A stretch of 64,000 nucleotides of DNA from Bacteroidales bacterium (GTDB taxonomy: Bacteria > Bacteroidota > Bacteroidia > Bacteroidales > BM520): assembly GCA_031276035.1 (NCBI GenBank), contig JAISNV010000028.1:55222-119221 (forward strand). Direction: 5' to 3'. Made by a program: the position numbers and the translations under genes. Below the pieces are notes generated by a model. The model was not told the DNA's origin and did not search any database. It saw nothing but the letters and a program-made list of their open reading frames with translations. Positions within the stretch are counted from its first letter, which is position 1; every line of letters begins with the position of its first letter. Of the stretch, positions 1 to 64,000 are shown one piece after another.

Positions 1-32
1 TGAATAGAATAATCTCGATTGAGAAAACAAAA

Positions 33-1310
33 ATGAATTATTCTTTCGAAAGGCCTACAACTCCGGGTATTGCAGAATGTACATTTATTTTCAGCAATGA
101 AATATTAAATAATTTCAACAGTAAAATCAATACGATTCGTACTTGTACCGCATTAACGATTGTTTCAGATTCTCTGATAAGTATATTGAACAGATTTTCC
201 TCCGAAGAAAAATACATCGGCAGTGATGCCGGAATTTTTCTAACTTTCATTGATTCTCAATTAGATTATATAAAGAAAAATGCCGATTCAATCAGCAAGA
301 TTTCAAATATTATAGATACACAAACGCTTTACAACAAGATACGTATTATTGAAGCAAGAAGAAATTCGGTTGCTTTATCCTATACCAATGAAAACACAGG
401 GAGATTAGCTCTCGGCGATCGTTATGCCACTGACTTAGCGAATAATTTTTGTAATTATTACGATAAATGGTTATATATGTCAAATTCCAGCAAGCATTTA
501 TATTCGGGAGAAATTGCATATATGAGCAGTTTCAAACGTACAAAACCGGACTTAGATGGTTTTCTTAAAACTATTTCCGAATCGGCACAAAATGCTTTTC
601 TGAATTATATGTATTTAAGGTTATTGAATGATGCTACAACTGCGTACGAAAATAATAACATTAACATTTCATTGATTCTGATTGATAATTACGAGTATAT
701 TTCCGAGATTTCGCAAAATTCATATACTGATAGTTTTCATAAGTTAAAAACGGATTGCTTGTCAACTTTACGCGACTCGTATTTAAAACTTGCCGAAATG
801 TTTGAACAAAACGGAAATTATTCCATCTCGAAAAATTATAATGATCAAGCAAAAGCTATTCAAAATAATTTGATGGCACATGGAGAGAGTTTTAAAGATT
901 CCCCCGAACATATTATCGAACACAAGGAAGTTCCGGATACGAATTATGTTACAATTTCAACCGTAAATACAAATACTATTGAAGAAGATGATTCTAATTA
1001 TATTGTTGAAGTTGAAGAAGATGAAAAAATCGAATTTAAAGAAGATAAAGAAGTTGTGATTGAAGATATTGCCGAAACAACAGAAATTATTAAAGAAGAA
1101 GAAATATCCCACAATAATTGTTCTTTATATATTAGAAAGTTAAAAGTTTTAGACGAAAAAATAGATAGCTTTACAATATTTACTGTCGAGAATTTATTCA
1201 ACCGTTACTCTAATGAACATCCTGAATGCATAAAATTATCTTTTAACGAATGGATTGAAAGTATCGGACGCGAGGATTTGTTATCAAAAAAGAAAAAAAA
1301 CAAAAGGTAA
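33..1310 (+). CDS. hypothetical protein with acidic Glu/Asp/Ile-rich linker and basic C-terminal tail
   Basis: 425-aa ATG-initiated ORF with no signal peptide. Acidic stretch EEDDSNYIVEVEEDEKIEFKEDKEVVIEDIAETTEIIKEEE; ends in KKKKNKR. No family motif recognised. A TGA at 1-3 suggests an upstream gene ends at the window edge. Confidence 0.55.
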   Translation: MNYSFERPTTPGIAECTFIFSNEILNNFNSKINTIRTCTALTIVSDSLISILNRFSSEEKYIGSDAGIFLTFIDSQLDYIKKNADSISKISNIIDTQTLYNKIRIIEARRNSVALSYTNENTGRLALGDRYATDLANNFCNYYDKWLYMSNSSKHLYSGEIAYMSSFKRTKPDLDGFLKTISESAQNAFLNYMYLRLLNDATTAYENNNINISLILIDNYEYISEISQNSYTDSFHKLKTDCLSTLRDSYLKLAEMFEQNGNYSISKNYNDQAKAIQNNLMAHGESFKDSPEHIIEHKEVPDTNYVTISTVNTNTIEEDDSNYIVEVEEDEKIEFKEDKEVVIEDIAETTEIIKEEEISHNNCSLYIRKLKVLDEKIDSFTIFTVENLFNRYSNEHPECIKLSFNEWIESIGREDLLSKKKKNKR

Positions 1311-1483
1311 AATTTTAATTTAGGATGTTATTTTACACGAGAAATTCTATCAATAAATTATAAAGTGCATCATTTGTAAAATTTCTAACTTAATCTGTGA
1401 AATTGATGAAATTTTTAAATTTTTGAATTTTAAATTCCTATTCCAAAATTATCAAGATTAAAAAATTTAAATAAAAACAGGAC

Positions 1484-2515
1484 ATGAAAATATTTAAAAT
1501 TTTAATATACAGCCTTATCGGTTTACTTACTGCTTTCGTATTCAAACCCTATAAAGATCCTTATCACAAAAAATTAGCTAAAGTCGGTTTTTTTGAAAAA
1601 AGAGCACAAATCGGAAATGTTAATTTCAATTATGTAGAAGGCCCTGATAACGGCCCTGCTCTTCTTTTGCTTCATGCGCAGCATATGGACTGGTATAGTT
1701 ACAGTAGAGTACTTCCGACTTTATCAAAATCATTTCACGTTTTTGCAATTGACTATCACGGACATGGAAAGACGGTATCAGACATCGAATCCATAAAAAA
1801 CGTCAATAAAATCGGTAAAGATTTAACCGATTTTATTAAAATTGTTATTAAAGAACCTATATATTTATCGGGAAATTCATCCGGAGGAATACTTGCAGCA
1901 TGGTTAGCTTCAACCGAGCCGGAATTGGTAAAATCAGTTGTTTTAGAAGATCCCGCATTATTATCCAGCGAATATCCGAGAGTACTCGAAACAATTGCCG
2001 ATAAATCATTTGCAATATGCAGTAAGTTTATTGAAGAAGGAGACAGCAGCAATTTTCTTATTTATTGGATTGACAGCTGTAAGGATTTTTTCAAAAGGCA
2101 GATTGGATTTAATGTTGCGCCTATGCTTGTTTCATCAGTAAAATCATATCAAAAAAATCATCCGGGAGAGGCGATTGAGATTTGGTATCTTCCTAAAATT
2201 GTTCGTTTGATGATGCGCGGTATGAATTATTATAATCCAAATTTTGGTGCGGCATTTCATAACGGCACATGGAATGAAGGTTTTGACCATCAGGAAGCGT
2301 TACGAAATATAGAATGTCCGGCGATTTTATTACATGCAAATTTTAAAATAATGGAGGATGGGACTTTAAATGGTGCACTTTCACAGGAAGAAGCTGATAA
2401 AATAGTTGAATTAATTCCGAATTGCAAATATATGAGAATAGATTCTCAACATGTTATTCATTTAGATAAACCCGAAGAATATATTGAGATAATTAACAAC
2501 TTTTTTTGTCATTAA
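1484..2515 (+). CDS. alpha/beta-fold hydrolase (membrane-anchored)
   Basis: 343 aa. N-terminal hydrophobic anchor ILIYSLIGLLTAFVF, oxyanion-region LLLLHAQH, nucleophile elbow G-N-S-S-G (YLSGNSSGG), C-terminal His region DSQHVIHLDKPEE. Confidence 0.8.
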   Translation: MKIFKILIYSLIGLLTAFVFKPYKDPYHKKLAKVGFFEKRAQIGNVNFNYVEGPDNGPALLLLHAQHMDWYSYSRVLPTLSKSFHVFAIDYHGHGKTVSDIESIKNVNKIGKDLTDFIKIVIKEPIYLSGNSSGGILAAWLASTEPELVKSVVLEDPALLSSEYPRVLETIADKSFAICSKFIEEGDSSNFLIYWIDSCKDFFKRQIGFNVAPMLVSSVKSYQKNHPGEAIEIWYLPKIVRLMMRGMNYYNPNFGAAFHNGTWNEGFDHQEALRNIECPAILLHANFKIMEDGTLNGALSQEEADKIVELIPNCKYMRIDSQHVIHLDKPEEYIEIINNFFCH

Positions 2516-2578
2516 AACCTTAATCAAATTCAGTTCTCATAATATTCTCTCTTATTAAACCTTTAATCCTTTATGTTT

Positions 2579-3217
2579 TTAATTAAAAAAGGGATTAAAG
2601 CGTTTTTCAAATTTCACGGTTGTAGGCGCATTATGCCCGGGATAAATGGTTGTTTCTTCAGGCAAAGTAAAAATTCTGCTCTTGATATTATTCGTAAGTA
2701 ATTCGTAATCACCTGTCGGAAAGTCGGTTCTGCCGATACTGCTTCTAAAAATGACGTCGCCTGTAAAAAGGATATTTTCTTTGGAATTATATAAGCACAC
2801 GCTACCATCTGCATGACCGGGCATATACATTACTTGCAGATAAGAGTTGCCGAATTTTACGATTTCTCCTTCTTCAAGATCGAATTTTAATTCCGGCATT
2901 TTAAAATTAGTAAATCCGATTAAATCGGCTTGCTGTTCTATCATTTTTATCAGCATGGCGCTATTAGAGTTAATTCTAGGAACAACATTGTATTTCTCTG
3001 TGATATGAGCGCCTCCGGCAAGATGATCTGCATGAGGATGAGTAAAAACCGCTTCTACCAATTGTAAATCATTGTCGGAAATAAATTTATCAAATACAGT
3101 TGTTTCTTCAGGATAATAAAAAGCCGGATCAATTACCAATGCCTGCTTTGTTTCATCATATAAAACATACGTATTTACTTCAATATGATTAAATATAAAA
3201 GAATGAATCTTCAGCAT
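2579..3217 (-). CDS. MBL-fold metallo-hydrolase (glyoxalase II-like)
   Basis: Metallo-beta-lactamase signature THPHADH plus MPGHADGS, TGDVIF and YPGHN. Start moved from 3274 to the internal ATG at 3217 (MLKIHSF) because the first 19 codons of the track ORF lie in a divergent promoter region. Confidence 0.85.
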   Translation of the reverse strand: MLKIHSFIFNHIEVNTYVLYDETKQALVIDPAFYYPEETTVFDKFISDNDLQLVEAVFTHPHADHLAGGAHITEKYNVVPRINSNSAMLIKMIEQQADLIGFTNFKMPELKFDLEEGEIVKFGNSYLQVMYMPGHADGSVCLYNSKENILFTGDVIFRSSIGRTDFPTGDYELLTNNIKSRIFTLPEETTIYPGHNAPTTVKFEKRFNPFFN

Positions 3218-3236
3218 AATTCTGTCAATTTTTTTG

Positions 3237-3244
3237 CAAAAATA
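3237..3244 (-). promoter_or_regulatory. candidate Bacteroidota -7 box (TATTTTTG on minus strand) for the MBL hydrolase gene
   Basis: Plus-strand caaaaata is the reverse complement of TAnnTTTG, about 20 nt upstream of the ATG at 3217. Confidence 0.35.
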
Positions 3245-3288
3245 GCGAAACTTGATAAAATTTTGCATGCACATCTTAAAATAATAAT

Positions 3289-3296
3289 TACTTTTG
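3289..3296 (+). promoter_or_regulatory. candidate Bacteroidota -7 box (TACTTTTG) for the small lipoprotein gene
   Basis: Matches TAnnTTTG, with a TTTG about 24 nt upstream (3262-3265). Lies about 70 nt upstream of the ATG at 3367. Confidence 0.35.
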
Positions 3297-3366
3297 CAAA
3301 AAATTAGTTAAACAACAGGAGCATGCCGAAAATCCTATCAAAGAGTAGGCAAAAAATTTGAAAATT

Positions 3367-3570
3367 ATGAAAAAATTATTAATTGGTTTAGCAGTTGTTG
3401 CTTTCGCGTTTACTTTAACATCTTGTAATAAAACATGTCAATGTACTTACAAAATAGGTTCGTTATCTTATGAATATGAAACAGATCGTCCAGAAGGAGG
3501 AAAATGTTCAGATATCGGTTCTCTTGAGATTAACGGAACTGTAATTGACACCGGTGTTGAATGCAAATAA
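3367..3570 (+). CDS. small cysteine-containing lipoprotein (67 aa)
   Basis: Signal peptide plus lipobox (FAFTLTSC). Mature peptide has four more Cys (CQC...C...C). The track start at 3358 is TTG; the ATG at 3367 is more likely. Followed by a clean terminator. Confidence 0.55.
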   Translation: MKKLLIGLAVVAFAFTLTSCNKTCQCTYKIGSLSYEYETDRPEGGKCSDIGSLEINGTVIDTGVECK

Positions 3571-3589
3571 TTGCAAACTAAATTAAATC

Positions 3590-3625
3590 AAAAGAGCAAT
3601 GCCTAAATAACATTGCTCTTTTTTA
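3590..3625 (+). terminator. rho-independent terminator
   Basis: Stem aaaagagcaatg (3590-3601) pairs with cattgctctttt (3611-3622); 9-nt loop; T-tract follows. Confidence 0.65.
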
Positions 3626-3630
3626 TATCT

Positions 3631-4569
3631 ATGATAAGAATTTATCAAAATAAAACATTATCAATTGTCTTACGAATTATTGTCGGACTCACGTTCATTG
3701 CATCCGCAGTATTAAAATATATTTCCATTGATGTGTTTGATTTGTATGTTTACGAACATAATCTCTTTTCAATATCAATTACAGAAACTCTTACACGACT
3801 GTTAATTGCCGCTGAATTTACTTTAGGTATTATGCTAATTCTCGGAATATATTTCCGGTTTGCATACTATACTTCATTGATATTTCTGACGGCATTCACA
3901 ATTTATCTTTTTTTACTCCCCTATCTCTTCGATGTTGATATTTCAAACTGCCACTGTTTCGGTGAGGCAATAATCTTTACACGAAATCAATCAATTATAA
4001 AAAATATATTTTTAATAATTGCTCTGATATTCATTACCCCACATTTCTTTAAAAGAAGAAAATGGGAAACATGGGCTTTTATTACAATTAGTATAGCCTC
4101 GTTAGTTGTCGTATTTGTTATTAATGCGCCTAATTACCTATACACTTTAGTACATAAAACCAAAATAAAGGTTAACACCGAACTATATAAAGAAGCTCTT
4201 CAAAATTACGGTACTGAAAAAGAATTTACTAACGGGAAACAAATTATTTGCATGTATTCTACACAATGCCAATATTGTAGAAAATCAGCAATAAAATTAC
4301 ATCTTATTTTAAGAAACAATAATCTTCCCGAAGAAAACGTAAAAGCTATATTTTGGACAGGTACTACCGACGGTACAATTAATAATTTTTTTAAAGAACA
4401 AAACATTCCATCTGTAGAATATACGGCATTCCGTGTAGATACGTTTCTAAACGTTACCAATGGGAAAATGCCTCTTATTCTTTTCTCTGACAACGGAGAT
4501 ATTATAAAGGTTGCCGATTATATCTCAATGAAAGAAAAGGATGTTGTTGATTTTCTATCCGACAAATAA
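3631..4569 (+). CDS. MauE/DoxX-like redox-associated membrane protein fused to a thioredoxin-like (CxxC) domain
   Basis: N-terminal half has about 5 hydrophobic helices and a CHCFG motif typical of MauE/DoxX proteins. C-terminal soluble half carries CQYC. Start moved to ATG 3631 because TTG 3613 sits inside the upstream terminator hairpin. Confidence 0.6.
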   Translation: MIRIYQNKTLSIVLRIIVGLTFIASAVLKYISIDVFDLYVYEHNLFSISITETLTRLLIAAEFTLGIMLILGIYFRFAYYTSLIFLTAFTIYLFLLPYLFDVDISNCHCFGEAIIFTRNQSIIKNIFLIIALIFITPHFFKRRKWETWAFITISIASLVVVFVINAPNYLYTLVHKTKIKVNTELYKEALQNYGTEKEFTNGKQIICMYSTQCQYCRKSAIKLHLILRNNNLPEENVKAIFWTGTTDGTINNFFKEQNIPSVEYTAFRVDTFLNVTNGKMPLILFSDNGDIIKVADYISMKEKDVVDFLSDK

Positions 4570-4611
4570 AAACATTTTTTCGTCATCACTTTATATTGTC
4601 AAAAAATATGT

Positions 4612-4619
4612 TAACTTTG
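4612..4619 (+). promoter_or_regulatory. candidate -7 box (TAACTTTG) for the 4673-10956 gene cluster
   Basis: Exact TAnnTTTG 54 nt upstream of ATG 4673, in an intergenic region. Confidence 0.4.
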
Positions 4620-4672
4620 CGAAGTTCTTTGAAAATCAAAACATCAAACCAAGTATTTATTAAATTTTATTT

Positions 4673-6322
4673 ATGATAAAACAATTACGCGCAACTTTCT
4701 TACTTGTTATTCTTGGATTAGTTTACACGAACACAATATGCCAAGATCTTAACAGTGCAATAATTAACGATTACAATCGAAACTCCATCAGTGAAATTTT
4801 TATCCGCTATTCCGATTCATATAATTCAGACATTCAGAAAATGTTTGAAAATCGGTCGGTTTCGGAAAAATTTGATGTTAACGAAATCTCTTTAAAATAT
4901 ATCAATTCAAATGAAAGCAGAAATATTATTAAAGACGACACGCGCATAAATCCGAACAGAACAGCAGCAATTACAAATTTCTTAAATGAAAGGAATATCG
5001 GACTTGAAGTGGTTTCTTACATTTTCAATCGTGATGCCAACGGCAAGATGGATCTGAGCAGAATTCACGAACGCGGATTATACACAGCAAAAGATACCGA
5101 TGTAAGACTCAGCGGAGTAAAAGTCAGAGGACTTTTTGAAATGGAAGATTACGGCCATGAGCTCATTAGCAAAAGTTATATTATTGTCTATGACTTCGTT
5201 AATATTCGTACCGAGTATAATAATATTTATAAAGAAGATTATTACAAAGGACAAATTTCAGCGTACGTTTTTGAAATACAGTGGAACGATGAAATTCAGG
5301 CAATGATTTTCGACTCATGGATTGATGATGATACTCCTCAAGACCAAATTGCCGAGAAGATAAAGGCTTATAACAATATATATATTCCGGTCAAATGCGA
5401 TTTAAGAGCTACGACCACAGCTTCAACAGTTAAGGATAAATCAAACGATTTCAAAACTTGGCTTGCGGAAGCGAATAATAATATTTCACACGAAATTCAG
5501 AAAAATTTTGATGATTTTGCTGTTATATCAGCAATTACGAATCTTAATCCGATAAGATCCAAAATAGGTTTGAAAGAAGGATTAAAGCCCGGACTTCGTT
5601 TTTATGTTTACGAAAATGTGATGAAAGGTGACGGAAATATTGCAAAATCAAGACAAGGAGTATTGAGAGCAACTCATAATATTGTAGATAACAGATATGT
5701 TGCTACAGGGCAAAATCCTGAAAGCGAATTCAGGCAAATTGCAGGAAATAAATTGGAACTGGGGCAATCTTTAATGGAAAAGAGAGATCTTGGTTTCAGC
5801 CTTTCGGCCGGATACGCAAGTACACTATTAAGAGGTAAATCTAACGACAGCATTGCGGGAAACATCGGCGGCGCGCATATAGATATCGGATATGAAATTT
5901 TCATGAAATCAAAATTAATGAGCAGTTATACCATGATAGCATGCAACATTGAAGCAAGCGCTTTTAATGTTGCATTAAGTTATTATATTGGCTTAAGCAT
6001 CAGAAATTTTGAAATTTTACCTTTTGTAGGTTTCGGACTTGATCATTATTCTGTTCCGGATTCTCCTGATATTCAAAGTAGTGAAGGAAGTAAATACGGA
6101 GCTTGGTTTGTACAGGGCGGATTAAGAATGCATGTTAATATTTATTATCCTGTTCAATTTTTTGCCGCCTGCGAATGGAATCAAATAGTGAGTATCGGTG
6201 ATTACTATGATGAACTTTCCGGCACAATCAAAGAATTTACTGTAGATAATTCATTGAAACATTATAAATACAGAAGTTTAAACGGTTTGCACACTTACGG
6301 CGGAATAAGAATTTGTTTCTAA
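4673..6322 (+). CDS. exported protein with a C-terminal outer-membrane beta-barrel-like region
   Basis: 549 aa. Signal peptide MIKQLRATFLLVILGLVYTNTICQ. The last ~180 aa show alternating hydrophobic/Gly/aromatic strands and a terminal Phe (GGIRICF), as in OMP barrels. No family recognised for the N-terminal ~360 aa. Confidence 0.55.
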   Translation: MIKQLRATFLLVILGLVYTNTICQDLNSAIINDYNRNSISEIFIRYSDSYNSDIQKMFENRSVSEKFDVNEISLKYINSNESRNIIKDDTRINPNRTAAITNFLNERNIGLEVVSYIFNRDANGKMDLSRIHERGLYTAKDTDVRLSGVKVRGLFEMEDYGHELISKSYIIVYDFVNIRTEYNNIYKEDYYKGQISAYVFEIQWNDEIQAMIFDSWIDDDTPQDQIAEKIKAYNNIYIPVKCDLRATTTASTVKDKSNDFKTWLAEANNNISHEIQKNFDDFAVISAITNLNPIRSKIGLKEGLKPGLRFYVYENVMKGDGNIAKSRQGVLRATHNIVDNRYVATGQNPESEFRQIAGNKLELGQSLMEKRDLGFSLSAGYASTLLRGKSNDSIAGNIGGAHIDIGYEIFMKSKLMSSYTMIACNIEASAFNVALSYYIGLSIRNFEILPFVGFGLDHYSVPDSPDIQSSEGSKYGAWFVQGGLRMHVNIYYPVQFFAACEWNQIVSIGDYYDELSGTIKEFTVDNSLKHYKYRSLNGLHTYGGIRICF

Positions 6323-6509
6323 ATTTACAAAATATTGCAAAATAATTAAAATAAGATTATTTTTGTTTTTTGATGTTTATATCATCGAAATAAAAATTTA
6401 ATAAACATGAAACCATCATGGCAAATATGTTTGTCTCGCAAAAGAAAATAATCCATATGGTTACATACGTACAATTTAATCAAAAATAAACAAACAAAAA
6501 TATTTACGT

Positions 6510-7028
6510 ATGAAAAGAATATTTTTACTAAGCATTGTTATTACAATGTTTCTTCCTGCCACGGCTCAAAAAGCCAAAAAAGGTGATTTCAATCCTTCAG
6601 CAAATTACGAAGTACAAGTGCTCGGAGTAGGTCAAGACGGAACAAAAGTTTTTAGAATCTGGAATACAGCTTCAAAAGTTGATGATGCCATTACAGAAGC
6701 TAAGCGTAACGCCGTAGCAGTATGCCTGTTCAGAGGATTACCCGGAAGCGGATTTACAAATGAAACTCCGCCTATTTGTCAAATCGGAGACGAAATCAAA
6801 TACGAAGAATTTTTCAAAGAATTCTTTAAATTACCGCAAAAGGACGGCACGGGAGGAATGTATCTTCGTTTCGTAAACAGAACTACCGACGAACCGCCAT
6901 CAGGACAATTTAGGGTAAAAGTAAAAAAAGGTTACAAAGTTGCTATTGATGTTCAGGTACTTTATAACAGTCTCAGAAAATACATGGAAGAACAAGGTAT
7001 TGTTAAGAAATTAGATAGCGGGTTTTGA
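6510..7028 (+). CDS. exported hypothetical protein (172 aa)
   Basis: Signal peptide ending PATAQ-KAKK. Contains a helix ITEAKRNAVAVCLFRGLPGSG reminiscent of LPP20-type proteins. No firm family call. Confidence 0.5.
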   Translation: MKRIFLLSIVITMFLPATAQKAKKGDFNPSANYEVQVLGVGQDGTKVFRIWNTASKVDDAITEAKRNAVAVCLFRGLPGSGFTNETPPICQIGDEIKYEEFFKEFFKLPQKDGTGGMYLRFVNRTTDEPPSGQFRVKVKKGYKVAIDVQVLYNSLRKYMEEQGIVKKLDSGF

Positions 7029-7054
7029 TACAATTTTAATATAAATCGAAAATT

Positions 7055-8029
7055 ATGAAAAGAATTTTTATTATATCTTCATTGATATTTATCAGTATTG
7101 CAGCATTTTCACAGGCAAAGAAACCTACTTTAATGGTTATTCCGAGTGACAGTTATTGCGATAGAAACGGCTTTACACAATATTATACGGATGAAGCAGG
7201 AAACAGGCATGTAATATCAGATTACACAAAAGCTTTCAGCCAAGCCGAAAGTGAAGAACTTCGATTGGTAATTTCCGAACTTTCGAAAATCATGGCAGAA
7301 AGAGGTTTCCCATTAAAAGACCTTGAACAAACTTTAAAATCAATTAAACAAACAAATATTGAGAGAGATTTACTGACATCCTCTTCGGGAAGTGTTATAA
7401 AAGAATCTCCGATTGACGTCATCAAACGCACGGCAAAAGCAGACATCATCCTTGATCTTGACTTTTCTGTAAAAACAAGGGGGCCTCAAAAATATATCAC
7501 TTTCAACCTCAGAGGTGTTGATGCTTATTCAAATAAAGTAATTGCTTCGGCTTCCGGCGACGGCAAACCTTCTACTTCCGCAACTGTCGGAATTCTTCTC
7601 GAAGAAGCTGTTATAAATTATATTGACGATTTTAACGCAGCGCTGCAAAAACATTTTAACGACATGTTTACCAACGGTCGCGAAATTGTTGTGATACTAA
7701 ATGTTTGGGATAATGCCGATTTTGACTTCGACACTGAATACGAGTATATGGGAGAAACCGGAATGCTGGTTGATATTATTGATGTTTGGATGGATGATAA
7801 TTGCGTGAACAGCAGATTTTCAAGAATATCCAATACTGAAAATATGATTCACTACGAACAAGTGAGAATTCCTCTTTATAAAACTTCCTTCGGTAAAGAA
7901 AGAGCTATTGATGCAAGAGGATTTATTGCCGATTTAAGTTCTTTCCTTAGGAAAGCCCCTTTCTATATTGATTCTAAAATATACGACAGAGGGCTTGGTG
8001 AAGTATGGTTAATCTTAGGTGAGAAGTAG
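7055..8029 (+). CDS. exported hypothetical protein with a TolB-N/CsgG/LpoB-like alpha/beta N-domain (by eye)
   Basis: Signal peptide ending AAFSQ-AKKP. PTLMVIPSD ... ERGFPLKDLEQ ... AKADIILDLDFSV ... ITFNLRGVDAYSNKVIASASG follows the strand-helix pattern of CsgG/TolB-N-like periplasmic domains. 26 nt downstream of the preceding gene. Confidence 0.45.
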   Translation: MKRIFIISSLIFISIAAFSQAKKPTLMVIPSDSYCDRNGFTQYYTDEAGNRHVISDYTKAFSQAESEELRLVISELSKIMAERGFPLKDLEQTLKSIKQTNIERDLLTSSSGSVIKESPIDVIKRTAKADIILDLDFSVKTRGPQKYITFNLRGVDAYSNKVIASASGDGKPSTSATVGILLEEAVINYIDDFNAALQKHFNDMFTNGREIVVILNVWDNADFDFDTEYEYMGETGMLVDIIDVWMDDNCVNSRFSRISNTENMIHYEQVRIPLYKTSFGKERAIDARGFIADLSSFLRKAPFYIDSKIYDRGLGEVWLILGEK

Positions 8030-8043
8030 TAAACATTAAAACA

Positions 8044-8760
8044 ATGATTATGAAAAAACTGAAAATATTATTTTGTTTTGCGTTAATAACTTTTGTTTCA
8101 ACAGGAGTTTACGCACAAACTCAAGAAGCATCGCGTATTGCGATTCAGGTTCAAATGCCTAATAATCTATCGATAAATAATGATGCTTCGTTAATTTTAT
8201 TCAACCGACTCACTCAGGCAGTTGCCTTGAACGGTTTGGGAGCGTATTCTTCGAAATTTATTCTCATGCCTATCGTTACTATTCTTTCAAAAGAAATTAC
8301 CACAACCATTCCTCAACAAGTAGTTGTAGATTTGGAGTTATCTTTATTTATTGTTGATAATTCCAGACAAATTATTCTTCAACAGGGATCTATTAATTTG
8401 AAAGGAATTGATGAAAATGAACAAAAAGCTATATTAAAAGCAATTACAAATCTTAAGGCAAGACATCCGAAATTAAAAAATCTGATTGTCAGTGGTAAGG
8501 AAAAGATAGTAAACTATTATGATACTCAATGTAATGACATTATGAATACTGTTCAATCATATTTGGACAGAGGCATGTATGTCGAAGCAATAATTGAGCT
8601 CGAGTCTGTTCCTTCTGCGCCTGAAACTATGCCTTGCTACGAAAAAGCTCAGAAAATGCTGGTTAATATAGATAATGTGAAACGCAGTACCGCTGAAAAG
8701 AAAATTTCAGAATCAGAACCCGATCTCGAATGGATAAATAAATCTTCATACAATGAATAA
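8044..8760 (+). CDS. exported hypothetical protein (238 aa)
   Basis: Signal peptide ending GVYAQ-TQE. 14 nt after the preceding stop; overlaps the next gene by 8 nt. An alternative ATG lies at 8050. Confidence 0.5.
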   Translation: MIMKKLKILFCFALITFVSTGVYAQTQEASRIAIQVQMPNNLSINNDASLILFNRLTQAVALNGLGAYSSKFILMPIVTILSKEITTTIPQQVVVDLELSLFIVDNSRQIILQQGSINLKGIDENEQKAILKAITNLKARHPKLKNLIVSGKEKIVNYYDTQCNDIMNTVQSYLDRGMYVEAIIELESVPSAPETMPCYEKAQKMLVNIDNVKRSTAEKKISESEPDLEWINKSSYNE

Positions 8761-9700
8761 ATCAATTTTAAAACAAAGCAAAACACTTATTGTTATTGCA
8801 TTGATATTATCATCATTTATATGTACTGCTCAAAATAAAAAAGTACTTGAAACAAGCAGCAAGAAAAAACCCGAATGGGTCGGCGGAGTTGAAAAAGGTT
8901 ATCTGATTGTTACTGCCGAAGCGCCTGAAATTGAAGAAGCTAAAGGCAAAATATTACAAAATCTCAAATCTCAGATTGCGGAAACTGTTGCAACACGGAT
9001 TGTCAGCGAAACAACTCTTCAAACAAGCCAAGAAAGAAATAATAATAGTTACGAACTCAAAGAGTCATTCAACAATTTTATTAACTCAAAAGCTGCGAAC
9101 ATTCCATATATCAGCGAAATATCTCTATCCAAAGCGGTTGATTATTATTGGGAAAAGCTGAAAAACAAATCGACCGGAGAAATTACTTATCAATATCACA
9201 TAAAATATATTTTTATGGAGGCGGATATTAAGGAGCTTGTCTGGGCGTTTGAAAAATATCAGAATGATCTGAACGGAAAGTTAAATTCTTATATTGAAGG
9301 ATTAAATTCAGTAACTCGTTTTGAAGATATTGAAAAAAATATGGACGATTTAAGAACGCTTCAAACAGAATTTGATAAAGATGATCCGCGTTACGAAAAA
9401 GTGGATTTGATAAGAAATGATTATCGTAAACTTGCTAAAAAAATCATTATCGAAACCGTTGAAATCGGCAAAGAATATGTAATTACGCAGATGCGATTAA
9501 ATAATGTGATTTTGACGTGTAATCAAATTCCGAAAGTTTCTTCAAACTGTGCAAATAAATTCGAATTCAATTTAAAAGAAAATCAGATCAGAATAGATTT
9601 CGACGACTTTAATTGTTATGATGACGATGAGAATTACGTTGAAGTAAAATACAGAATGGGAAGCGAATATATCAATAAGAAAATTTATATAAAATTATAA
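8753..9700 (+). CDS. exported protein with LPP20-like N-terminal region
   Basis: Signal peptide ending ICTAQ-NKK. KKPEWVGGVEKGYLIVTAEAPEIEEAKGKILQNLKSQIAETVATRI resembles the P[DE]WV...G...A..A..la motif of LPP20 lipoproteins. The 8-nt overlap with the upstream gene suggests translational coupling. Confidence 0.5.
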   Translation: MNKSILKQSKTLIVIALILSSFICTAQNKKVLETSSKKKPEWVGGVEKGYLIVTAEAPEIEEAKGKILQNLKSQIAETVATRIVSETTLQTSQERNNNSYELKESFNNFINSKAANIPYISEISLSKAVDYYWEKLKNKSTGEITYQYHIKYIFMEADIKELVWAFEKYQNDLNGKLNSYIEGLNSVTRFEDIEKNMDDLRTLQTEFDKDDPRYEKVDLIRNDYRKLAKKIIIETVEIGKEYVITQMRLNNVILTCNQIPKVSSNCANKFEFNLKENQIRIDFDDFNCYDDDENYVEVKYRMGSEYINKKIYIKL

Positions 9701-9722
9701 CATATAACTAAATTTACTAACT

Positions 9723-10286
9723 ATGAAAAATGTAAAATACTTTTTAATCGGCGTTCTGATATTAATAGGTTTTTCTCTTGCTGCACAATCGGAAGATCCG
9801 TTCAGAACTATTTCCGGCACATCAGGTTCTTTAAAAGTTCCCGAAACGAATGCTCCGGCAGAAGAAACCAAGACAAAAACAGTTGTCAGGGAGCGTAGTT
9901 GGAATGAAAAAGACATCGAAGTTTTAGATCCTCAACATAATAAAAGAATCGACAAAGTTAAGATTGAGAATATCCTTTCGGTTAATGTAATTTCATTAAT
10001 TGGTGATATTGACTCTCAAACAGTTGAACTTACCATTATATTTACAAATCATCAAACAAACAGAAACATTACAATTCATAACCTTACGGCTTATGATAAT
10101 CTCGGCGATTCAAACTCCGCATACGGAAAAACTTATGAAACATTTACAGATATTCCTATAAAAGCTACATTTACATTCAGAACTAAAGTTTTACCTTCAA
10201 AGGTTAGCAAAATGAATGTCATAAAGATTCCTTTCGGAGCAATTAAAGATGTTGAATTCAGGAATATCGATATTGACTGGCGTTAA
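9723..10286 (+). CDS. exported hypothetical protein (187 aa, beta-rich)
   Basis: Signal peptide ending SLAAQ-SEDP. 22 nt after the preceding stop. No motif recognised. Confidence 0.5.
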   Translation: MKNVKYFLIGVLILIGFSLAAQSEDPFRTISGTSGSLKVPETNAPAEETKTKTVVRERSWNEKDIEVLDPQHNKRIDKVKIENILSVNVISLIGDIDSQTVELTIIFTNHQTNRNITIHNLTAYDNLGDSNSAYGKTYETFTDIPIKATFTFRTKVLPSKVSKMNVIKIPFGAIKDVEFRNIDIDWR

Positions 10287-10383
10287 CAATTGACATGATT
10301 AACAAATAAGTAAATTTCGAATAAGTTTTTAAATTATATAACCTAAACTATAAAAATTATTAACCATTAAAATTATATTGATT

Positions 10384-10956
10384 ATGAAAAAAATCTCTTT
10401 ATTTTTTGTATGTGCTTGCATTATAGCAAGTTTCTCGATGGTTTCATGTAAATCATCAAAATCTATATCCAAAGCTACAAAAGCTACGGAAATTGAAGTA
10501 CCGTTTTCCGGCAAGGAATACAAAAGCGATGCAAATTTCTTTAGAGCATCTCAAGTAGGAAGAAGTACTGATTTGGCAACAGCTAAAAAGATTGCTTTGG
10601 CAAATGCAAGAGCTGGAATGGCTCAAGAAGTTCAACAATTAGTTCAAAATGTGGTTAGTCAATATGTTAACCAAAGATCTATCAGTAACAAACAAGAGTA
10701 CGAAAGTAAATTCGAAGAATTGTCGGTATTGGTTACCAAACAAATGCTAAACAACACAAAAACTATGGCAGAAAAAACTTTTATTGAAAAAGACAAAAGT
10801 TATTCTTATTGGGTAGTTGTTGAAATGAGCAAAACGGAATTACTGGGTGGTATTGAAGATAAAATTACCAAAGACGAAAAATTACAACTTGATTTCGATA
10901 AATATCAATTTGAAAAGATATTTAATGAAGAAATGAAGAAGTTTGAAAACAAATAG
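10384..10956 (+). CDS. LPP20-family-like lipoprotein
   Basis: Lipobox FSMVSC. FFRASQVGRSTDLATAKKIALANARAGMAQEVQQLVQNVV matches the LPP20-type helix pattern. The track start at 10378 is TTG; the ATG at 10384 is preferred. Confidence 0.55.
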   Translation: MKKISLFFVCACIIASFSMVSCKSSKSISKATKATEIEVPFSGKEYKSDANFFRASQVGRSTDLATAKKIALANARAGMAQEVQQLVQNVVSQYVNQRSISNKQEYESKFEELSVLVTKQMLNNTKTMAEKTFIEKDKSYSYWVVVEMSKTELLGGIEDKITKDEKLQLDFDKYQFEKIFNEEMKKFENK

Positions 10957-11014
10957 ATCGGAACAGAAAAGATAAAGATATACCTTTACTTTTCTCTCCT
11001 TCTATTTTTATTTC

Positions 11015-11062
11015 AAAAAGCCGAAATAGCCATGAAGAATTTCATGGCTATTTCGGCTTTTT
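11015..11062. terminator. strong bidirectional rho-independent terminator (22-bp perfect inverted repeat, 4-nt loop)
   Basis: aaaaagccgaaatagccatgaa (11015-11036), loop gaat, then ttcatggctatttcggcttttt (11041-11062). An A-tract lies on one side and a T-tract on the other. Confidence 0.8.
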
Positions 11063-11310
11063 ATTTTTATTTTATTTGTAATTTTTAAATTTACTTTTTA
11101 TCTTTGACCGATATTTTAATATATCATTAATTAATAAAGAAATTGAGAAAAATATGGTTAAAACTACAACACAAAATCGACTAATATTTTAAGAAAATTT
11201 ATCGTAAATATTGCATATATTTTTTTATTTTCTTTTATTTATTAAAAATCTTTGATAACCATAATACAATAAACAATATAAATAAAAATACTAACTAAAA
11301 ATTTAAAATT

Positions 11311-12228
11311 ATGGGACGAATTAATGACAGTAAACATGTTAATGCCGCAATCGAAAATATTGCAGAACAAACAAAGGTAACAACAGCTAATGAAGCTATT
11401 ACCAGACTCGGTATAGGAGGAGGACTTGTTTACATGGAAGCTGATCCGTATATCGGTGATCCGTACGCTTTATTAGGGCAAGTTATTTTGATAAAAACGA
11501 TTGACGGCAGTATTCCAACTTCTTTAAATGATTTTAATTTAAATTTCGAATTTTTTGCTTATCCTATTCAGGGCATTAAAATAAATGAAAATTCAAAATT
11601 GAAGCAACCTACATTAAGACAATCAATTATCGTTGATAAAAATTTATCATCAAGTATTTCTTTTTTATCTTACTTATCGGCCCAGCTTGATGCGAACAGT
11701 CACTTCTCTTTAATGGTTTATGATCAGGCTGCAGGACTTATCGACCAGCAAGATTTATCATGGAAAAACGGATTGAAACAATGGCAGGAAGAGCACAAAG
11801 AATTATTTGACGACCCAAGTGTATATAGTCTGTTTGTTATTACAGGATTTTCTCAGAAAAATATTATCAAAAAGAAGTATATTAAATATAACGGAACAAC
11901 AAAAGGAGGTTATGTCGGTATTAATATCAATGGAGAATTATCCACTTCCACAGAAGAATATTCATTAGATATACGTTTCGGGCTACATCCTGTGATTTTA
12001 AAACATATACCTAGAACTAATCATATAAATGAACCTGCCTCCTTATATAAAACAGACTCTACAAAAGGGAATTTCAGAGGTATAATGCCTGACCGCGAGA
12101 TCTCAAGCAATATAATAGAAAATTTAGTAACTGACGAAATGTTACTTTCTAATATATTGGAAGGAGCAAGAATTAAGGACAGGGCTATAAAAATAACTAA
12201 TAATAACTTACTCGATTTTGTCGATTAA
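11311..12228 (+). CDS. hypothetical cytoplasmic beta-rich protein; possible gasdermin-like (bGSDM-type) pore-forming domain with a 73-aa C-terminal tail
   Basis: 305-aa ATG ORF with no signal peptide, TM segment or Cys. Colinear by-eye matches to the gasdermin N-domain (see finding). The CDS itself is confident; the functional call is tentative. Confidence 0.45.
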   Translation: MGRINDSKHVNAAIENIAEQTKVTTANEAITRLGIGGGLVYMEADPYIGDPYALLGQVILIKTIDGSIPTSLNDFNLNFEFFAYPIQGIKINENSKLKQPTLRQSIIVDKNLSSSISFLSYLSAQLDANSHFSLMVYDQAAGLIDQQDLSWKNGLKQWQEEHKELFDDPSVYSLFVITGFSQKNIIKKKYIKYNGTTKGGYVGININGELSTSTEEYSLDIRFGLHPVILKHIPRTNHINEPASLYKTDSTKGNFRGIMPDREISSNIIENLVTDEMLLSNILEGARIKDRAIKITNNNLLDFVD

Positions 12229-12267
12229 CCAACAAAATTGACGTTTACATAAAAATATAAATTGAGG

Positions 12268-13200
12268 ATGAAAAATTTTAAAACAATTACAATATTCCTG
12301 ATAGTTTTATTACTCGGAATATTTTCAGCAAATGCACAAAACAACAAAGACGATTACCATCCATTAGTGGAAGAAGGGAAAGTGTGGAGTATATTGACTG
12401 CCAAATGGGACTGGCCTACACCGGAAAATCCTACGGGCTTATTTGACTATAATACACAATATTATATGTTTTATGGTGATACGAGTATTAATGAAAGTGA
12501 CTACAAAAAAATTTACACATCTTCAAAAGAAGAACATATTTTTCCGAATGATTGGAATTTGTATAATAGCTTTATGAGAGAGGATAATGATCGAAAAGTG
12601 TGGTGTTTAAGAAGTAGTGCATGGGGAAATCAATGGGAAGAATTATTATTTGACTTTTCTCTTCAAATTAATGATACAATAGATAATAATATGGTTCCTC
12701 CCCTTATTGTCGACGATATTATATACAAAACTATGCAAAATGGCGAAGAGCGTAAAGTCTATTTATTTTCTACTGGTGGCCAAGTTATTACTGACTATTG
12801 GATCGAAGGAATTGGTAGTAATGTAGGATTATTTATAACATTTAGCCACAGTATTGCTGGAGGCCTATATGACATGTTGTGTTTTCATGAAAATGGAGAA
12901 TTGCTTTTCCTTAACGAAACTTATCAAACATGCTATAAAAATACTTTAAATATAGTTGATTATGATGCTACTTTCGATATTTTTCCAAATCCGGCAAATG
13001 ATATAATATATATTAATAACACAAAAAATATAAATATTAATTGCATATTATTAATAAATAGTAACGGACAAATAATAAGGCAATGCGAACCAAATACAGA
13101 TCAAATTAATATTTCAAATATTTCTCCGGGAATATATTTTATAAAGCTATCTGCTAATAACGGTGAACATATTATTAAAAAAGTTGTAATAGAGAAATAA
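12268..13200 (+). CDS. T9SS C-terminal-sorting-domain secreted protein of unknown function
   Basis: Signal peptide ending SANAQ. C-terminal ~75 aa (FPNPANDIIYINN...PGIYFIKL...KKVVIEK) match the type-A Por/T9SS sorting domain. TTG at 12262 in the track; ATG at 12268 preferred. Confidence 0.75.
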   Translation: MKNFKTITIFLIVLLLGIFSANAQNNKDDYHPLVEEGKVWSILTAKWDWPTPENPTGLFDYNTQYYMFYGDTSINESDYKKIYTSSKEEHIFPNDWNLYNSFMREDNDRKVWCLRSSAWGNQWEELLFDFSLQINDTIDNNMVPPLIVDDIIYKTMQNGEERKVYLFSTGGQVITDYWIEGIGSNVGLFITFSHSIAGGLYDMLCFHENGELLFLNETYQTCYKNTLNIVDYDATFDIFPNPANDIIYINNTKNININCILLINSNGQIIRQCEPNTDQINISNISPGIYFIKLSANNGEHIIKKVVIEK

Positions 13201-13368
13201 CATGAATATGAAAGAATTGCACAAATAATATTTTTAAATTATTAAATTAAACTTAAAAAAGGTTCCAACTCTATCAATATAATTCATTATTAAAAGAGAA
13301 GTATATATACTTACAAAACTGTAGTAAAAGATAAGATTATTTCCGGTAAAGGTGAAGTTAATCACAAT

Positions 13369-13398
13369 AAAAAAGCCCTTATTGCTAAGGGCTTTTTT
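13369..13398. terminator. bidirectional rho-independent terminator between convergent genes
   Basis: aaaaaagccctta (13369-13381), loop ttgc, then taagggctttttt (13386-13398). Abuts the stop codon of the minus-strand gene at 13400. Confidence 0.75.
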
Positions 13399-13399
13399 A

Positions 13400-15484
13400 T
13401 TAATCTATATAAAACGGATTAAGAGGCAGCGATGAGTAATTTTTACTTAAATACAACATTTGCTCTACATAATCATCGGGATATGAAACGGTAATATTTT
13501 TCAGGATACCTTCGCCGTCGTAAACTTTGGTCAGAACCGGATTAATAAAGCCGCCGTAAGGAGCAAGATTCAATGCTTTGTATCGGGCAAGTATTTCTTC
13601 GTGTAAAACCGGATCAATGTTTACTGCGTAAGTATCAATTAAAGCAGCACCGGCATTATAATCGCCTTCCGATTTAATTCTCTGGATTTCAGCTAAAAGT
13701 TCTCCAAATAGTTCACGAACTTTCTTATAATCGTTAATCTTAACGTAAGTTTTACCGTCTTTCTGATACATTGAAATAACATTATCGGCTTTTCCGTGTT
13801 CATAAGTCCAGCGTGAAATTAAAGCTCTACATCTCATATGAGCTTGATCAATTGTTCTTCCCGGTTGGATACGGGTAATCTGAGTCAGAATTCCATTGCG
13901 GATATAACCATCATATTCTGCTTTATAAGCTTCTTTATCCGGAAGTAATCCCAATTCAATCATTTTATCATCTGCCAGATAATACAGGGCAAATAAATCG
14001 GCACGAGCTTCTTCAAGAGCAGAAGAATGGTTTTTTAAAGCGTTCGGATCAGTTCCGACTAAAAGCTGACCGCTGCCATGTCCTAAACATTCATGTAAAT
14101 CGGTATGTAGATTATCTGTTGCGGAACTGTATTTTTTAGCTCGTGCTATTTCGGCCTCATCTGCCGCAAATTCCTGCAAGGTACCTCCTGTTTGTAGTGA
14201 AGCTTGAGCGTAAGCATGAGTGAGATTAGTAATAGTAACTGATTTTGAACCGTAATCTTTTCTGATCCAATCGGCATTCGGAAGATTAATTCCTATCGGA
14301 GGTGCCGGAAAACAGTCGCCACCGAGAGCAACAGCATTTATAGCTTTGGCGCTAACTCCTTTAACTTCTGATTTTTTAAATTGAGCAGCTATCGGACTAT
14401 GATCTTCAAACCATTGAGCATTTACACTAATTAATTCCGTTTTGGCAGTAGCATCCATATCTTTAAAATTAACTACCGATTCCCAAGTAGCTTTAATTCC
14501 CAAAGGATCTCCATAAGTTTCAATAAATCCGTTAACATAATCTACGCACGGTTCGGTGTTTTGTACCCATATTACATTGTACTCATCCCAAGTTATTAAG
14601 TTACCGGTTTTGTAATACTCAATCAATTTTCCTATTTCTTCTTGTTGTGTAGGAGTTTCAGCCAATTTTGCAGCTTTTTCCAAATTTTCAATTATTTTAA
14701 TAATAGCCTGATCATATAATCCGCCTAATTTATATGTAAATTCAATAATTTGACCTGTTTTGGGATCCTTAATAAGTTTAGAGTTTAATCCTTTCGATAT
14801 CGGTCTGTTTTCATCAGGAAGAGGCATTCTGTTATAAAAATCCACAACTTCTTTCTCTGTCAAATTTTCATAGAAATTAACCGCTGATTCGGCGATAATA
14901 TCAACCCCAGTTGTTGTATTATTTTTTGAAGCATATAAATTCGGATCGAAAATAACTTTACACAATCTATCAACAAAAGCAGTAGTTTTAATTCCTTCCG
15001 GCATTGCAACCAAAGCTCTTTCGGAATTTGAGATAAGATTTCTGAAATATTCTTCCGAAAATCCCGGAACAAATTTATCATTAGAATAATGGTGATGGAT
15101 TCCATTAGCAAACCAAACTTTTTTCAAATATTTTTCAAATTCCAGCCATTCTTTAGATGTTTTATCACCTTGATAACTTGTATAAACGCCTTCAAGAGTT
15201 TTTCTAATCAAAAGATTATGTTTAAAAAACTGGTCGGTAACAATATCGCGTCCCCAATAAGCGGCTTCAGTCAAATAATAAACAAACTCTTTCTGTTTCA
15301 GACTGAGACTTTCCCAATCGGGAATTTGATATCTCATAATACGTATATCATCAAACTGGTCGATTTGCCATTTGAAGTCGTCATGTGCTTGTTCTTTCTT
15401 TTCTTTTGATGTAGCATTAGCACATGAAGAAAGAAATGTAATTCCAATAATTATCATTGTACTTATGTTTAAAATTCTTTTCAT
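13400..15484 (-). CDS. dipeptidyl-peptidase III family metallopeptidase (M49), lipoprotein
   Basis: 694 aa. Lipobox FLSSC. M49 zinc motifs HECLGH (HExxGH) and EEARAD (EExRA[ED]). Confidence 0.85.
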   Translation of the reverse strand: MKRILNISTMIIIGITFLSSCANATSKEKKEQAHDDFKWQIDQFDDIRIMRYQIPDWESLSLKQKEFVYYLTEAAYWGRDIVTDQFFKHNLLIRKTLEGVYTSYQGDKTSKEWLEFEKYLKKVWFANGIHHHYSNDKFVPGFSEEYFRNLISNSERALVAMPEGIKTTAFVDRLCKVIFDPNLYASKNNTTTGVDIIAESAVNFYENLTEKEVVDFYNRMPLPDENRPISKGLNSKLIKDPKTGQIIEFTYKLGGLYDQAIIKIIENLEKAAKLAETPTQQEEIGKLIEYYKTGNLITWDEYNVIWVQNTEPCVDYVNGFIETYGDPLGIKATWESVVNFKDMDATAKTELISVNAQWFEDHSPIAAQFKKSEVKGVSAKAINAVALGGDCFPAPPIGINLPNADWIRKDYGSKSVTITNLTHAYAQASLQTGGTLQEFAADEAEIARAKKYSSATDNLHTDLHECLGHGSGQLLVGTDPNALKNHSSALEEARADLFALYYLADDKMIELGLLPDKEAYKAEYDGYIRNGILTQITRIQPGRTIDQAHMRCRALISRWTYEHGKADNVISMYQKDGKTYVKINDYKKVRELFGELLAEIQRIKSEGDYNAGAALIDTYAVNIDPVLHEEILARYKALNLAPYGGFINPVLTKVYDGEGILKNITVSYPDDYVEQMLYLSKNYSSLPLNPFYID

Positions 15485-15542
15485 ACGAATATAAATTTAA
15501 ATTGTTAACTTATGATTTAATATTATTTAATAAGATATTTAT

Positions 15543-17702
15543 TTATTCTACGATGAGCATTTCATCCAATAAATGTCCTGCACCTGCAAATTTATCAATA
15601 ATAAACAAGCAATAGCGAATATCGAGAGTAATATTTCTGCATCTATCTGGGTCATACATAATATCACTCATTGTACTCTGCCAACATCTATCGAAATTCA
15701 ATCCGACAAGTTCACCGTTTGCATTTAAAACAGGAGAACCGGAATTTCCTCCAGTAGTATGATTAGAAGCTATAAAACACACACGCATATTGCCGCCTTT
15801 GTCTGCATACCTGCCATAATCCTTATTATTATACAACTCTTTCAATTTATTCTCAACAACATAATCATAAATATTAGGATCTTCTTTTTCCATAATACCT
15901 TCAATAGTTGTATAAGGAAGGTAATTCACCGCATCTTGCGGATTAAATCCGGCAACATTGCCGTAAGCCACACGTAAAGTAAAATTTGCATCAGGATAAA
16001 AAACTTTATCTTTTTCAAACTCCATCTGAGCTTTCATATAGAAGCGCATAGTACTGTCAATTTCAGCCTGATATTTTGCCAAATTAGGATAAATATTTTC
16101 TCTATACATTGAGAATAAACTGGAATAAATAACGTACGCAGGATCCTTTTCAATTTTTTTATATTGTGATGGTTTATAATTATTAATAAAATCCGTAAGT
16201 TTTTCTTTATTACTAAACATTGAATTATCAAAAATATAGTCGGCAAACCTATCAAAATCACCATTAAACTTCTTTTCAACAGTTAAAAAGAAATCGGGCA
16301 TCAAATCTCTGTCAATATTATCATAATAAATCTTAAGCAACACAGGGGCTAATTCTCTGTCAATTGTTTGATTATAATCTTTGAAAAACGATTCTATATT
16401 AGATTTGGATGTGTTGAGTAATTTATTCATAGTTTCGGCATCATCGCTTTTTTCTTTTGAATTCTGGACGAGTGAAGCGAATCTTCGGGCAAAACTTACC
16501 AATTCTATTCCTAATCCGGCTTCATAGAAATATTTGTATGCAACTTTATACGGAATAATATTTTCGTAGGAAGTGTTTAAGGTATTGATAATAGAAGAAT
16601 AATTCGGATTGATACTTTGAGTAACGGCCCATTGATTAAACTCTTTTTCATAATCAAGTTTTTTCTGAACTCCGTTAATTCTATTAACGCCCTGCGACTC
16701 TCCTATCCATTTTTTCCAGCCGTTTGCAATACCTGCAATTTTATTTGCATACTGAATTCTAATCAGTGGATCTCTTTCCGAATAAGCATTCATTACATTC
16801 AATTTTTTATCTCTAATACCGATAGCTATAGGATTTTCAATTTCAGTAATACTTTTAACGGCGATTGCCGGAAGATATTCATTGGTAGTTCCGGGATATC
16901 CGAAAACGAATGTAAAATCGTCTTCTTCAACTCCTGCAAGAGAAATTTTAAGGAAGTTTTTAGGAGTGTAAGGTTTATTATCTGCAGAATAATTTGCAGG
17001 AAGATTATCATTATCGGCATATATTCTAAAAACAGCGAAATCGCCGGTATGCCGCGGCCACATCCAATTATCGGTATCACCGCCGAATTTCCCTATATTC
17101 GAAGGAGGCGCACCAACCAAACGAATGTCTTTAAATATTTCATATATAAATAGAAAATATTGATTTCCATAATAGAATTCTTCGACAATTGATTTGTAGT
17201 TAGCATCTTTTACTGCATCTTCCGTAATTTTTTTAATATTCTCATTTAATATTTTTTCACGTTCTGCTTGCGACATATTATCATTAACTCCAGCAAGTGC
17301 TTCTTCAGTAACTTCCTGCATGCTTACAAGGAAGCTTACTGTGAGTCCGGGACAATACAATTCTTCACTTCTATTCATTGCCCAGAAACCATCGGTAAGA
17401 TAATCGTTTTCAAGAGAACTGTGACGTTGAATATTGCCGTAACCGCAATGATAATTAGTAAGCAGCAATCCTTCATTAGAAACAACTTCACCGGTACAAC
17501 CACCGCCGAATATTACGATAGCATCCTTAAGACTTGCCTGATTGACAGAGTAAATATCTTCAGCTGAAATTTTCATTCCCATTTCCTGCATTTCCTTTTC
17601 ATTCAATTGTTGAAGTAAAATAGGCAACCACATTCCTTCTTTTGAGAAAGAAATATTAATCATAAAAAATCCGGCAAGAAACAGTAATAAAGCTTTTTTC
17701 AT
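15543..17702 (-). CDS. S46 family dipeptidyl-peptidase (DPP7/DPP11-type)
   Basis: 719 aa. Signal peptide then KEGMWLP. Catalytic His context TNYHCG; catalytic Ser context TTGGNSGSPV. Confidence 0.85.
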   Translation of the reverse strand: MKKALLLFLAGFFMINISFSKEGMWLPILLQQLNEKEMQEMGMKISAEDIYSVNQASLKDAIVIFGGGCTGEVVSNEGLLLTNYHCGYGNIQRHSSLENDYLTDGFWAMNRSEELYCPGLTVSFLVSMQEVTEEALAGVNDNMSQAEREKILNENIKKITEDAVKDANYKSIVEEFYYGNQYFLFIYEIFKDIRLVGAPPSNIGKFGGDTDNWMWPRHTGDFAVFRIYADNDNLPANYSADNKPYTPKNFLKISLAGVEEDDFTFVFGYPGTTNEYLPAIAVKSITEIENPIAIGIRDKKLNVMNAYSERDPLIRIQYANKIAGIANGWKKWIGESQGVNRINGVQKKLDYEKEFNQWAVTQSINPNYSSIINTLNTSYENIIPYKVAYKYFYEAGLGIELVSFARRFASLVQNSKEKSDDAETMNKLLNTSKSNIESFFKDYNQTIDRELAPVLLKIYYDNIDRDLMPDFFLTVEKKFNGDFDRFADYIFDNSMFSNKEKLTDFINNYKPSQYKKIEKDPAYVIYSSLFSMYRENIYPNLAKYQAEIDSTMRFYMKAQMEFEKDKVFYPDANFTLRVAYGNVAGFNPQDAVNYLPYTTIEGIMEKEDPNIYDYVVENKLKELYNNKDYGRYADKGGNMRVCFIASNHTTGGNSGSPVLNANGELVGLNFDRCWQSTMSDIMYDPDRCRNITLDIRYCLFIIDKFAGAGHLLDEMLIVE

Positions 17703-17863
17703 AATTTATATATGTTTTTAATTTTTAGTAATCATAAAGTTTTGGAGGTGAGTTCTGAAACGTTATTCCGAATGAAAGATATTATAAACTATGATAATTA
17801 TTGGCCAAGTTATATAAATTTTTGTTTCTTTCGGAATGACGATTATAAATTTTCAAAACACTT

Positions 17864-18949
17864 TCAATTTCTACTTTTCAAAAGATGTAAAGGTCGCAAC
17901 ACGGCATCAAAAGAAAAGTATTGCATCATTACAAAATCATCGTCATACAATACATTACCATTTTCATCAGTAAATCTGGAAGGTTTATTAACCCAGGCAT
18001 AGAGTCTGTCTCTATCATAGTCATTGTCTTCCAACTCATAATTGTAATACCACAATCTATATGTTTTTACTGTTGTTTCCTCACCATATTTATCTATCAA
18101 TGTAAGAACATGCGCTGGTTCCGTAAGCTTAATAGAATCAATGAGAGCAACGAGAGCAGTGTCGGTTTCACTAAATAAGTATTCATATCTGATATTTGCG
18201 AAAGAGCTCATTAAATCTATCATTCTCAGGGTATCATAAGGAACTTGAATATTATCCGGATAAGTTTTCAGGATAAAATTTCTTGAATCTGGATTTTCAA
18301 TAACATACGAATCTTTCGGATATTCGTTATCGATATATCTAAAAGAAGAAATTTGTGGTATTCTATAATTAAATACAATATGAGCGCGCCAACTAGCCGG
18401 ATCGGTTGTAAAATAAGGAGAAACATATCCTCTATAACCGGGAATATAAACTACGTAAGGTCTGTTCGAACCTTCATTAATCATATAGGTACCCATGCTA
18501 TCTTTTGTACTTTCGCCAACATAAAAAGCTTTTAGCAACTTGTTTTTAACCGGAAACAACTTAATACCGAGAAAATCTATTTTATAACCTTTTCCATAGA
18601 ACTCCACTTTTTTTCCTTTAGTTGCTAAGAGAGATATTACATTATCGTAAGACGAGCGCGATACCGGTTCACGCACCTGAAGTTTGCGAACTATTGCCAA
18701 CAGATTTCTTACTTGTTCATCCATAGCATAATATCTTCCGTCAACAGTCCAAAAAGAACCGTCTTTCTCCAGAAGAACAGAATTATTTGATTTATCAACC
18801 ATAAATATTTTATCAATGTCGTCAATATTTTCGATTGAAAAGATTTTATCCTTATTTTTATCGTCAATATTTTTAAGAATAAGAATTGCGGCCGCAATTA
18901 TAACAACAATAATAAAAATTACGGTAAATATTTTAGTTTGTTTTTTCAT
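17864..18949 (-). CDS. membrane-anchored protein, probable DUF4340 family (GldG-associated)
   Basis: 361 aa with an N-terminal TM anchor. Its position downstream of gldF-gldG matches the usual Bacteroidota synteny. Family assignment is from synteny and memory, not a motif. Confidence 0.5.
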   Translation of the reverse strand: MKKQTKIFTVIFIIVVIIAAAILILKNIDDKNKDKIFSIENIDDIDKIFMVDKSNNSVLLEKDGSFWTVDGRYYAMDEQVRNLLAIVRKLQVREPVSRSSYDNVISLLATKGKKVEFYGKGYKIDFLGIKLFPVKNKLLKAFYVGESTKDSMGTYMINEGSNRPYVVYIPGYRGYVSPYFTTDPASWRAHIVFNYRIPQISSFRYIDNEYPKDSYVIENPDSRNFILKTYPDNIQVPYDTLRMIDLMSSFANIRYEYLFSETDTALVALIDSIKLTEPAHVLTLIDKYGEETTVKTYRLWYYNYELEDNDYDRDRLYAWVNKPSRFTDENGNVLYDDDFVMMQYFSFDAVLRPLHLLKSRN

Positions 18950-19148
18950 CTTAATATATATTTAATCATTTACGGTTAATTTAATCTTCTATGAACCAAT
19001 CGCAAACATATTACTCCAATTAAAATAAACAAGGTATCTTGAAACCATATAGTGCTTATATTTATCCACTTATTATAATTTAGTAACATTTGCCAGTATC
19101 GCTTTATTCATTGTTTATCGACATATTTGCCTTGATGGTTTCATAATT

Positions 19149-20873
19149 TTACTTTGAGTATCTATGTTTTCTGATTATCGAATAAATAATTCCGCCCAGA
19201 ATAATAATCAGTGCCGGAATTATTAAGTTTATCAATTGATATTTTAATGAGCTTCTTTCTATTTTAGTAACATCTAATATTCTTAGTTTTAATTCTCTTG
19301 AACGAACTGAAATAAGATTTGAATCGTCACAAAGGTAATTCATAACATTAAGAAAGAATTCCGGATTACCAAATTGATTACTAGTATATTGGTCATAACC
19401 CATATTCAAAGGCATTCCGTCGCCAGCTCTGAACTGATTTTTTATCATATCGGCATCAGAAACAACAACCATTGCGGTAGGTACACTTGCAGGCAAAAAG
19501 TCTATCATAGCATTATCCCGCAAATCCGGAGGAATTCTATTATCATACAACGAACGGAAAGTTCCTTCTAAAAGCATTGCGACGGGAATATTTCTTTTAT
19601 TAAACAAAGCCTGGTCAGGTTTGCGGGTGAGTAATTCCAAAGAAACAACATCGGGAGTCGCAAAAATCTTTGAATATTGCGATGAATGAAGTAGAACGGT
19701 ATGCTTAACATTCGGAATATCAATTTTAGTTACAGGCGAAATAAATTCCGTTTTAATTGCATTAAGATTTTTTACTATCGGATGTGTACTCATAGGGGTA
19801 AGAACGGGGAAAAAAGTCCACGGGAAAAATTCAATCTGCGGTCTGCCCCCCACACTACCTGTTGTAAGCGGAATAGATAAACATTGTAAATCCATAATAA
19901 GTTGCGGTTCAAGTCTTACTCCGTAAGTATAAAGTTGGTCTTGAAGATTAGTATAATTATTTACCGCTAAGGTTACAGGACTATTTTGAAGGCTATCCAT
20001 AGTTACATAAACGGGTTCAACAAGCCAAAGAACTTTACCGCCGCGCATAATGTACTGATCAATCACAAATTTATCTTTTTCCGGTAAAGCATTAGTTGGC
20101 CCCGGAATAATAATAGCCTGATATTTATTTTCCATCACAACAGAATCTTCACCTCTGCTCCGTATATTTGCCAGGCTATTGAGTTGTCCGTCAATATTTA
20201 CGTAAGAAACACTGTAATATTCACTCAGCATAGCTTCGAAAGACACATAATAATCTCTTCGGAAACCACCGTAACCTTCAATAATTGCTACAGATGATTT
20301 ATGAGTATTCGTAAGTTTTCTAATAGCATTAGATAAATTGTATTCCAAACTTTGAATTGAATTGTTTAATACTTCTTCGGATGGAGTTCCCATCTGTGTT
20401 TGCAACAACTGTACGGGAATTTCCCTATCTTTATAATTAATTAAGGCACCCGGAAATATAATTCTTCTTTCGCTTCCTGTTTTTGTATTAACACGTAAAT
20501 CAGTCGGCATCAAACCTTTTTCGGCAAGTTCAGTATATGCTGCCATAACATCATCGGAATTGCCAACTCTTGCCGGGTCAATAAAAACATATTCAATATA
20601 TTTATTGTGTGCGGCAAATTCATCCAGCATTTCCTTAGTTTCATTTCTCAACCTTTGGAAACTCATCGGAAGATCTTTACCTGTAAGCATTATTTTAACA
20701 TACACATAATCGTCAATTTCATCAAGTAAATCCATAGTTGCTTGAGAAAGAGTATATCTTTTCTCAGAAGTTAGGTCGACACGCGTATAAAAGAACGAGG
20801 CCAATATATTTATTGCAACAACAAAAATTAATCCCGCAACAATTGTTTTCAATACCGAAAATTTCTTTTTCAT
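19149..20873 (-). CDS. gldG: gliding-motility-associated ABC transporter accessory protein GldG
   Basis: 574 aa with N- and C-terminal TM anchors. TRVDLTSEKRYTLSQAT motif typical of GldG / ABC-type uncharacterised transport system proteins. 2-nt gap after gldF. Confidence 0.7.
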   Translation of the reverse strand: MKKKFSVLKTIVAGLIFVVAINILASFFYTRVDLTSEKRYTLSQATMDLLDEIDDYVYVKIMLTGKDLPMSFQRLRNETKEMLDEFAAHNKYIEYVFIDPARVGNSDDVMAAYTELAEKGLMPTDLRVNTKTGSERRIIFPGALINYKDREIPVQLLQTQMGTPSEEVLNNSIQSLEYNLSNAIRKLTNTHKSSVAIIEGYGGFRRDYYVSFEAMLSEYYSVSYVNIDGQLNSLANIRSRGEDSVVMENKYQAIIIPGPTNALPEKDKFVIDQYIMRGGKVLWLVEPVYVTMDSLQNSPVTLAVNNYTNLQDQLYTYGVRLEPQLIMDLQCLSIPLTTGSVGGRPQIEFFPWTFFPVLTPMSTHPIVKNLNAIKTEFISPVTKIDIPNVKHTVLLHSSQYSKIFATPDVVSLELLTRKPDQALFNKRNIPVAMLLEGTFRSLYDNRIPPDLRDNAMIDFLPASVPTAMVVVSDADMIKNQFRAGDGMPLNMGYDQYTSNQFGNPEFFLNVMNYLCDDSNLISVRSRELKLRILDVTKIERSSLKYQLINLIIPALIIILGGIIYSIIRKHRYSK

Positions 20874-20875
20874 AT

Positions 20876-21604
20876 TTATTTTCTCCTTTCTATTGAAACT
20901 TTAGTGAATAAAATAAAAATAAATATGATGCTTAAAAAATAAACAATATCGCGTGTATCAATAACTCCACGACTTAAAGAAGCGAAATGAGCTTGCATTC
21001 CCAGAGATTTCACAAATAAAGAGAAATCCCCAAAGATTCTCATTGTATATATAAGTTCAAAACCCATGTACATAAATGCACATATTAATGCTGAAATTAT
21101 GAATGCAACTATTTGGTTATCGGTTAATGACGAAGAGAAAACTCCAATTGCAACAAATGACATTCCTAAAAGAAATAATCCGGCATACGAACCCCAAACG
21201 GCGCCGCTATCAATATTACCGACCGGCGAGCCGAGAAAATAAACCGTAACATAGAAGACAATAGTAGGAATAAGAGCCATCAACACAATTGTACAATCGG
21301 CAAAAAATTTACCAAGTACTATTTGTAAAGGTGTTAATGGTTTTGTAGAAATAAGTTCGAATGTTCCCGAGCGTTTTTCATCGGCAAAAGAGCGCATTGT
21401 AACTGCAGGAATGAGAAACAAAAATACGAAAGGTGCAATCATAAACAAGCCGTTTATATTTGCATAACCATATTCGAGAATATTAAACGAGCCGGGAAAG
21501 ACCCATAAAATCAATCCGGTTACTATTAAAAACACCAATATTACGATGTACCCGATTATTGATGCGAAGAAACCGCTTAATTCTTTCTTAAATATTGCCC
21601 ACAT
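20876..21604 (-). CDS. gldF: ABC-2 type transporter permease GldF
   Basis: 242 aa with about 6 TM helices, immediately upstream of gldG. Confidence 0.65.
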   Translation of the reverse strand: MWAIFKKELSGFFASIIGYIVILVFLIVTGLILWVFPGSFNILEYGYANINGLFMIAPFVFLFLIPAVTMRSFADEKRSGTFELISTKPLTPLQIVLGKFFADCTIVLMALIPTIVFYVTVYFLGSPVGNIDSGAVWGSYAGLFLLGMSFVAIGVFSSSLTDNQIVAFIISALICAFMYMGFELIYTMRIFGDFSLFVKSLGMQAHFASLSRGVIDTRDIVYFLSIIFIFILFTKVSIERRK

Positions 21605-21648
21605 AATTTATCTATTATTAAACGCAAATTTACATGTTTTTTATTATT

Positions 21649-22575
21649 CTATATATACGTTTCAATGAACGCGGTTGGTTCTTCCGGAAAGATAATAAAT
21701 TCATCCAATACTGCCGGAATAAGTACTACAGAGCCTTTTACATATTTCAAACTATTTCCCTGATAGATGATTTCTCCTTTTCCATCAACAAAATTAAGAA
21801 TTACAAAAGATTCTCTATCATTATAATTCAAATGTTTCTGATTTGAAATTCTGATATATTTCGTTTTCGACCATTTAAAATCGAATAAAGGTATTTCCGT
21901 ATCTTTATGTTGAGGCAAAGAAAACATTTCTATTTCACGCATATCATAGTCGATAGCTTTTACCGCCAAATCCATATGTAACTCGCGGGGATTTCCGCTT
22001 TCGTCTAATCTATTCCAATCATAAATTCTATATGTAAGATCCGATGTCTGTTGAATTTCAGCCAAAAGTACGCCCGGTCCCAAAGCATGGATTAACCCTG
22101 CAGGAATTGAAATAACATCACCTTTCTTAACCGGAATCGGATTTAAAACCGTTTCCAAAGTATTATTTTCAAGATGCTTAAGATATTCATTCGGAGAAAC
22201 CCTTTTATTAAATCCTGCAATAATATACGAATTCGGCTCGGCATCTATTATATACCATATTTCCGATTTTCCGTTTGCATAACCTAAAGATTTGGCCATC
22301 TCATCGTTAGGATGAACTTGTACCGAAAGCCATGAAGCCGAGCTTATCAGCTTATCTAAAATCGGAAATTGCTTTATATTGGGAGAAAAAACTTTTTCAC
22401 CGATAAAATCATCCAGAAAGACTTCCAAAAGTTCATTTAGGCTATCGCCAGTGAATTCACCATTAGAAACTGTTGTTTCATTACCATCCACACCCGAAAG
22501 CATCCATAATTCACTGCCCCAAAGTTTATTTTTTACTATCGGGTTAAAAGTAAAAGGATATAAGATATTACTCAT
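21649..22575 (-). CDS. manA: type I mannose-6-phosphate isomerase
   Basis: 308 aa. N-terminal KLWGSELW, zinc-ligand context VQVHPND, cupin-like C-terminus. Confidence 0.75.
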   Translation of the reverse strand: MSNILYPFTFNPIVKNKLWGSELWMLSGVDGNETTVSNGEFTGDSLNELLEVFLDDFIGEKVFSPNIKQFPILDKLISSASWLSVQVHPNDEMAKSLGYANGKSEIWYIIDAEPNSYIIAGFNKRVSPNEYLKHLENNTLETVLNPIPVKKGDVISIPAGLIHALGPGVLLAEIQQTSDLTYRIYDWNRLDESGNPRELHMDLAVKAIDYDMREIEMFSLPQHKDTEIPLFDFKWSKTKYIRISNQKHLNYNDRESFVILNFVDGKGEIIYQGNSLKYVKGSVVLIPAVLDEFIIFPEEPTAFIETYI

Positions 22576-22578
22576 TGA

Positions 22579-23067
22579 TTATTGGTTATCATATTTTAAC
22601 ACGTCTTCACAAACGTATTCTAATTTTATATTTGCTTTGCGGAACATTTCTTCCGATTCGGTGCCCGCATGATATTTCTTTTCACAAACGACACGAATAA
22701 TTCCGCAATTAATAATCAGCATTGCACAAGTTCTGCAAGGAGTCATTCTGCAATAAAGCGTTGCTCCGTCTAATGCCACTCCAAGTTTTGCAGCCTGACA
22801 GATAGCATTCTGTTCCGCATGAACGGTTCTGACGCAGTGCATTGTTTTGTTGCCGTCTTCGTGAACCATTGCCTTAAAAAGATGTCCCACATCATCACAA
22901 TGATCTAATCCGGCAGGAGATCCCACATATCCTGTTACCAAAATTCTGTTATTTTTAGCTATCACACAGCCGCTTCTACCTCTGTCACAAGTAGCTCTTT
23001 TAGCAATACTGTTGGCTACTTCCATAAAATATTCATCCCAACTGGGTCTAACATATTTTTCGCTCAT
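22579..23067 (-). CDS. deoxycytidylate (dCMP) deaminase, ComEB-type
   Basis: 162 aa. Zinc motifs HAEQNAI and PCRTCA. Start overlaps the upstream kinase stop (ATGA). Confidence 0.85.
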   Translation of the reverse strand: MSEKYVRPSWDEYFMEVANSIAKRATCDRGRSGCVIAKNNRILVTGYVGSPAGLDHCDDVGHLFKAMVHEDGNKTMHCVRTVHAEQNAICQAAKLGVALDGATLYCRMTPCRTCAMLIINCGIIRVVCEKKYHAGTESEEMFRKANIKLEYVCEDVLKYDNQ

Positions 23068-23615
23068 AATTTTTCAATAATTTTTTCTATTTCTTTATGT
23101 AAGTCTTCTATGGAACCATTATTTTTTATATGATAATCAGCCATTTCAATACATTTTTTTAAATTTTGTTTATTAGGATCTGTTGTATTGAATTCTCTTT
23201 TTTCATTTTCGACAAAAGTTTCGAATGAGACATTATCGGTTTCCGAAGCTCGTTCGATAATTCTATGGTATCTAGTTTTAGGGTCAGCATCAACAGCCAG
23301 TAAAACAAAATTATTTTTTCTCTTTAAAGATAGAACTTCGCCCGGAGTTCTAATGCTTTCAATAATACAATTCTGTCCGTTTGCTACTGCTTTTTCATAA
23401 AGTTTATCAATAAGATAAGAAGGAGAATTATTGGTTCGCAAATCATTTGCAACAGTTACCATCGAATCGCGATTTACAGGTAAATTTCTTCTTTCAATTT
23501 CCTCAATAATAAAACCTCTGACGGAATAATGTTTGAAATTATAATGTGAGACGAGATAATCTACTATTGTACCTTTTCCCGCGCCAATGGTACCGGTAAT
23601 TCCGATGATAATCAT
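23064..23615 (-). CDS. P-loop nucleotide/nucleoside kinase-like protein (dephospho-CoA-kinase/dNMP-kinase-like)
   Basis: 183 aa. Walker A GITGTIGAGKGT at the extreme N-terminus. ATGA overlaps with both the upstream LOG gene and the downstream deaminase gene. Confidence 0.6.
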   Translation of the reverse strand: MIIIGITGTIGAGKGTIVDYLVSHYNFKHYSVRGFIIEEIERRNLPVNRDSMVTVANDLRTNNSPSYLIDKLYEKAVANGQNCIIESIRTPGEVLSLKRKNNFVLLAVDADPKTRYHRIIERASETDNVSFETFVENEKREFNTTDPNKQNLKKCIEMADYHIKNNGSIEDLHKEIEKIIEKL

Positions 23616-24232
23616 AATTTCAGTTTTTTAGATTCGTGAATCAGGTTATCAACCCATTTGCTATCAACGTGAGTATGTACAAAATTATCCATTTTAGATA
23701 TTATCTCTTCGGCACTTTCAGCTATTATAACATTAGTACGATGTTCCGGCATCATAAAACCTTCTTCAACATAAACATCAAATTGCTTAATAAGATTATC
23801 GTAGTAATTATTAACATTCAGAATACCTATAGGTTTACAAGCTATATTAAGCTGATATAAAGTAAGTACATCACCGAGTTCATCCAAAGTTCCGAATCCG
23901 CCCGGCAACACAACAAATGCATCAGAATTATCAATAATCAATTCTTTTCTTTCACTCATTGTTTCGCAAAAAATAAACTCAGAGATATCATTATCTTTTG
24001 CTATATCTTTTTCGGCAAGAAATCTAGGCATTACACCAATAACATAACCATTTCTTTTCATCAGCGTATCTGCCATTACCTTCATCAAACCGATATCGGC
24101 ACCGCCGTAAACTAATTTAATCTTACGTTGTGCCATAATTTCGGCAAGTTCAAGAGCGGTGTTTTGATAGATAGGTTTTTTTCCTAAAGCCGAACCGCAA
24201 AACACTCCGATAGACTTCATTTCATTGTTCAT
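23612..24232 (-). CDS. LOG family / TIGR00730 Rossmann-fold nucleotide phosphoribohydrolase
   Basis: 206 aa. GVFCGS, YGGADIGLM and the signature PGGFGTLDE. Confidence 0.8.
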   Translation of the reverse strand: MNNEMKSIGVFCGSALGKKPIYQNTALELAEIMAQRKIKLVYGGADIGLMKVMADTLMKRNGYVIGVMPRFLAEKDIAKDNDISEFIFCETMSERKELIIDNSDAFVVLPGGFGTLDELGDVLTLYQLNIACKPIGILNVNNYYDNLIKQFDVYVEEGFMMPEHRTNVIIAESAEEIISKMDNFVHTHVDSKWVDNLIHESKKLKL

Positions 24233-24247
24233 AGGAGTGTTACTAAA

Positions 24248-25579
24248 TTATTCGATAGAGGTATAAGTAATTTCCATTTTGATATTTTTTGCGGGGTCAG
24301 AAGAATTCGGACCAAACAAAACACATCTACCCGGAGAATAGCCGCTATTTCTAACATGCAGATATAAATCGGAACTGTTAATATTACCTAATAAATAATT
24401 CTGGAGATGTCTTGTTATTCTAAAAGTAATTGTTCCTTTTTCAGAATCAAGGGTTCCCATATAAAAAGTAGAACCTTCCGCATAATCGGCAATTGTAACC
24501 ATTTGATCGTTATCATTCATTCTAACCAATTCATAATTTGCAGGCACACCAAACTCAACATCATTAACATCAACATGGAAAGTTATTGTTGCATTGGCAA
24601 TTGCGATATTATTTACCGAAGAGAAATTAGAAAAATAAGGCATGGATATTTTAGTTGCAATGCCGCCAAATGACTGAACATACAAGGTTTGTTCGCCTAA
24701 TGAAGTGTTATTATCCAGCACCTGCGCCCGAAAAGCAGTAGATGCATGCTGATAGTCATAATGTTCGTACTCTAAGAATCTGGGAGTATCATCATCCGTT
24801 ACAAGTTTAAAGACAAGATTATCAGCGGTATCATTATGATAATAAATGTTTATATAAGTATAAGCATTATCGAAGTCTAATCTCAAGAACGAACCCGAAT
24901 TCGGAGTATTTACAGGATCAGGAGCAATATAAAATCCATTAAATTCTTTTATCAACATTTCATTAGTAATAGTAGTATCATTGGGGAAAGCCGATAATAT
25001 TCTATTACCGAATGAATTATTCAATTTAAATGTAAATCTGGGCGGAATTTCTTCTTCATTAACCGTAATAGTATCAAAGCTTGGAGTAAATGTAATTGAA
25101 GCTAATTCAATATTTGAATGATTTACACGATAAGTAGAAAGATAAGAAGAGTCTGCTTCAAGAATTTCCTGTAATTCATAAACTCTTAAGGTATGAGTAT
25201 AATTTTCATCACCATAGTAGCTGTTATAAGCGAAAGATATTTCTACTGAATCGGCGACCGGATTAAATTTCAGACTTTGCGAACCGGTACTCATATGAAA
25301 AGCCGTAGCAAGTCTGGAAGTTGTTTTTCCGAATGTCGCATCATAAATTGCTCCGAGCATATTACCATTATTATCGCTAATATTTCCGGAATTTATACTA
25401 TTATATATAAAAGAATGAGCATTCAAGCTGATTGTATCAGTGTATTTAGGATCAAATATATCGTCATCCACAATACCAAGACCGATAACACTCGGATTTT
25501 CATTATTACAATTTGTAAATAAAAGGGTGCATAATATGCAAGCTATTATTAAGCCGTTTTTCTTTAATAAATTAAGCAT
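24248..25579 (-). CDS. lipoprotein, probable DUF4270 family
   Basis: Start moved to the internal ATG at 25579 (MLNLLKKNGLIIACILCTLLFTNC lipobox) to avoid overlap with the upstream gene. Position after the short glycogen-synthase-like gene matches common Bacteroidota synteny. Family call is from memory. Confidence 0.5.
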   Translation of the reverse strand: MLNLLKKNGLIIACILCTLLFTNCNNENPSVIGLGIVDDDIFDPKYTDTISLNAHSFIYNSINSGNISDNNGNMLGAIYDATFGKTTSRLATAFHMSTGSQSLKFNPVADSVEISFAYNSYYGDENYTHTLRVYELQEILEADSSYLSTYRVNHSNIELASITFTPSFDTITVNEEEIPPRFTFKLNNSFGNRILSAFPNDTTITNEMLIKEFNGFYIAPDPVNTPNSGSFLRLDFDNAYTYINIYYHNDTADNLVFKLVTDDDTPRFLEYEHYDYQHASTAFRAQVLDNNTSLGEQTLYVQSFGGIATKISMPYFSNFSSVNNIAIANATITFHVDVNDVEFGVPANYELVRMNDNDQMVTIADYAEGSTFYMGTLDSEKGTITFRITRHLQNYLLGNINSSDLYLHVRNSGYSPGRCVLFGPNSSDPAKNIKMEITYTSIE

Positions 25580-25592
25580 TAAATAAAAAGAA

Positions 25593-26429
25593 TTAATTAT
25601 TACTAATAATTTCGTCAAAAAATTGATTGGATGTTTCGGAAAGATAATCCAGATCGTACTTGTTGTATGATATGTAAGGTATTTTTTTCTCCTTAACATA
25701 TTCTACTAATTTAGGATTTACATCTTTTTCTGCAAATACAATAGCGTCCGAATTATCAATGGTACATTTCATAAGATACAGATAGTTAGGTATTTTTAAG
25801 ATTTTCATCTCTTTAGCATCCAAACCATCAAATTTAAGTATATCAAATATAGAATCCTGAAATTTACCTTTAAAGTCGTCTTTATACAGAGTTGTAACAA
25901 TTTTCACATCGGAGAACAGCGGATTATCACGATATAACTTATTAATATAAAGCGGGGTAAATGCTGCCATCCAACCATGGCAATTAAGCAAATTCGGCGA
26001 CCATCCCAATTTCTTAACAGTTTCTAATACACCACGAGAAAAAAATATGCTTCTTTCATCATTATCATGAAATATTTTCCCGTTAGCATCGGTGAGGGTA
26101 GTTTTTCTATGAAAGTATTCTTCATTATCTATAAAGTAAATTTGCATTCTAACTTGCGATAACGAAGCAACCTTTATGATAACCGGATGGTCTATATCGT
26201 TAATAATAAGATTCATTCCTGAAAGGCGGATTACTTCATGAAGCTGGTTTCTACGTTCATTGATAAGCCCGAATTTCGGCATAAAAGTCCGAATTTCCTT
26301 ATTTCTTTCTTGAATACCTTGAGGAAGCAATCTGCAAATTGTACCCATTATTGATTCTTCGAGATAAGGGGAAATTTCCTGTGAAATGAATAATACTCTT
26401 GTTTTTTCGAGGTTTGGATTTATATCCAT
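25593..26429 (-). CDS. glycogen/starch synthase-like protein (short GT5-type form)
   Basis: 278 aa. N-terminus VLFISQEISPY...; HGWMAAF segment resembles the starch-synthase catalytic-domain N-half. Confidence 0.6.
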   Translation of the reverse strand: MDINPNLEKTRVLFISQEISPYLEESIMGTICRLLPQGIQERNKEIRTFMPKFGLINERRNQLHEVIRLSGMNLIINDIDHPVIIKVASLSQVRMQIYFIDNEEYFHRKTTLTDANGKIFHDNDERSIFFSRGVLETVKKLGWSPNLLNCHGWMAAFTPLYINKLYRDNPLFSDVKIVTTLYKDDFKGKFQDSIFDILKFDGLDAKEMKILKIPNYLYLMKCTIDNSDAIVFAEKDVNPKLVEYVKEKKIPYISYNKYDLDYLSETSNQFFDEIISNN

Positions 26430-26482
26430 AATTAGATAGTTTCAATCACTTGCAAAGATAATAAAAAAAATTCAGATAAAAA

Positions 26483-26520
26483 GCAAAAAAAAACCTCACA
26501 AAATTTTTGTAAGGTTTTTT
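26483..26520 (-). terminator. rho-independent terminator after the exbB-exbD operon
   Basis: On the minus strand: AAAACCTTACAAAA / TTTTGTGAGGTTTT stem (one G-U pair) followed by about 9 T. Lies 25 nt after the ExbD stop. Confidence 0.7.
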
Positions 26521-26544
26521 ATGATTTTTTATTATAGTTTAAAA

Positions 26545-27012
26545 CTATTGTTCTGTGGCAATTTCTTTGATAGCGGAGTAACTGATTTTAAAAGCTCCTA
26601 CTTCGCGTAATTCTTGTTTTATATCGGTGATTATACCCATTCTAACTGATCTGTCGGCTTTGATAGAAGTAGTTAAGAATTTTCTATCTACCTCATCACG
26701 AGCTTCTCTTTCAGAGAAAATAAAATTTGGAATATCACTAATTTCCGCGAAACTATCATTTAACTGAATACGTGTTTCCGTACCAAGACGTGCATTTGAC
26801 GGCGGACCGACAAATATGTAGCTAACGAGCGATTTTCTTTCCAGCTTTTCAACCTGAGAAGCGTAAGGAACTGCTGTTCTAACCAGCGGGTCTGCTTGTC
26901 TCATAGTTGTAGTAATCATGAAGAAGAAAATAAGCATGAATACGATATCCGGCAATGAGGCGGTGGATACTGCCGGAACTTCTTTTTTGCCTCCTTTAGT
27001 AAATTTTCCCAT
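26545..27012 (-). CDS. exbD: ExbD/TolR family biopolymer transport protein
   Basis: 155 aa. N-terminal LPDIVFMLIFFFMITTTM single TM typical of ExbD. Confidence 0.8.
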   Translation of the reverse strand: MGKFTKGGKKEVPAVSTASLPDIVFMLIFFFMITTTMRQADPLVRTAVPYASQVEKLERKSLVSYIFVGPPSNARLGTETRIQLNDSFAEISDIPNFIFSEREARDEVDRKFLTTSIKADRSVRMGIITDIKQELREVGAFKISYSAIKEIATEQ

Positions 27013-27021
27013 ACTTCAATA

Positions 27022-27606
27022 CTATTTATATTCTTCAGGTTCTGCTTCGGAAATAGAAATCGGAACTGCCCTTCTAATCGCAGACATTAATGTCTCATCT
27101 TTAAGCGATGTAAAAGGAACACCGAATTCTTTTCTCGATAATTCGTCACGTAATTCATTTACAGCTTTTGTAAGCTCATCTTGAACTGCAATATACATTT
27201 CATAAGAAGTACCTCTATCGTTTTTAAGAGAGATAATACCTCTTGAAACTTCAAATAGACCGCCTAAAGCAGGAATAGTATCCCAACGTTTTTCAGGCAA
27301 GTTTTCTCTATTATAAGGATTCGAAAGAAACTCTTTAGCCTCATCCTTAAGCGTACGGATATCACCTATTCTATCATTTATCAATATTCTATCATTTCTA
27401 CTAATGTTTACTTTAAGAATATTACGTTCTTTGATATCTGGTGGTTTTTCCGTAGGCGGCACCGGTGGCGGCAACATTCTCGCTATACCCGTATCAACCT
27501 CCATAGTGGTAGTCATAAGGAAAAAGGCAAGCAGCAAGAAAGATATATCGGCCATTGAACTTGCATTAATCTCCGGAACCTTTTTCTTAGCTTTTCTATT
27601 AATCAT
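27022..27606 (-). CDS. exbD: ExbD/TolR family biopolymer transport protein (second copy)
   Basis: 194 aa. SSMADISFLLLAFFLMTTTM single TM plus a periplasmic domain. Confidence 0.8.
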   Translation of the reverse strand: MINRKAKKKVPEINASSMADISFLLLAFFLMTTTMEVDTGIARMLPPPVPPTEKPPDIKERNILKVNISRNDRILINDRIGDIRTLKDEAKEFLSNPYNRENLPEKRWDTIPALGGLFEVSRGIISLKNDRGTSYEMYIAVQDELTKAVNELRDELSRKEFGVPFTSLKDETLMSAIRRAVPISISEAEPEEYK

Positions 27607-27617
27607 TTTTATCCTTA

Positions 27618-28073
27618 TTATCTGTTTTTAATAAAACTCATTACAGCTGAATAAATTACAGCAATTATAGCACCGGCAAATGAAAAATAAGCTAAATAGC
27701 AGCCAACACCTACCCATTTCGATATTTGTTGATTAATTTTCATTTCTTCCATATATTCTGCGGATAATTGCGCATCAGGCATTATCCAAGCAATTACAAA
27801 TAATACAATTATACCTAAAATTAATAATCCTATATTCATAAGTTTTTTCTTGGTATAAGTTGTAAAAAATAAGGGTAAAATAAGCGATACGAATGCACAG
27901 AATATTACAGCAACCATAGAAATAATTATAGCAGGTACAACCAGACTATTCTGCAATCCAATATCGGTTTTGATATCTGAACTTTTAATAAGTATCAGCA
28001 CGCAAAACACAATGCCGATAGCCATAAAAGCATAACAGATAATCTTTCCAATTAAATTTAATGTTTTATGCAT
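27618..28073 (-). CDS. hypothetical 4-TM membrane protein between exbB and exbD
   Basis: 151 aa with four hydrophobic helices. 11- and 16-nt gaps to its neighbours. Confidence 0.55.
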   Translation of the reverse strand: MHKTLNLIGKIICYAFMAIGIVFCVLILIKSSDIKTDIGLQNSLVVPAIIISMVAVIFCAFVSLILPLFFTTYTKKKLMNIGLLILGIIVLFVIAWIMPDAQLSAEYMEEMKINQQISKWVGVGCYLAYFSFAGAIIAVIYSAVMSFIKNR

Positions 28074-28089
28074 AAATACTCCTTGCTAA

Positions 28090-28914
28090 TTATTTGTTTT
28101 CTTCTATAATATCTAAGAATAAAATTGATGAATCTTCCATATCTAATACTATACTTTCAATTTTGGTAAGAATATAGTTATAGAAAATTTGGAGGATAAC
28201 AGCAACTATCAACCCGAATACTGTGGTTAACAACGCTACTTTCATACCGCCGGCAACAACTGCAGGAGACATTTCACCAACTATAGAAATTTGGTCAAAA
28301 GCTTGAATCATACCGATTACAGTACCCATAAACCCCAACATAGGAGCAATTCCGATAAATAATGAAATCCAAGGAAGACCTTTTTCTAAGCGTGCAGTAG
28401 CAACACTACCGTAAGATACTATTGATTTTTCCACTGCATCTATTCCTTCATTATATCTTTCCAATCCTTGCCAGAAAACACTTGCTAAAGGACCCGGAAC
28501 ATTTTTGCATACCTCTTGTGCGCCTTTAACGTCTTTTCTTTTAATAGCTTCTTCTATTTGACTTAATAATTTTTTAGAGTTGGTTGTTGAAAGTGTTAAA
28601 TAGATAATTCTTTCTATAGCCAAAGCCAAACCGAAAATCAAACAGATAAGAACTGTTGACATAAAGCCAGGACCACCATCAATAAATTGTTCCTTTAAAA
28701 CATGGTGAAAAGATTTTTTTGCTTTAACAACTGTTTCACCACCTGTAGATGTTGGAACTGCTGTTGGCCTTGCTTCCGGTTGCTCTACAACAGCTTGTTC
28801 GGCTTGTTGTTCCGTAGCTACAGGTTCATCCGTTGCCTCTTGTGCAACAATAGTGTTAGATACTGCAAAAGTTAGTAAAAATACCATTGCAAATAAAGAA
28901 AATAACTTTTTCAT
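28090..28914 (-). CDS. exbB: MotA/TolQ/ExbB proton-channel family protein
   Basis: Signal peptide, Pro/Glu/Ala-rich periplasmic extension, then three TMs including GIAPMLGFMGTVIGMI. The track start at 28926 is TTG; the ATG at 28914 is preferred. Confidence 0.8.
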   Translation of the reverse strand: MKKLFSLFAMVFLLTFAVSNTIVAQEATDEPVATEQQAEQAVVEQPEARPTAVPTSTGGETVVKAKKSFHHVLKEQFIDGGPGFMSTVLICLIFGLALAIERIIYLTLSTTNSKKLLSQIEEAIKRKDVKGAQEVCKNVPGPLASVFWQGLERYNEGIDAVEKSIVSYGSVATARLEKGLPWISLFIGIAPMLGFMGTVIGMIQAFDQISIVGEMSPAVVAGGMKVALLTTVFGLIVAVILQIFYNYILTKIESIVLDMEDSSILFLDIIEENK

Positions 28915-28976
28915 AATTTTTTTCAATTTGTTTCTATTTATTTTTTATTAATTTAATTTTACTTTCATTTCATCTG

Positions 28977-29064
28977 CGGAGAGACAGGGATTCGAACCCT
29001 GGGTTCCGTTTTGCAGAACACACGCTTTCCAAGCGTGCACCTTAAGCCACTCGGTCATCTCTCC
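28977..29064 (-). tRNA. tRNA-Ser (anticodon GGA)
   Basis: Reverse complement GGAGAGATGACCGAGTGGCTTAAGGTGCACGCTTGGAAAGCGTG...CAGGGTTCGAATCCCTGTCTCTCCG. 7-bp acceptor stem; anticodon stem CACGC/GCGTG with loop TTGGAAA; long variable arm; GTTCGAATC T-loop. 88 nt; CCA not encoded. Confidence 0.9.
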
Positions 29065-29244
29065 GAATCTATTCATACACCCTATATGAGCGGCAAAATT
29101 TCAGGCTGCTAAGATACAACATTTTTTTCTAAAGAATTATTTTTATTTCTATTTTTTATCAACTTAATAATTACAACTAATAACCAGGTGATTATATTAT
29201 TACAAATGAAATTTTATATATTAAACTTTTTTTTTACGAAAATA

Positions 29245-30021
29245 TTATATCGAAAACAACTTTTTTACATTCTCATTTGTGATTCTTGATAAATCTTCTA
29301 ATGAAATTTCTTTTATTTCCGAAACTTTCTCTGCAATAATCAAAATATTCTTACTATCGTTTCTCTTGCCTCTATAAGGTACCGGCGATAAATACGGAGA
29401 ATCGGTTTCCAAAAGGATATTCTCTAATTCTACTTCTTTTAATAATTCAGGCAGTGAAGAGTTTTTATAAGTAACCACACCTCCAACACCTATATAATAA
29501 CCTAAATCCAAAATACGTTTGGTTTGCTGCTTACTTCCTGGCCAACAATGAAAGACGCCTCTTAATCCCGAATATTTTTTCTCTCTTATAATATTAATAA
29601 TGTATTCTTCGGATTTTCTACTGTGAATAATCACCGGCAAATCCAATTCCAAAGCCCAATCAAATTGTTTACGCAAAACCTCAACTTGCAGGTCAAAGTA
29701 TGTCTTATCCCAATATAAATCCAATCCTATTTCACCAATAGCAATATATTTGTCTTTGTCTGAGAACAATTCTTCCTCAATAATATCTAATTGTTCTTTA
29801 TAGTCTTCATTAACAGACGTAGGATGCAAGCCCATTGCTCCGAAACAATATTCATGGTAATCCGATAATGTATTCTTAAGTTTAGTTATTGAATCTTTGT
29901 CGATATTAGGAAGAATCATTTTTGTAATTCCCGCATCGATAATATCTTTTATCACCTCTGCCCTATCAACATCGAATTCTTCGATATATATATGAGAGTG
30001 CGTATCCGTAAAAGTTATCAT
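29245..30021 (-). CDS. TatD family metal-dependent hydrolase
   Basis: Start moved to the ATG at 30021 (MITFTDTHSHIY), giving an ATGA overlap with the upstream GT9 stop. Motifs HSH, GLHP, AIGEIGLD, IHSR, HCW and ETDSPYL. Confidence 0.85.
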   Translation of the reverse strand: MITFTDTHSHIYIEEFDVDRAEVIKDIIDAGITKMILPNIDKDSITKLKNTLSDYHEYCFGAMGLHPTSVNEDYKEQLDIIEEELFSDKDKYIAIGEIGLDLYWDKTYFDLQVEVLRKQFDWALELDLPVIIHSRKSEEYIINIIREKKYSGLRGVFHCWPGSKQQTKRILDLGYYIGVGGVVTYKNSSLPELLKEVELENILLETDSPYLSPVPYRGKRNDSKNILIIAEKVSEIKEISLEDLSRITNENVKKLFSI

Positions 30022-31004
30022 TTTATTTCTTTTAAAATTATATCTCTGATTCCCGATATCTGTTCGTCGGTATATTTTACACAATTGAAATGTTTACGCG
30101 GACAACGTTTTTTCCCGAATTTACTACATGGCCTGCATTTCAAATCTTTTCTTTCCATCCAATGGTTTACACCGGCGAAATCATAAGGAAAATACGGAAA
30201 GAACCCCAGTTCAGGAGAAGTACTGCCCCAAAGGGTTATCAGATTCTTTTTTAGAGCTGCCGAAATATGCATCATTCCGGTATCGCCGGCAAAAACGAAT
30301 TCGGAATTACTGATTAGTAATGCCGATTGCTGTAAATTAAGTTTTCCAACAAGATTTAAGATATTATTACATGATGATGTAATGATTTCCCCCGCTTCTA
30401 TTTCTTTTTTTCCACCTATCAGTATTACCGGATAGATATCATTTATTTTATCAATTATCCTAATGATATATTCCGGCGGAACCGTCTTGGTATAATGTTG
30501 AGTGCCTACGGCAAATACCATGTATTTCCCGGGAAGAATAATCTCATCTGGAAGTTTCGTATCTTCTGAAATATAAAAATCCAAACCCTTATTATCATTT
30601 TTTATATTGAAGCGTATTAAAGTATCAATATTTCTATCAACAATATGTCTATCGGGCAATAAATTAATTTTAAAGGTTACGTAAAGCCATTTTCTAAAAT
30701 CTAATTTTTTAAGACTGCTTGAAGGAAGCCTAAGATTCAGCTTTATCATAAATGATCTCATATTGTTGTGAAGATCAATAACATAATCATATTTTTCAGA
30801 CTTTAATAATTCGATTGTTTCCTTAAGATTATCTTTAAAAGTTATTATTTTATTGATATTAGGATCATTTTCGACAAGTGAAACATTCTGATCCTTTGTA
30901 AGATAATGTATCTCGTGCGAAGTTTGCCGGGCAAGGCAACGAATTGCCGGACTCGTTAGAACAATATCGCCAATTGAGCTTAATCTTATAAGTAGTATCT
31001 TCAT
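30018..31004 (-). CDS. glycosyltransferase family 9 (LPS heptosyltransferase-like)
   Basis: 328 aa. MKILLIRLSSIGDIVLTSPAIRCL N-terminus, GDTGMMHISAAL motif, Cys-rich tail typical of Bacteroidota GT9 proteins. Confidence 0.75.
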   Translation of the reverse strand: MKILLIRLSSIGDIVLTSPAIRCLARQTSHEIHYLTKDQNVSLVENDPNINKIITFKDNLKETIELLKSEKYDYVIDLHNNMRSFMIKLNLRLPSSSLKKLDFRKWLYVTFKINLLPDRHIVDRNIDTLIRFNIKNDNKGLDFYISEDTKLPDEIILPGKYMVFAVGTQHYTKTVPPEYIIRIIDKINDIYPVILIGGKKEIEAGEIITSSCNNILNLVGKLNLQQSALLISNSEFVFAGDTGMMHISAALKKNLITLWGSTSPELGFFPYFPYDFAGVNHWMERKDLKCRPCSKFGKKRCPRKHFNCVKYTDEQISGIRDIILKEIK

Positions 31005-31014
31005 TCAATATTTC

Positions 31015-31809
31015 CTACAGAACTTGATATATTTGCAATAAGCTTTGCAATAAGTTTTCCAATTGATTCAAAGGCAGCATATTTTTCCCGTCCGAAAGTG
31101 CTTTTGACGGTTCCGGGTGCGTTTCAATGAAAATACCATCAGCGCCGGCGGCAACAGCAGCTTTAGCTATTGTTTGAATGAATTGCGGAGTGCCTCCTGT
31201 TACTCCTTCCGAAGTATTCGGCCGTTGCAAGGAATGCGTTGCATCAATAACAACCGGATATCCGAATGTCTTCATAATAGGAATCGAACGCATATCAACA
31301 ACCAAATCGCCATATCCAAAAGTTGTACCTCTTTCAGTAAGCATGATATTTTTATTTCCGGTAGATTCTATCTTTTCAACAGTAAACTTCATGGATTCAG
31401 GAGACAAAAACTGACCTTTTTTTACATTTACGATTTTTTCTGTTTTACCTGCCGCAAGCAACAAATCTGTTTGCCTGCATAAGAAAGCCGGGATTTGTAA
31501 GATATCAACATACTCAGCCGCGAGTTTAACTTCATTAACATCATGCACATCTGTTGTAACAGTCAAACCGAATTCCTCCTTAATTTTTCTAATTACATTT
31601 AAAGCCTTTTCATCTCCAATGCCTTGAAAAGAATTTAGTTTCGACCTGTTCGCTTTTCTATATGAGGCTTTAAAAACAAATGGAATTCCCAGCCTCGAAC
31701 TTATCGCTGATAGTTCTTCTGCAATTCTAAGAGGACTCGTTTCATCTTCGATAACACAAGGACCTGCAATTAAAAAGAACTGGGATTTATATTTTGCAAT
31801 ATCTTTCAT
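31015..31809 (-). CDS. kdsA: 3-deoxy-8-phosphooctulonate (KDO-8-P) synthase
   Basis: 264 aa. FLIAGPCVIE, QIPAFLCRQTDLL, KKGQF, DATHS and ETHPEP motifs. Confidence 0.9.
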   Translation of the reverse strand: MKDIAKYKSQFFLIAGPCVIEDETSPLRIAEELSAISSRLGIPFVFKASYRKANRSKLNSFQGIGDEKALNVIRKIKEEFGLTVTTDVHDVNEVKLAAEYVDILQIPAFLCRQTDLLLAAGKTEKIVNVKKGQFLSPESMKFTVEKIESTGNKNIMLTERGTTFGYGDLVVDMRSIPIMKTFGYPVVIDATHSLQRPNTSEGVTGGTPQFIQTIAKAAVAAGADGIFIETHPEPSKALSDGKNMLPLNQLENLLQSLLQIYQVL

Positions 31810-31832
31810 TTTTAATTTTTCATCGTTGATTA

Positions 31833-32966
31833 TTATTCCACTTTTACCGATTTAATGTTACCTGTTTCCGGATCAACGGTAAGTTGTTTATATTTCTGAG
31901 GGTCTAATGAAATAATATTTCCGAGTTGAGGCAATGAATATAAACCTCCTGTCAGTATTTTATTATCGTATTTAATTGATATATCAGCAACAACCGGTAC
32001 TCTGTATCGAATTCCCTTACTGTCATCCGGAGCTTGTATCTTTAGGATATCTGTATGAGGAGATACTTGAAACGTTAATTGTTGTCCGCTACCCTGGCGA
32101 GAACTGTTGCAAACGCCGGCCTCTTTCGAAAAACACAGAATATTTACATCTTTATTAATGTTGGCGGCATCAGGAGAATATACAAAACAATGTTTATAAT
32201 ACTTTATATTTGTATAACCGCAAAAAAGACTTAGATAAGCATTCTCGATTTCCAACAACCTTTTATCCATATATTTTATACTTCCCAACTCGTAAGATGT
32301 TTCTTGATAACCGGAAAGAAGGTCTAATCGATTTTGGCGGATATCCATGAGTTTTCCGACTGCTTCTTCAGCTTTTTCTTCCAAAGTCATTTCCTTTGTT
32401 TTAGAATTATAAACTTCCATTTTATAGAAGGAAGTATCGAAACTAACAACTCTTACCGCAGTATCAACAGTAGTAAATCGTGATGATATTGCCGAGAAGT
32501 TATTGAATTCGGGCATTTCCGTAGAATTAATCATATTGCCGAAGTTAATATCATTAAAATCTCCTTCAAAATCTTTTTGATTCGTCAGTCCGCAGAAAAT
32601 ACCGAGATTATTCATCATAACATATAAATCTTTCTCAACCTTACCCGGTTCGGGAGCCTTCAAAGAAAATTTAGCATCATCATCAGGTTCGCTGAACGGA
32701 TGAATCTGTACCCCTTCTATAAAGTATTCCTTTTTTTCGGATTTTATCGGATTCTCGACACCAAGATATTCCGAAGCAAATTTCGAATACGGTCCCGGCA
32801 CACTATGTTTTTCGGAATAAATAACTTCAATTATAAAAGATTTTTTCGGAAGATAATAAATAACAGCATCTTTATTATCGTTTTTATATTGGTTGACTGT
32901 TATTTGAGCGAAAGCTCCAAGATATAATATTGTCAATGTCGTGAACAAAAATATTTTCTTTCTCAT
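31833..32966 (-). CDS. exported hypothetical protein (possibly DUF4831 family)
   Basis: 377 aa with signal peptide ending GAFAQ. First gene of an apparent operon with kdsA, GT9 and tatD. Family name is from memory only. Confidence 0.45.
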   Translation of the reverse strand: MRKKIFLFTTLTILYLGAFAQITVNQYKNDNKDAVIYYLPKKSFIIEVIYSEKHSVPGPYSKFASEYLGVENPIKSEKKEYFIEGVQIHPFSEPDDDAKFSLKAPEPGKVEKDLYVMMNNLGIFCGLTNQKDFEGDFNDINFGNMINSTEMPEFNNFSAISSRFTTVDTAVRVVSFDTSFYKMEVYNSKTKEMTLEEKAEEAVGKLMDIRQNRLDLLSGYQETSYELGSIKYMDKRLLEIENAYLSLFCGYTNIKYYKHCFVYSPDAANINKDVNILCFSKEAGVCNSSRQGSGQQLTFQVSPHTDILKIQAPDDSKGIRYRVPVVADISIKYDNKILTGGLYSLPQLGNIISLDPQKYKQLTVDPETGNIKSVKVE

Positions 32967-32985
32967 GGCTTAAAGATTTATTTTG

Positions 32986-32993
32986 CAAAAATA
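32986..32993 (-). promoter_or_regulatory. candidate -7 box (TATTTTTG on minus strand) for the 32966-29245 operon
   Basis: Plus-strand caaaaata is the reverse complement of TAnnTTTG, about 20 nt upstream of the ATG at 32966. Confidence 0.4.
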
Positions 32994-33148
32994 AAGAAAA
33001 AAAACTTACAAACTCAACGTTTAAAGTTTTTTATAGTTTTGGATTCCGTATTCTCAGACCTATTAGTCATCACCGGCTAAGTGCTAAAAGACAGATATAT
33101 TTAATCTTTTATTCTTTCTCAAAAAAATTCAATCTTAATCTTCCGGTT

Positions 33149-35458
33149 CTAATTCCTAACGCTAAACTTTCTCATAATTACATTACCATACTCATCGGAA
33201 CAACGCATTATGTAATTACCCGGCGTAGTAATAATAGGCATTTGGTGAAAATGTTTTGTCTTACCTAAATAATCGTCATTGAGATTCCAAAAAATAGTAG
33301 TATTTGGTTGTCGATGTGCTATTTCGAAAATAACCTGTTGCCTGTCGCCTTTTATTCCTACTGGAATTATAACGGTTGTACCTTGATCAGGATAGATAAA
33401 CGACATCATTTGATCATTATTCGAGTGGCAACCGGCCAATAAAGGAGGCATAGAAATATAATCGGCATGCGATTTTTTGTAAAACCATTCCATTACCGGA
33501 GGCAAAACATAATAAATTTCGAAATTGTTCGGATCTAATTCGGTACAAGTAGATTTTACCCTGTATTGTTTCGTATCATCAAGAAATTCTTTCTTATGAT
33601 AAGGGCAAACTCCCGTATGAACTTCGCAATCGGGAATTGTTATAATTTTCGTTTCTTCACAATTTAGTGATTTCGGATAACCGGATACAGAGCAAACTTC
33701 AACTTCAACGGCATCATCGGTAATAGAAACAAAACCGTATCCCTTATTCAATTTATCTATAACTTCAAACATAACCGGAGCCGCAACACCAACACCTGTT
33801 AATCCGGGTCTTCCTTCCCCATCCGAATTACCAATCCAAACACCTACAACATATCTATCAACAACTCCAACGCTCCAAGCATCTCTCAATCCGAAGCTTG
33901 TGCCTGTCTTCCATGCAACTCTCTTCCCCGAATGAAAATTCTGCCAACCTAATTGCTGTTCTGGCCGGTTGACGTTAAGCAATGCTTGAAAAGTAAGAGA
34001 AATTGCAGATGGTGAAAACGGCGGATCAAATAAGAAACTATTTTTCAAGTCTAAAGAGTTAACCGAACAATAAAGTTTCCGTGCCATTGAGCCATAAGTA
34101 TTCGTAATATCAAAAAGACTTGCTTCGGCACCTCCCAGAATTAAAGATAATCCATAATGCTCAGGAGAAAATTTCAATCCGGAAAGTTTGCATTTCTTCA
34201 ATTTATCATAAAATTTATTTACTCCGTAACTTCTTAATAAATATACGAAAGGCATGTTCAGCGACTTAAATAAAGCTTCATCGGCAGTAACAGCTCCAAG
34301 ATATTCGCCCGAGTAATTTTTGGGAGTATATCCCGATATATTTATAGGAATATCCGGAATTATCATTTGCGGCAGTAATTCGCCGGCATCAAGCATACTC
34401 GAATACAAAAAAGGCTTTAAAATACTACCTGTAGAACGCTGCGCCATAATCATGTCAACCATACCCGCATCATTCGCATTCAAATAATTTCCCACATAAG
34501 AAACAATTTTCTCATCAATATAATCGACAACATAAACACAGGCGTTTTCAATTCCGTTTGCTGAATTTATTTTATAATGATTTGAAATTATATTAATTAT
34601 ATCCATTTGCAAATCATAATTAATATCGGAATGATTTTTTTTCTGATCGAAATATTTACCGAATGTCATTGAATAATGAAAAGCATGCATCGGCAAATCG
34701 TACGGAGCAGCCGGAATTTTTTCCAAACTTGCTAAGTCGAAATCATCTTCGGAGAAGTTTTTTACTTTTTGATACTTTTTCGGAAGGTATGATTTGGAAT
34801 CAATCAGACCATAGAGTAATTTATCCCTTTTTATTTGAAGTAATTCACGGTTTTTTCCGGGATGAATAAGCGCCGGGGAATTCGGCAAAACAGCTAAAAC
34901 AGCTAATTCGCTCCATGTTAATCTATCTGCGGAAGTATTAAAATATCTCCAGGCAGCGGCATCCAAGCCCACAACATTTCCCCCGAAGGGAGCATTGGCA
35001 GCGTATAATTGCAAAATTTCATTTTTGGAATACCTTACCTCAAGTCGTAAAGCTAAAATACTTTCAATAATTTTTTCTTTAAAAGTTCGTTCTTTGCCGT
35101 CTCTTGAAAGTCGAACCACTTGCATTGTAATTGTGCTTCCGCCGCGAATAACTTTTTTTGATTGAATATTATCCTTGGCAGCAGTAAATATTGAGACGGG
35201 ATTTATTCCGGAATGATGGAAAAACAATTTATCTTCGTAATGCGTTAAGCAGCGAATGTATTTTTCAGGCAAAACATTCGACGGCGGAAAACGCCATTGT
35301 CCGTCTTCAGCAATCTTAGCGCTCAACAGTCTTCCGTCTGAAGAATAAACAGTTGTCGAATACGGTTTATTAAACTTCGGAACAGGAATACATAGAAAAA
35401 GTAAGAGCGAGACAAGATATACTGAAAAAATTATCAATAATGCCTTACTGTTTTTCAT
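33149..35458 (-). CDS. pbpC: penicillin-binding protein 1C (bifunctional transglycosylase/transpeptidase-like)
   Basis: 769 aa. N-terminal TM; GT51 motifs EDKLFFHHSGINP and RGGSTITMQ; transpeptidase motifs STGSILKP (SxxK) and KTGTS. Sits directly downstream (12 nt) of an alpha-2-macroglobulin gene, the classic pairing. Confidence 0.85.
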   Translation of the reverse strand: MKNSKALLIIFSVYLVSLLLFLCIPVPKFNKPYSTTVYSSDGRLLSAKIAEDGQWRFPPSNVLPEKYIRCLTHYEDKLFFHHSGINPVSIFTAAKDNIQSKKVIRGGSTITMQVVRLSRDGKERTFKEKIIESILALRLEVRYSKNEILQLYAANAPFGGNVVGLDAAAWRYFNTSADRLTWSELAVLAVLPNSPALIHPGKNRELLQIKRDKLLYGLIDSKSYLPKKYQKVKNFSEDDFDLASLEKIPAAPYDLPMHAFHYSMTFGKYFDQKKNHSDINYDLQMDIINIISNHYKINSANGIENACVYVVDYIDEKIVSYVGNYLNANDAGMVDMIMAQRSTGSILKPFLYSSMLDAGELLPQMIIPDIPINISGYTPKNYSGEYLGAVTADEALFKSLNMPFVYLLRSYGVNKFYDKLKKCKLSGLKFSPEHYGLSLILGGAEASLFDITNTYGSMARKLYCSVNSLDLKNSFLFDPPFSPSAISLTFQALLNVNRPEQQLGWQNFHSGKRVAWKTGTSFGLRDAWSVGVVDRYVVGVWIGNSDGEGRPGLTGVGVAAPVMFEVIDKLNKGYGFVSITDDAVEVEVCSVSGYPKSLNCEETKIITIPDCEVHTGVCPYHKKEFLDDTKQYRVKSTCTELDPNNFEIYYVLPPVMEWFYKKSHADYISMPPLLAGCHSNNDQMMSFIYPDQGTTVIIPVGIKGDRQQVIFEIAHRQPNTTIFWNLNDDYLGKTKHFHQMPIITTPGNYIMRCSDEYGNVIMRKFSVRN

Positions 35459-35470
35459 TTCTTATTTAAA

Positions 35471-38400
35471 CTATTTTACCTCAATATTCCTTGCAGGAAT
35501 CACATAGAAAATTTCATTATTGTACATATCATCACAACGAACCTGCGGAACCGTATATTTACCTGAGTGTACGGCTACAAGACTGATTCTGAATTTCAAT
35601 TTCGCACCGGGCATTAAATCAAAATAATAATATGCTCTATCATCGCGAATATCAATAAATCTGATATTCTGATCATAATAATCATCGAACATTCTGTTAT
35701 TTACAATTTCCCAGCCACCGGGTAAAAGATATGTTAATGCATTATCGGTAATACGATATCTTTTATCATTATTTTCAACGGTTATTTCTGCATAAAATTC
35801 CGTATTCTTTGCCAATGATTTCGGATTAATAAGTTGCCCCGATTTATCATAATAATTTACGCTCATATTAATGTAAGCGCCTGATTCTATCGTATCATAT
35901 TCAGCAACATAACCTTTAGCATAAACACTTGCGTAAATCATATCATTAGAAAGATTTTCCACTTCTATTTTGCTATCTTCGTTCGGAACGAAATCAAAGA
36001 CTATAGAAGATCTATTTGTATTTATCTGATAATTTTTATTATCAATGGTGAGATTAGCAACTAAATCCGATTTTGTGAGATTATGTTTTTCGGCATATTT
36101 CCCAAGTACGAATAGATTAAAGGCCGCTGTCTGAGTCGACATCCATTGATTTTTGCCGAACTCACCGGCTAAACTCAGAATATCTTGACGAACAATTTCT
36201 TCATCAGCGTTTATCAACATTTCGGCATAAATATAGAATGCGAAATCTCTGCTGAAACTTCCGTAAGAAATATACCAATCCGACATCATTTTATTAGGTT
36301 CCAATTTAACTTCCGCGAAAATATCCTGTGCAATTTTTGTTTTTCCGGAAAGAGCATAAGTAGCGGAAAGAATTACTTTGGATAATTGTTGCAGATTCTC
36401 TTGTTCTTTAAACCTGTTCATTGCTCCCGTTTCAGGAGTATTATTTAATGCAAGTATGAAAAGTCTATATGCCTGATAAACGTCCGAAGTCGGATAATCG
36501 ACGTTGTAATTCCAAGCCTTAGCTTTGTTGGCGTGATATTTCATTATGCCTGAGAGCATATCGTCCGGAACATTATAACCTCTGTTCTTTGCTTCAATAA
36601 GAAAATGCGAAGCATAAATTTCTGTCCAAGGTACAACATAACTGCCGCCCATCCAGTTGGTCATAGAATTATCATTACGAAGATAATTTTTCAACTTGGA
36701 AATTGCAGCTTCAACATTAAGCTTTATTTCTTTCTGCTTTGCATCATCGAAAGTTATAAAATAATCCAAATAAAGCTGAGGAAAAGCCTTAGAAACAGTT
36801 TGTTCCAAACAACCGTGAGGATATCCTATTAGAAAATCAAGATGAGAGAACAAATCGAGAGGAATAAGAGTGTTCAAAGTAACTTGTCCGCCTGTAGTTC
36901 CATCAATTCCATTGAAAGACAAATCTATTGTTTTTGTAGATTTCGGATTTACTTTTTCCATTACAACAGTTTGCTTTAATGAGAAAGGCATCCTGATAGG
37001 AATAGTTATTTTTGATTCGGCACCAACATTTCCGGCAGAAGCGTTGATAATTAGTTCGGCATTTCCGGAAACTTTCGGGACTCTCAAAGTAAACTCAACT
37101 GTAGCTTCTCCATTACTGTTAGTTGTTACCGACATTGAATTTTTACCGATAATGTTGAGTTTGTTTGTTGAAAGACTGATGTTAATATTTTTGCCGATCA
37201 TGTCGGGAGCAATAACCTGAATCGGAACTATAAATTCATCATTTGGAGAAACGATTTTCGGCGCCGTAGGCATAATCATAATCGGATCTTTTACAATAAT
37301 ATTCTCTTGAGTGCTTCCGTAAGCATTTTTATCATTGGATGCAATGACCATTGCGCGCAACGAGCCTATATATTCGGGAATTTCTATTGAATGTTTGTCT
37401 TTAGCTTTCGCTTTTAGTTCAAATGGACCGTACGAAAAAGCCACGGCCTGAAATCTTTTAGATAAAGCTGTTTCCATATCGTTAAACTCCATATCGCCGC
37501 CGACAGCAAAAACAGAGTTCATCTCACCTTCGTAAGCATCAATAATTCCGGAATAATTATCCCAAGTATTTATTCTCAATGCCTGTTTTGAAAAGATATA
37601 TTTATGCGGATCCGGAGTTTTGTATGAAGTTATTCCGAGTATTCCTTCATCAACCAAAGCCAAAGTGTAATACATCGGTTTGCCGGACGTTTCGGAAACA
37701 GTAATATCAATATTTGTTTTCGATTGTGTTTCTTTAGGCATTGAAATTACAGGTTGAAGTTTTGTTGCAGGATCTTCAACCTTAACCGGAACAATTCCGT
37801 ACAATCTTATAGGAAGATCATTACCGGAAGTATAAGGTTGGAAAAGAATGACATTTATATAAACGTTGGGCAACATTGCTTCAGTAGCAACAATCTTCAC
37901 AAGAGCATCTTCTTTTAAATCAGAGACATTAAAACTCTCAATAACAGTTGAAGAACCTTCTATACAAACAAGGGCTTTTGCTTCCTTATTTGCCGGAAAA
38001 GTAAGATTAATTGTTTCTCCAACCTGATAAGTATCTTTATCTGTTTTTAAAGATAAAATTGCCGGTGCGTCACTGATATTTTTATTTCTATCATAATAAG
38101 GATAATCGAAATTGACGACTTCGGAAAAAACATGACCACCTTTATAATCATTGATAACAATAAGATAAGTTCCCCAATCTTTATCGGCAAAATTTAAAAC
38201 AAATTTCGATTTTCCGTTTTTCATACTTATTACATCTCCCTTAACAGGTCGTTTATAAGTACCGTTTACATATTTAGAAAGGTTTTCATAATCATTATCC
38301 CACCACCAATAGTAATCTAATTTATAAACACTTAGCGACAAATCGGCATTCTCATCATCAATTTTCCCGTCTTCGTTTACAAGCACAACATCGAAAGTCC

Positions 38401-40987
38401 AATCTTGATCCGTATAATAATACGACCAATATTTAGATTGCGGTTCAGGTAATTTTACGCCTACATATCTTTTGAAAGGAGAAAGTACGCTTGATGTTGA
38501 GGAAATGCTGAAATCTCCGTTACCTTCAAAAACTTTAGTAATAAAAACGGCTTTAGAAAATCCCGGTAAAGATAACTTAGAAAGATTTTCCAGATTTATA
38601 TCCGCATTTCCTTTGTCATTGAGTTTCAACGATGAAACCAAATTTACTTCGGTAGGAATAAAATCAGCACTAACATTATTAAACGAATATCCCGGAAAAT
38701 CATTAAAAGATGTTGTTATTGAAGAAACCTTGACATCAACGGAAGCGCTTAAGTTTGAAGCAGGAAGTCCGTTTAACCAAGCAGAATTTAATTTAACTTT
38801 CGGAACTCTATTCAATGATATTGTTTTCGGAAGATTAAGATCAACTTTCAATCTGTTCGGTTTTACTGTTTCAATACGTAAGCCCTTGTGAAAGCTCTGA
38901 TTGCCGAGATGAATGTATGCCGACCATAATCCCGTAGGATCTGAAGGCACTGTTGCAAATGCAAAAGAATAAATATTTCCGACTGTAGAATTATTAACTC
39001 TTTTCAAGACTAATCTGCCCTGACTATCAAAAACTTCCAAAATTACCGGAAAATTCTTAGGTACAGTATTATGAATATCCGAAATAATAAAATTAATATT
39101 AACGGAATCACCCGGACGCCAAACATCACGATTACTGTATATGAATCCGTTAATATTAGATTTAACCAAATTTCCCGAAACATCAAAATTGCTCAAAGAA
39201 AGAGACTGGTTTTTATCAAGTTTAATATATGCTTTGCTGGTTTTGCCGTCACGCACTTCAACAAAATAAGGTACAGACTCCGGTTTAATTTTACATTTAC
39301 CTTCCATATCGGTTTGTGCCTGCCCGATAACCTGTTTTTGAAAATTATACAAAAGCACATCGCAATTAGCAACCGGTTCGGCATTATTAATACCTCTTAC
39401 GAAAACATTTACCAGCTCATCGGTTGCGTATTTTACCGTAACGGCAATATCCGAAACAAGAATATTTTTCTTTATTTCAACATAATTATAGAACGAACGG
39501 CTGCAGGGATCTTTTTCCTCCTGCCACCAATTAGGTCCATAATAATATGATTTATAATCGTAATATTCATTATCCCAATATTTGTCGTCATAATAAGTTT
39601 TACCTACTATTTCGTTATCACAATCAACTGCATAGCAAGTCATATCATAATCCAAAGAAATCTGAAAAAGATCGCCCGGAATAACATCAACATAATCGGC
39701 AATACGAATACTGTAAACTTTCTTCTGCGAGTAATCATCAGCAGAAAGTGCTAATTTCACTTTTCTTTCCAGTCGTCCTACATTTCTTATATAATATGTA
39801 TCACTAAAATTATTATCTTGTAAAAAATCCAAAACATTATTATCATAAATCTTTACAATTCTTAAAATTACGGAATGAAGATTGGCTGCTTCAAAAAACA
39901 TTGTCGCACCGCTTTTATCAGGAACAATATAACCATCGTCAAGCCAATTTATTGACGGTAAATTCGAATCGGTGAAAACAAAACTTAAACTCAAATCATC
40001 GTTTAACTTTTTCGAATTAATATCTTTCAAATTTTCATCAACATACAAATAAATTTCTTCATTAGCAAGATCATTAATATTATCGAAAACAATTGACAAC
40101 AGATTATCATTAATTTGAGTTTTATATGAAGCTGTTTGGGAGATATAAATCAATCCGTTAATATTTGAATTCGGATGCAAAGGATTTGAAAATTCAACGG
40201 TTAGGGTTTTGGTTCCGCTTTTTGCTGAATGATTAAGATATTTAAATTCGGACTTTGCCGGGATTGTATATTTCTTTTCTTCTTTACTATTGATATTCAT
40301 CGGTTCGCCGTTGAAATTAATTGTAAAGGCATATTCTCTATCAGCCCTGACAATATTAGGAACGGTAATTTTAACTCTTTTACTTCCGATTTGTTCCGCA
40401 TAACAAGAATATTTCTTTTGTACATTACTATCAATCAATTTTATAGCATCCTGGATAGTCACAGAATTTACGAATTGCAACTCAAAAGAAAGAGTACAAG
40501 TATCCGTATCGCTTGCAAGATAAAAGGCTTCCGAAACTTTGAAATCCTGCGCTTTAACAATAAAATCGAAAGTAAAATCAGGAAGATTCGTCGGACTGTC
40601 AATAAACTCCTTCAAATTAAATTTACATTTATAAACTTTATCAGCCTGCGGCTTTTCAGCAAATTTATAACCGATTGTATGTTCATCCACCCAATAAACT
40701 TCGCCCTTAATTTTAGGATTGATATTAAAAACCCGAGAATGAATTACCTCTCCAAAAACTTTTTTCAATTTAATATCAGAATTGAAAGAAATTTGAAGAT
40801 CCTGATTTTCGGAAATAAAACCTGATGTGTAACTTGTAATCAACCCGAAATAAACCTCATCAAAATTATTAATACTTTCAATGAATTCATTTTGTTGGTT
40901 TTTTGTTGAATCTTTGTGTGTACAAGCCGATATTAGACTTGATATAATAATCACGCTTGTGATTATTAGCAGATTTCGTGTTTTCAT
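35471..40987 (-). CDS. bacterial alpha-2-macroglobulin family lipoprotein (YfhM-type)
   Basis: 1838 aa. Lipobox LISAC. Thioester context GYPHGCLEQTVSKAFPQLY. Large size and pbpC adjacency. Confidence 0.85.
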   Translation of the reverse strand: MKTRNLLIITSVIIISSLISACTHKDSTKNQQNEFIESINNFDEVYFGLITSYTSGFISENQDLQISFNSDIKLKKVFGEVIHSRVFNINPKIKGEVYWVDEHTIGYKFAEKPQADKVYKCKFNLKEFIDSPTNLPDFTFDFIVKAQDFKVSEAFYLASDTDTCTLSFELQFVNSVTIQDAIKLIDSNVQKKYSCYAEQIGSKRVKITVPNIVRADREYAFTINFNGEPMNINSKEEKKYTIPAKSEFKYLNHSAKSGTKTLTVEFSNPLHPNSNINGLIYISQTASYKTQINDNLLSIVFDNINDLANEEIYLYVDENLKDINSKKLNDDLSLSFVFTDSNLPSINWLDDGYIVPDKSGATMFFEAANLHSVILRIVKIYDNNVLDFLQDNNFSDTYYIRNVGRLERKVKLALSADDYSQKKVYSIRIADYVDVIPGDLFQISLDYDMTCYAVDCDNEIVGKTYYDDKYWDNEYYDYKSYYYGPNWWQEEKDPCSRSFYNYVEIKKNILVSDIAVTVKYATDELVNVFVRGINNAEPVANCDVLLYNFQKQVIGQAQTDMEGKCKIKPESVPYFVEVRDGKTSKAYIKLDKNQSLSLSNFDVSGNLVKSNINGFIYSNRDVWRPGDSVNINFIISDIHNTVPKNFPVILEVFDSQGRLVLKRVNNSTVGNIYSFAFATVPSDPTGLWSAYIHLGNQSFHKGLRIETVKPNRLKVDLNLPKTISLNRVPKVKLNSAWLNGLPASNLSASVDVKVSSITTSFNDFPGYSFNNVSADFIPTEVNLVSSLKLNDKGNADINLENLSKLSLPGFSKAVFITKVFEGNGDFSISSTSSVLSPFKRYVGVKLPEPQSKYWSYYYTDQDWTFDVVLVNEDGKIDDENADLSLSVYKLDYYWWWDNDYENLSKYVNGTYKRPVKGDVISMKNGKSKFVLNFADKDWGTYLIVINDYKGGHVFSEVVNFDYPYYDRNKNISDAPAILSLKTDKDTYQVGETINLTFPANKEAKALVCIEGSSTVIESFNVSDLKEDALVKIVATEAMLPNVYINVILFQPYTSGNDLPIRLYGIVPVKVEDPATKLQPVISMPKETQSKTNIDITVSETSGKPMYYTLALVDEGILGITSYKTPDPHKYIFSKQALRINTWDNYSGIIDAYEGEMNSVFAVGGDMEFNDMETALSKRFQAVAFSYGPFELKAKAKDKHSIEIPEYIGSLRAMVIASNDKNAYGSTQENIIVKDPIMIMPTAPKIVSPNDEFIVPIQVIAPDMIGKNINISLSTNKLNIIGKNSMSVTTNSNGEATVEFTLRVPKVSGNAELIINASAGNVGAESKITIPIRMPFSLKQTVVMEKVNPKSTKTIDLSFNGIDGTTGGQVTLNTLIPLDLFSHLDFLIGYPHGCLEQTVSKAFPQLYLDYFITFDDAKQKEIKLNVEAAISKLKNYLRNDNSMTNWMGGSYVVPWTEIYASHFLIEAKNRGYNVPDDMLSGIMKYHANKAKAWNYNVDYPTSDVYQAYRLFILALNNTPETGAMNRFKEQENLQQLSKVILSATYALSGKTKIAQDIFAEVKLEPNKMMSDWYISYGSFSRDFAFYIYAEMLINADEEIVRQDILSLAGEFGKNQWMSTQTAAFNLFVLGKYAEKHNLTKSDLVANLTIDNKNYQINTNRSSIVFDFVPNEDSKIEVENLSNDMIYASVYAKGYVAEYDTIESGAYINMSVNYYDKSGQLINPKSLAKNTEFYAEITVENNDKRYRITDNALTYLLPGGWEIVNNRMFDDYYDQNIRFIDIRDDRAYYYFDLMPGAKLKFRISLVAVHSGKYTVPQVRCDDMYNNEIFYVIPARNIEVK
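36800..36811 (-). other. thioester motif CLEQ (residues 1393-1396) of the alpha-2-macroglobulin
   Basis: Plus-strand ttgttccaaaca is the reverse complement of TGT TTG GAA CAA, in frame with the start at 40987. Confidence 0.8.
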
Positions 40988-41032
40988 GACTTGATGTGTT
41001 TTTAATTGAATTTTTAAGAAAATGGGGAAAAG

Positions 41033-41959
41033 TTAATGTAGTTTCTGGCGTTTTTTTAGAAATGTGAGCATAATATTATTATATCCCGTATTAATATCCG
41101 CTTCCACATAATCTATTTGATATTGTTGGCAACGAAGTTTGATTTCTTCATGAAATTTTTTCTGGAAATCAATATATTCTTCACGAATTAATCTAGGATT
41201 AATTTTCAGTTCCGTGTTGGTTTCCAAATCAATAAATTTTGTAGGTTTTTCCGGAAAATTAAAATCTATTTCCTTATATTTATCAACAACGTGAAAAAGT
41301 ACGACTTCGTTTTTATTATATTTCAGATGTTGTAGAGCCGAGAAAACCGAGTTTAAGTCGGCATTATCATCAAACATATCAGTAAATAGAATTACCAAAG
41401 ATCTTTTATGTATTTTTTCTGCGAGAAGATGAATCGAATTTGTTACATCGGTTTTTCTTTTATCCGAAAGTTTAAAATTCTCAATCAATTTTTCATATTC
41501 GGTAAATAAAAATTTTTGATGTTCAATGGAAGATCTTACCGGAGTGAAAAGTTCAATATTATCTGAGAACACAGAAAGTCCGACTGCATCGCGTTGTTGT
41601 TGTAATAGTTTTGTGATACAAGCAGCAGCATAGATAGAGAATGTAATTTTGTTGGGATTATCAACAGTAGGATTATCCATTATCGGATAATACATTGATG
41701 ATGAGTCGTCAATCAGCAGGTAACAACGAAGGTTAGTTTCTTCTTCGAAACGTTTCACAAAGAGTTTATCCGTTCGAGCATACAATTTCCAATCAACATG
41801 TTTTACCGATTCCCCATGATTATATTCTCTATGTTCGGCAAATTCAACAGAAAACCCGTGGAAGGGACTTTTATGCAAACCTGTCATAAAGCCTTCCACC
41901 AATTGGGTTACTATGAATTCCAACGAGTTAAACCGTTGTACCGCTTTATTATCTAGCAC
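41033..41959 (-). CDS. DUF58 domain protein (vWA-like)
   Basis: 308 aa with a GTG start overlapping the trxA stop by 7 nt. GLHKSPFHGFSVEFAEHREYNHGESVKHVDWKLYARTDKLFVKRFEEE matches the conserved DUF58 N-terminal block. Confidence 0.75.
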   Translation of the reverse strand: MLDNKAVQRFNSLEFIVTQLVEGFMTGLHKSPFHGFSVEFAEHREYNHGESVKHVDWKLYARTDKLFVKRFEEETNLRCYLLIDDSSSMYYPIMDNPTVDNPNKITFSIYAAACITKLLQQQRDAVGLSVFSDNIELFTPVRSSIEHQKFLFTEYEKLIENFKLSDKRKTDVTNSIHLLAEKIHKRSLVILFTDMFDDNADLNSVFSALQHLKYNKNEVVLFHVVDKYKEIDFNFPEKPTKFIDLETNTELKINPRLIREEYIDFQKKFHEEIKLRCQQYQIDYVEADINTGYNNIMLTFLKKRQKLH

Positions 41960-42267
41960 AATTCCTGAACTTTAGCTGCGAGTGCTGCTTTATTTGTAGC
42001 ACCAACCTGTTTAGATACAACTTCGCCTTTCTTGATAAATAATACGGTCGGAATATTTCTCACACCGTATTTTGCGGTAATAGCAGGAGATTCCTCGATA
42101 TCAACTTTACCTATATTCACTTTATCCTTATACTCAACCGCCAATTCGTCTATATAAGGAGCAATCATTTTACAAGGACCGCACCATTGAGCCCAAAAAT
42201 CCAAAACCAAAGGTTTTTCATCATTCAAGAATTCATCAAAATTCTTATCATTAATTTCTAATGCCAT
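41953..42267 (-). CDS. trxA: thioredoxin
   Basis: 104 aa with the active site WAQWCGPCK. Confidence 0.9.
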   Translation of the reverse strand: MALEINDKNFDEFLNDEKPLVLDFWAQWCGPCKMIAPYIDELAVEYKDKVNIGKVDIEESPAITAKYGVRNIPTVLFIKKGEVVSKQVGATNKAALAAKVQELC

Positions 42268-42313
42268 AGTATTTAAGTTTTTATAAATAATTATATTAAT
42301 TTCAATTTAATTG

Positions 42314-42321
42314 CAAAGTTA
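42314..42321 (-). promoter_or_regulatory. candidate -7 box (TAACTTTG on minus strand) upstream of trxA
   Basis: Plus-strand caaagtta is the reverse complement of TAnnTTTG, about 47 nt upstream of the trxA ATG. Confidence 0.4.
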
Positions 42322-42398
42322 AAGAAAAAAACAACAATTAACAGTTAATAACAAACAATTAATCGTTGTAAAGTATTTCGAGTTCCGAATCCGGGAGT

Positions 42399-43118
42399 TT
42401 AAAATGTATATTCAAAGTAAAGTTGTACAGATCTAAGAAGCGGATTAAAATCACGGTCGATTGATTCTAATACGTTAGCAGCATTATCAGGTTTGCCAAC
42501 ATTAAACTTAATTGTTTCAACAGCGGGGATAAATCCGTGCATATATCTAAGACTCAAACCGAATTTACTATTAAACTTATAAGACAGACCTAAAATACCG
42601 GATACATCGGATCTATTAAAAACTTTTGCACTGAATTCTTTATAACTATAATGCGGATAAGTTATCAGAATGGCCATATATGGGCAATCCAGCAAGTCTC
42701 TTACAAAAAGTTTATATGAATATTGGGCACCAACTTCCACCGTAAAATTCCGATTTATGTTAACTGTTAATAACAATGGAATTGAGAGATTTGTTGTATA
42801 ATATCTAATATTACCGAGCCATTTTTCACCTTCATCACTATATCCGGCAATAAATATCATACTATAATTTTGTGTTGAAACTACTAATTCGCTTGAGATA
42901 CCAATTACAGGTGTAAAGTTATATGCTACTTTAAAGCCTCCGTTAAAGCCTAACATTACATCTGAAGAGAAAATATCTCTATCAAGATCGCCGCGACTCA
43001 TAAACGACAGATTGACACCGGCTTTAACGCCATAGCTCCAATTAGTATTTTTATTTTGGGCAAAAGAAACGGAAATTATAAAAGAGAAAAGAGTTATAAA
43101 AAATATATTTCGTTTCAT
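42399..43118 (-). CDS. outer-membrane beta-barrel protein (porin-family / PorT-like)
   Basis: 239 aa. Signal peptide ending SFAQ; WSYGVKAGVNLS start; alternating strands; terminal aromatic (YFEYTF). Confidence 0.6.
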   Translation of the reverse strand: MKRNIFFITLFSFIISVSFAQNKNTNWSYGVKAGVNLSFMSRGDLDRDIFSSDVMLGFNGGFKVAYNFTPVIGISSELVVSTQNYSMIFIAGYSDEGEKWLGNIRYYTTNLSIPLLLTVNINRNFTVEVGAQYSYKLFVRDLLDCPYMAILITYPHYSYKEFSAKVFNRSDVSGILGLSYKFNSKFGLSLRYMHGFIPAVETIKFNVGKPDNAANVLESIDRDFNPLLRSVQLYFEYTF

Positions 43119-43238
43119 TATTTATTTATTTTATTTATTTAGGTTTACAAAAGTAAGAAAAAAATACTGGCATAAAAAAAAGCTAAAAAATTTTAACATT
43201 TTTTTTGGCAAACACATTGCAAATAAAAAAAAGATATT

Positions 43239-43246
43239 TATCTTTG
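43239..43246 (+). promoter_or_regulatory. candidate -7 box (TATCTTTG) for the Omp28-like gene
   Basis: Exact TAnnTTTG 55 nt upstream of ATG 43301. Confidence 0.4.
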
Positions 43247-43300
43247 CGTAAATATTCTTTTTTATTAAAATTTAATTTATCAACTAATAATGAATGTCTT

Positions 43301-45034
43301 ATGAAAAAATTTACTCTTTTATCATTACTTATTCTAATTTGTTGTTGTTTTACAATAACAGCACAAAATTATGTGTCTACGGACCCCAGCAACAAAAACG
43401 TTCTTTTGGAAGAATTTACAGGCGTAAACTGCCAGTATTGTCCTTTAGGTCATTTATATGCCAATCAATATGCAGATGCTAACCCAGGTAGATTCTGGGC
43501 AATAAATATTCACACCGGTGGTTATGCCTCTACAAGTTATCCTAATTTCAACACTTCAGACGGAGCCACAATCGCAAGTGGTTTTTCAATAGGCGGGTAT
43601 CCGGCAGGTACATTAAACAGAAACGGCACAGCAACAATCACACCAAGTACTAATGCTTGGTGGAATAATGCAACTACTATGCTTAATCAACCTGCGGTTG
43701 CAAATATCGCAGGCGTGTGTATCATTGATCCAGCAACACGTATTGCAACAATTAACATTGAGGTTTACTATACTGCCAATGGTGCAGGTTCATCTAATAA
43801 AGTCACAGTAGCAATGTTACAAAACAATATTTTGGGTAGTCAATCCGGGATGAGTTATAATCCTGGACAAGTTATTAATGGTCAATACAATCACATGCAC
43901 GCATTACGTGATATTATAACAAATACATGGGGTGATGAAATAACTGATATTTCTCAAGGATCTTTGGTTGAATTAACTTATACCTATGAAATTCCTGATA
44001 TTATTGGTAGTCCTAATGGAATTGAAGTTATTGTTGATGATTTGGAGTTTTTAGCGTGGGTAGCTGAAACCAATTATCAAATAATTACTGTAAATGAACT
44101 TGAAATAATTATTGGCAGCGACAAACCGATAAATCCGGCAATAAAAGAATTAACACAACAAGAAGGTATCTCTTGTGAAGATACGGAAATGATAGAAATC
44201 GAAATATTAAATGGCGGTGTTGATGAAATTACTTCAATAGAATTTGAAATAGATGTTGACGGATTTGTAACGACTCAAACATGGGAAGGAAGTATCCCTT
44301 CATATTTAAAAGGATTGGTTGAAATGGAGATTGGAGTGAACACAGGAGAACAAGTACTCACAATAACAATAATCAAAGTTAATGGAACTACAATTGAGCA
44401 AAACGGTGCTACAACAAAAACAATCAATATTACGCACGGCGAATGGTCGGCAATTGAAGATCCTATGGAATATATTACCTTAAAATTATGGCAAGACAAA
44501 TTCGGCCATCAAATTACATGGAAAGTATTCGCATCGGATATGACTGTAATAGCCAGCGGAGGCCCATACGGAATATTACCTAACACTACACCGGTATTAC
44601 GCGAACATGTAATTTCTATTGAAAATGATGATTGTATTAAATTTATCGTATACGACTCCGGTTGCAATGGTTTCAACAATACTCAAGGTGCAGGTCATTA
44701 TGAATTAATCCATAGCAACGGTAACATTATTTTTGAAAGTGATGCTACTTTTGAATGTGAAGAAAGCGCAACATTCAATGTGAAAAGAAAACCCGATGGT
44801 ATCACAGATAATAATAAAACAACCATTTATCCAAATCCAGCAAATGATTATATAAACATTACCGATATTAGTAATGTTAAATCAATCAACATATATAATG
44901 TTGCAGGAAAACTCGTTCTTCAATCAACAGCTACTAACGAAGTAAATATTTCAACCCTTAATAAAGGTGTATATTTCTTAAAATTGATGAATAACGATAA
45001 TACTCAAACTAATATTAAATTTGTAAAAGAGTAA
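43301..45034 (+). CDS. Omp28-related protein with T9SS C-terminal sorting domain
   Basis: Start moved to ATG 43301 (MKKFTLLSLLILICCCFTITAQ). LLEEFTGVNCQYCP motif typical of Omp28-related proteins. C-terminus IYPNPANDYINIT...GVYFLKL...KFVKE is a T9SS type-A sorting domain. Confidence 0.6.
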   Translation: MKKFTLLSLLILICCCFTITAQNYVSTDPSNKNVLLEEFTGVNCQYCPLGHLYANQYADANPGRFWAINIHTGGYASTSYPNFNTSDGATIASGFSIGGYPAGTLNRNGTATITPSTNAWWNNATTMLNQPAVANIAGVCIIDPATRIATINIEVYYTANGAGSSNKVTVAMLQNNILGSQSGMSYNPGQVINGQYNHMHALRDIITNTWGDEITDISQGSLVELTYTYEIPDIIGSPNGIEVIVDDLEFLAWVAETNYQIITVNELEIIIGSDKPINPAIKELTQQEGISCEDTEMIEIEILNGGVDEITSIEFEIDVDGFVTTQTWEGSIPSYLKGLVEMEIGVNTGEQVLTITIIKVNGTTIEQNGATTKTINITHGEWSAIEDPMEYITLKLWQDKFGHQITWKVFASDMTVIASGGPYGILPNTTPVLREHVISIENDDCIKFIVYDSGCNGFNNTQGAGHYELIHSNGNIIFESDATFECEESATFNVKRKPDGITDNNKTTIYPNPANDYINITDISNVKSINIYNVAGKLVLQSTATNEVNISTLNKGVYFLKLMNNDNTQTNIKFVKE

Positions 45035-45058
45035 CAAACAATTAATAATTTATATAAG

Positions 45059-45088
45059 GAGGTTACCCGAAAGAGTAACCTCTTTTTT
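45059..45088 (+). terminator. rho-independent terminator
   Basis: gaggttac (45059-45066), 8-nt loop, gtaacctc (45075-45082), then TTTTTT. Confidence 0.7.
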
Positions 45089-45253
45089 GTAAATTATGAA
45101 AAATAAAAAATAACAGTTACTTAAAACAATGTCATAAACTTCTGAAATAAAACCACATTCCCTTAATGATATTGATTACTCGCTTAATCTAAAATGAGAT
45201 ACAAACTCTATAAAACAAAATTTAATCTGTAATTTCACCAAACATCTACTCAT

Positions 45254-46288
45254 ATGAAAAGCCATCTAATTTTATTCGCGTTTATTTTAAGTATCTCTTT
45301 TTTAGGCGCAACCTGCGACCGTATTCCTCCCGAGCCGGAAGGCCCGACACCGGAAGAACCAACAACACCCGATGATCCTACAGAGCCCGAAGAACCAATA
45401 TTAGTATTGACTGAAAATATTACATCCGGACGGGTAAATACTCTAAATAAATTTTCCTTCAAATACGGAAGAATGGATGTTTATGCTAAATTGCCGAAAA
45501 CGGGAAACGGCTTGTGGCCGGCAATATGGCTTTTAGGTGCCGATTTCAACGGTTATTCTAATGACGGAAGCGAATTAGTAAACACTACTAACGCCAATTG
45601 GCCGGAATGCGGTGAAATTGATATTATGGAAATGGGAAATGCCGAAGGAATAAATCTAAATACTCAAGATAGATTCTTATCGAGAGGTACACACTGGGGT
45701 TCCGTTATTAACGGCGGTCATCCCGCATATTCTATAAACAACAATTATAATTCGAGCTTACAGGATGATTTTCATCTTTTCGTTTTTACCTGGGATGAAA
45801 CTTATATTCGAATGTATCTTGATCCGCAACTTGATGGAAATTTAAATCTGTTACCAAACAATTCTCCTTATTACGAAATACTTATTAATGTATATGATGG
45901 TGAATTCCCTGTCGGAGAATATTTTCATAAAGAATATTTTATTTTATTAAATATAGCTGCTGGCGGACATTTTACCGGTGTATATGATGTAAATAATATT
46001 ACCGCATTAAATGAAGAAAATGATTATCAAGCAAGAATGTATATTGATTATGTAAAAGTTTATGAAAATATAAAAACAAATTCCAATTCTCCGGAGGAAG
46101 CTTTAGTTTGGCAGGATTTATTTGAAAATGATGCTGTTGATGAAAGTAAATGGAACATTGAAATCAATGGTAATGGGGGTGGAAATAATGAATTGCAAAA
46201 ATATTCTCGTAACAATGTATCCGTAGGCATTGAACCGGAAACCGGTAAAAAATGTCTTGTAATAACTGCAAAAAGAGAGTATGAATAA
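45254..46288 (+). CDS. glycoside hydrolase family 16 lipoprotein (laminarinase/lichenase-like), apparently circularly permuted
   Basis: Lipobox FLGATC followed by a Pro/Glu/Thr linker. GH16 blocks appear in the order FSFKYGRMDVYAKLP / WPAIWLLG / WPECGEIDIME / FHLFVFTW / ILLNIAAGG / YIDYVKVY, and only then WNIEINGNGGGNNELQKY...CLVITAKRE, which is normally N-terminal. Confidence 0.75.
   Translation: MKSHLILFAFILSISFLGATCDRIPPEPEGPTPEEPTTPDDPTEPEEPILVLTENITSGRVNTLNKFSFKYGRMDVYAKLPKTGNGLWPAIWLLGADFNGYSNDGSELVNTTNANWPECGEIDIMEMGNAEGINLNTQDRFLSRGTHWGSVINGGHPAYSINNNYNSSLQDDFHLFVFTWDETYIRMYLDPQLDGNLNLLPNNSPYYEILINVYDGEFPVGEYFHKEYFILLNIAAGGHFTGVYDVNNITALNEENDYQARMYIDYVKVYENIKTNSNSPEEALVWQDLFENDAVDESKWNIEINGNGGGNNELQKYSRNNVSVGIEPETGKKCLVITAKREYE
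45614..45631 (+). other. GH16 catalytic motif E-I-D-I-M-E (residues 121-126)
   Basis: gaaattgatattatggaa, in frame with ATG 45254; matches ExDxxE. Confidence 0.8.
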
Positions 46289-46440
46289 AAAAAGTTCATT
46301 ACTTTTGTAATCTCTTTAACCGCCGAGTTTATTCTTCTTTAAATATATAAAGATTTATTAATTTGCGATCTTATAATAATTAATTATTGCACAATATACA
46401 GAGGTTAAAGAATTCGAATATAAATTATCGCTCGCTCGTA

Positions 46441-47589
46441 ATGAATAATAATTTTTCTATTAATATAATTTCTTTTAACGTTCCATACCCACCTAACTAT
46501 GGCGGAACTATTGATATTTTTTATAAAATAAAGACTTTAAATGAGTTAGGTGTAAAAATTCATTTACATTGCTTTTATTATAATAGAGACAAAGCTCCCG
46601 AACTTAATAAATATTGTGAATCTGTTAATTATTATAATCGAGATACGGGCTTCAAAAGCAACCTGTCATTTACACCTTATATAATTGCCAGCCGCAAATC
46701 CGACAAACTCGCAGAAAATTTATTAAAAAACGATTTTCCCATCATTTTCGAAGGTCTGCATTCTTGTTTTTTAATTGATGATGAAAGATTTAAAGATAGA
46801 TTGAGAATATACAGGGAAAGCAATATCGAACATGAATACTATTATCACCTCGGGAAATCATCTAAAAAATTTGTAGATAAATTCTATTATTTTATTGAAA
46901 GTTTCAGGTTGAAATTATTTCAAAAGAAATTAAGGCATGCCGACATCATGTTAGTTGTATCAAGAAATGATCAAAAATATCTTCAAGAAAAATTTCCTGA
47001 TAATAAAATTTATTATATACCAAGTTTTCATGGAAATGAAGAAGTAGTTTCAAAAACCGGAAAAGGTGAATATCTTCTTTATCATGGGAATTTATCAGTA
47101 GAAGAAAATATCGTAGCGGCAAATTATCTGATTAATAACGTTTTTTCTAAAATTTCTGAAAAAGTAATTATTGCTGGATTGGATCCGGATGATTCAATAA
47201 AAAAGAATGTTTCAAAATATGCAAATATTGAACTTATTGCAAATCCGGATGAAAATGAGATGCGCAAGCTAATTGAAAATGCTCATATCAATATTCTTTA
47301 CACCCAACAAGCAACCGGATTAAAATTAAAGTTATTAAATGTGCTTTATCAAGGACGTTTCGTTCTTGTTAACTCAAAAATGTGCGCCGGAACTAATTTA
47401 AATAATCTATGTATTATTGCCGATACCTCTATGGATATGATAAACAAAATCGAATTTTTATTCAAACAGGATTTTTCAAATGAAGATATTTTAATGCGAA
47501 ATGCTAAACTTGATGAAATTTTTAATGATAAAAAAGGAGGACAAGAAATCATTTCCTTAATTGAGAAAAATTATAAATCAATACAATAA
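46441..47589 (+). CDS. glycosyltransferase (GT-B fold, family 1/4-like)
   Basis: Start moved to ATG 46441 (MNNNFSINIISFNVPYPPNYGG). The C-terminal half has the E..G..L.E-like pattern of GT-B enzymes. Weak motif support. Confidence 0.5.
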   Translation: MNNNFSINIISFNVPYPPNYGGTIDIFYKIKTLNELGVKIHLHCFYYNRDKAPELNKYCESVNYYNRDTGFKSNLSFTPYIIASRKSDKLAENLLKNDFPIIFEGLHSCFLIDDERFKDRLRIYRESNIEHEYYYHLGKSSKKFVDKFYYFIESFRLKLFQKKLRHADIMLVVSRNDQKYLQEKFPDNKIYYIPSFHGNEEVVSKTGKGEYLLYHGNLSVEENIVAANYLINNVFSKISEKVIIAGLDPDDSIKKNVSKYANIELIANPDENEMRKLIENAHINILYTQQATGLKLKLLNVLYQGRFVLVNSKMCAGTNLNNLCIIADTSMDMINKIEFLFKQDFSNEDILMRNAKLDEIFNDKKGGQEIISLIEKNYKSIQ

Positions 47590-49308
47590 CTCTCTTTCTA
47601 TTTCAGAAACATTTCCGCAATTATCCTTAACCGTTAACTTGAAAATATTTTTTCCTTTCTTAAGTTTATAATCAAAGCTGTATATCAACACATTATTCTT
47701 TGCATCATAATCCATTAAAATCCATTCGCCGTTTAATGTCGGGCGAAACGAAGCTATTCCGGTTTCTTCATCTTTAATGTAAACTTTAAATTCTTTAAGA
47801 TTCGAAATGTCAGTTACACTGTTTTTATTTAAGGCGGAACAATTAATACTCGGCGGATTAATATCACAAAATAGTGCATATGAGCCCATATTACGAGTGC
47901 TGGCAGTTAACCAATCTCCGGATAATTTGCTGTTACAATAAACCCAATTACCTTTATCATTCAAAGTTGCGACATACAATCTTGCCTTAACATCATCCGT
48001 AATTTCCGGATTTATTTTCAATGAAATATCAAAAGGTGAAAAGGAAGTTATTGTTCTGTCTCCGACTGCATAAACAGCCGAATAGATATTTTTCTCGGAA
48101 CTTTCTATTTTTGAAAAATTAAACTTTATATCATCAAACAATTTATTTGCTTTAATATCAAGTTTAAAATCATCCAATATCAATTTATTATCCTGATTAT
48201 ATTTAAAATGATAATCAAATTCTTTTCCTGATTTTACATCATAACAATTATCATCTGCAATAATTGTAAAGGTTAATACTGAAGTATTTAAATATGTATC
48301 TTTAACAATGTATTTTACAGTATGAGGTTGGCTATCGTTAAGTTCAACAATCCCGTTATTTTTAGTAAACTTCAACATATTCAGCTTATTATTAGGTTCG
48401 GAATATGTTTTATAAACTCTGTATTTATTATTAATATATGTAGGGTAATCAATGATGCTGTTTATATAGCGAGTATCAGCAAATAAGAATCCATCTGCAA
48501 CAAAGGAATAAATAGTATCATTGTCAATAACACAGTCAATAGTATAAATTCCGTTTTTATTATCCACATCATTCATTGCATCATAAGTACCAATTCCTAA
48601 GTAAATCCGACCCTTAATTTTCAGGGTATCATTATTTTCTATTCGATATTCTTCTCCCCAACCGGCAATTTTGCAATTATAAGCTTGGTTTTTACCATTA
48701 ATAAATGAAGAATTATCGCAAGGAAAAATTCTAAGATGATTAATCTTCGGCCGGGTCCAATCCTTAACCGGAAAATCAAACAACAACGGATTCAGAGGTT
48801 TTTCGTTACTTGTTTTTCTTATTTCGAAATGCAGATGCGGGCCACCCGAAGAACCGGAATTTCCGGAAATCGCAATTAAGTCGCCCTGTTTAACAGGAAA
48901 AGTTTCGGCATTCAAATAAATATTCGCAGGAAAACTCTCATTATCATATTGATATTTTTTTGCATATTTATCAATATCCTCTCTAAAACGATCTAGATGT
49001 GCATAAACAGAAGTATAACCATTTGTATGAACAATATATAATGCTTTTCCAAAACCTCCGGAACTAACTGCAATTCTTGATACATATCCATCTGCTACAG
49101 CATAAACATTTTTTCCGATTGCGCCGCCGGTTTTTATATCAATTCCCGAATGAAAATGACTATCACGCAATTCTGCAAAAGAGCCTGAGAGATACATCGC
49201 ACCTTTCATAGGCGGAATAAATTCTTGCGCATAAATAATGTTTCCAAAGTTCAAGGCAAAAAGAAAAATGGAAAACAAACCTTTTATGTATAAATTTAAA
49301 AACCTCAT
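47578..49308 (-). CDS. M23 family metallopeptidase with a large C-terminal extension
   Basis: Start moved to ATG 49308 (MRFLNLYIKG...IIYAQ signal). M23 motifs HFHSGIDI and GGPHLHFEI. The 3' end overlaps the convergent glycosyltransferase gene by 12 nt. Confidence 0.8.
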   Translation of the reverse strand: MRFLNLYIKGLFSIFLFALNFGNIIYAQEFIPPMKGAMYLSGSFAELRDSHFHSGIDIKTGGAIGKNVYAVADGYVSRIAVSSGGFGKALYIVHTNGYTSVYAHLDRFREDIDKYAKKYQYDNESFPANIYLNAETFPVKQGDLIAISGNSGSSGGPHLHFEIRKTSNEKPLNPLLFDFPVKDWTRPKINHLRIFPCDNSSFINGKNQAYNCKIAGWGEEYRIENNDTLKIKGRIYLGIGTYDAMNDVDNKNGIYTIDCVIDNDTIYSFVADGFLFADTRYINSIIDYPTYINNKYRVYKTYSEPNNKLNMLKFTKNNGIVELNDSQPHTVKYIVKDTYLNTSVLTFTIIADDNCYDVKSGKEFDYHFKYNQDNKLILDDFKLDIKANKLFDDIKFNFSKIESSEKNIYSAVYAVGDRTITSFSPFDISLKINPEITDDVKARLYVATLNDKGNWVYCNSKLSGDWLTASTRNMGSYALFCDINPPSINCSALNKNSVTDISNLKEFKVYIKDEETGIASFRPTLNGEWILMDYDAKNNVLIYSFDYKLKKGKNIFKLTVKDNCGNVSEIERELLY

Positions 49309-49421
49309 AACAGTTAACTTAAAAGCAAACGCGAAAATATAAAAAAATATTTTTCCGTACAAATCTTGTAATTTAACAAAATATTTCTATCTTTGCAATC
49401 GCAAACTTCAATAAAGAAGTT

Positions 49422-49495
49422 GGGCCTATAGCTCAGTTGGTTAGAGCACCTGACTCATAATCAGGTGGTCCCTGGTTCGAGCCCAGGTGGGCCCA
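49422..49495 (+). tRNA. tRNA with CAT anticodon (elongator Met or lysidine-modified Ile2; leaning Ile2)
   Basis: GGGCCTATAGCTCAGTTGGTTAGAGCACCTGACTCATAATCAGGTGGTCCCTGGTTCGAGCCCAGGTGGGCCCA. Clean cloverleaf with anticodon loop CTCATAA. C4-G69 and C5-G68 acceptor pairs resemble TilS determinants known from E. coli tRNA-Ile2. Confidence 0.85.
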
Positions 49496-49508
49496 CAAAC
49501 AACAAATA

Positions 49509-49549
49509 AAAAATGTAGAGGCGCAAAATATATGTCTCTACATTTTTTG
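49509..49549 (+). terminator. rho-independent terminator after the tRNA
   Basis: atgtagag (49513-49520) pairs with ctctacat (49536-49543), followed by TTTTTT. Confidence 0.65.
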
Positions 49550-49568
49550 TTTAAACTGAATTATATTT

Positions 49569-51047
49569 ATGAATTACATTATCTCATCGCAAAAAATTAG
49601 CATACAAGAAATCGAAACAATTATCCGTGAAAATCACACGATTTCACTTTCCGAAGAATCAAAAAATAAGATAGTAAAATGCAGGGAATATCTTGATAAG
49701 AAACTTGCCGCATCTCAAAATCCGATTTACGGAATTAATACCGGTTTCGGTTCTCTTTGTAATACAAGCATTGATGAAAAAGATCTTTCTCAGTTGCAAA
49801 TCAACCTGGTTATGTCGCATGCATGCGGCTGCGGCGAAGAAGTACCGCAGGAAATTGTAAAGATAATGTTACTTCTAAAAGTTAAATCCCTTTCTTTCGG
49901 ACATTCGGGAGTAAAACTTGATACAGTTGAAAGATTAATTTATTTTTTTAATAATGATATTACTCCTGTAGTTTACAAACAAGGTTCGTTAGGTGCTTCC
50001 GGCGATCTGGCTCCTTTGGCACATCTATCACTGCCTTTGCTTGGAATGGGAGAAGTATATTATAAGGGTGAGAAATATAATTCTTCGGATATACTTTCTA
50101 AGTTTAATTTGCAAGCTATAGGTTTAGCCTCAAAAGAAGGATTAGCGTTATTAAACGGCACGCAATTTATGCAAGCTTTCGGAGTTTACAGTTTGATAAA
50201 AGGAAATAACCTGAGCAATTTGTCGGATCTTATCGCTTCCGTTTCCCTCGAAGCTTTCGACGCCAAAATAGATCCTTTTGATCCGCTCTTGCACACCATC
50301 AGAAATCATAAAGGTCAAATTGAAACCGCCAAAAATATCAGCGAGATTTTATCAGACAGCAAAATAATTCATCGTGAGAAGAAACATGTTCAGGATCCTT
50401 ACTCTTTCAGATGCATTCCACAAGTTCACGGAGCTTCCAAAGATGCAATCGAATATGCTACAAGAATTTTTGAGGAAGAGATTAACGCAGTAACTGACAA
50501 CCCGACTATTTTTCCGGAGGAAGATAAGATTTTATCCGGAGGAAATTTTCACGGACAGCCTCTGGCAATATCAATGGATTTTCTTGCAATTGCACTTGCC
50601 GAACTTGCAAATATTTCGGAAAGAAGAACTTACCAATTGATTTCCGGAAAACGCAATTTACCGAGTTTTCTTATTGCAAAATCTGGATTAAACTCAGGAT
50701 TTATGATTCCGCAATATGCAGCCGCTTCAATAGTTAGCCAGAACAAACAACTCTGCACCCCCGCTTCGGTAGATTCCATCGAATCATCTCAAGGGCAGGA
50801 AGATCATGTTAGTATGGGAGCAAACAGTGCAACTAAGCTGTTTACGGTGACTAATAATGTTGAAACGGTTTTAGCAATTGAATTAATGACAGCAGCACAA
50901 GCTTTAGACTTCAGAAAAGATGCCAAGGCATCAACTAAGATCAGAGAATTCGTTTCCGAATACAGAAAACATGTTACTTTCGTAGAAAACGACAGGTATC
51001 TTCATCCTGATATAAAAAAATCAGTAGAATTTATAGATAAGTTCTAA
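49569..51047 (+). CDS. hutH: histidine ammonia-lyase
   Basis: 492 aa. MIO-forming GSLGASGDLAPLAH motif, plus NTGFG and QEDHVSMG blocks. Confidence 0.9.
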   Translation: MNYIISSQKISIQEIETIIRENHTISLSEESKNKIVKCREYLDKKLAASQNPIYGINTGFGSLCNTSIDEKDLSQLQINLVMSHACGCGEEVPQEIVKIMLLLKVKSLSFGHSGVKLDTVERLIYFFNNDITPVVYKQGSLGASGDLAPLAHLSLPLLGMGEVYYKGEKYNSSDILSKFNLQAIGLASKEGLALLNGTQFMQAFGVYSLIKGNNLSNLSDLIASVSLEAFDAKIDPFDPLLHTIRNHKGQIETAKNISEILSDSKIIHREKKHVQDPYSFRCIPQVHGASKDAIEYATRIFEEEINAVTDNPTIFPEEDKILSGGNFHGQPLAISMDFLAIALAELANISERRTYQLISGKRNLPSFLIAKSGLNSGFMIPQYAAASIVSQNKQLCTPASVDSIESSQGQEDHVSMGANSATKLFTVTNNVETVLAIELMTAAQALDFRKDAKASTKIREFVSEYRKHVTFVENDRYLHPDIKKSVEFIDKF

Positions 51048-51078
51048 TTTTTGTATTTGAATATTTATTTATTCTTAT

Positions 51079-51294
51079 TTATTTACAATCTTGTGATCTG
51101 CTGATCTTATCTACCTTCTTATAGAATTTATATAAATGATACACTATATAAATTATTACAAGAATTATACTTGCAACAAATAAAATAAAAACAGGTAATA
51201 ACAACATGTTTACACTTTGCATTTTTAAAATTGCATAGAGAAAGTAAAATATCACCGGTAATAATAATATTAGTAAAAATTTTAATGTTTTCAT
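51079..51294 (-). CDS. small 2-TM membrane protein (71 aa)
   Basis: Two hydrophobic helices. The start overlaps the stop of the upstream Cys-rich gene (ATGA). Confidence 0.5.
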   Translation of the reverse strand: MKTLKFLLILLLPVIFYFLYAILKMQSVNMLLLPVFILFVASIILVIIYIVYHLYKFYKKVDKISRSQDCK

Positions 51295-51860
51295 AATAAG
51301 AAGTATTTTGTTAATGAAGTAACAACATTCTCGCTTTTATCTGATGGTGAACTTACTGTTGTTGTTACTGAATGTTCACACCAACCAAATTCACAACATT
51401 TACATCCGTTAATTTCTCCATTATTGTTAGTTCTAAATTCACAACAAGAACAACCAATTAATAAACCGGATGCTGATTTACATGTATGCGTTACTGGTGG
51501 TTTTTCTTGTTCTTTTGAAAAATCGGCATCACTCTTAACAGAAGTTAAGGGATAAGCTATCGCATAATTACAAACAATTAAGGAATCTTCTATATAAGTA
51601 TTAGCATCTCCATAAACAATTAAATACTTAATTGTATCATTTCCGAAATCAACAATCTTCGTTTCTGTAATATTGATAATATTTTTACCATCAATCAATA
51701 TTTTACCAATCAGGTCTATTTTTATATAAAAATCTTCGCCCACTCCATTGCAAAGGGCAATATCAGTTCCACTTAAATAGTAATTAGTTTTATCTTTTGC
51801 ATGAACATTTATAGCAAACAAAAGGCAAACTGTCATTAATACGATAATTGTTCTTCTCAT
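51291..51860 (-). CDS. secreted protein with a duplicated Cys-rich GC[SK]CCEF motif
   Basis: 189 aa. Signal peptide ending NVHA-KDK. The C-terminal region TCKSASGLLIGCSCCEFRTNNNGEINGCKCCEFGWCEH has 8 Cys in about 40 aa. No family recognised. Confidence 0.55.
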   Translation of the reverse strand: MRRTIIVLMTVCLLFAINVHAKDKTNYYLSGTDIALCNGVGEDFYIKIDLIGKILIDGKNIINITETKIVDFGNDTIKYLIVYGDANTYIEDSLIVCNYAIAYPLTSVKSDADFSKEQEKPPVTHTCKSASGLLIGCSCCEFRTNNNGEINGCKCCEFGWCEHSVTTTVSSPSDKSENVVTSLTKYFLL

Positions 51861-52311
51861 TGTATTCCAGTTTAATGTTAATAATTTGCAAATATAAAAA
51901 AAATATTTTTATCAAATTGTAAAAAACTTCAAATATTTTTTTACTTTTGAGTCTAAATATATTAAAAAATTTAATGTAAAATTATATTTTCTTATGCTCG
52001 TACTACATTTTTGCAATATATAATCTTCACCAACAATCTACACAAAATAAGTTATGATTATTATGATAAATTCAGTTATTAATTTGTTGTATATAAGTTT
52101 TACTATATCCTTAAAATTTCATTTCAAATATTTTTTCAATAGCTAATTATTCTTTTAAGATACATTAATATCTTCTTTTCATAAATGTCTAATATTATTT
52201 ATTCTAAAATCTTTTCAATATATAATAATCGACTAACAATCAACAAACTGTCACAACAAACCCTAATTCCTTAAAAATTTCATTTTATATTGTTATTTAT
52301 CATTTTCTCTT

Positions 52312-52319
52312 TAATTTTG
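52312..52319 (+). promoter_or_regulatory. candidate -7 box (TAATTTTG) for the DUF4301-like gene
   Basis: Exact TAnnTTTG 19 nt upstream of ATG 52338. Confidence 0.4.
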
Positions 52320-52337
52320 CAGAAAAAATTTATCATT

Positions 52338-53861
52338 ATGTTTTCTAAAGAAGATATCGAACAAATTAAAGTCAAAGGCATCAGTCCGGAAACAATAGAA
52401 AAACAACTTGAAATTTTTAGAAAAGGCGCTAAACATATCAAACTTTACAGAAGTGCGGTATTTATGCAAGATATTTCGGATATACTCAGCAAAGACGCCG
52501 TTGCCATGGAACCTGAGTTTAAAGTTTTGAGTTTCATTCCTGCAAGCGGAGCCGCAACACGAATGTTTGATAACTTATATAAAACTCTTGCGGCTATTAA
52601 TGATGTCGGAGAGGAAAATTTTATTTTGAAAATAGATAATGACCATCAATCTGCTTTTACCTTTTTTAATAACATCAAGAAATTCGCTTTCTTTGACGAA
52701 TTGGACGAATGTTTGAAAAAAGACGGGTTAAATATTAACGAGCTACTTAAAAAAAATAAATATAAAATTATTTTAGAATATATTCTTGGTAATAAAGGGT
52801 TGAATTTTGGTTCGAAACCGAAAGCCTTAATCCCATTTCACAAGGAAAAAGACAGGTTGAAATGTGCTTATGAGGAGCATATTACGGAGGCTGCTAAATA
52901 TACAAAAGGTAAAGATATTTACTTACACTTTACTTTATCGCCCGAACATCTTAATGAATTTAATGAAAACTTTTTTAAGATTAAGGATTATTACGAAAAT
53001 CAGCTCGATAAGAAAATTCATGTAGAAACCTCCATACAATCTCCTTCCACCGATACAATTGCTGTAAATCCCGACAATACTTTATTTAGAAATTCGGATA
53101 ACAGTTTGTTATTCCGCCCGGGCGGGCACGGCGCATTAATTCATAATCTCAATGAATTAGATGCCGATTTCATTCTGATAAAAAACATTGATAATGTTGT
53201 ACCCGACAGCAGGAAAAGTCTTATTATCAGAACCAGATTAAAAATGATGGACGATTTTGCTCAATTCTGTGCTTTAAGAAATGAAGCACTTCATATTCTG
53301 GAAAATGCAATCGAAAATAAAAAAGAAATAAACCTCACATTACCGGAGTCTATTGCAGTTACGGTATTAAAATTATTTCCACCCGACAATTACGACACAT
53401 TAGAATATAATGAAAAATTAAACGTATTATATAATCTATTAAACAGGCCGATACGTGTCTGCGGAGTGGTTAAAAACGAAGGTGAACCTGGCGGCGGCCC
53501 GTTTGTAACCTACGATAATGACAAATTATCAATGCAAATTGTAGAAAAATCACAAATCGACATAAACAATCCTGATCAGGTTAAAATATTTGAAAGTTCA
53601 AAATATTTCAATCCTGTAGATATTATTTGTTGTACAAAAAATCACAAAGCCGAAAAGTACAATCTTGAAATTTATATTGATCATGATGCCGGATTTATCT
53701 CCAACAAAACTAAAGACGGCAAGCCATTGAAAGCTCTGGAATTACCTGGTTTATGGAATGGTGCCATGAGCAATTGGATAACAATTTTTGTCGAAGTTCC
53801 GATAGAAACTTTCAATCCGGTAAAAACAGTAAACGATTTACTACGGCCTTCGCATCAATAA
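52338..53861 (+). CDS. DUF4301 family protein (nucleotidyltransferase-like)
   Basis: Start moved to ATG 52338 (MFSKEDIEQIKVKGIS). FIPASGAATRMF and RPGGHGAL motifs recall sugar-nucleotide pyrophosphorylase-like folds. Family name is from memory. Confidence 0.5.
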   Translation: MFSKEDIEQIKVKGISPETIEKQLEIFRKGAKHIKLYRSAVFMQDISDILSKDAVAMEPEFKVLSFIPASGAATRMFDNLYKTLAAINDVGEENFILKIDNDHQSAFTFFNNIKKFAFFDELDECLKKDGLNINELLKKNKYKIILEYILGNKGLNFGSKPKALIPFHKEKDRLKCAYEEHITEAAKYTKGKDIYLHFTLSPEHLNEFNENFFKIKDYYENQLDKKIHVETSIQSPSTDTIAVNPDNTLFRNSDNSLLFRPGGHGALIHNLNELDADFILIKNIDNVVPDSRKSLIIRTRLKMMDDFAQFCALRNEALHILENAIENKKEINLTLPESIAVTVLKLFPPDNYDTLEYNEKLNVLYNLLNRPIRVCGVVKNEGEPGGGPFVTYDNDKLSMQIVEKSQIDINNPDQVKIFESSKYFNPVDIICCTKNHKAEKYNLEIYIDHDAGFISNKTKDGKPLKALELPGLWNGAMSNWITIFVEVPIETFNPVKTVNDLLRPSHQ

Positions 53862-53885
53862 AAAATACAAAAATACAGGTAACGG

Positions 53886-55754
53886 CTAAATAGCTTCTTC
53901 CCTCAAATTCTCCATGATAAAAATCTGCCGGTCTTTATCATTCTCTCCCATATAAAAAGATAACAATTCAGGAATCTGAGATGCTGTACTAAGTAAAACG
54001 GGATCAAGCCTCATGTTTTTACCAATCAAATTTCCGAATTCATCAGGACTAATTTCACCAAGACCTTTAAATCTAGTAATTTCGGGGTCTTTAACTTCTT
54101 TTATCGCTTTTATTCTCTCCTCTTCGGTATAACAATATCGCGTTTCTTTTTTGTTTCTAACCCTAAAAAGAGGTGTTTGCAAAATGTAAACATGTCCGCT
54201 CTTCACTAATTCAGGATAAAATTGCAAAAAGAAAGTCAGAAGTAAAAGCCTGATATGCATTCCGTCGACATCAGCGTCTGTAGCGATAACAACATTGTTG
54301 TATCTTAAACCTTCCAAACCGTTTTCGATGTTTAGAGCAGACTGCAGAAGATTGAATTCTTCGTTTTGATAAGCAATATGTTTTGGTTTCCCGTAACAGT
54401 TTTGCGGTTTTCCGCGTAAACTAAATACGGCCTGAGTTAAGACATCACGCGATTTTGTTATTGAACCGCTGGCAGATAATCCTTCGGTAATGAAAATCGT
54501 AGATTCCAATTTTCTTTCATTATTAGTATTGAAATGAACTCTACAATCGCGAAGTTTTTTATTATTAAGACTTGCTTTCTTCGAAGTTTCACGCGAAATC
54601 TTTTTTATTTCGTTTATTTCTTTTCTTTCTTTTTCCGAAGCTACAATTCTCTTGAGCATACTTTCGGCAACATCCTTATCTTTATGAAGATAATTATCAA
54701 GATTTCTCTTAATAAAATCATTAATAAAAGTTCTTATTGACCTTCCGTCGGGTTCCATTAACAATGAGCCTAATTTAGTTTTAGTTTGTCCCTCAAAATT
54801 AGGTTCAGTAATTTTGATACTTAGAGCAACAATAAGAGAATGACGAACATCCTGAGGATCGAAATCCTTCTTGTAAAAATCCTTAACAGTTTTCACAAAA
54901 GCTTCTTTAAGAGCAGCAACATGTGTACCGCCGTGAGGTGTATACTGACTGTTTGCAAAAGAAAAATACTCTTCACTATACGAGCTGTTCCTGTGAGTAA
55001 AAGCAACATCAATATCATCATCATAAAAATGTACGATAGGATATTCCATTTCACTCTCGGTTATGTTTTGCGCAAGCAAATCAAGTAATCCGTTTTTAGA
55101 AAGATATTTCTCACCGTTGTAATTGATTGTAAGTCCGATATTCAAATAACAATAATTCCAAAGAAGTTTATCAATATATTCTTCAATAAAATGATAATTG
55201 GTAAACAAGTCATTATCTGGTGTGAAAATAATTTTCGTGCCGTTTTTTTCTTCGCTGTATTCCAAACCCGATTCAAAAACGAGTTCGCCTTTAGAAAATT
55301 CAACAATTTTCTTTTCGCCGTTTCTAACACTTTCCGCTCTGAAAAACGAAGAAAGTGCATTAACAGCCTTAAGTCCGACACCATTTAAACCGACCGATCT
55401 TTTAAATGCACCGGAATCATATTTTGCGCCTGTATTGATTTTGGAAACACAATCTTTAAGACTGCCCAAAGGAATACCGCGTCCGAAATCTCTAACTGTA
55501 ACGGTTCCGCTTTCATCAATATCCAAATTAATTGCTTTACCGCAGCCCATCATAAATTCATCGACGGAGTTATCCAGTACCTCTTTCAATAAAATATAAA
55601 TCCCGTCATCTTGTGTAGCTCCATCGCCAAGTTTACCGATATACATACCTGAGCGATGCCTGATATGTTGATTCCAAGCTAAGGTTTTTACACTGTCATC
55701 GTTATAATTGGGGTCGTTTGTAACAAGCAGATTATTTACTTCTTCAGTAGCCAT
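53886..55754 (-). CDS. parE: type IIA topoisomerase B subunit, probably topoisomerase IV subunit B
   Basis: 622 aa. GHKL ATPase N-terminus ([40 protein letters not shown]) and Toprim ([21 protein letters not shown]). The short length favours ParE over GyrB. Confidence 0.7.
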
Positions 55755-56866
55755 GCGTCTTTATATCCTTTCTTAACTAATTCATTTTTTAATATTTCTG
55801 CATCATCTTTATTGACGAATGAGCCGGCAGCAATACGGAATTGGTATTTTGCATCTTTATCGAAAACCGCACTTGAGTTTGAATACCCAATCTTTTTCAT
55901 ATTGGCAACAGCTTCATCTGCCGAGTGTTTATCCGAAGCAACCGAAACAATTACATACCACATTTCCGATGAAACAATTGTGTTTTCCTGTATAGCCGGA
56001 GTTTGAGGAACTACTACGGTTTCTTCAACAAATTTTTCCTCGATTATAGTTTTTTCATCAGGAATTTTATCGAAATTTTCGAAATCATCATCAGAAGTAT
56101 TTTCTTCTTTTATCTTATTTATTTCATCAAGACCGATTGTAGTACTGCTGTAAGTTACTTCAACTTCATGTTTATTTTGTGAGTTATCGTTTTGACTTTT
56201 ATTTGCATCATTAACATCCGCTCTGTCCCGTACAAAAACACCTCCAGGTGTTGTCGCAACAGTTTTAATCTCTTGACTTGTAGTTTCTTGCACAACCGGC
56301 ATTTCCGCACATTTCTCAACTTCGGTAAATTTATCTTCCGATGGTCCGAACCAAACACAGAGATAACCTTCAAAATATCCCACTCCAATTGCAAGCCATT
56401 TTGTTGATGCATAAGGTTGTTTATTTAGTATAAGATTATTGAACGGAGGATTTTTTTTCCATTCATTTAAAACATCTTGGGCGGTATAATTATCCGACCC
56501 ATAATACACAAGTTCTATGGATTGTCCTTTATACTGAGTCAACTCCGAAGGTTTGTTTTTCATGTCTTTAAAAGCAGTTTTGCTTTTATTATAACAAATT
56601 CTACTCCATCTGCCCTTATTCGACCATGAATTTAAAGAACCGCAATTATCCTGAGGCCTATTAATGCATAAATCCTTTGCATGAACATCAGCCACATAAC
56701 ATAATGAAGCAGATAGCTTCAATTCAGGTAAATTATTCTCAACTCTATATTGATTTATCAAATTAATGATTTCTTGTTCTTTATTATCAAGACATATCGA
56801 AGAAAAATCTTGTGATGATAAAGATAAAGACAATAAAATGAATATAATTGTCACAAAATATTTCAT
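55736..56866 (-). CDS. secreted CAP (SCP/PR-1-like) domain - linker - SPOR domain protein
   Basis: 376 aa with a signal peptide. CAP-like [36 protein letters not shown] ... GYLCVWFG. Acidic/Thr-rich linker. C-terminal SPOR-like [26 protein letters not shown]...[32 protein letters not shown]. Overlaps the parE start by 19 nt. Confidence 0.7.
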
Positions 56867-57066
56867 ATGTAAATAACTTTAATCGTTTACTGTTAATTAA
56901 CGTCATCTGATCCGAACATATCGGACACATGACTCAAAAAATAAACAAAGCATCATGAAAATCAACAAAATATTTATTCTCATTTATAGCACATTGCCAT
57001 GTTGATTTCATAATTTATATCTGCCTATTAATTGATTTGCAAAAATACGAAACAATTGAAAATTCT

Positions 57067-57094
57067 AATTAATAATTAACAATTAATAATTAAC
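57067..57094. repeat. 2 x 14-bp perfect tandem repeat (aattaataattaac) in an AT-rich intergenic region
   Basis: Unit at 57067-57080 repeated exactly at 57081-57094, followed by a degenerate partial third copy. Confidence 0.6.
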
Positions 57095-57149
57095 AATTTA
57101 AAGTTAATAATGATTGGAGAAAAGTATTAGGTATAGAGATAATAACTGA

Positions 57150-57187
57150 ATAAAAGTTAGAATGTATTCAATGCAGAAACATTCTAA
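57150..57187 (-). terminator. candidate rho-independent terminator after the giant T9SS gene
   Basis: 9-bp stem ttagaatgt (57157-57165) / acattctaa (57179-57187), 13-nt loop, and a T-rich run (CTTTTATT) downstream on the minus strand. Confidence 0.45.
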
Positions 57188-57208
57188 TCATCAATCATCT
57201 ATTATCAA

Positions 57209-60200
57209 TTAATTCTTCACCCATTTTCCTGAAATAATTTCATCTTCCACAATAACTTTATAAATATAAATTCCTTGTTTTATGGCCGATGTATTTATAG
57301 TGTTAGAACCTTTTTGAAGTCTAATAGAAATTTGTTTAGAACCGTTAATATTAAACAATTCGAAATTGTAAGACTCAATTTCAGAAACAACAGTAATATA
57401 ATCTTTTCCAGGATTAGGGTAAACATGTATTTTATTTACATTATTGTCCACATTGTTGACTTTCAATTGTTGATTTTCAATTATAGGAATACTTTTTTCC
57501 ATTGGCATTTCAGTTTCTATACAAATATCATAAAAGAAGCATAAAATATTTTTCGCCATGGCAGATGCAAGGCCGTCTACTTCCAAAGCAATTTTCTCCA
57601 AAGTTATTATTTCCTTTTCATCTAATTGCGCTAAAGACTTTCCTTGTTTTCTAATACTCTCTCTAAAATTATAATAAGAAAAATAATTTTGATTTTCATC
57701 TAATTCAATTTCAGACAAATCGAATGTTTTGGGGATATCCTTTATTATATCCTTTGCTTTTCCATATTCTTTTTCCAATATATGGGTTTCTGCTAAGAGA
57801 TATTTCTGTAAAGGTTCTTGAACAATACTATACCATGGGTTTAAATCAAGAAGTTCAACAATACTGTCGTTTTTAACAAAAGAAATATTATTATTACTCA
57901 AATTAGACATTTCAATGCTGAATCCTGATATTTTATTGTAAATAAACAAAGCCTCTTCCAATAATATTTCATCTTCAAAATAACCAGTAGAAAAATATTC
58001 TTTTAAAACTTTGTCGTAACCTTTTTCAAAAAAGGTATTTTGCGTGTTATTATAATCAATATTAATACTTTTATACTGTTTTATGGGATCATCTATTATT
58101 ATATATATTGAATCGCACAAAGTCGACTCGCATTTATTTTCATTTTTTGATAAAAACACTGTAATATTCGAGCTAATAGATACGGGTTCTAACATATTAT
58201 TATCAAAATGATAATACTGTATAGACGTTAATAGATTTCCACAATAAATGTTACAATCAGTTGTATTTGAGAAAATATTATCAGCACCTTTTGTTTTATC
58301 TCCTTGAGAAGATCTGACTATACCAGTATTATCAATATATATATCGTATTTATTGTTTTCAAAAGAATTACAGTTAAATTGTAATCCTTTTATTTTGGCT
58401 ATATTGTTATCTACTGTCGTGCCATTAATCCCACTTACATAAATACCATAGGTTAAATTTTGAAAATAATTTCTATAGATTATGTTTTCATCTGTACCTG
58501 AATTGTTTATATACATACCTGTAGTAATATAATTAGATTTTCCATCCGTGAATATATCGAATTGATTTTCTTCAATCAAATATCCGCTGCAATTTGATAA
58601 ATGTATGCCAGACCATGAATTACCGCTTAGAGGAGTTGTAAAGTTGAAAGTTGATCTTGTTATTTGCATGTTATTTATTGCAGAAGCCTTTATACCTCTA
58701 AGGTTATTTCTAAATTCACAATTATCAATGACAATATTTGCTGCTGTGGAACTATGTTCTCCATATTCAATAGCACAATTAAAGCCTTGAAAGGTTGATC
58801 TTGTTAATATGCCATCGCATTCACAACCCTGATTAGGGGAAAGTCTACAAACTTCTAAAACTTTAAAACCTGCCGATAAAGAGTATATGGCTCTTCCTGC
58901 ATGTGCTCCGCTCTTTAAATATTCAAAATTACATCCTGCGAATCTAACCCCTTCAACTTCGCATAACCTTATGTGTGAAACAAAAGTATATGGATTCTTA
59001 AACATATAATCGTCAATATAAAAATGGGTATCAATAATATAACTTGTATTTGAACAAACTTCACCATTATGAATATAACGGTAATCTTCCATTATTAACG
59101 AATAAAGATTATTCCTGAATATTGAGTTATTAATATTAACAATACCACCACCATCAAAATTTGATGTCATAATATCACCAGCTTTTATTGCAACAACTGC
59201 ATTTTCTATACAAGCGCCATTTCTCATGATAACCTGCCCTTGGCAATCGGGATGTTGAACCATACTTTTATTTCCATAAACTTCAACTCCGCGCCAGAAC
59301 TCATTTCTGCAAGCGTTTGACAATTTGCCGCCGTCAATAATTAATTTAGCGCCTGGTTTAACGATGATTTTACAATCAGGTGCCATAAATAATACAGAAT
59401 TATGAATAGCTAGAGTTGCACCTGACTCAACAATAACATCTCCGCAAAATTTATGAGCAGTTGTCCATATAGTTGTATCACTAATAGTTATACCTGCACA
59501 AGTCGCTTTAAAATATTCTCCGGTATTTTGTGGATTTGCTCTTTCGCTTCCCCAACCTATAAAAATAGAATTACCTTTAGTTTCCCAAACATATACTTTG
59601 TTACCTGAGCCAGTAATTATTTCATTTTTTCCATTATTATCAATATCTGCTACACAAGGTGAACCAGGAATATCTTCATCTACATTTAAAGGAAATCCTA
59701 ATACCTTTCTTCCACTCATTTTATAAGCCTCAATTAATTTACCACTTGCAACAATAATTTCTAATTCTAGATCATTATCAACATCTGCAAGGATTGGGGT
59801 TATTTTTTCAGGATAAAGATTTTCTATTGCTATAGTATTGATTAAATTGCCATTATGATCCCAAATTTTGACTTGATTGGACCCAAAAACAACAACTTCT
59901 AAATAATTATCTCCATCCAAATCACCCACAGCAATTTCCTTGGATAATAAACCTTGAGGATGTGAAATTGTCTGTGTATCATTCCATCCGTTTAGGGGAA
60001 TACCATTACGATTAATTGCAACAACCCTATCTGAATTGCTTGTGGTATTAAAAACAACCGTTAAAACATCATTATAGCCATCATTATCTAAGTCACATAC
60101 TATTACTGAGTTTTCAAAACTATAACCTGATAAATTATAAAACGGTTGATCTCCATAATCAGTCCCGTCATATTTCCAAATATATATACCTGATGTTTGG

Positions 60201-63200
60201 GCGTTTTTATAACAACCGATTATTTCTTTATTGCCGTCATTATTTATATCTGCAACTGCAAGAGCACCGTATGTGCCTCCAACCTCCCATGTGTCTCCAA
60301 CTTCCGGAATATTATATTTTATTGTACCGTCTGAATTATATACAGCTATTCCACCATATTCCGAATAAAATATATTTTCCATTAACCCGTCTGCATCTAA
60401 GTCTGCAATTATAGGAGACCTGTAGCAAGGATTGTTTAACGGCGAGTTGTGTTTCCATTCTTCTATATTCGTCGGATTATCCTGAATGGGTATGGCAGAA
60501 TGACAAAAAATATTGTTAGGCGAATGAAATTTTCTCGTCATTGACACTATTTTATAACCGCCAAACGGCTGTAATTCTCCGATTGCCGGTGTACATTGAA
60601 TTTTATTACCAATTTCAGCTAAACCACTATATGTTGTAGGATTACCATCAATGTCAAACAATTCGCTACCATCTGGTTTTAAGCCTATCAGAAATCCATT
60701 ATTTATACCGGCAATTTCTATACTTGCAAAAATTTCTTTTTCATTATCCGTATTTACGTCAATTGCATTTATTGAACTTTGAATTCTACCTCCACTATAC
60801 ATAGAGACAGGAAAACCATCCATTATTGAATAAGAAGTCCATGCCAATAGAGGATCCGACAAAGGTCCGTCATTGCCGCTGGTATCAACTGCTGATACCC
60901 TATAATAATATTTTGTAAGCACATCCAAGCCTGAGTCTTCATAAAACGCAGCCGGAAATACAAATGTGTTTATTTTCTCATAATCGCCAACCTCGCTGTC
61001 ATCAATAGGATTTACATAACAACGATAAACATTATAACCTTTTATATAAGATAATGGTGTTAAGGGTGCCCATGTTAATTTTATAGATGTACTATCGCCA
61101 GTAAAATCAATACTTGAAATGTTTGCAGGTTCTTTTGTCAGATCGAAATTATAATTCCATAATTTACCATATTCATTGATAACTTGCAAGTTAAAATTTA
61201 ATGCTTGTCCTGAAATATATGAAGGAGAAATAGAAAATTTATAAACAGTAGTATTTTTTTCTGTTTCATGTTTTTTAATTTCTGGATAGTTTCTTGGTGA
61301 TGCGGAACAGTTTGTAATATATTGACTATTTGACGTAAGTATTGCAGTAACACCTGTTGCAGTAGCTTTACCTTTATTAAACAATTCAATATTAATACTT
61401 ACAGTTGCTCCGGGGGCGATTTTACCTGTTAATATGATTTTATTTCTTAATTCTAAGTCAGGGTTAAATATTTCAATATTAAAATTATCATGGTAAGTAT
61501 AAGTTGTTCCGCTAATAGTTGCGGTTATTTGAAGCATGAATTTTATTTGATCTAATTCGTTAAGAAATATTTCCGGGGCATCCGGGGCAATTGAAAAAAC
61601 ATATTTGGCAGGTGAACTTTTTGTACTTCCGGCACTTATTGTTCCAAAATTTGAAGTATTTGTTAAGATTGTAATGTATTGAGAGTTACAGGTTAAAATC
61701 GTTGAAACATTTGTTGCACTTGTTGTTGCAGAATTTTTTAATTGTATTGTCAGTTCAATTGTTTCTCCCGCATCTAATTGTCCATCACTGTTCCCTATAC
61801 TATTATCGGCATCGTCATCATCGAAATCAAGGTTGGTAATATAAATATTTCTATTAACGGTTACATTACCGGTATGTTCGTAAGGTATGTAATTTTGTGC
61901 AGTAACAGTAACATTGACTATTCCTGTGGTATGTGGTGTAATAATAAAAGTATGCGGAGAGGTTGAGCCTGTTGATGTGATAGTTTCAACCAAATAACAT
62001 TCATTTCCTTTTTGAATACAAACAGTCGCTGTTTTACCTGCGGAAAAGGTGTTTTTTAAAACAACACTAATAGTTACGTTACCATTTGTATCAGGATTAT
62101 TTATAGAAATATTTTGTACAGGAGAAGTTTGCGGGGTTGCTGTCCATATAGGCATTTCGGGATCACCAAGGAGAGTGAGACGGCGTCTCTCATCATTATC
62201 ACTTGGGTCTGGAGCTTGTTGAAAGGTAGTAGCAATACAATTCGTAGTATTGCTATTATATAAGGCCTGGCAAAAACGTTTGAATTGAACGTGTTCTCCA
62301 TAATAACCGGCATCTGAGTTTCCGATAAAGGCAACTCCACCCCCATTTGGATTATTAATATAATGTTCTGCAATACAGTCATAATTAAATGATGCGGGCT
62401 CGCAACCATTTGAAAACATGATCTGTTGAAAATTAGTATTTATTAAATTAGCTGAATCAAAATCAGCATTTATAAAACTTTTGTTTTCTATTCTTGATAT
62501 TCCCATACTCTTAATAGCAGAGTGTTGTATGTGATGAACTATATGAAAGTTACCCAAACCTGACTCACCGCCATTATTTAGACAAGATTTAGCATTAGTT
62601 TTATTCAAGCTTTGATTACCCGGAATACAAATTCCACCTGGCCTAATGACAAACGAAGAAATAGATACATAATCTATATATATATCAGAACCACCTGCAG
62701 AAACTCCTTTTATTCTAATTTTAGTTATACCTTGAGGTAAATTATAATAGATATGTTCTCTCCAACCTAAATATTTAGTATTGGCTCTGTATCTCTGTAT
62801 TATACCCCAAACCGGCACAACCCATTCACCATTTAATTCATATTCAATAACCAGTTTGTCGCCTGTACTGTCAATATTATCATGATATACAGAAATTTTT
62901 ATTGTTTGATTATTGGGAATATTTATTACAGGTGATATTAAATATGAATAGTTACCATTTCCAATGCTTGATGCTTTGAATTTCATTACCATATCTCCAT
63001 GATGAACTCCTATAGAAGAAGGCGGGGGTACTCTTTCCCAATTATTGTCACTCTTTTGCCAACCATCAGGCAAATCAGTTGCAGGGTTTATATTTGTTTC
63101 AAAACTTTCATCCAAATAAGCAGTCAAATCACAATGAGGGTCCGTAAAATTATGGTAAGCATAAGGTGTGCTGTATGGATCGATAATATTAAACTGACAA

Positions 63201-64000
63201 TCATAATTATCAAATAAAAACCATTTATTAATATTTGATGGCATGTGATTATTTGCTGTTTCTATATGTTCATCATAAAACCCTTCGTAAAACACACCAC
63301 ATTTATTTGTAGATAAAAAACCTGCTATACATAAAAAATTATTTACATAAGTATTCTCCTCCAGATTAGAGCACTTTTCGTAGTTAACAACCTTGTTGAC
63401 AAAAGTTTGAGATTCAGCTACATTTTCTACTGAGGCTCTGCCCAGAAAAAAGGCATAATTATAATCTGTATCATCATTTTCTTCACCGAATTTGTTATTT
63501 TTATTTGCATTCCATGTACCTCCAACAGTTGCATAATAAAGATCTGTGGCATAGGAGGTTGTGTCAAATAATCGATCCGGAACAATATTAACGTCACCCC
63601 CAAGAAGGACAAAAAGACTTGCACCATATTTTGTATATGCTTCTTTTAAATAATTACGAATTTTCTCCTGCAAATCAGAGCCTTGGTATTCAGGTGCAAT
63701 TTCTTCAATAGTTTTTATAATTGCTGGAACTCCTTTTTTTGTTTTCCAATCAGCCAATGTTTGGAACGTTGGTTTTAACTCATTGTTTGTTATTATTATA
63801 TAATCCGGAATAAGAACGTCTATTGCAGAAGTTGAATTGCTATCGGTAGAATTACCGGCATCTTGATTGTATGAGTTATAAATTATTTGAACATTGTTAT
63901 TTTTACTGTTTTCAACATCACTAACGTTTTTAACTATGCTTTGTACAAATTGCTTTCCTAATTCAGCCCTTTTATAAGATTGCTTTTCAAAAGGGATACT
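57209..64000 (-). CDS. giant T9SS-secreted multidomain protein: C25 (gingipain-like) peptidase region, repeated beta-sandwich domains, FN3, FG-GAP/VCBS propeller, right-handed beta-helix region, T9SS sorting domain; 5'-truncated by the window edge
   Basis: The track ORF start at 63757 is an in-frame TTG. My manual translation of 63758-64000 found no stop (…DYIIITNNELKPTFQTLADWKTKKG), so the gene continues beyond 64000. C25-like blocks are LLGGDVNIVP, HHIQHS and MFSNGCEPASF. Six D[LIV]D/N.DG repeats are present (e.g. DLDADGLMEN, DINNDGNKEI, DLDNDGYNDV). C-terminus VYPNPGKDYITVV...GIYIYKV...KWVKN. Confidence 0.8.
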   Translation of the reverse strand, partial: SIPFEKQSYKRAELGKQFVQSIVKNVSDVENSKNNNVQIIYNSYNQDAGNSTDSNSTSAIDVLIPDYIIITNNELKPTFQTLADWKTKKGVPAIIKTIEEIAPEYQGSDLQEKIRNYLKEAYTKYGASLFVLLGGDVNIVPDRLFDTTSYATDLYYATVGGTWNANKNNKFGEENDDTDYNYAFFLGRASVENVAESQTFVNKVVNYEKCSNLEENTYVNNFLCIAGFLSTNKCGVFYEGFYDEHIETANNHMPSNINKWFLFDNYDCQFNIIDPYSTPYAYHNFTDPHCDLTAYLDESFETNINPATDLPDGWQKSDNNWERVPPPSSIGVHHGDMVMKFKASSIGNGNYSYLISPVINIPNNQTIKISVYHDNIDSTGDKLVIEYELNGEWVVPVWGIIQRYRANTKYLGWREHIYYNLPQGITKIRIKGVSAGGSDIYIDYVSISSFVIRPGGICIPGNQSLNKTNAKSCLNNGGESGLGNFHIVHHIQHSAIKSMGISRIENKSFINADFDSANLINTNFQQIMFSNGCEPASFNYDCIAEHYINNPNGGGVAFIGNSDAGYYGEHVQFKRFCQALYNSNTTNCIATTFQQAPDPSDNDERRRLTLLGDPEMPIWTATPQTSPVQNISINNPDTNGNVTISVVLKNTFSAGKTATVCIQKGNECYLVETITSTGSTSPHTFIITPHTTGIVNVTVTAQNYIPYEHTGNVTVNRNIYITNLDFDDDDADNSIGNSDGQLDAGETIELTIQLKNSATTSATNVSTILTCNSQYITILTNTSNFGTISAGSTKSSPAKYVFSIAPDAPEIFLNELDQIKFMLQITATISGTTYTYHDNFNIEIFNPDLELRNKIILTGKIAPGATVSINIELFNKGKATATGVTAILTSNSQYITNCSASPRNYPEIKKHETEKNTTVYKFSISPSYISGQALNFNLQVINEYGKLWNYNFDLTKEPANISSIDFTGDSTSIKLTWAPLTPLSYIKGYNVYRCYVNPIDDSEVGDYEKINTFVFPAAFYEDSGLDVLTKYYYRVSAVDTSGNDGPLSDPLLAWTSYSIMDGFPVSMYSGGRIQSSINAIDVNTDNEKEIFASIEIAGINNGFLIGLKPDGSELFDIDGNPTTYSGLAEIGNKIQCTPAIGELQPFGGYKIVSMTRKFHSPNNIFCHSAIPIQDNPTNIEEWKHNSPLNNPCYRSPIIADLDADGLMENIFYSEYGGIAVYNSDGTIKYNIPEVGDTWEVGGTYGALAVADINNDGNKEIIGCYKNAQTSGIYIWKYDGTDYGDQPFYNLSGYSFENSVIVCDLDNDGYNDVLTVVFNTTSNSDRVVAINRNGIPLNGWNDTQTISHPQGLLSKEIAVGDLDGDNYLEVVVFGSNQVKIWDHNGNLINTIAIENLYPEKITPILADVDNDLELEIIVASGKLIEAYKMSGRKVLGFPLNVDEDIPGSPCVADIDNNGKNEIITGSGNKVYVWETKGNSIFIGWGSERANPQNTGEYFKATCAGITISDTTIWTTAHKFCGDVIVESGATLAIHNSVLFMAPDCKIIVKPGAKLIIDGGKLSNACRNEFWRGVEVYGNKSMVQHPDCQGQVIMRNGACIENAVVAIKAGDIMTSNFDGGGIVNINNSIFRNNLYSLIMEDYRYIHNGEVCSNTSYIIDTHFYIDDYMFKNPYTFVSHIRLCEVEGVRFAGCNFEYLKSGAHAGRAIYSLSAGFKVLEVCRLSPNQGCECDGILTRSTFQGFNCAIEYGEHSSTAANIVIDNCEFRNNLRGIKASAINNMQITRSTFNFTTPLSGNSWSGIHLSNCSGYLIEENQFDIFTDGKSNYITTGMYINNSGTDENIIYRNYFQNLTYGIYVSGINGTTVDNNIAKIKGLQFNCNSFENNKYDIYIDNTGIVRSSQGDKTKGADNIFSNTTDCNIYCGNLLTSIQYYHFDNNMLEPVSISSNITVFLSKNENKCESTLCDSIYIIIDDPIKQYKSINIDYNNTQNTFFEKGYDKVLKEYFSTGYFEDEILLEEALFIYNKISGFSIEMSNLSNNNISFVKNDSIVELLDLNPWYSIVQEPLQKYLLAETHILEKEYGKAKDIIKDIPKTFDLSEIELDENQNYFSYYNFRESIRKQGKSLAQLDEKEIITLEKIALEVDGLASAMAKNILCFFYDICIETEMPMEKSIPIIENQQLKVNNVDNNVNKIHVYPNPGKDYITVVSEIESYNFELFNINGSKQISIRLQKGSNTINTSAIKQGIYIYKVIVEDEIISGKWVKN

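Follow-up and report, generated by a model that had tools for sequence, protein, structure and literature searches.

Natural circular permutation of glycoside hydrolase family 16 (GH16) is well known from the Fibrobacter lichenase, and engineered permutants of the family fold normally, so a permuted GH16 enzyme is unsurprising in principle. To our knowledge, the textbook case of the natural phenomenon rests on one enzyme, the F. succinogenes lichenase. The stretch of Bacteroidales DNA analysed here, 64,000 nucleotides in length and hereafter called the window, holds a complete open reading frame on the forward strand (45254..46288; ATG start, 344 aa plus stop) that raises the question again. 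Does it encode an intact GH16 enzyme with its segments permuted or the remains of a truncated tandem, and where would such a chain have been cut, and in which lineage? The identical protein, MDR2084737.1 from a Bacteroidales MAG (NCBI), carries no annotation beyond 'glycoside hydrolase family 16 protein'.

An intact GH16 domain with swapped segments

The translation opens with a signal peptide ending in Cys (MKSHLILFAFILSISFLGATC), followed by a Pro/Glu/Thr-rich stretch and then by ILVLTENITSGRVNT, and the C-terminal end of the protein reads ...WNIEINGNGGGNNELQKYSRNNVSVGIEPETGKKCLVITAKREYE. The signal peptide (45254..45316, +) ends at a putative lipoprotein cysteine, Cys21 (MKSHLILFAFILSISFLGAT followed by C), assigned from the sequence and from a conserved alignment column, as Cys occupies this position in at least 70% of family members. 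The putative lipobox, G-A-T-C, is non-canonical. A flexible tether rich in Pro, Glu and Thr (residues 22-48, DRIPPEPEGPTPEEPTTPDDPTEPEEP; 45317..45397, +) connects the lipid anchor to the catalytic domain and has low to medium pLDDT in the structural model described below. Together, the conserved N-terminal Cys, with its putative lipidation, and the acidic tether rich in Pro point to a surface lipoprotein.

Two segments make up the domain itself. The core (residues 55-271, ITSGRVNT to YIDYVKVY; 45416..46066, +) matches the C-terminal ~180 residues of canonical GH16 laminarinases and MLG-ases, corresponding to ~93-271 of 5nbo_A, and carries the catalytic beta-bulge motif E121-I-D123-I-M-E126 of the EXDXXE type (45614..45631, +). 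A new junction (residues 272-282, ENIKTNSNSPE; 46067..46099, +) leads from the old C-terminus to the old N-terminus. Behind it stands the relocated N-terminal segment (residues 283-343, ALVWQDLF...CLVITAKRE; 46100..46282, +), which matches the N-terminal ~60 residues of the canonical enzymes (~34-90 of 5nbo_A) and includes the GGGNNELQ loop (46175..46198, +, placed by alignment). The reading frame, EIDIME and the WNIEING that begins at 46151 were all located by translation where an earlier, sequence-only reading of this DNA had put them.

That reading had proposed a natural circular permutation, to be seen as an alignment to GH16 structures in two segments of swapped order, and such an alignment was obtained. 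With phmmer against PDB chains, query residues 55-269 align with 93-271 of 5nbo_A and query residues 281-342 with 34-90; two swapped segments were also found against 7kr6, 8xph and 4dfs. A profile of 45 family members matched nearly all top PDB GH16 chains in two stretches. Separate HMMs built for the core (55-271) and the N-segment (283-343) were mapped on 275 collected proteins, giving the order C-N in 50, the window protein included, and N-C in 191 canonical relatives, with about 20 multi-GH16 proteins. The window protein contains one core and one N-segment, with no part doubled or absent (core HMM on the ORF, E = 1.4e-102; N-segment HMM on its C-terminus, E = 1.7e-33). The swapped order is far beyond chance, and the ORF encodes an intact GH16 protein with a natural circular permutation. 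The Pfam GH16 model, PF00722, matches residues 51-192 only (37.9 bits against a cutoff of 22, E = 1.7e-09), and the permutation is thus invisible to routine annotation. Membership in GH16 is borne out by this match, by strong matches to many solved GH16 chains and by the alignment of EIDIME (121-126) with GEIDIMEMG of 5nbo; the final Glu of the motif is the one exchanged for Ala in 7kr6.

Many of the relatives have tandem GH16 genes or multi-GH16 proteins, so wrecks of such tandems are conceivable. The sequence-only reading had itself named a pseudogenised tandem among the outcomes that would refute it. In such a pseudogenised or truncated tandem, the C-terminal segment would be the start of a cut-off second domain, the first domain would lack its N-terminal strands, and the product would be defective. 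The family argues against this. About 50 non-redundant homologs (permuted clusters at 90% clustering), with core identities of 41-79%, keep the same start, the same end and an invariant ExDxxE. All 45 aligned members begin the domain at ITSGRVNT, shortly after the signal-peptide Cys, and 40 of the 44 permuted proteins stop 1-5 residues past CLxLTAK; the linker from the YVDYVKV-type motif to LxWxDxF, measured by regex, spans 4-14 residues across the family. E121, D123 and E126 are invariant in 45 of 45 aligned permuted homologs. Other invariant columns of this alignment are W88, P89, W92, W116, P117, H147 and W148 in the core, and in the relocated segment W300, N301, E303, G308, G309, G310, N311, E313, Q315 and C334. 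The invariant columns of the GGGNNELQ loop imply strong constraint on the relocated segment, and invariant columns in both pieces imply that both are under purifying selection. No permuted member carries any C-terminal domain, whereas many canonical relatives have PF18962 tails. The arrangement, met with conserved ends and functional residues in 50 C-N proteins from several sources, is on this comparative evidence a conserved one kept by selection rather than an isolated truncation.

The surroundings of the gene point the same way. When all six frames of the 64-kb window were scanned with the two HMMs, only this ORF and no second GH16 remnant was found, the best other hits having E-values of at least 0.39 (at least 2.4 for the N-segment), and the next gene, 98 bp downstream, encodes an unrelated glycosyltransferase-like protein. 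In the model described below, the relocated segment is packed into the fold. The truncated-tandem reading is effectively refuted, and we give it next to no credence.

Predicted fold and position of the cut

Structure prediction from the single sequence reached a pLDDT of 32.6 only. From the family alignment, AlphaFold2 gave a model of mean pLDDT 88.6 and pTM 0.83, with the relocated segment at pLDDT 83-98, and the top 50 PDB matches found with it by Foldseek are all GH16. The permuted chain is thereby predicted to adopt the beta-jelly-roll fold and to close to the same three-dimensional structure as other GH16 domains, as the sequence-only reading had anticipated. The ~60 residues with which the domain normally opens (LVWxDxF...GGGNNELQ...CLxLTAK) would now follow the last canonical strand, YVDYVKVY, by way of a short linker, and the chain would start with the strand TSGRVNT, which normally comes directly after the moved residues. 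As the GH16 jelly-roll has its N- and C-terminus next to each other, the linker would join the old termini and the new termini would fall at a former beta-hairpin turn; for this reason the fold and the active site are expected to be unchanged.

Some family linkers have only 4-6 residues, which might favour completion in trans, the relocated segment filling the jelly-roll of a partner in a domain-swapped dimer. We regard this as very improbable: in GH16 the old termini lie side by side, cis closure is seen in the Fibrobacter enzyme as well as in the engineered permutant and the model is colinear with both, and the monomer model is itself confident (pTM 0.83). Closure in cis is the reading followed here.

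The position of the cut was assessed from the predicted model and from the lengths of the Foldseek alignments, since the PDB search respects sequence order; scores are target-normalised TM values (TMt). Canonical GH16_3 chains (5nbo, 8xph, 4dfs, 3azx, 4crq and others) align over 186-229 columns, that is, over the core only, with the top canonical matches at 214-226 columns and TMt 0.64-0.68. All entries of the Fibrobacter succinogenes lichenase (1mve, 1zm1, 3axd/e, 3h0o, 3hr9, 2r49) align colinearly over 290-299 columns, and colinear alignment with the model was also seen for the engineered permutants 1cpm/1cpn, over 287-289; together these entries score TMt 0.73-0.77 at 15-16% identity. An internal control is furnished by the lichenases without a permutation and by the permutants with cuts at residues 84 and 127 (1AJK, 1AJO), none of which appears in the Foldseek top 50.

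In 1cpm, the Bacillus enzyme has been permuted at Phe59 by relocating 58 residues (PMC8513176), and the residue-59 permutant 1CPM/1CPN is credited to Hahn et al. 1994 in the citation given there. Residue 7 of the Fibrobacter enzyme aligns with residue 59 of the Bacillus enzyme. The cut in the window protein is predicted to share its hairpin with the cut in the Fibrobacter enzyme, falling between the strands ...LxLTAKxE and xTSGRxNT, because colinear alignment over the whole domain was obtained only with the Fibrobacter enzyme and the residue-59 permutant (287-299 columns). The suggestion that the breakpoint might differ from that of F. succinogenes is not borne out by the model.

The Fibrobacter succinogenes 1,3-1,4-beta-D-glucanase (1MVE, 1ZM1, 3AXD) thus has the same connectivity as the window protein. 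Both start at the xSG strand, ~50-65 residues before the catalytic motif, and place the relocated ~60 residues last, the chain ending in ...LILALTRKG in the former and in ...CLVITAKRE in the latter. However, the Fibrobacter enzyme is a lichenase of the EXDXE branch (GH16_21 type), whereas the window protein has laminarinase-type loops; it also comes from another host phylum, and the window protein has an N-terminal lipoprotein tether and no C-terminal extension. The engineered Bacillus hybrid lichenase 1CPM/1CPN shares the cut hairpin and the ~58 relocated residues (model TMt 0.76-0.77) but is artificial and lichenase-derived (GH16_21).

A further proposal concerned ILVLTEN (residues 49-55; 45398..45418, +), which together with CLVITAKRE had been taken for the two remnants of one strand, left by duplication and trimming. 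By alignment and model, ILVLTEN is a lineage-specific N-terminal extension. A similar stretch occurs only in the window protein and in one homolog that is 71% identical to it (P0002), and the other 43 aligned members have unrelated residues at this position. The DNA stretches encoding ILVLTEN and CLVITAK agree at 16 of 33 bases in a genome of 32% G+C. Additionally, residues 52-58 and 333-343 form two separate strands in the AlphaFold2 model; judging by the register of the canonical hairpin (LILTAERK-GD-KIYSGRINS in 5nbo), they probably pair with each other. A demonstrable duplication remnant is therefore not supported.

Origin of the permuted clade

The nearest relatives of both pieces are canonical Bacteroidales GH16 enzymes, with 55-57% identity in the core and 58-73% in the N-segment. 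They come from Paludibacteraceae, Dysgonomonadaceae and similar groups, and many have a T9SS tail. Such canonical relatives (P0137, P0038, and P0043 from Paludibacteraceae) have the order N-C, often with a T9SS C-terminal sorting domain, and P0137 shares subclade signatures such as INVYxGxYPVGxYFH. In a neighbour-joining tree of the cores, 48 of 49 permuted cores fall in one bipartition with one canonical intruder: P0137, though canonical, lies inside the permuted group, and P0270 lies outside it. None of 100 bootstraps recovered exact monophyly, and the mean Jaccard index was 0.89. A single origin of the Bacteroidales permuted clade seems likely from this tree, as against a few origins or a reversion.

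The identical breakpoint hairpin and overall connectivity could also mean one ancient permutation common to this clade and the Fibrobacter succinogenes lichenase. Several lines of evidence make such common descent highly unlikely. The two enzymes are only 15-16% identical in the structural alignment, and the family profile matched no Fibrobacter or Bacillus lichenase in the PDB at E <= 10, whereas the Fibrobacter enzyme matches canonical Bacillus lichenases at E ~1e-22. Both halves of the window protein are 55-73% identical to canonical Bacteroidales GH16. Furthermore, the catalytic strand reads EIDIME (EXDXXE) in the window protein and EVDIE (EXDXE) in Fibrobacter, and EXDXE versus EXDXXE is one of the earliest splits between GH16 subfamilies (Viborg et al. 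2019, PMC6827312). The window protein shares its topology with the Fibrobacter-type permuted lichenases (GH16_21 branch) but stands apart from them in its EXDXXE motif and in having no detectable kinship with lichenases. Given canonical nearest kin, a Fibrobacter enzyme unmatched by the family profile and a different motif, two separate permutation events at one site appear to be the best reading, in keeping with the earlier suggestion of an independent event.

A plausible route is visible among the relatives. Adjacent same-strand canonical GH16 genes, a few to ~40 bp apart, occur in related genomes (loci L010, L011, L022, L027 and others), and single polypeptides of the form N-C-N-C, with inter-domain linkers of 23-33 residues, are represented by P0203 and P0239. 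These tandem genes and fusions make fusion or duplication, followed by loss of the ends, a realistic path. The most plausible route would be fusion of tandem GH16 copies with subsequent trimming at both ends, that is, loss of the first N-segment and of the last core. The permutation would have arisen within Bacteroidales GH16_3-type enzymes, at a hairpin topologically equivalent to that of the Fibrobacter cut. Taken as a whole, we consider it quite probable that the ORF encodes a competent, probably lipid-anchored permuted GH16 endo-beta-glucanase that arose in Bacteroidales GH16_3-type enzymes independently of Fibrobacter.

A literature search found no paper on a permuted laminarinase-type (GH16_3) clade, the GH16 subfamily roadmap (PMC6827312) is silent on permutation, and a PDB search with the family profile found no solved structure of a permuted laminarinase-type GH16. 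On balance, we lean towards the view that these proteins form an undescribed clade of permuted GH16_3-type beta-glucanases restricted for the most part to uncultured gut Bacteroidales, those of termite guts included, which was permuted independently of the Fibrobacter lichenase in the identical hairpin. If this is true, GH16 would provide one of the few documented examples of circular permutation converging on a single preferred site, which is also the engineered residue-59 site. The main point of interest is this apparent convergence. A second independent permuted lineage, in another subfamily and at the same hairpin, would mark the site as an evolutionarily accessible 'soft spot' of the jelly-roll, and it would offer a natural replicate for protein evolution, complete with canonical relatives ~55% identical, tandem-gene precursors and fused N-C-N-C intermediates. 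It would also serve as a warning that domain-model annotation and subfamily schemes based on similarity networks or phylogeny can truncate or misplace such enzymes.

Expected activity, genomic setting and distribution

In sequence as in structure, the top matches are without exception laminarinases or the B. ovatus MLG endo-glucanase. By homology, E121 is expected to be the nucleophile and E126 the acid/base, and the protein is likely a retaining endo-beta-1,3(4)-glucanase acting on beta-1,3 or beta-1,3-1,4 glucans. The closest match for both pieces is BoGH16MLG of B. ovatus (5NBO/7KR6; E = 8e-34, profile E = 2.8e-62). The WPxCGEIDIMEMG stretch is nearly identical, and both are surface lipoprotein-type enzymes of Bacteroidota. 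BoGH16MLG differs in having the canonical N-C order and in lying within a SusC/D PUL, whereas the window gene is permuted and outside any PUL. The solved structure 5nbo is one that we take to be GH16_3, and 8va4, also among the closest solved structures, which comprise laminarinases and beta-1,3(4)-glucanases, is named CapGH16_3 in its PDB entry. GH16_3 is characterised by a beta-bulge EXDXXE plus the pattern 'WPA ... WXX ... WPX' (Viborg et al. 2019, PMC6827312). EXDXXE, WPA (88-90) and WLL (92-94) are present in the window protein, and the third element is WPE (116-118), its E being outside the residues listed for X.

An insertion of 15 residues (~residues 100-114) just before the WPxC(GEID) loop is specific to the subclade of the window protein. 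It might modify the negative subsites. The relocated termini might turn the active-site cleft in a new direction with respect to the lipid anchor. As candidates for beta-glucan degradation in gut Bacteroidales, these enzymes could also be useful as templates for engineering the positions of termini in GH16 fusions.

The neighbours of the gene encode an Omp28/T9SS protein, the glycosyltransferase-like protein, an M23 peptidase, HutH, a DUF58 protein, alpha-2-macroglobulin and PBP1C, with no SusC/SusD or other CAZyme near it, and SusC/D were also absent from the three homolog contexts examined. The context gives no substrate clue, as the gene is not part of a SusC/SusD polysaccharide utilisation locus. 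The homolog contexts bear no relation to each other, and the sole synteny is with the closest genome, in the glycosyltransferase-like and M23 genes downstream. An intact fold serving another function, be it a non-hydrolytic glycan-binding surface lipoprotein, a transglycosylase or an enzyme for a substrate beyond beta-1,3 and beta-1,3-1,4 glucan, would fit with the lack of PUL context pointing to a substrate, with the insertion in the subclade and with the capacity of GH16 enzymes for transglycosylation (Viborg 2019, PMC6827312). Nevertheless, the catalytic triad and the aromatic residues of WPA/W..../WPx are invariant and the closest matches are all beta-glucanases of the laminarinase or B. 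ovatus MLG type, so such a function is unlikely, and endo-beta-glucanase activity stays the preferred expectation.

When strong GH16 hits (E <= 1e-30) were clustered at 50%, about 7 permuted representatives stood among the best 150 of 1,304, and a search of 185,579 GTDB species representatives gave at least one permuted locus (L005) among the 80 best loci. Named sources are MAGs and single-cell genomes of Bacteroidales (Tannerellaceae, Prevotellaceae, 'Odoribacter sp. OttesenSCG'), and the carrier samples include a gut metagenome of a higher termite, JGI 3300009784 (PMC7800795).

Directly behind the Omp28/T9SS gene that lies upstream, the intergenic sequence contains a hairpin followed by a T-run (GGAGGTTAC-CCGAAAGA-GTAACCTC-TTTTTT; 45058..45088, +), which a consensus scanner did not flag. 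It tentatively suggests that the GH16 gene is its own transcription unit.

Insertion and variants in the permuted family

Compared with the solved canonical B. ovatus endo-glucanase 5nbo and most family members, the core of the circularly permuted GH16 protein carries a 15-residue insertion at about residues 100–114 (window 45551–45595, + strand; ...FNGYSNDGSELVNTTNANWPEC...). Among family members, this insertion is restricted to a subclade of homologous proteins, P0001–P0007 and P0010. It sits directly before the WPxCGEID loop, the stretch which leads into the catalytic EIDIME motif and borders the negative subsites. Further variants are found within the permuted clade, whose members place the core ahead of the relocated N-terminal segment. 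In P0012 and P0013, the putative lipid-anchor cysteine and the permuted GH16 are separated by a cadherin-like beta-sandwich domain (PF12733). The relocated segment of P0241 is interrupted by an insertion of about 30 residues. The divergent P0270, a singleton, has no GGGN loop, otherwise a conserved feature of the relocated segment.

Tandem genes and multi-domain GH16 proteins

Among the matches listed, many Bacteroidota genomes carry pairs of canonical GH16 genes arranged head-to-tail on one strand, with a gap of a few bp to about 40 bp. Such pairs occur at homolog loci L010 (3451–5541), L011 (1034–3785), L022 (5842–7870), and L027 (4903–6927), and further ones at L020, L033, L065, L072, and L074. 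Adjoining canonical genes of this kind are a potential raw material for permutation via fusion and trimming. Joined domains are also encountered within single proteins. The very large proteins P0134 (2585 aa), P0135, P0136, and P0138 contain three or four complete GH16 domains with the N-C order repeated, and locus L063 (4660–11082) likewise encodes this architecture. The domains in these proteins are regularly spaced at about 370 residues, or about 550 in part of P0134. In P0203 and P0239, two GH16 domains are joined by a stretch of just 23–33 residues.

Genomic surroundings of the permuted gene

The upstream neighbour of the permuted gene (43205–45034, +) codes for a member of the Omp28 family that bears a T9SS sorting tail. 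Its hit to the NCBIfam 'Omp28-related selenoprotein' domain is weak (E = 4e-08) and falls far short of the cutoff. Nearby lies a HutH-type histidine ammonia-lyase gene (49569–51047, +). As a urocanase gene (14182–16191) stands at a similar distance from the GH16 gene at locus L003, in the genome of the closest relative, local synteny is suggested to extend past the trio of GH16, glycosyltransferase-like, and M23 genes.

Alpha-2-macroglobulin and PBP1C genes form a conserved pairing. In the window, they occupy 33149–40987 (−), encoding a bacterial alpha-2-macroglobulin of 1838 aa (MG2, bMG3/5/6/10, and A2M domains) and, directly downstream, a PBP1C-type penicillin-binding protein with transglycosylase, transpeptidase, and BiPBP_C domains. 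A DUF58/VWA protein gene (41033–41959) adjoins the pair. In a giant ORF of 2182 aa (57209–63757, −), a gingipain-like Peptidase_C25 domain at the extreme N-terminus is accompanied by FG-GAP repeats and by a C-terminal sorting domain of the T9SS type. The real start of this gene may be further upstream, as the Peptidase_C25 match already sets in at residue 1 of the ORF as listed.
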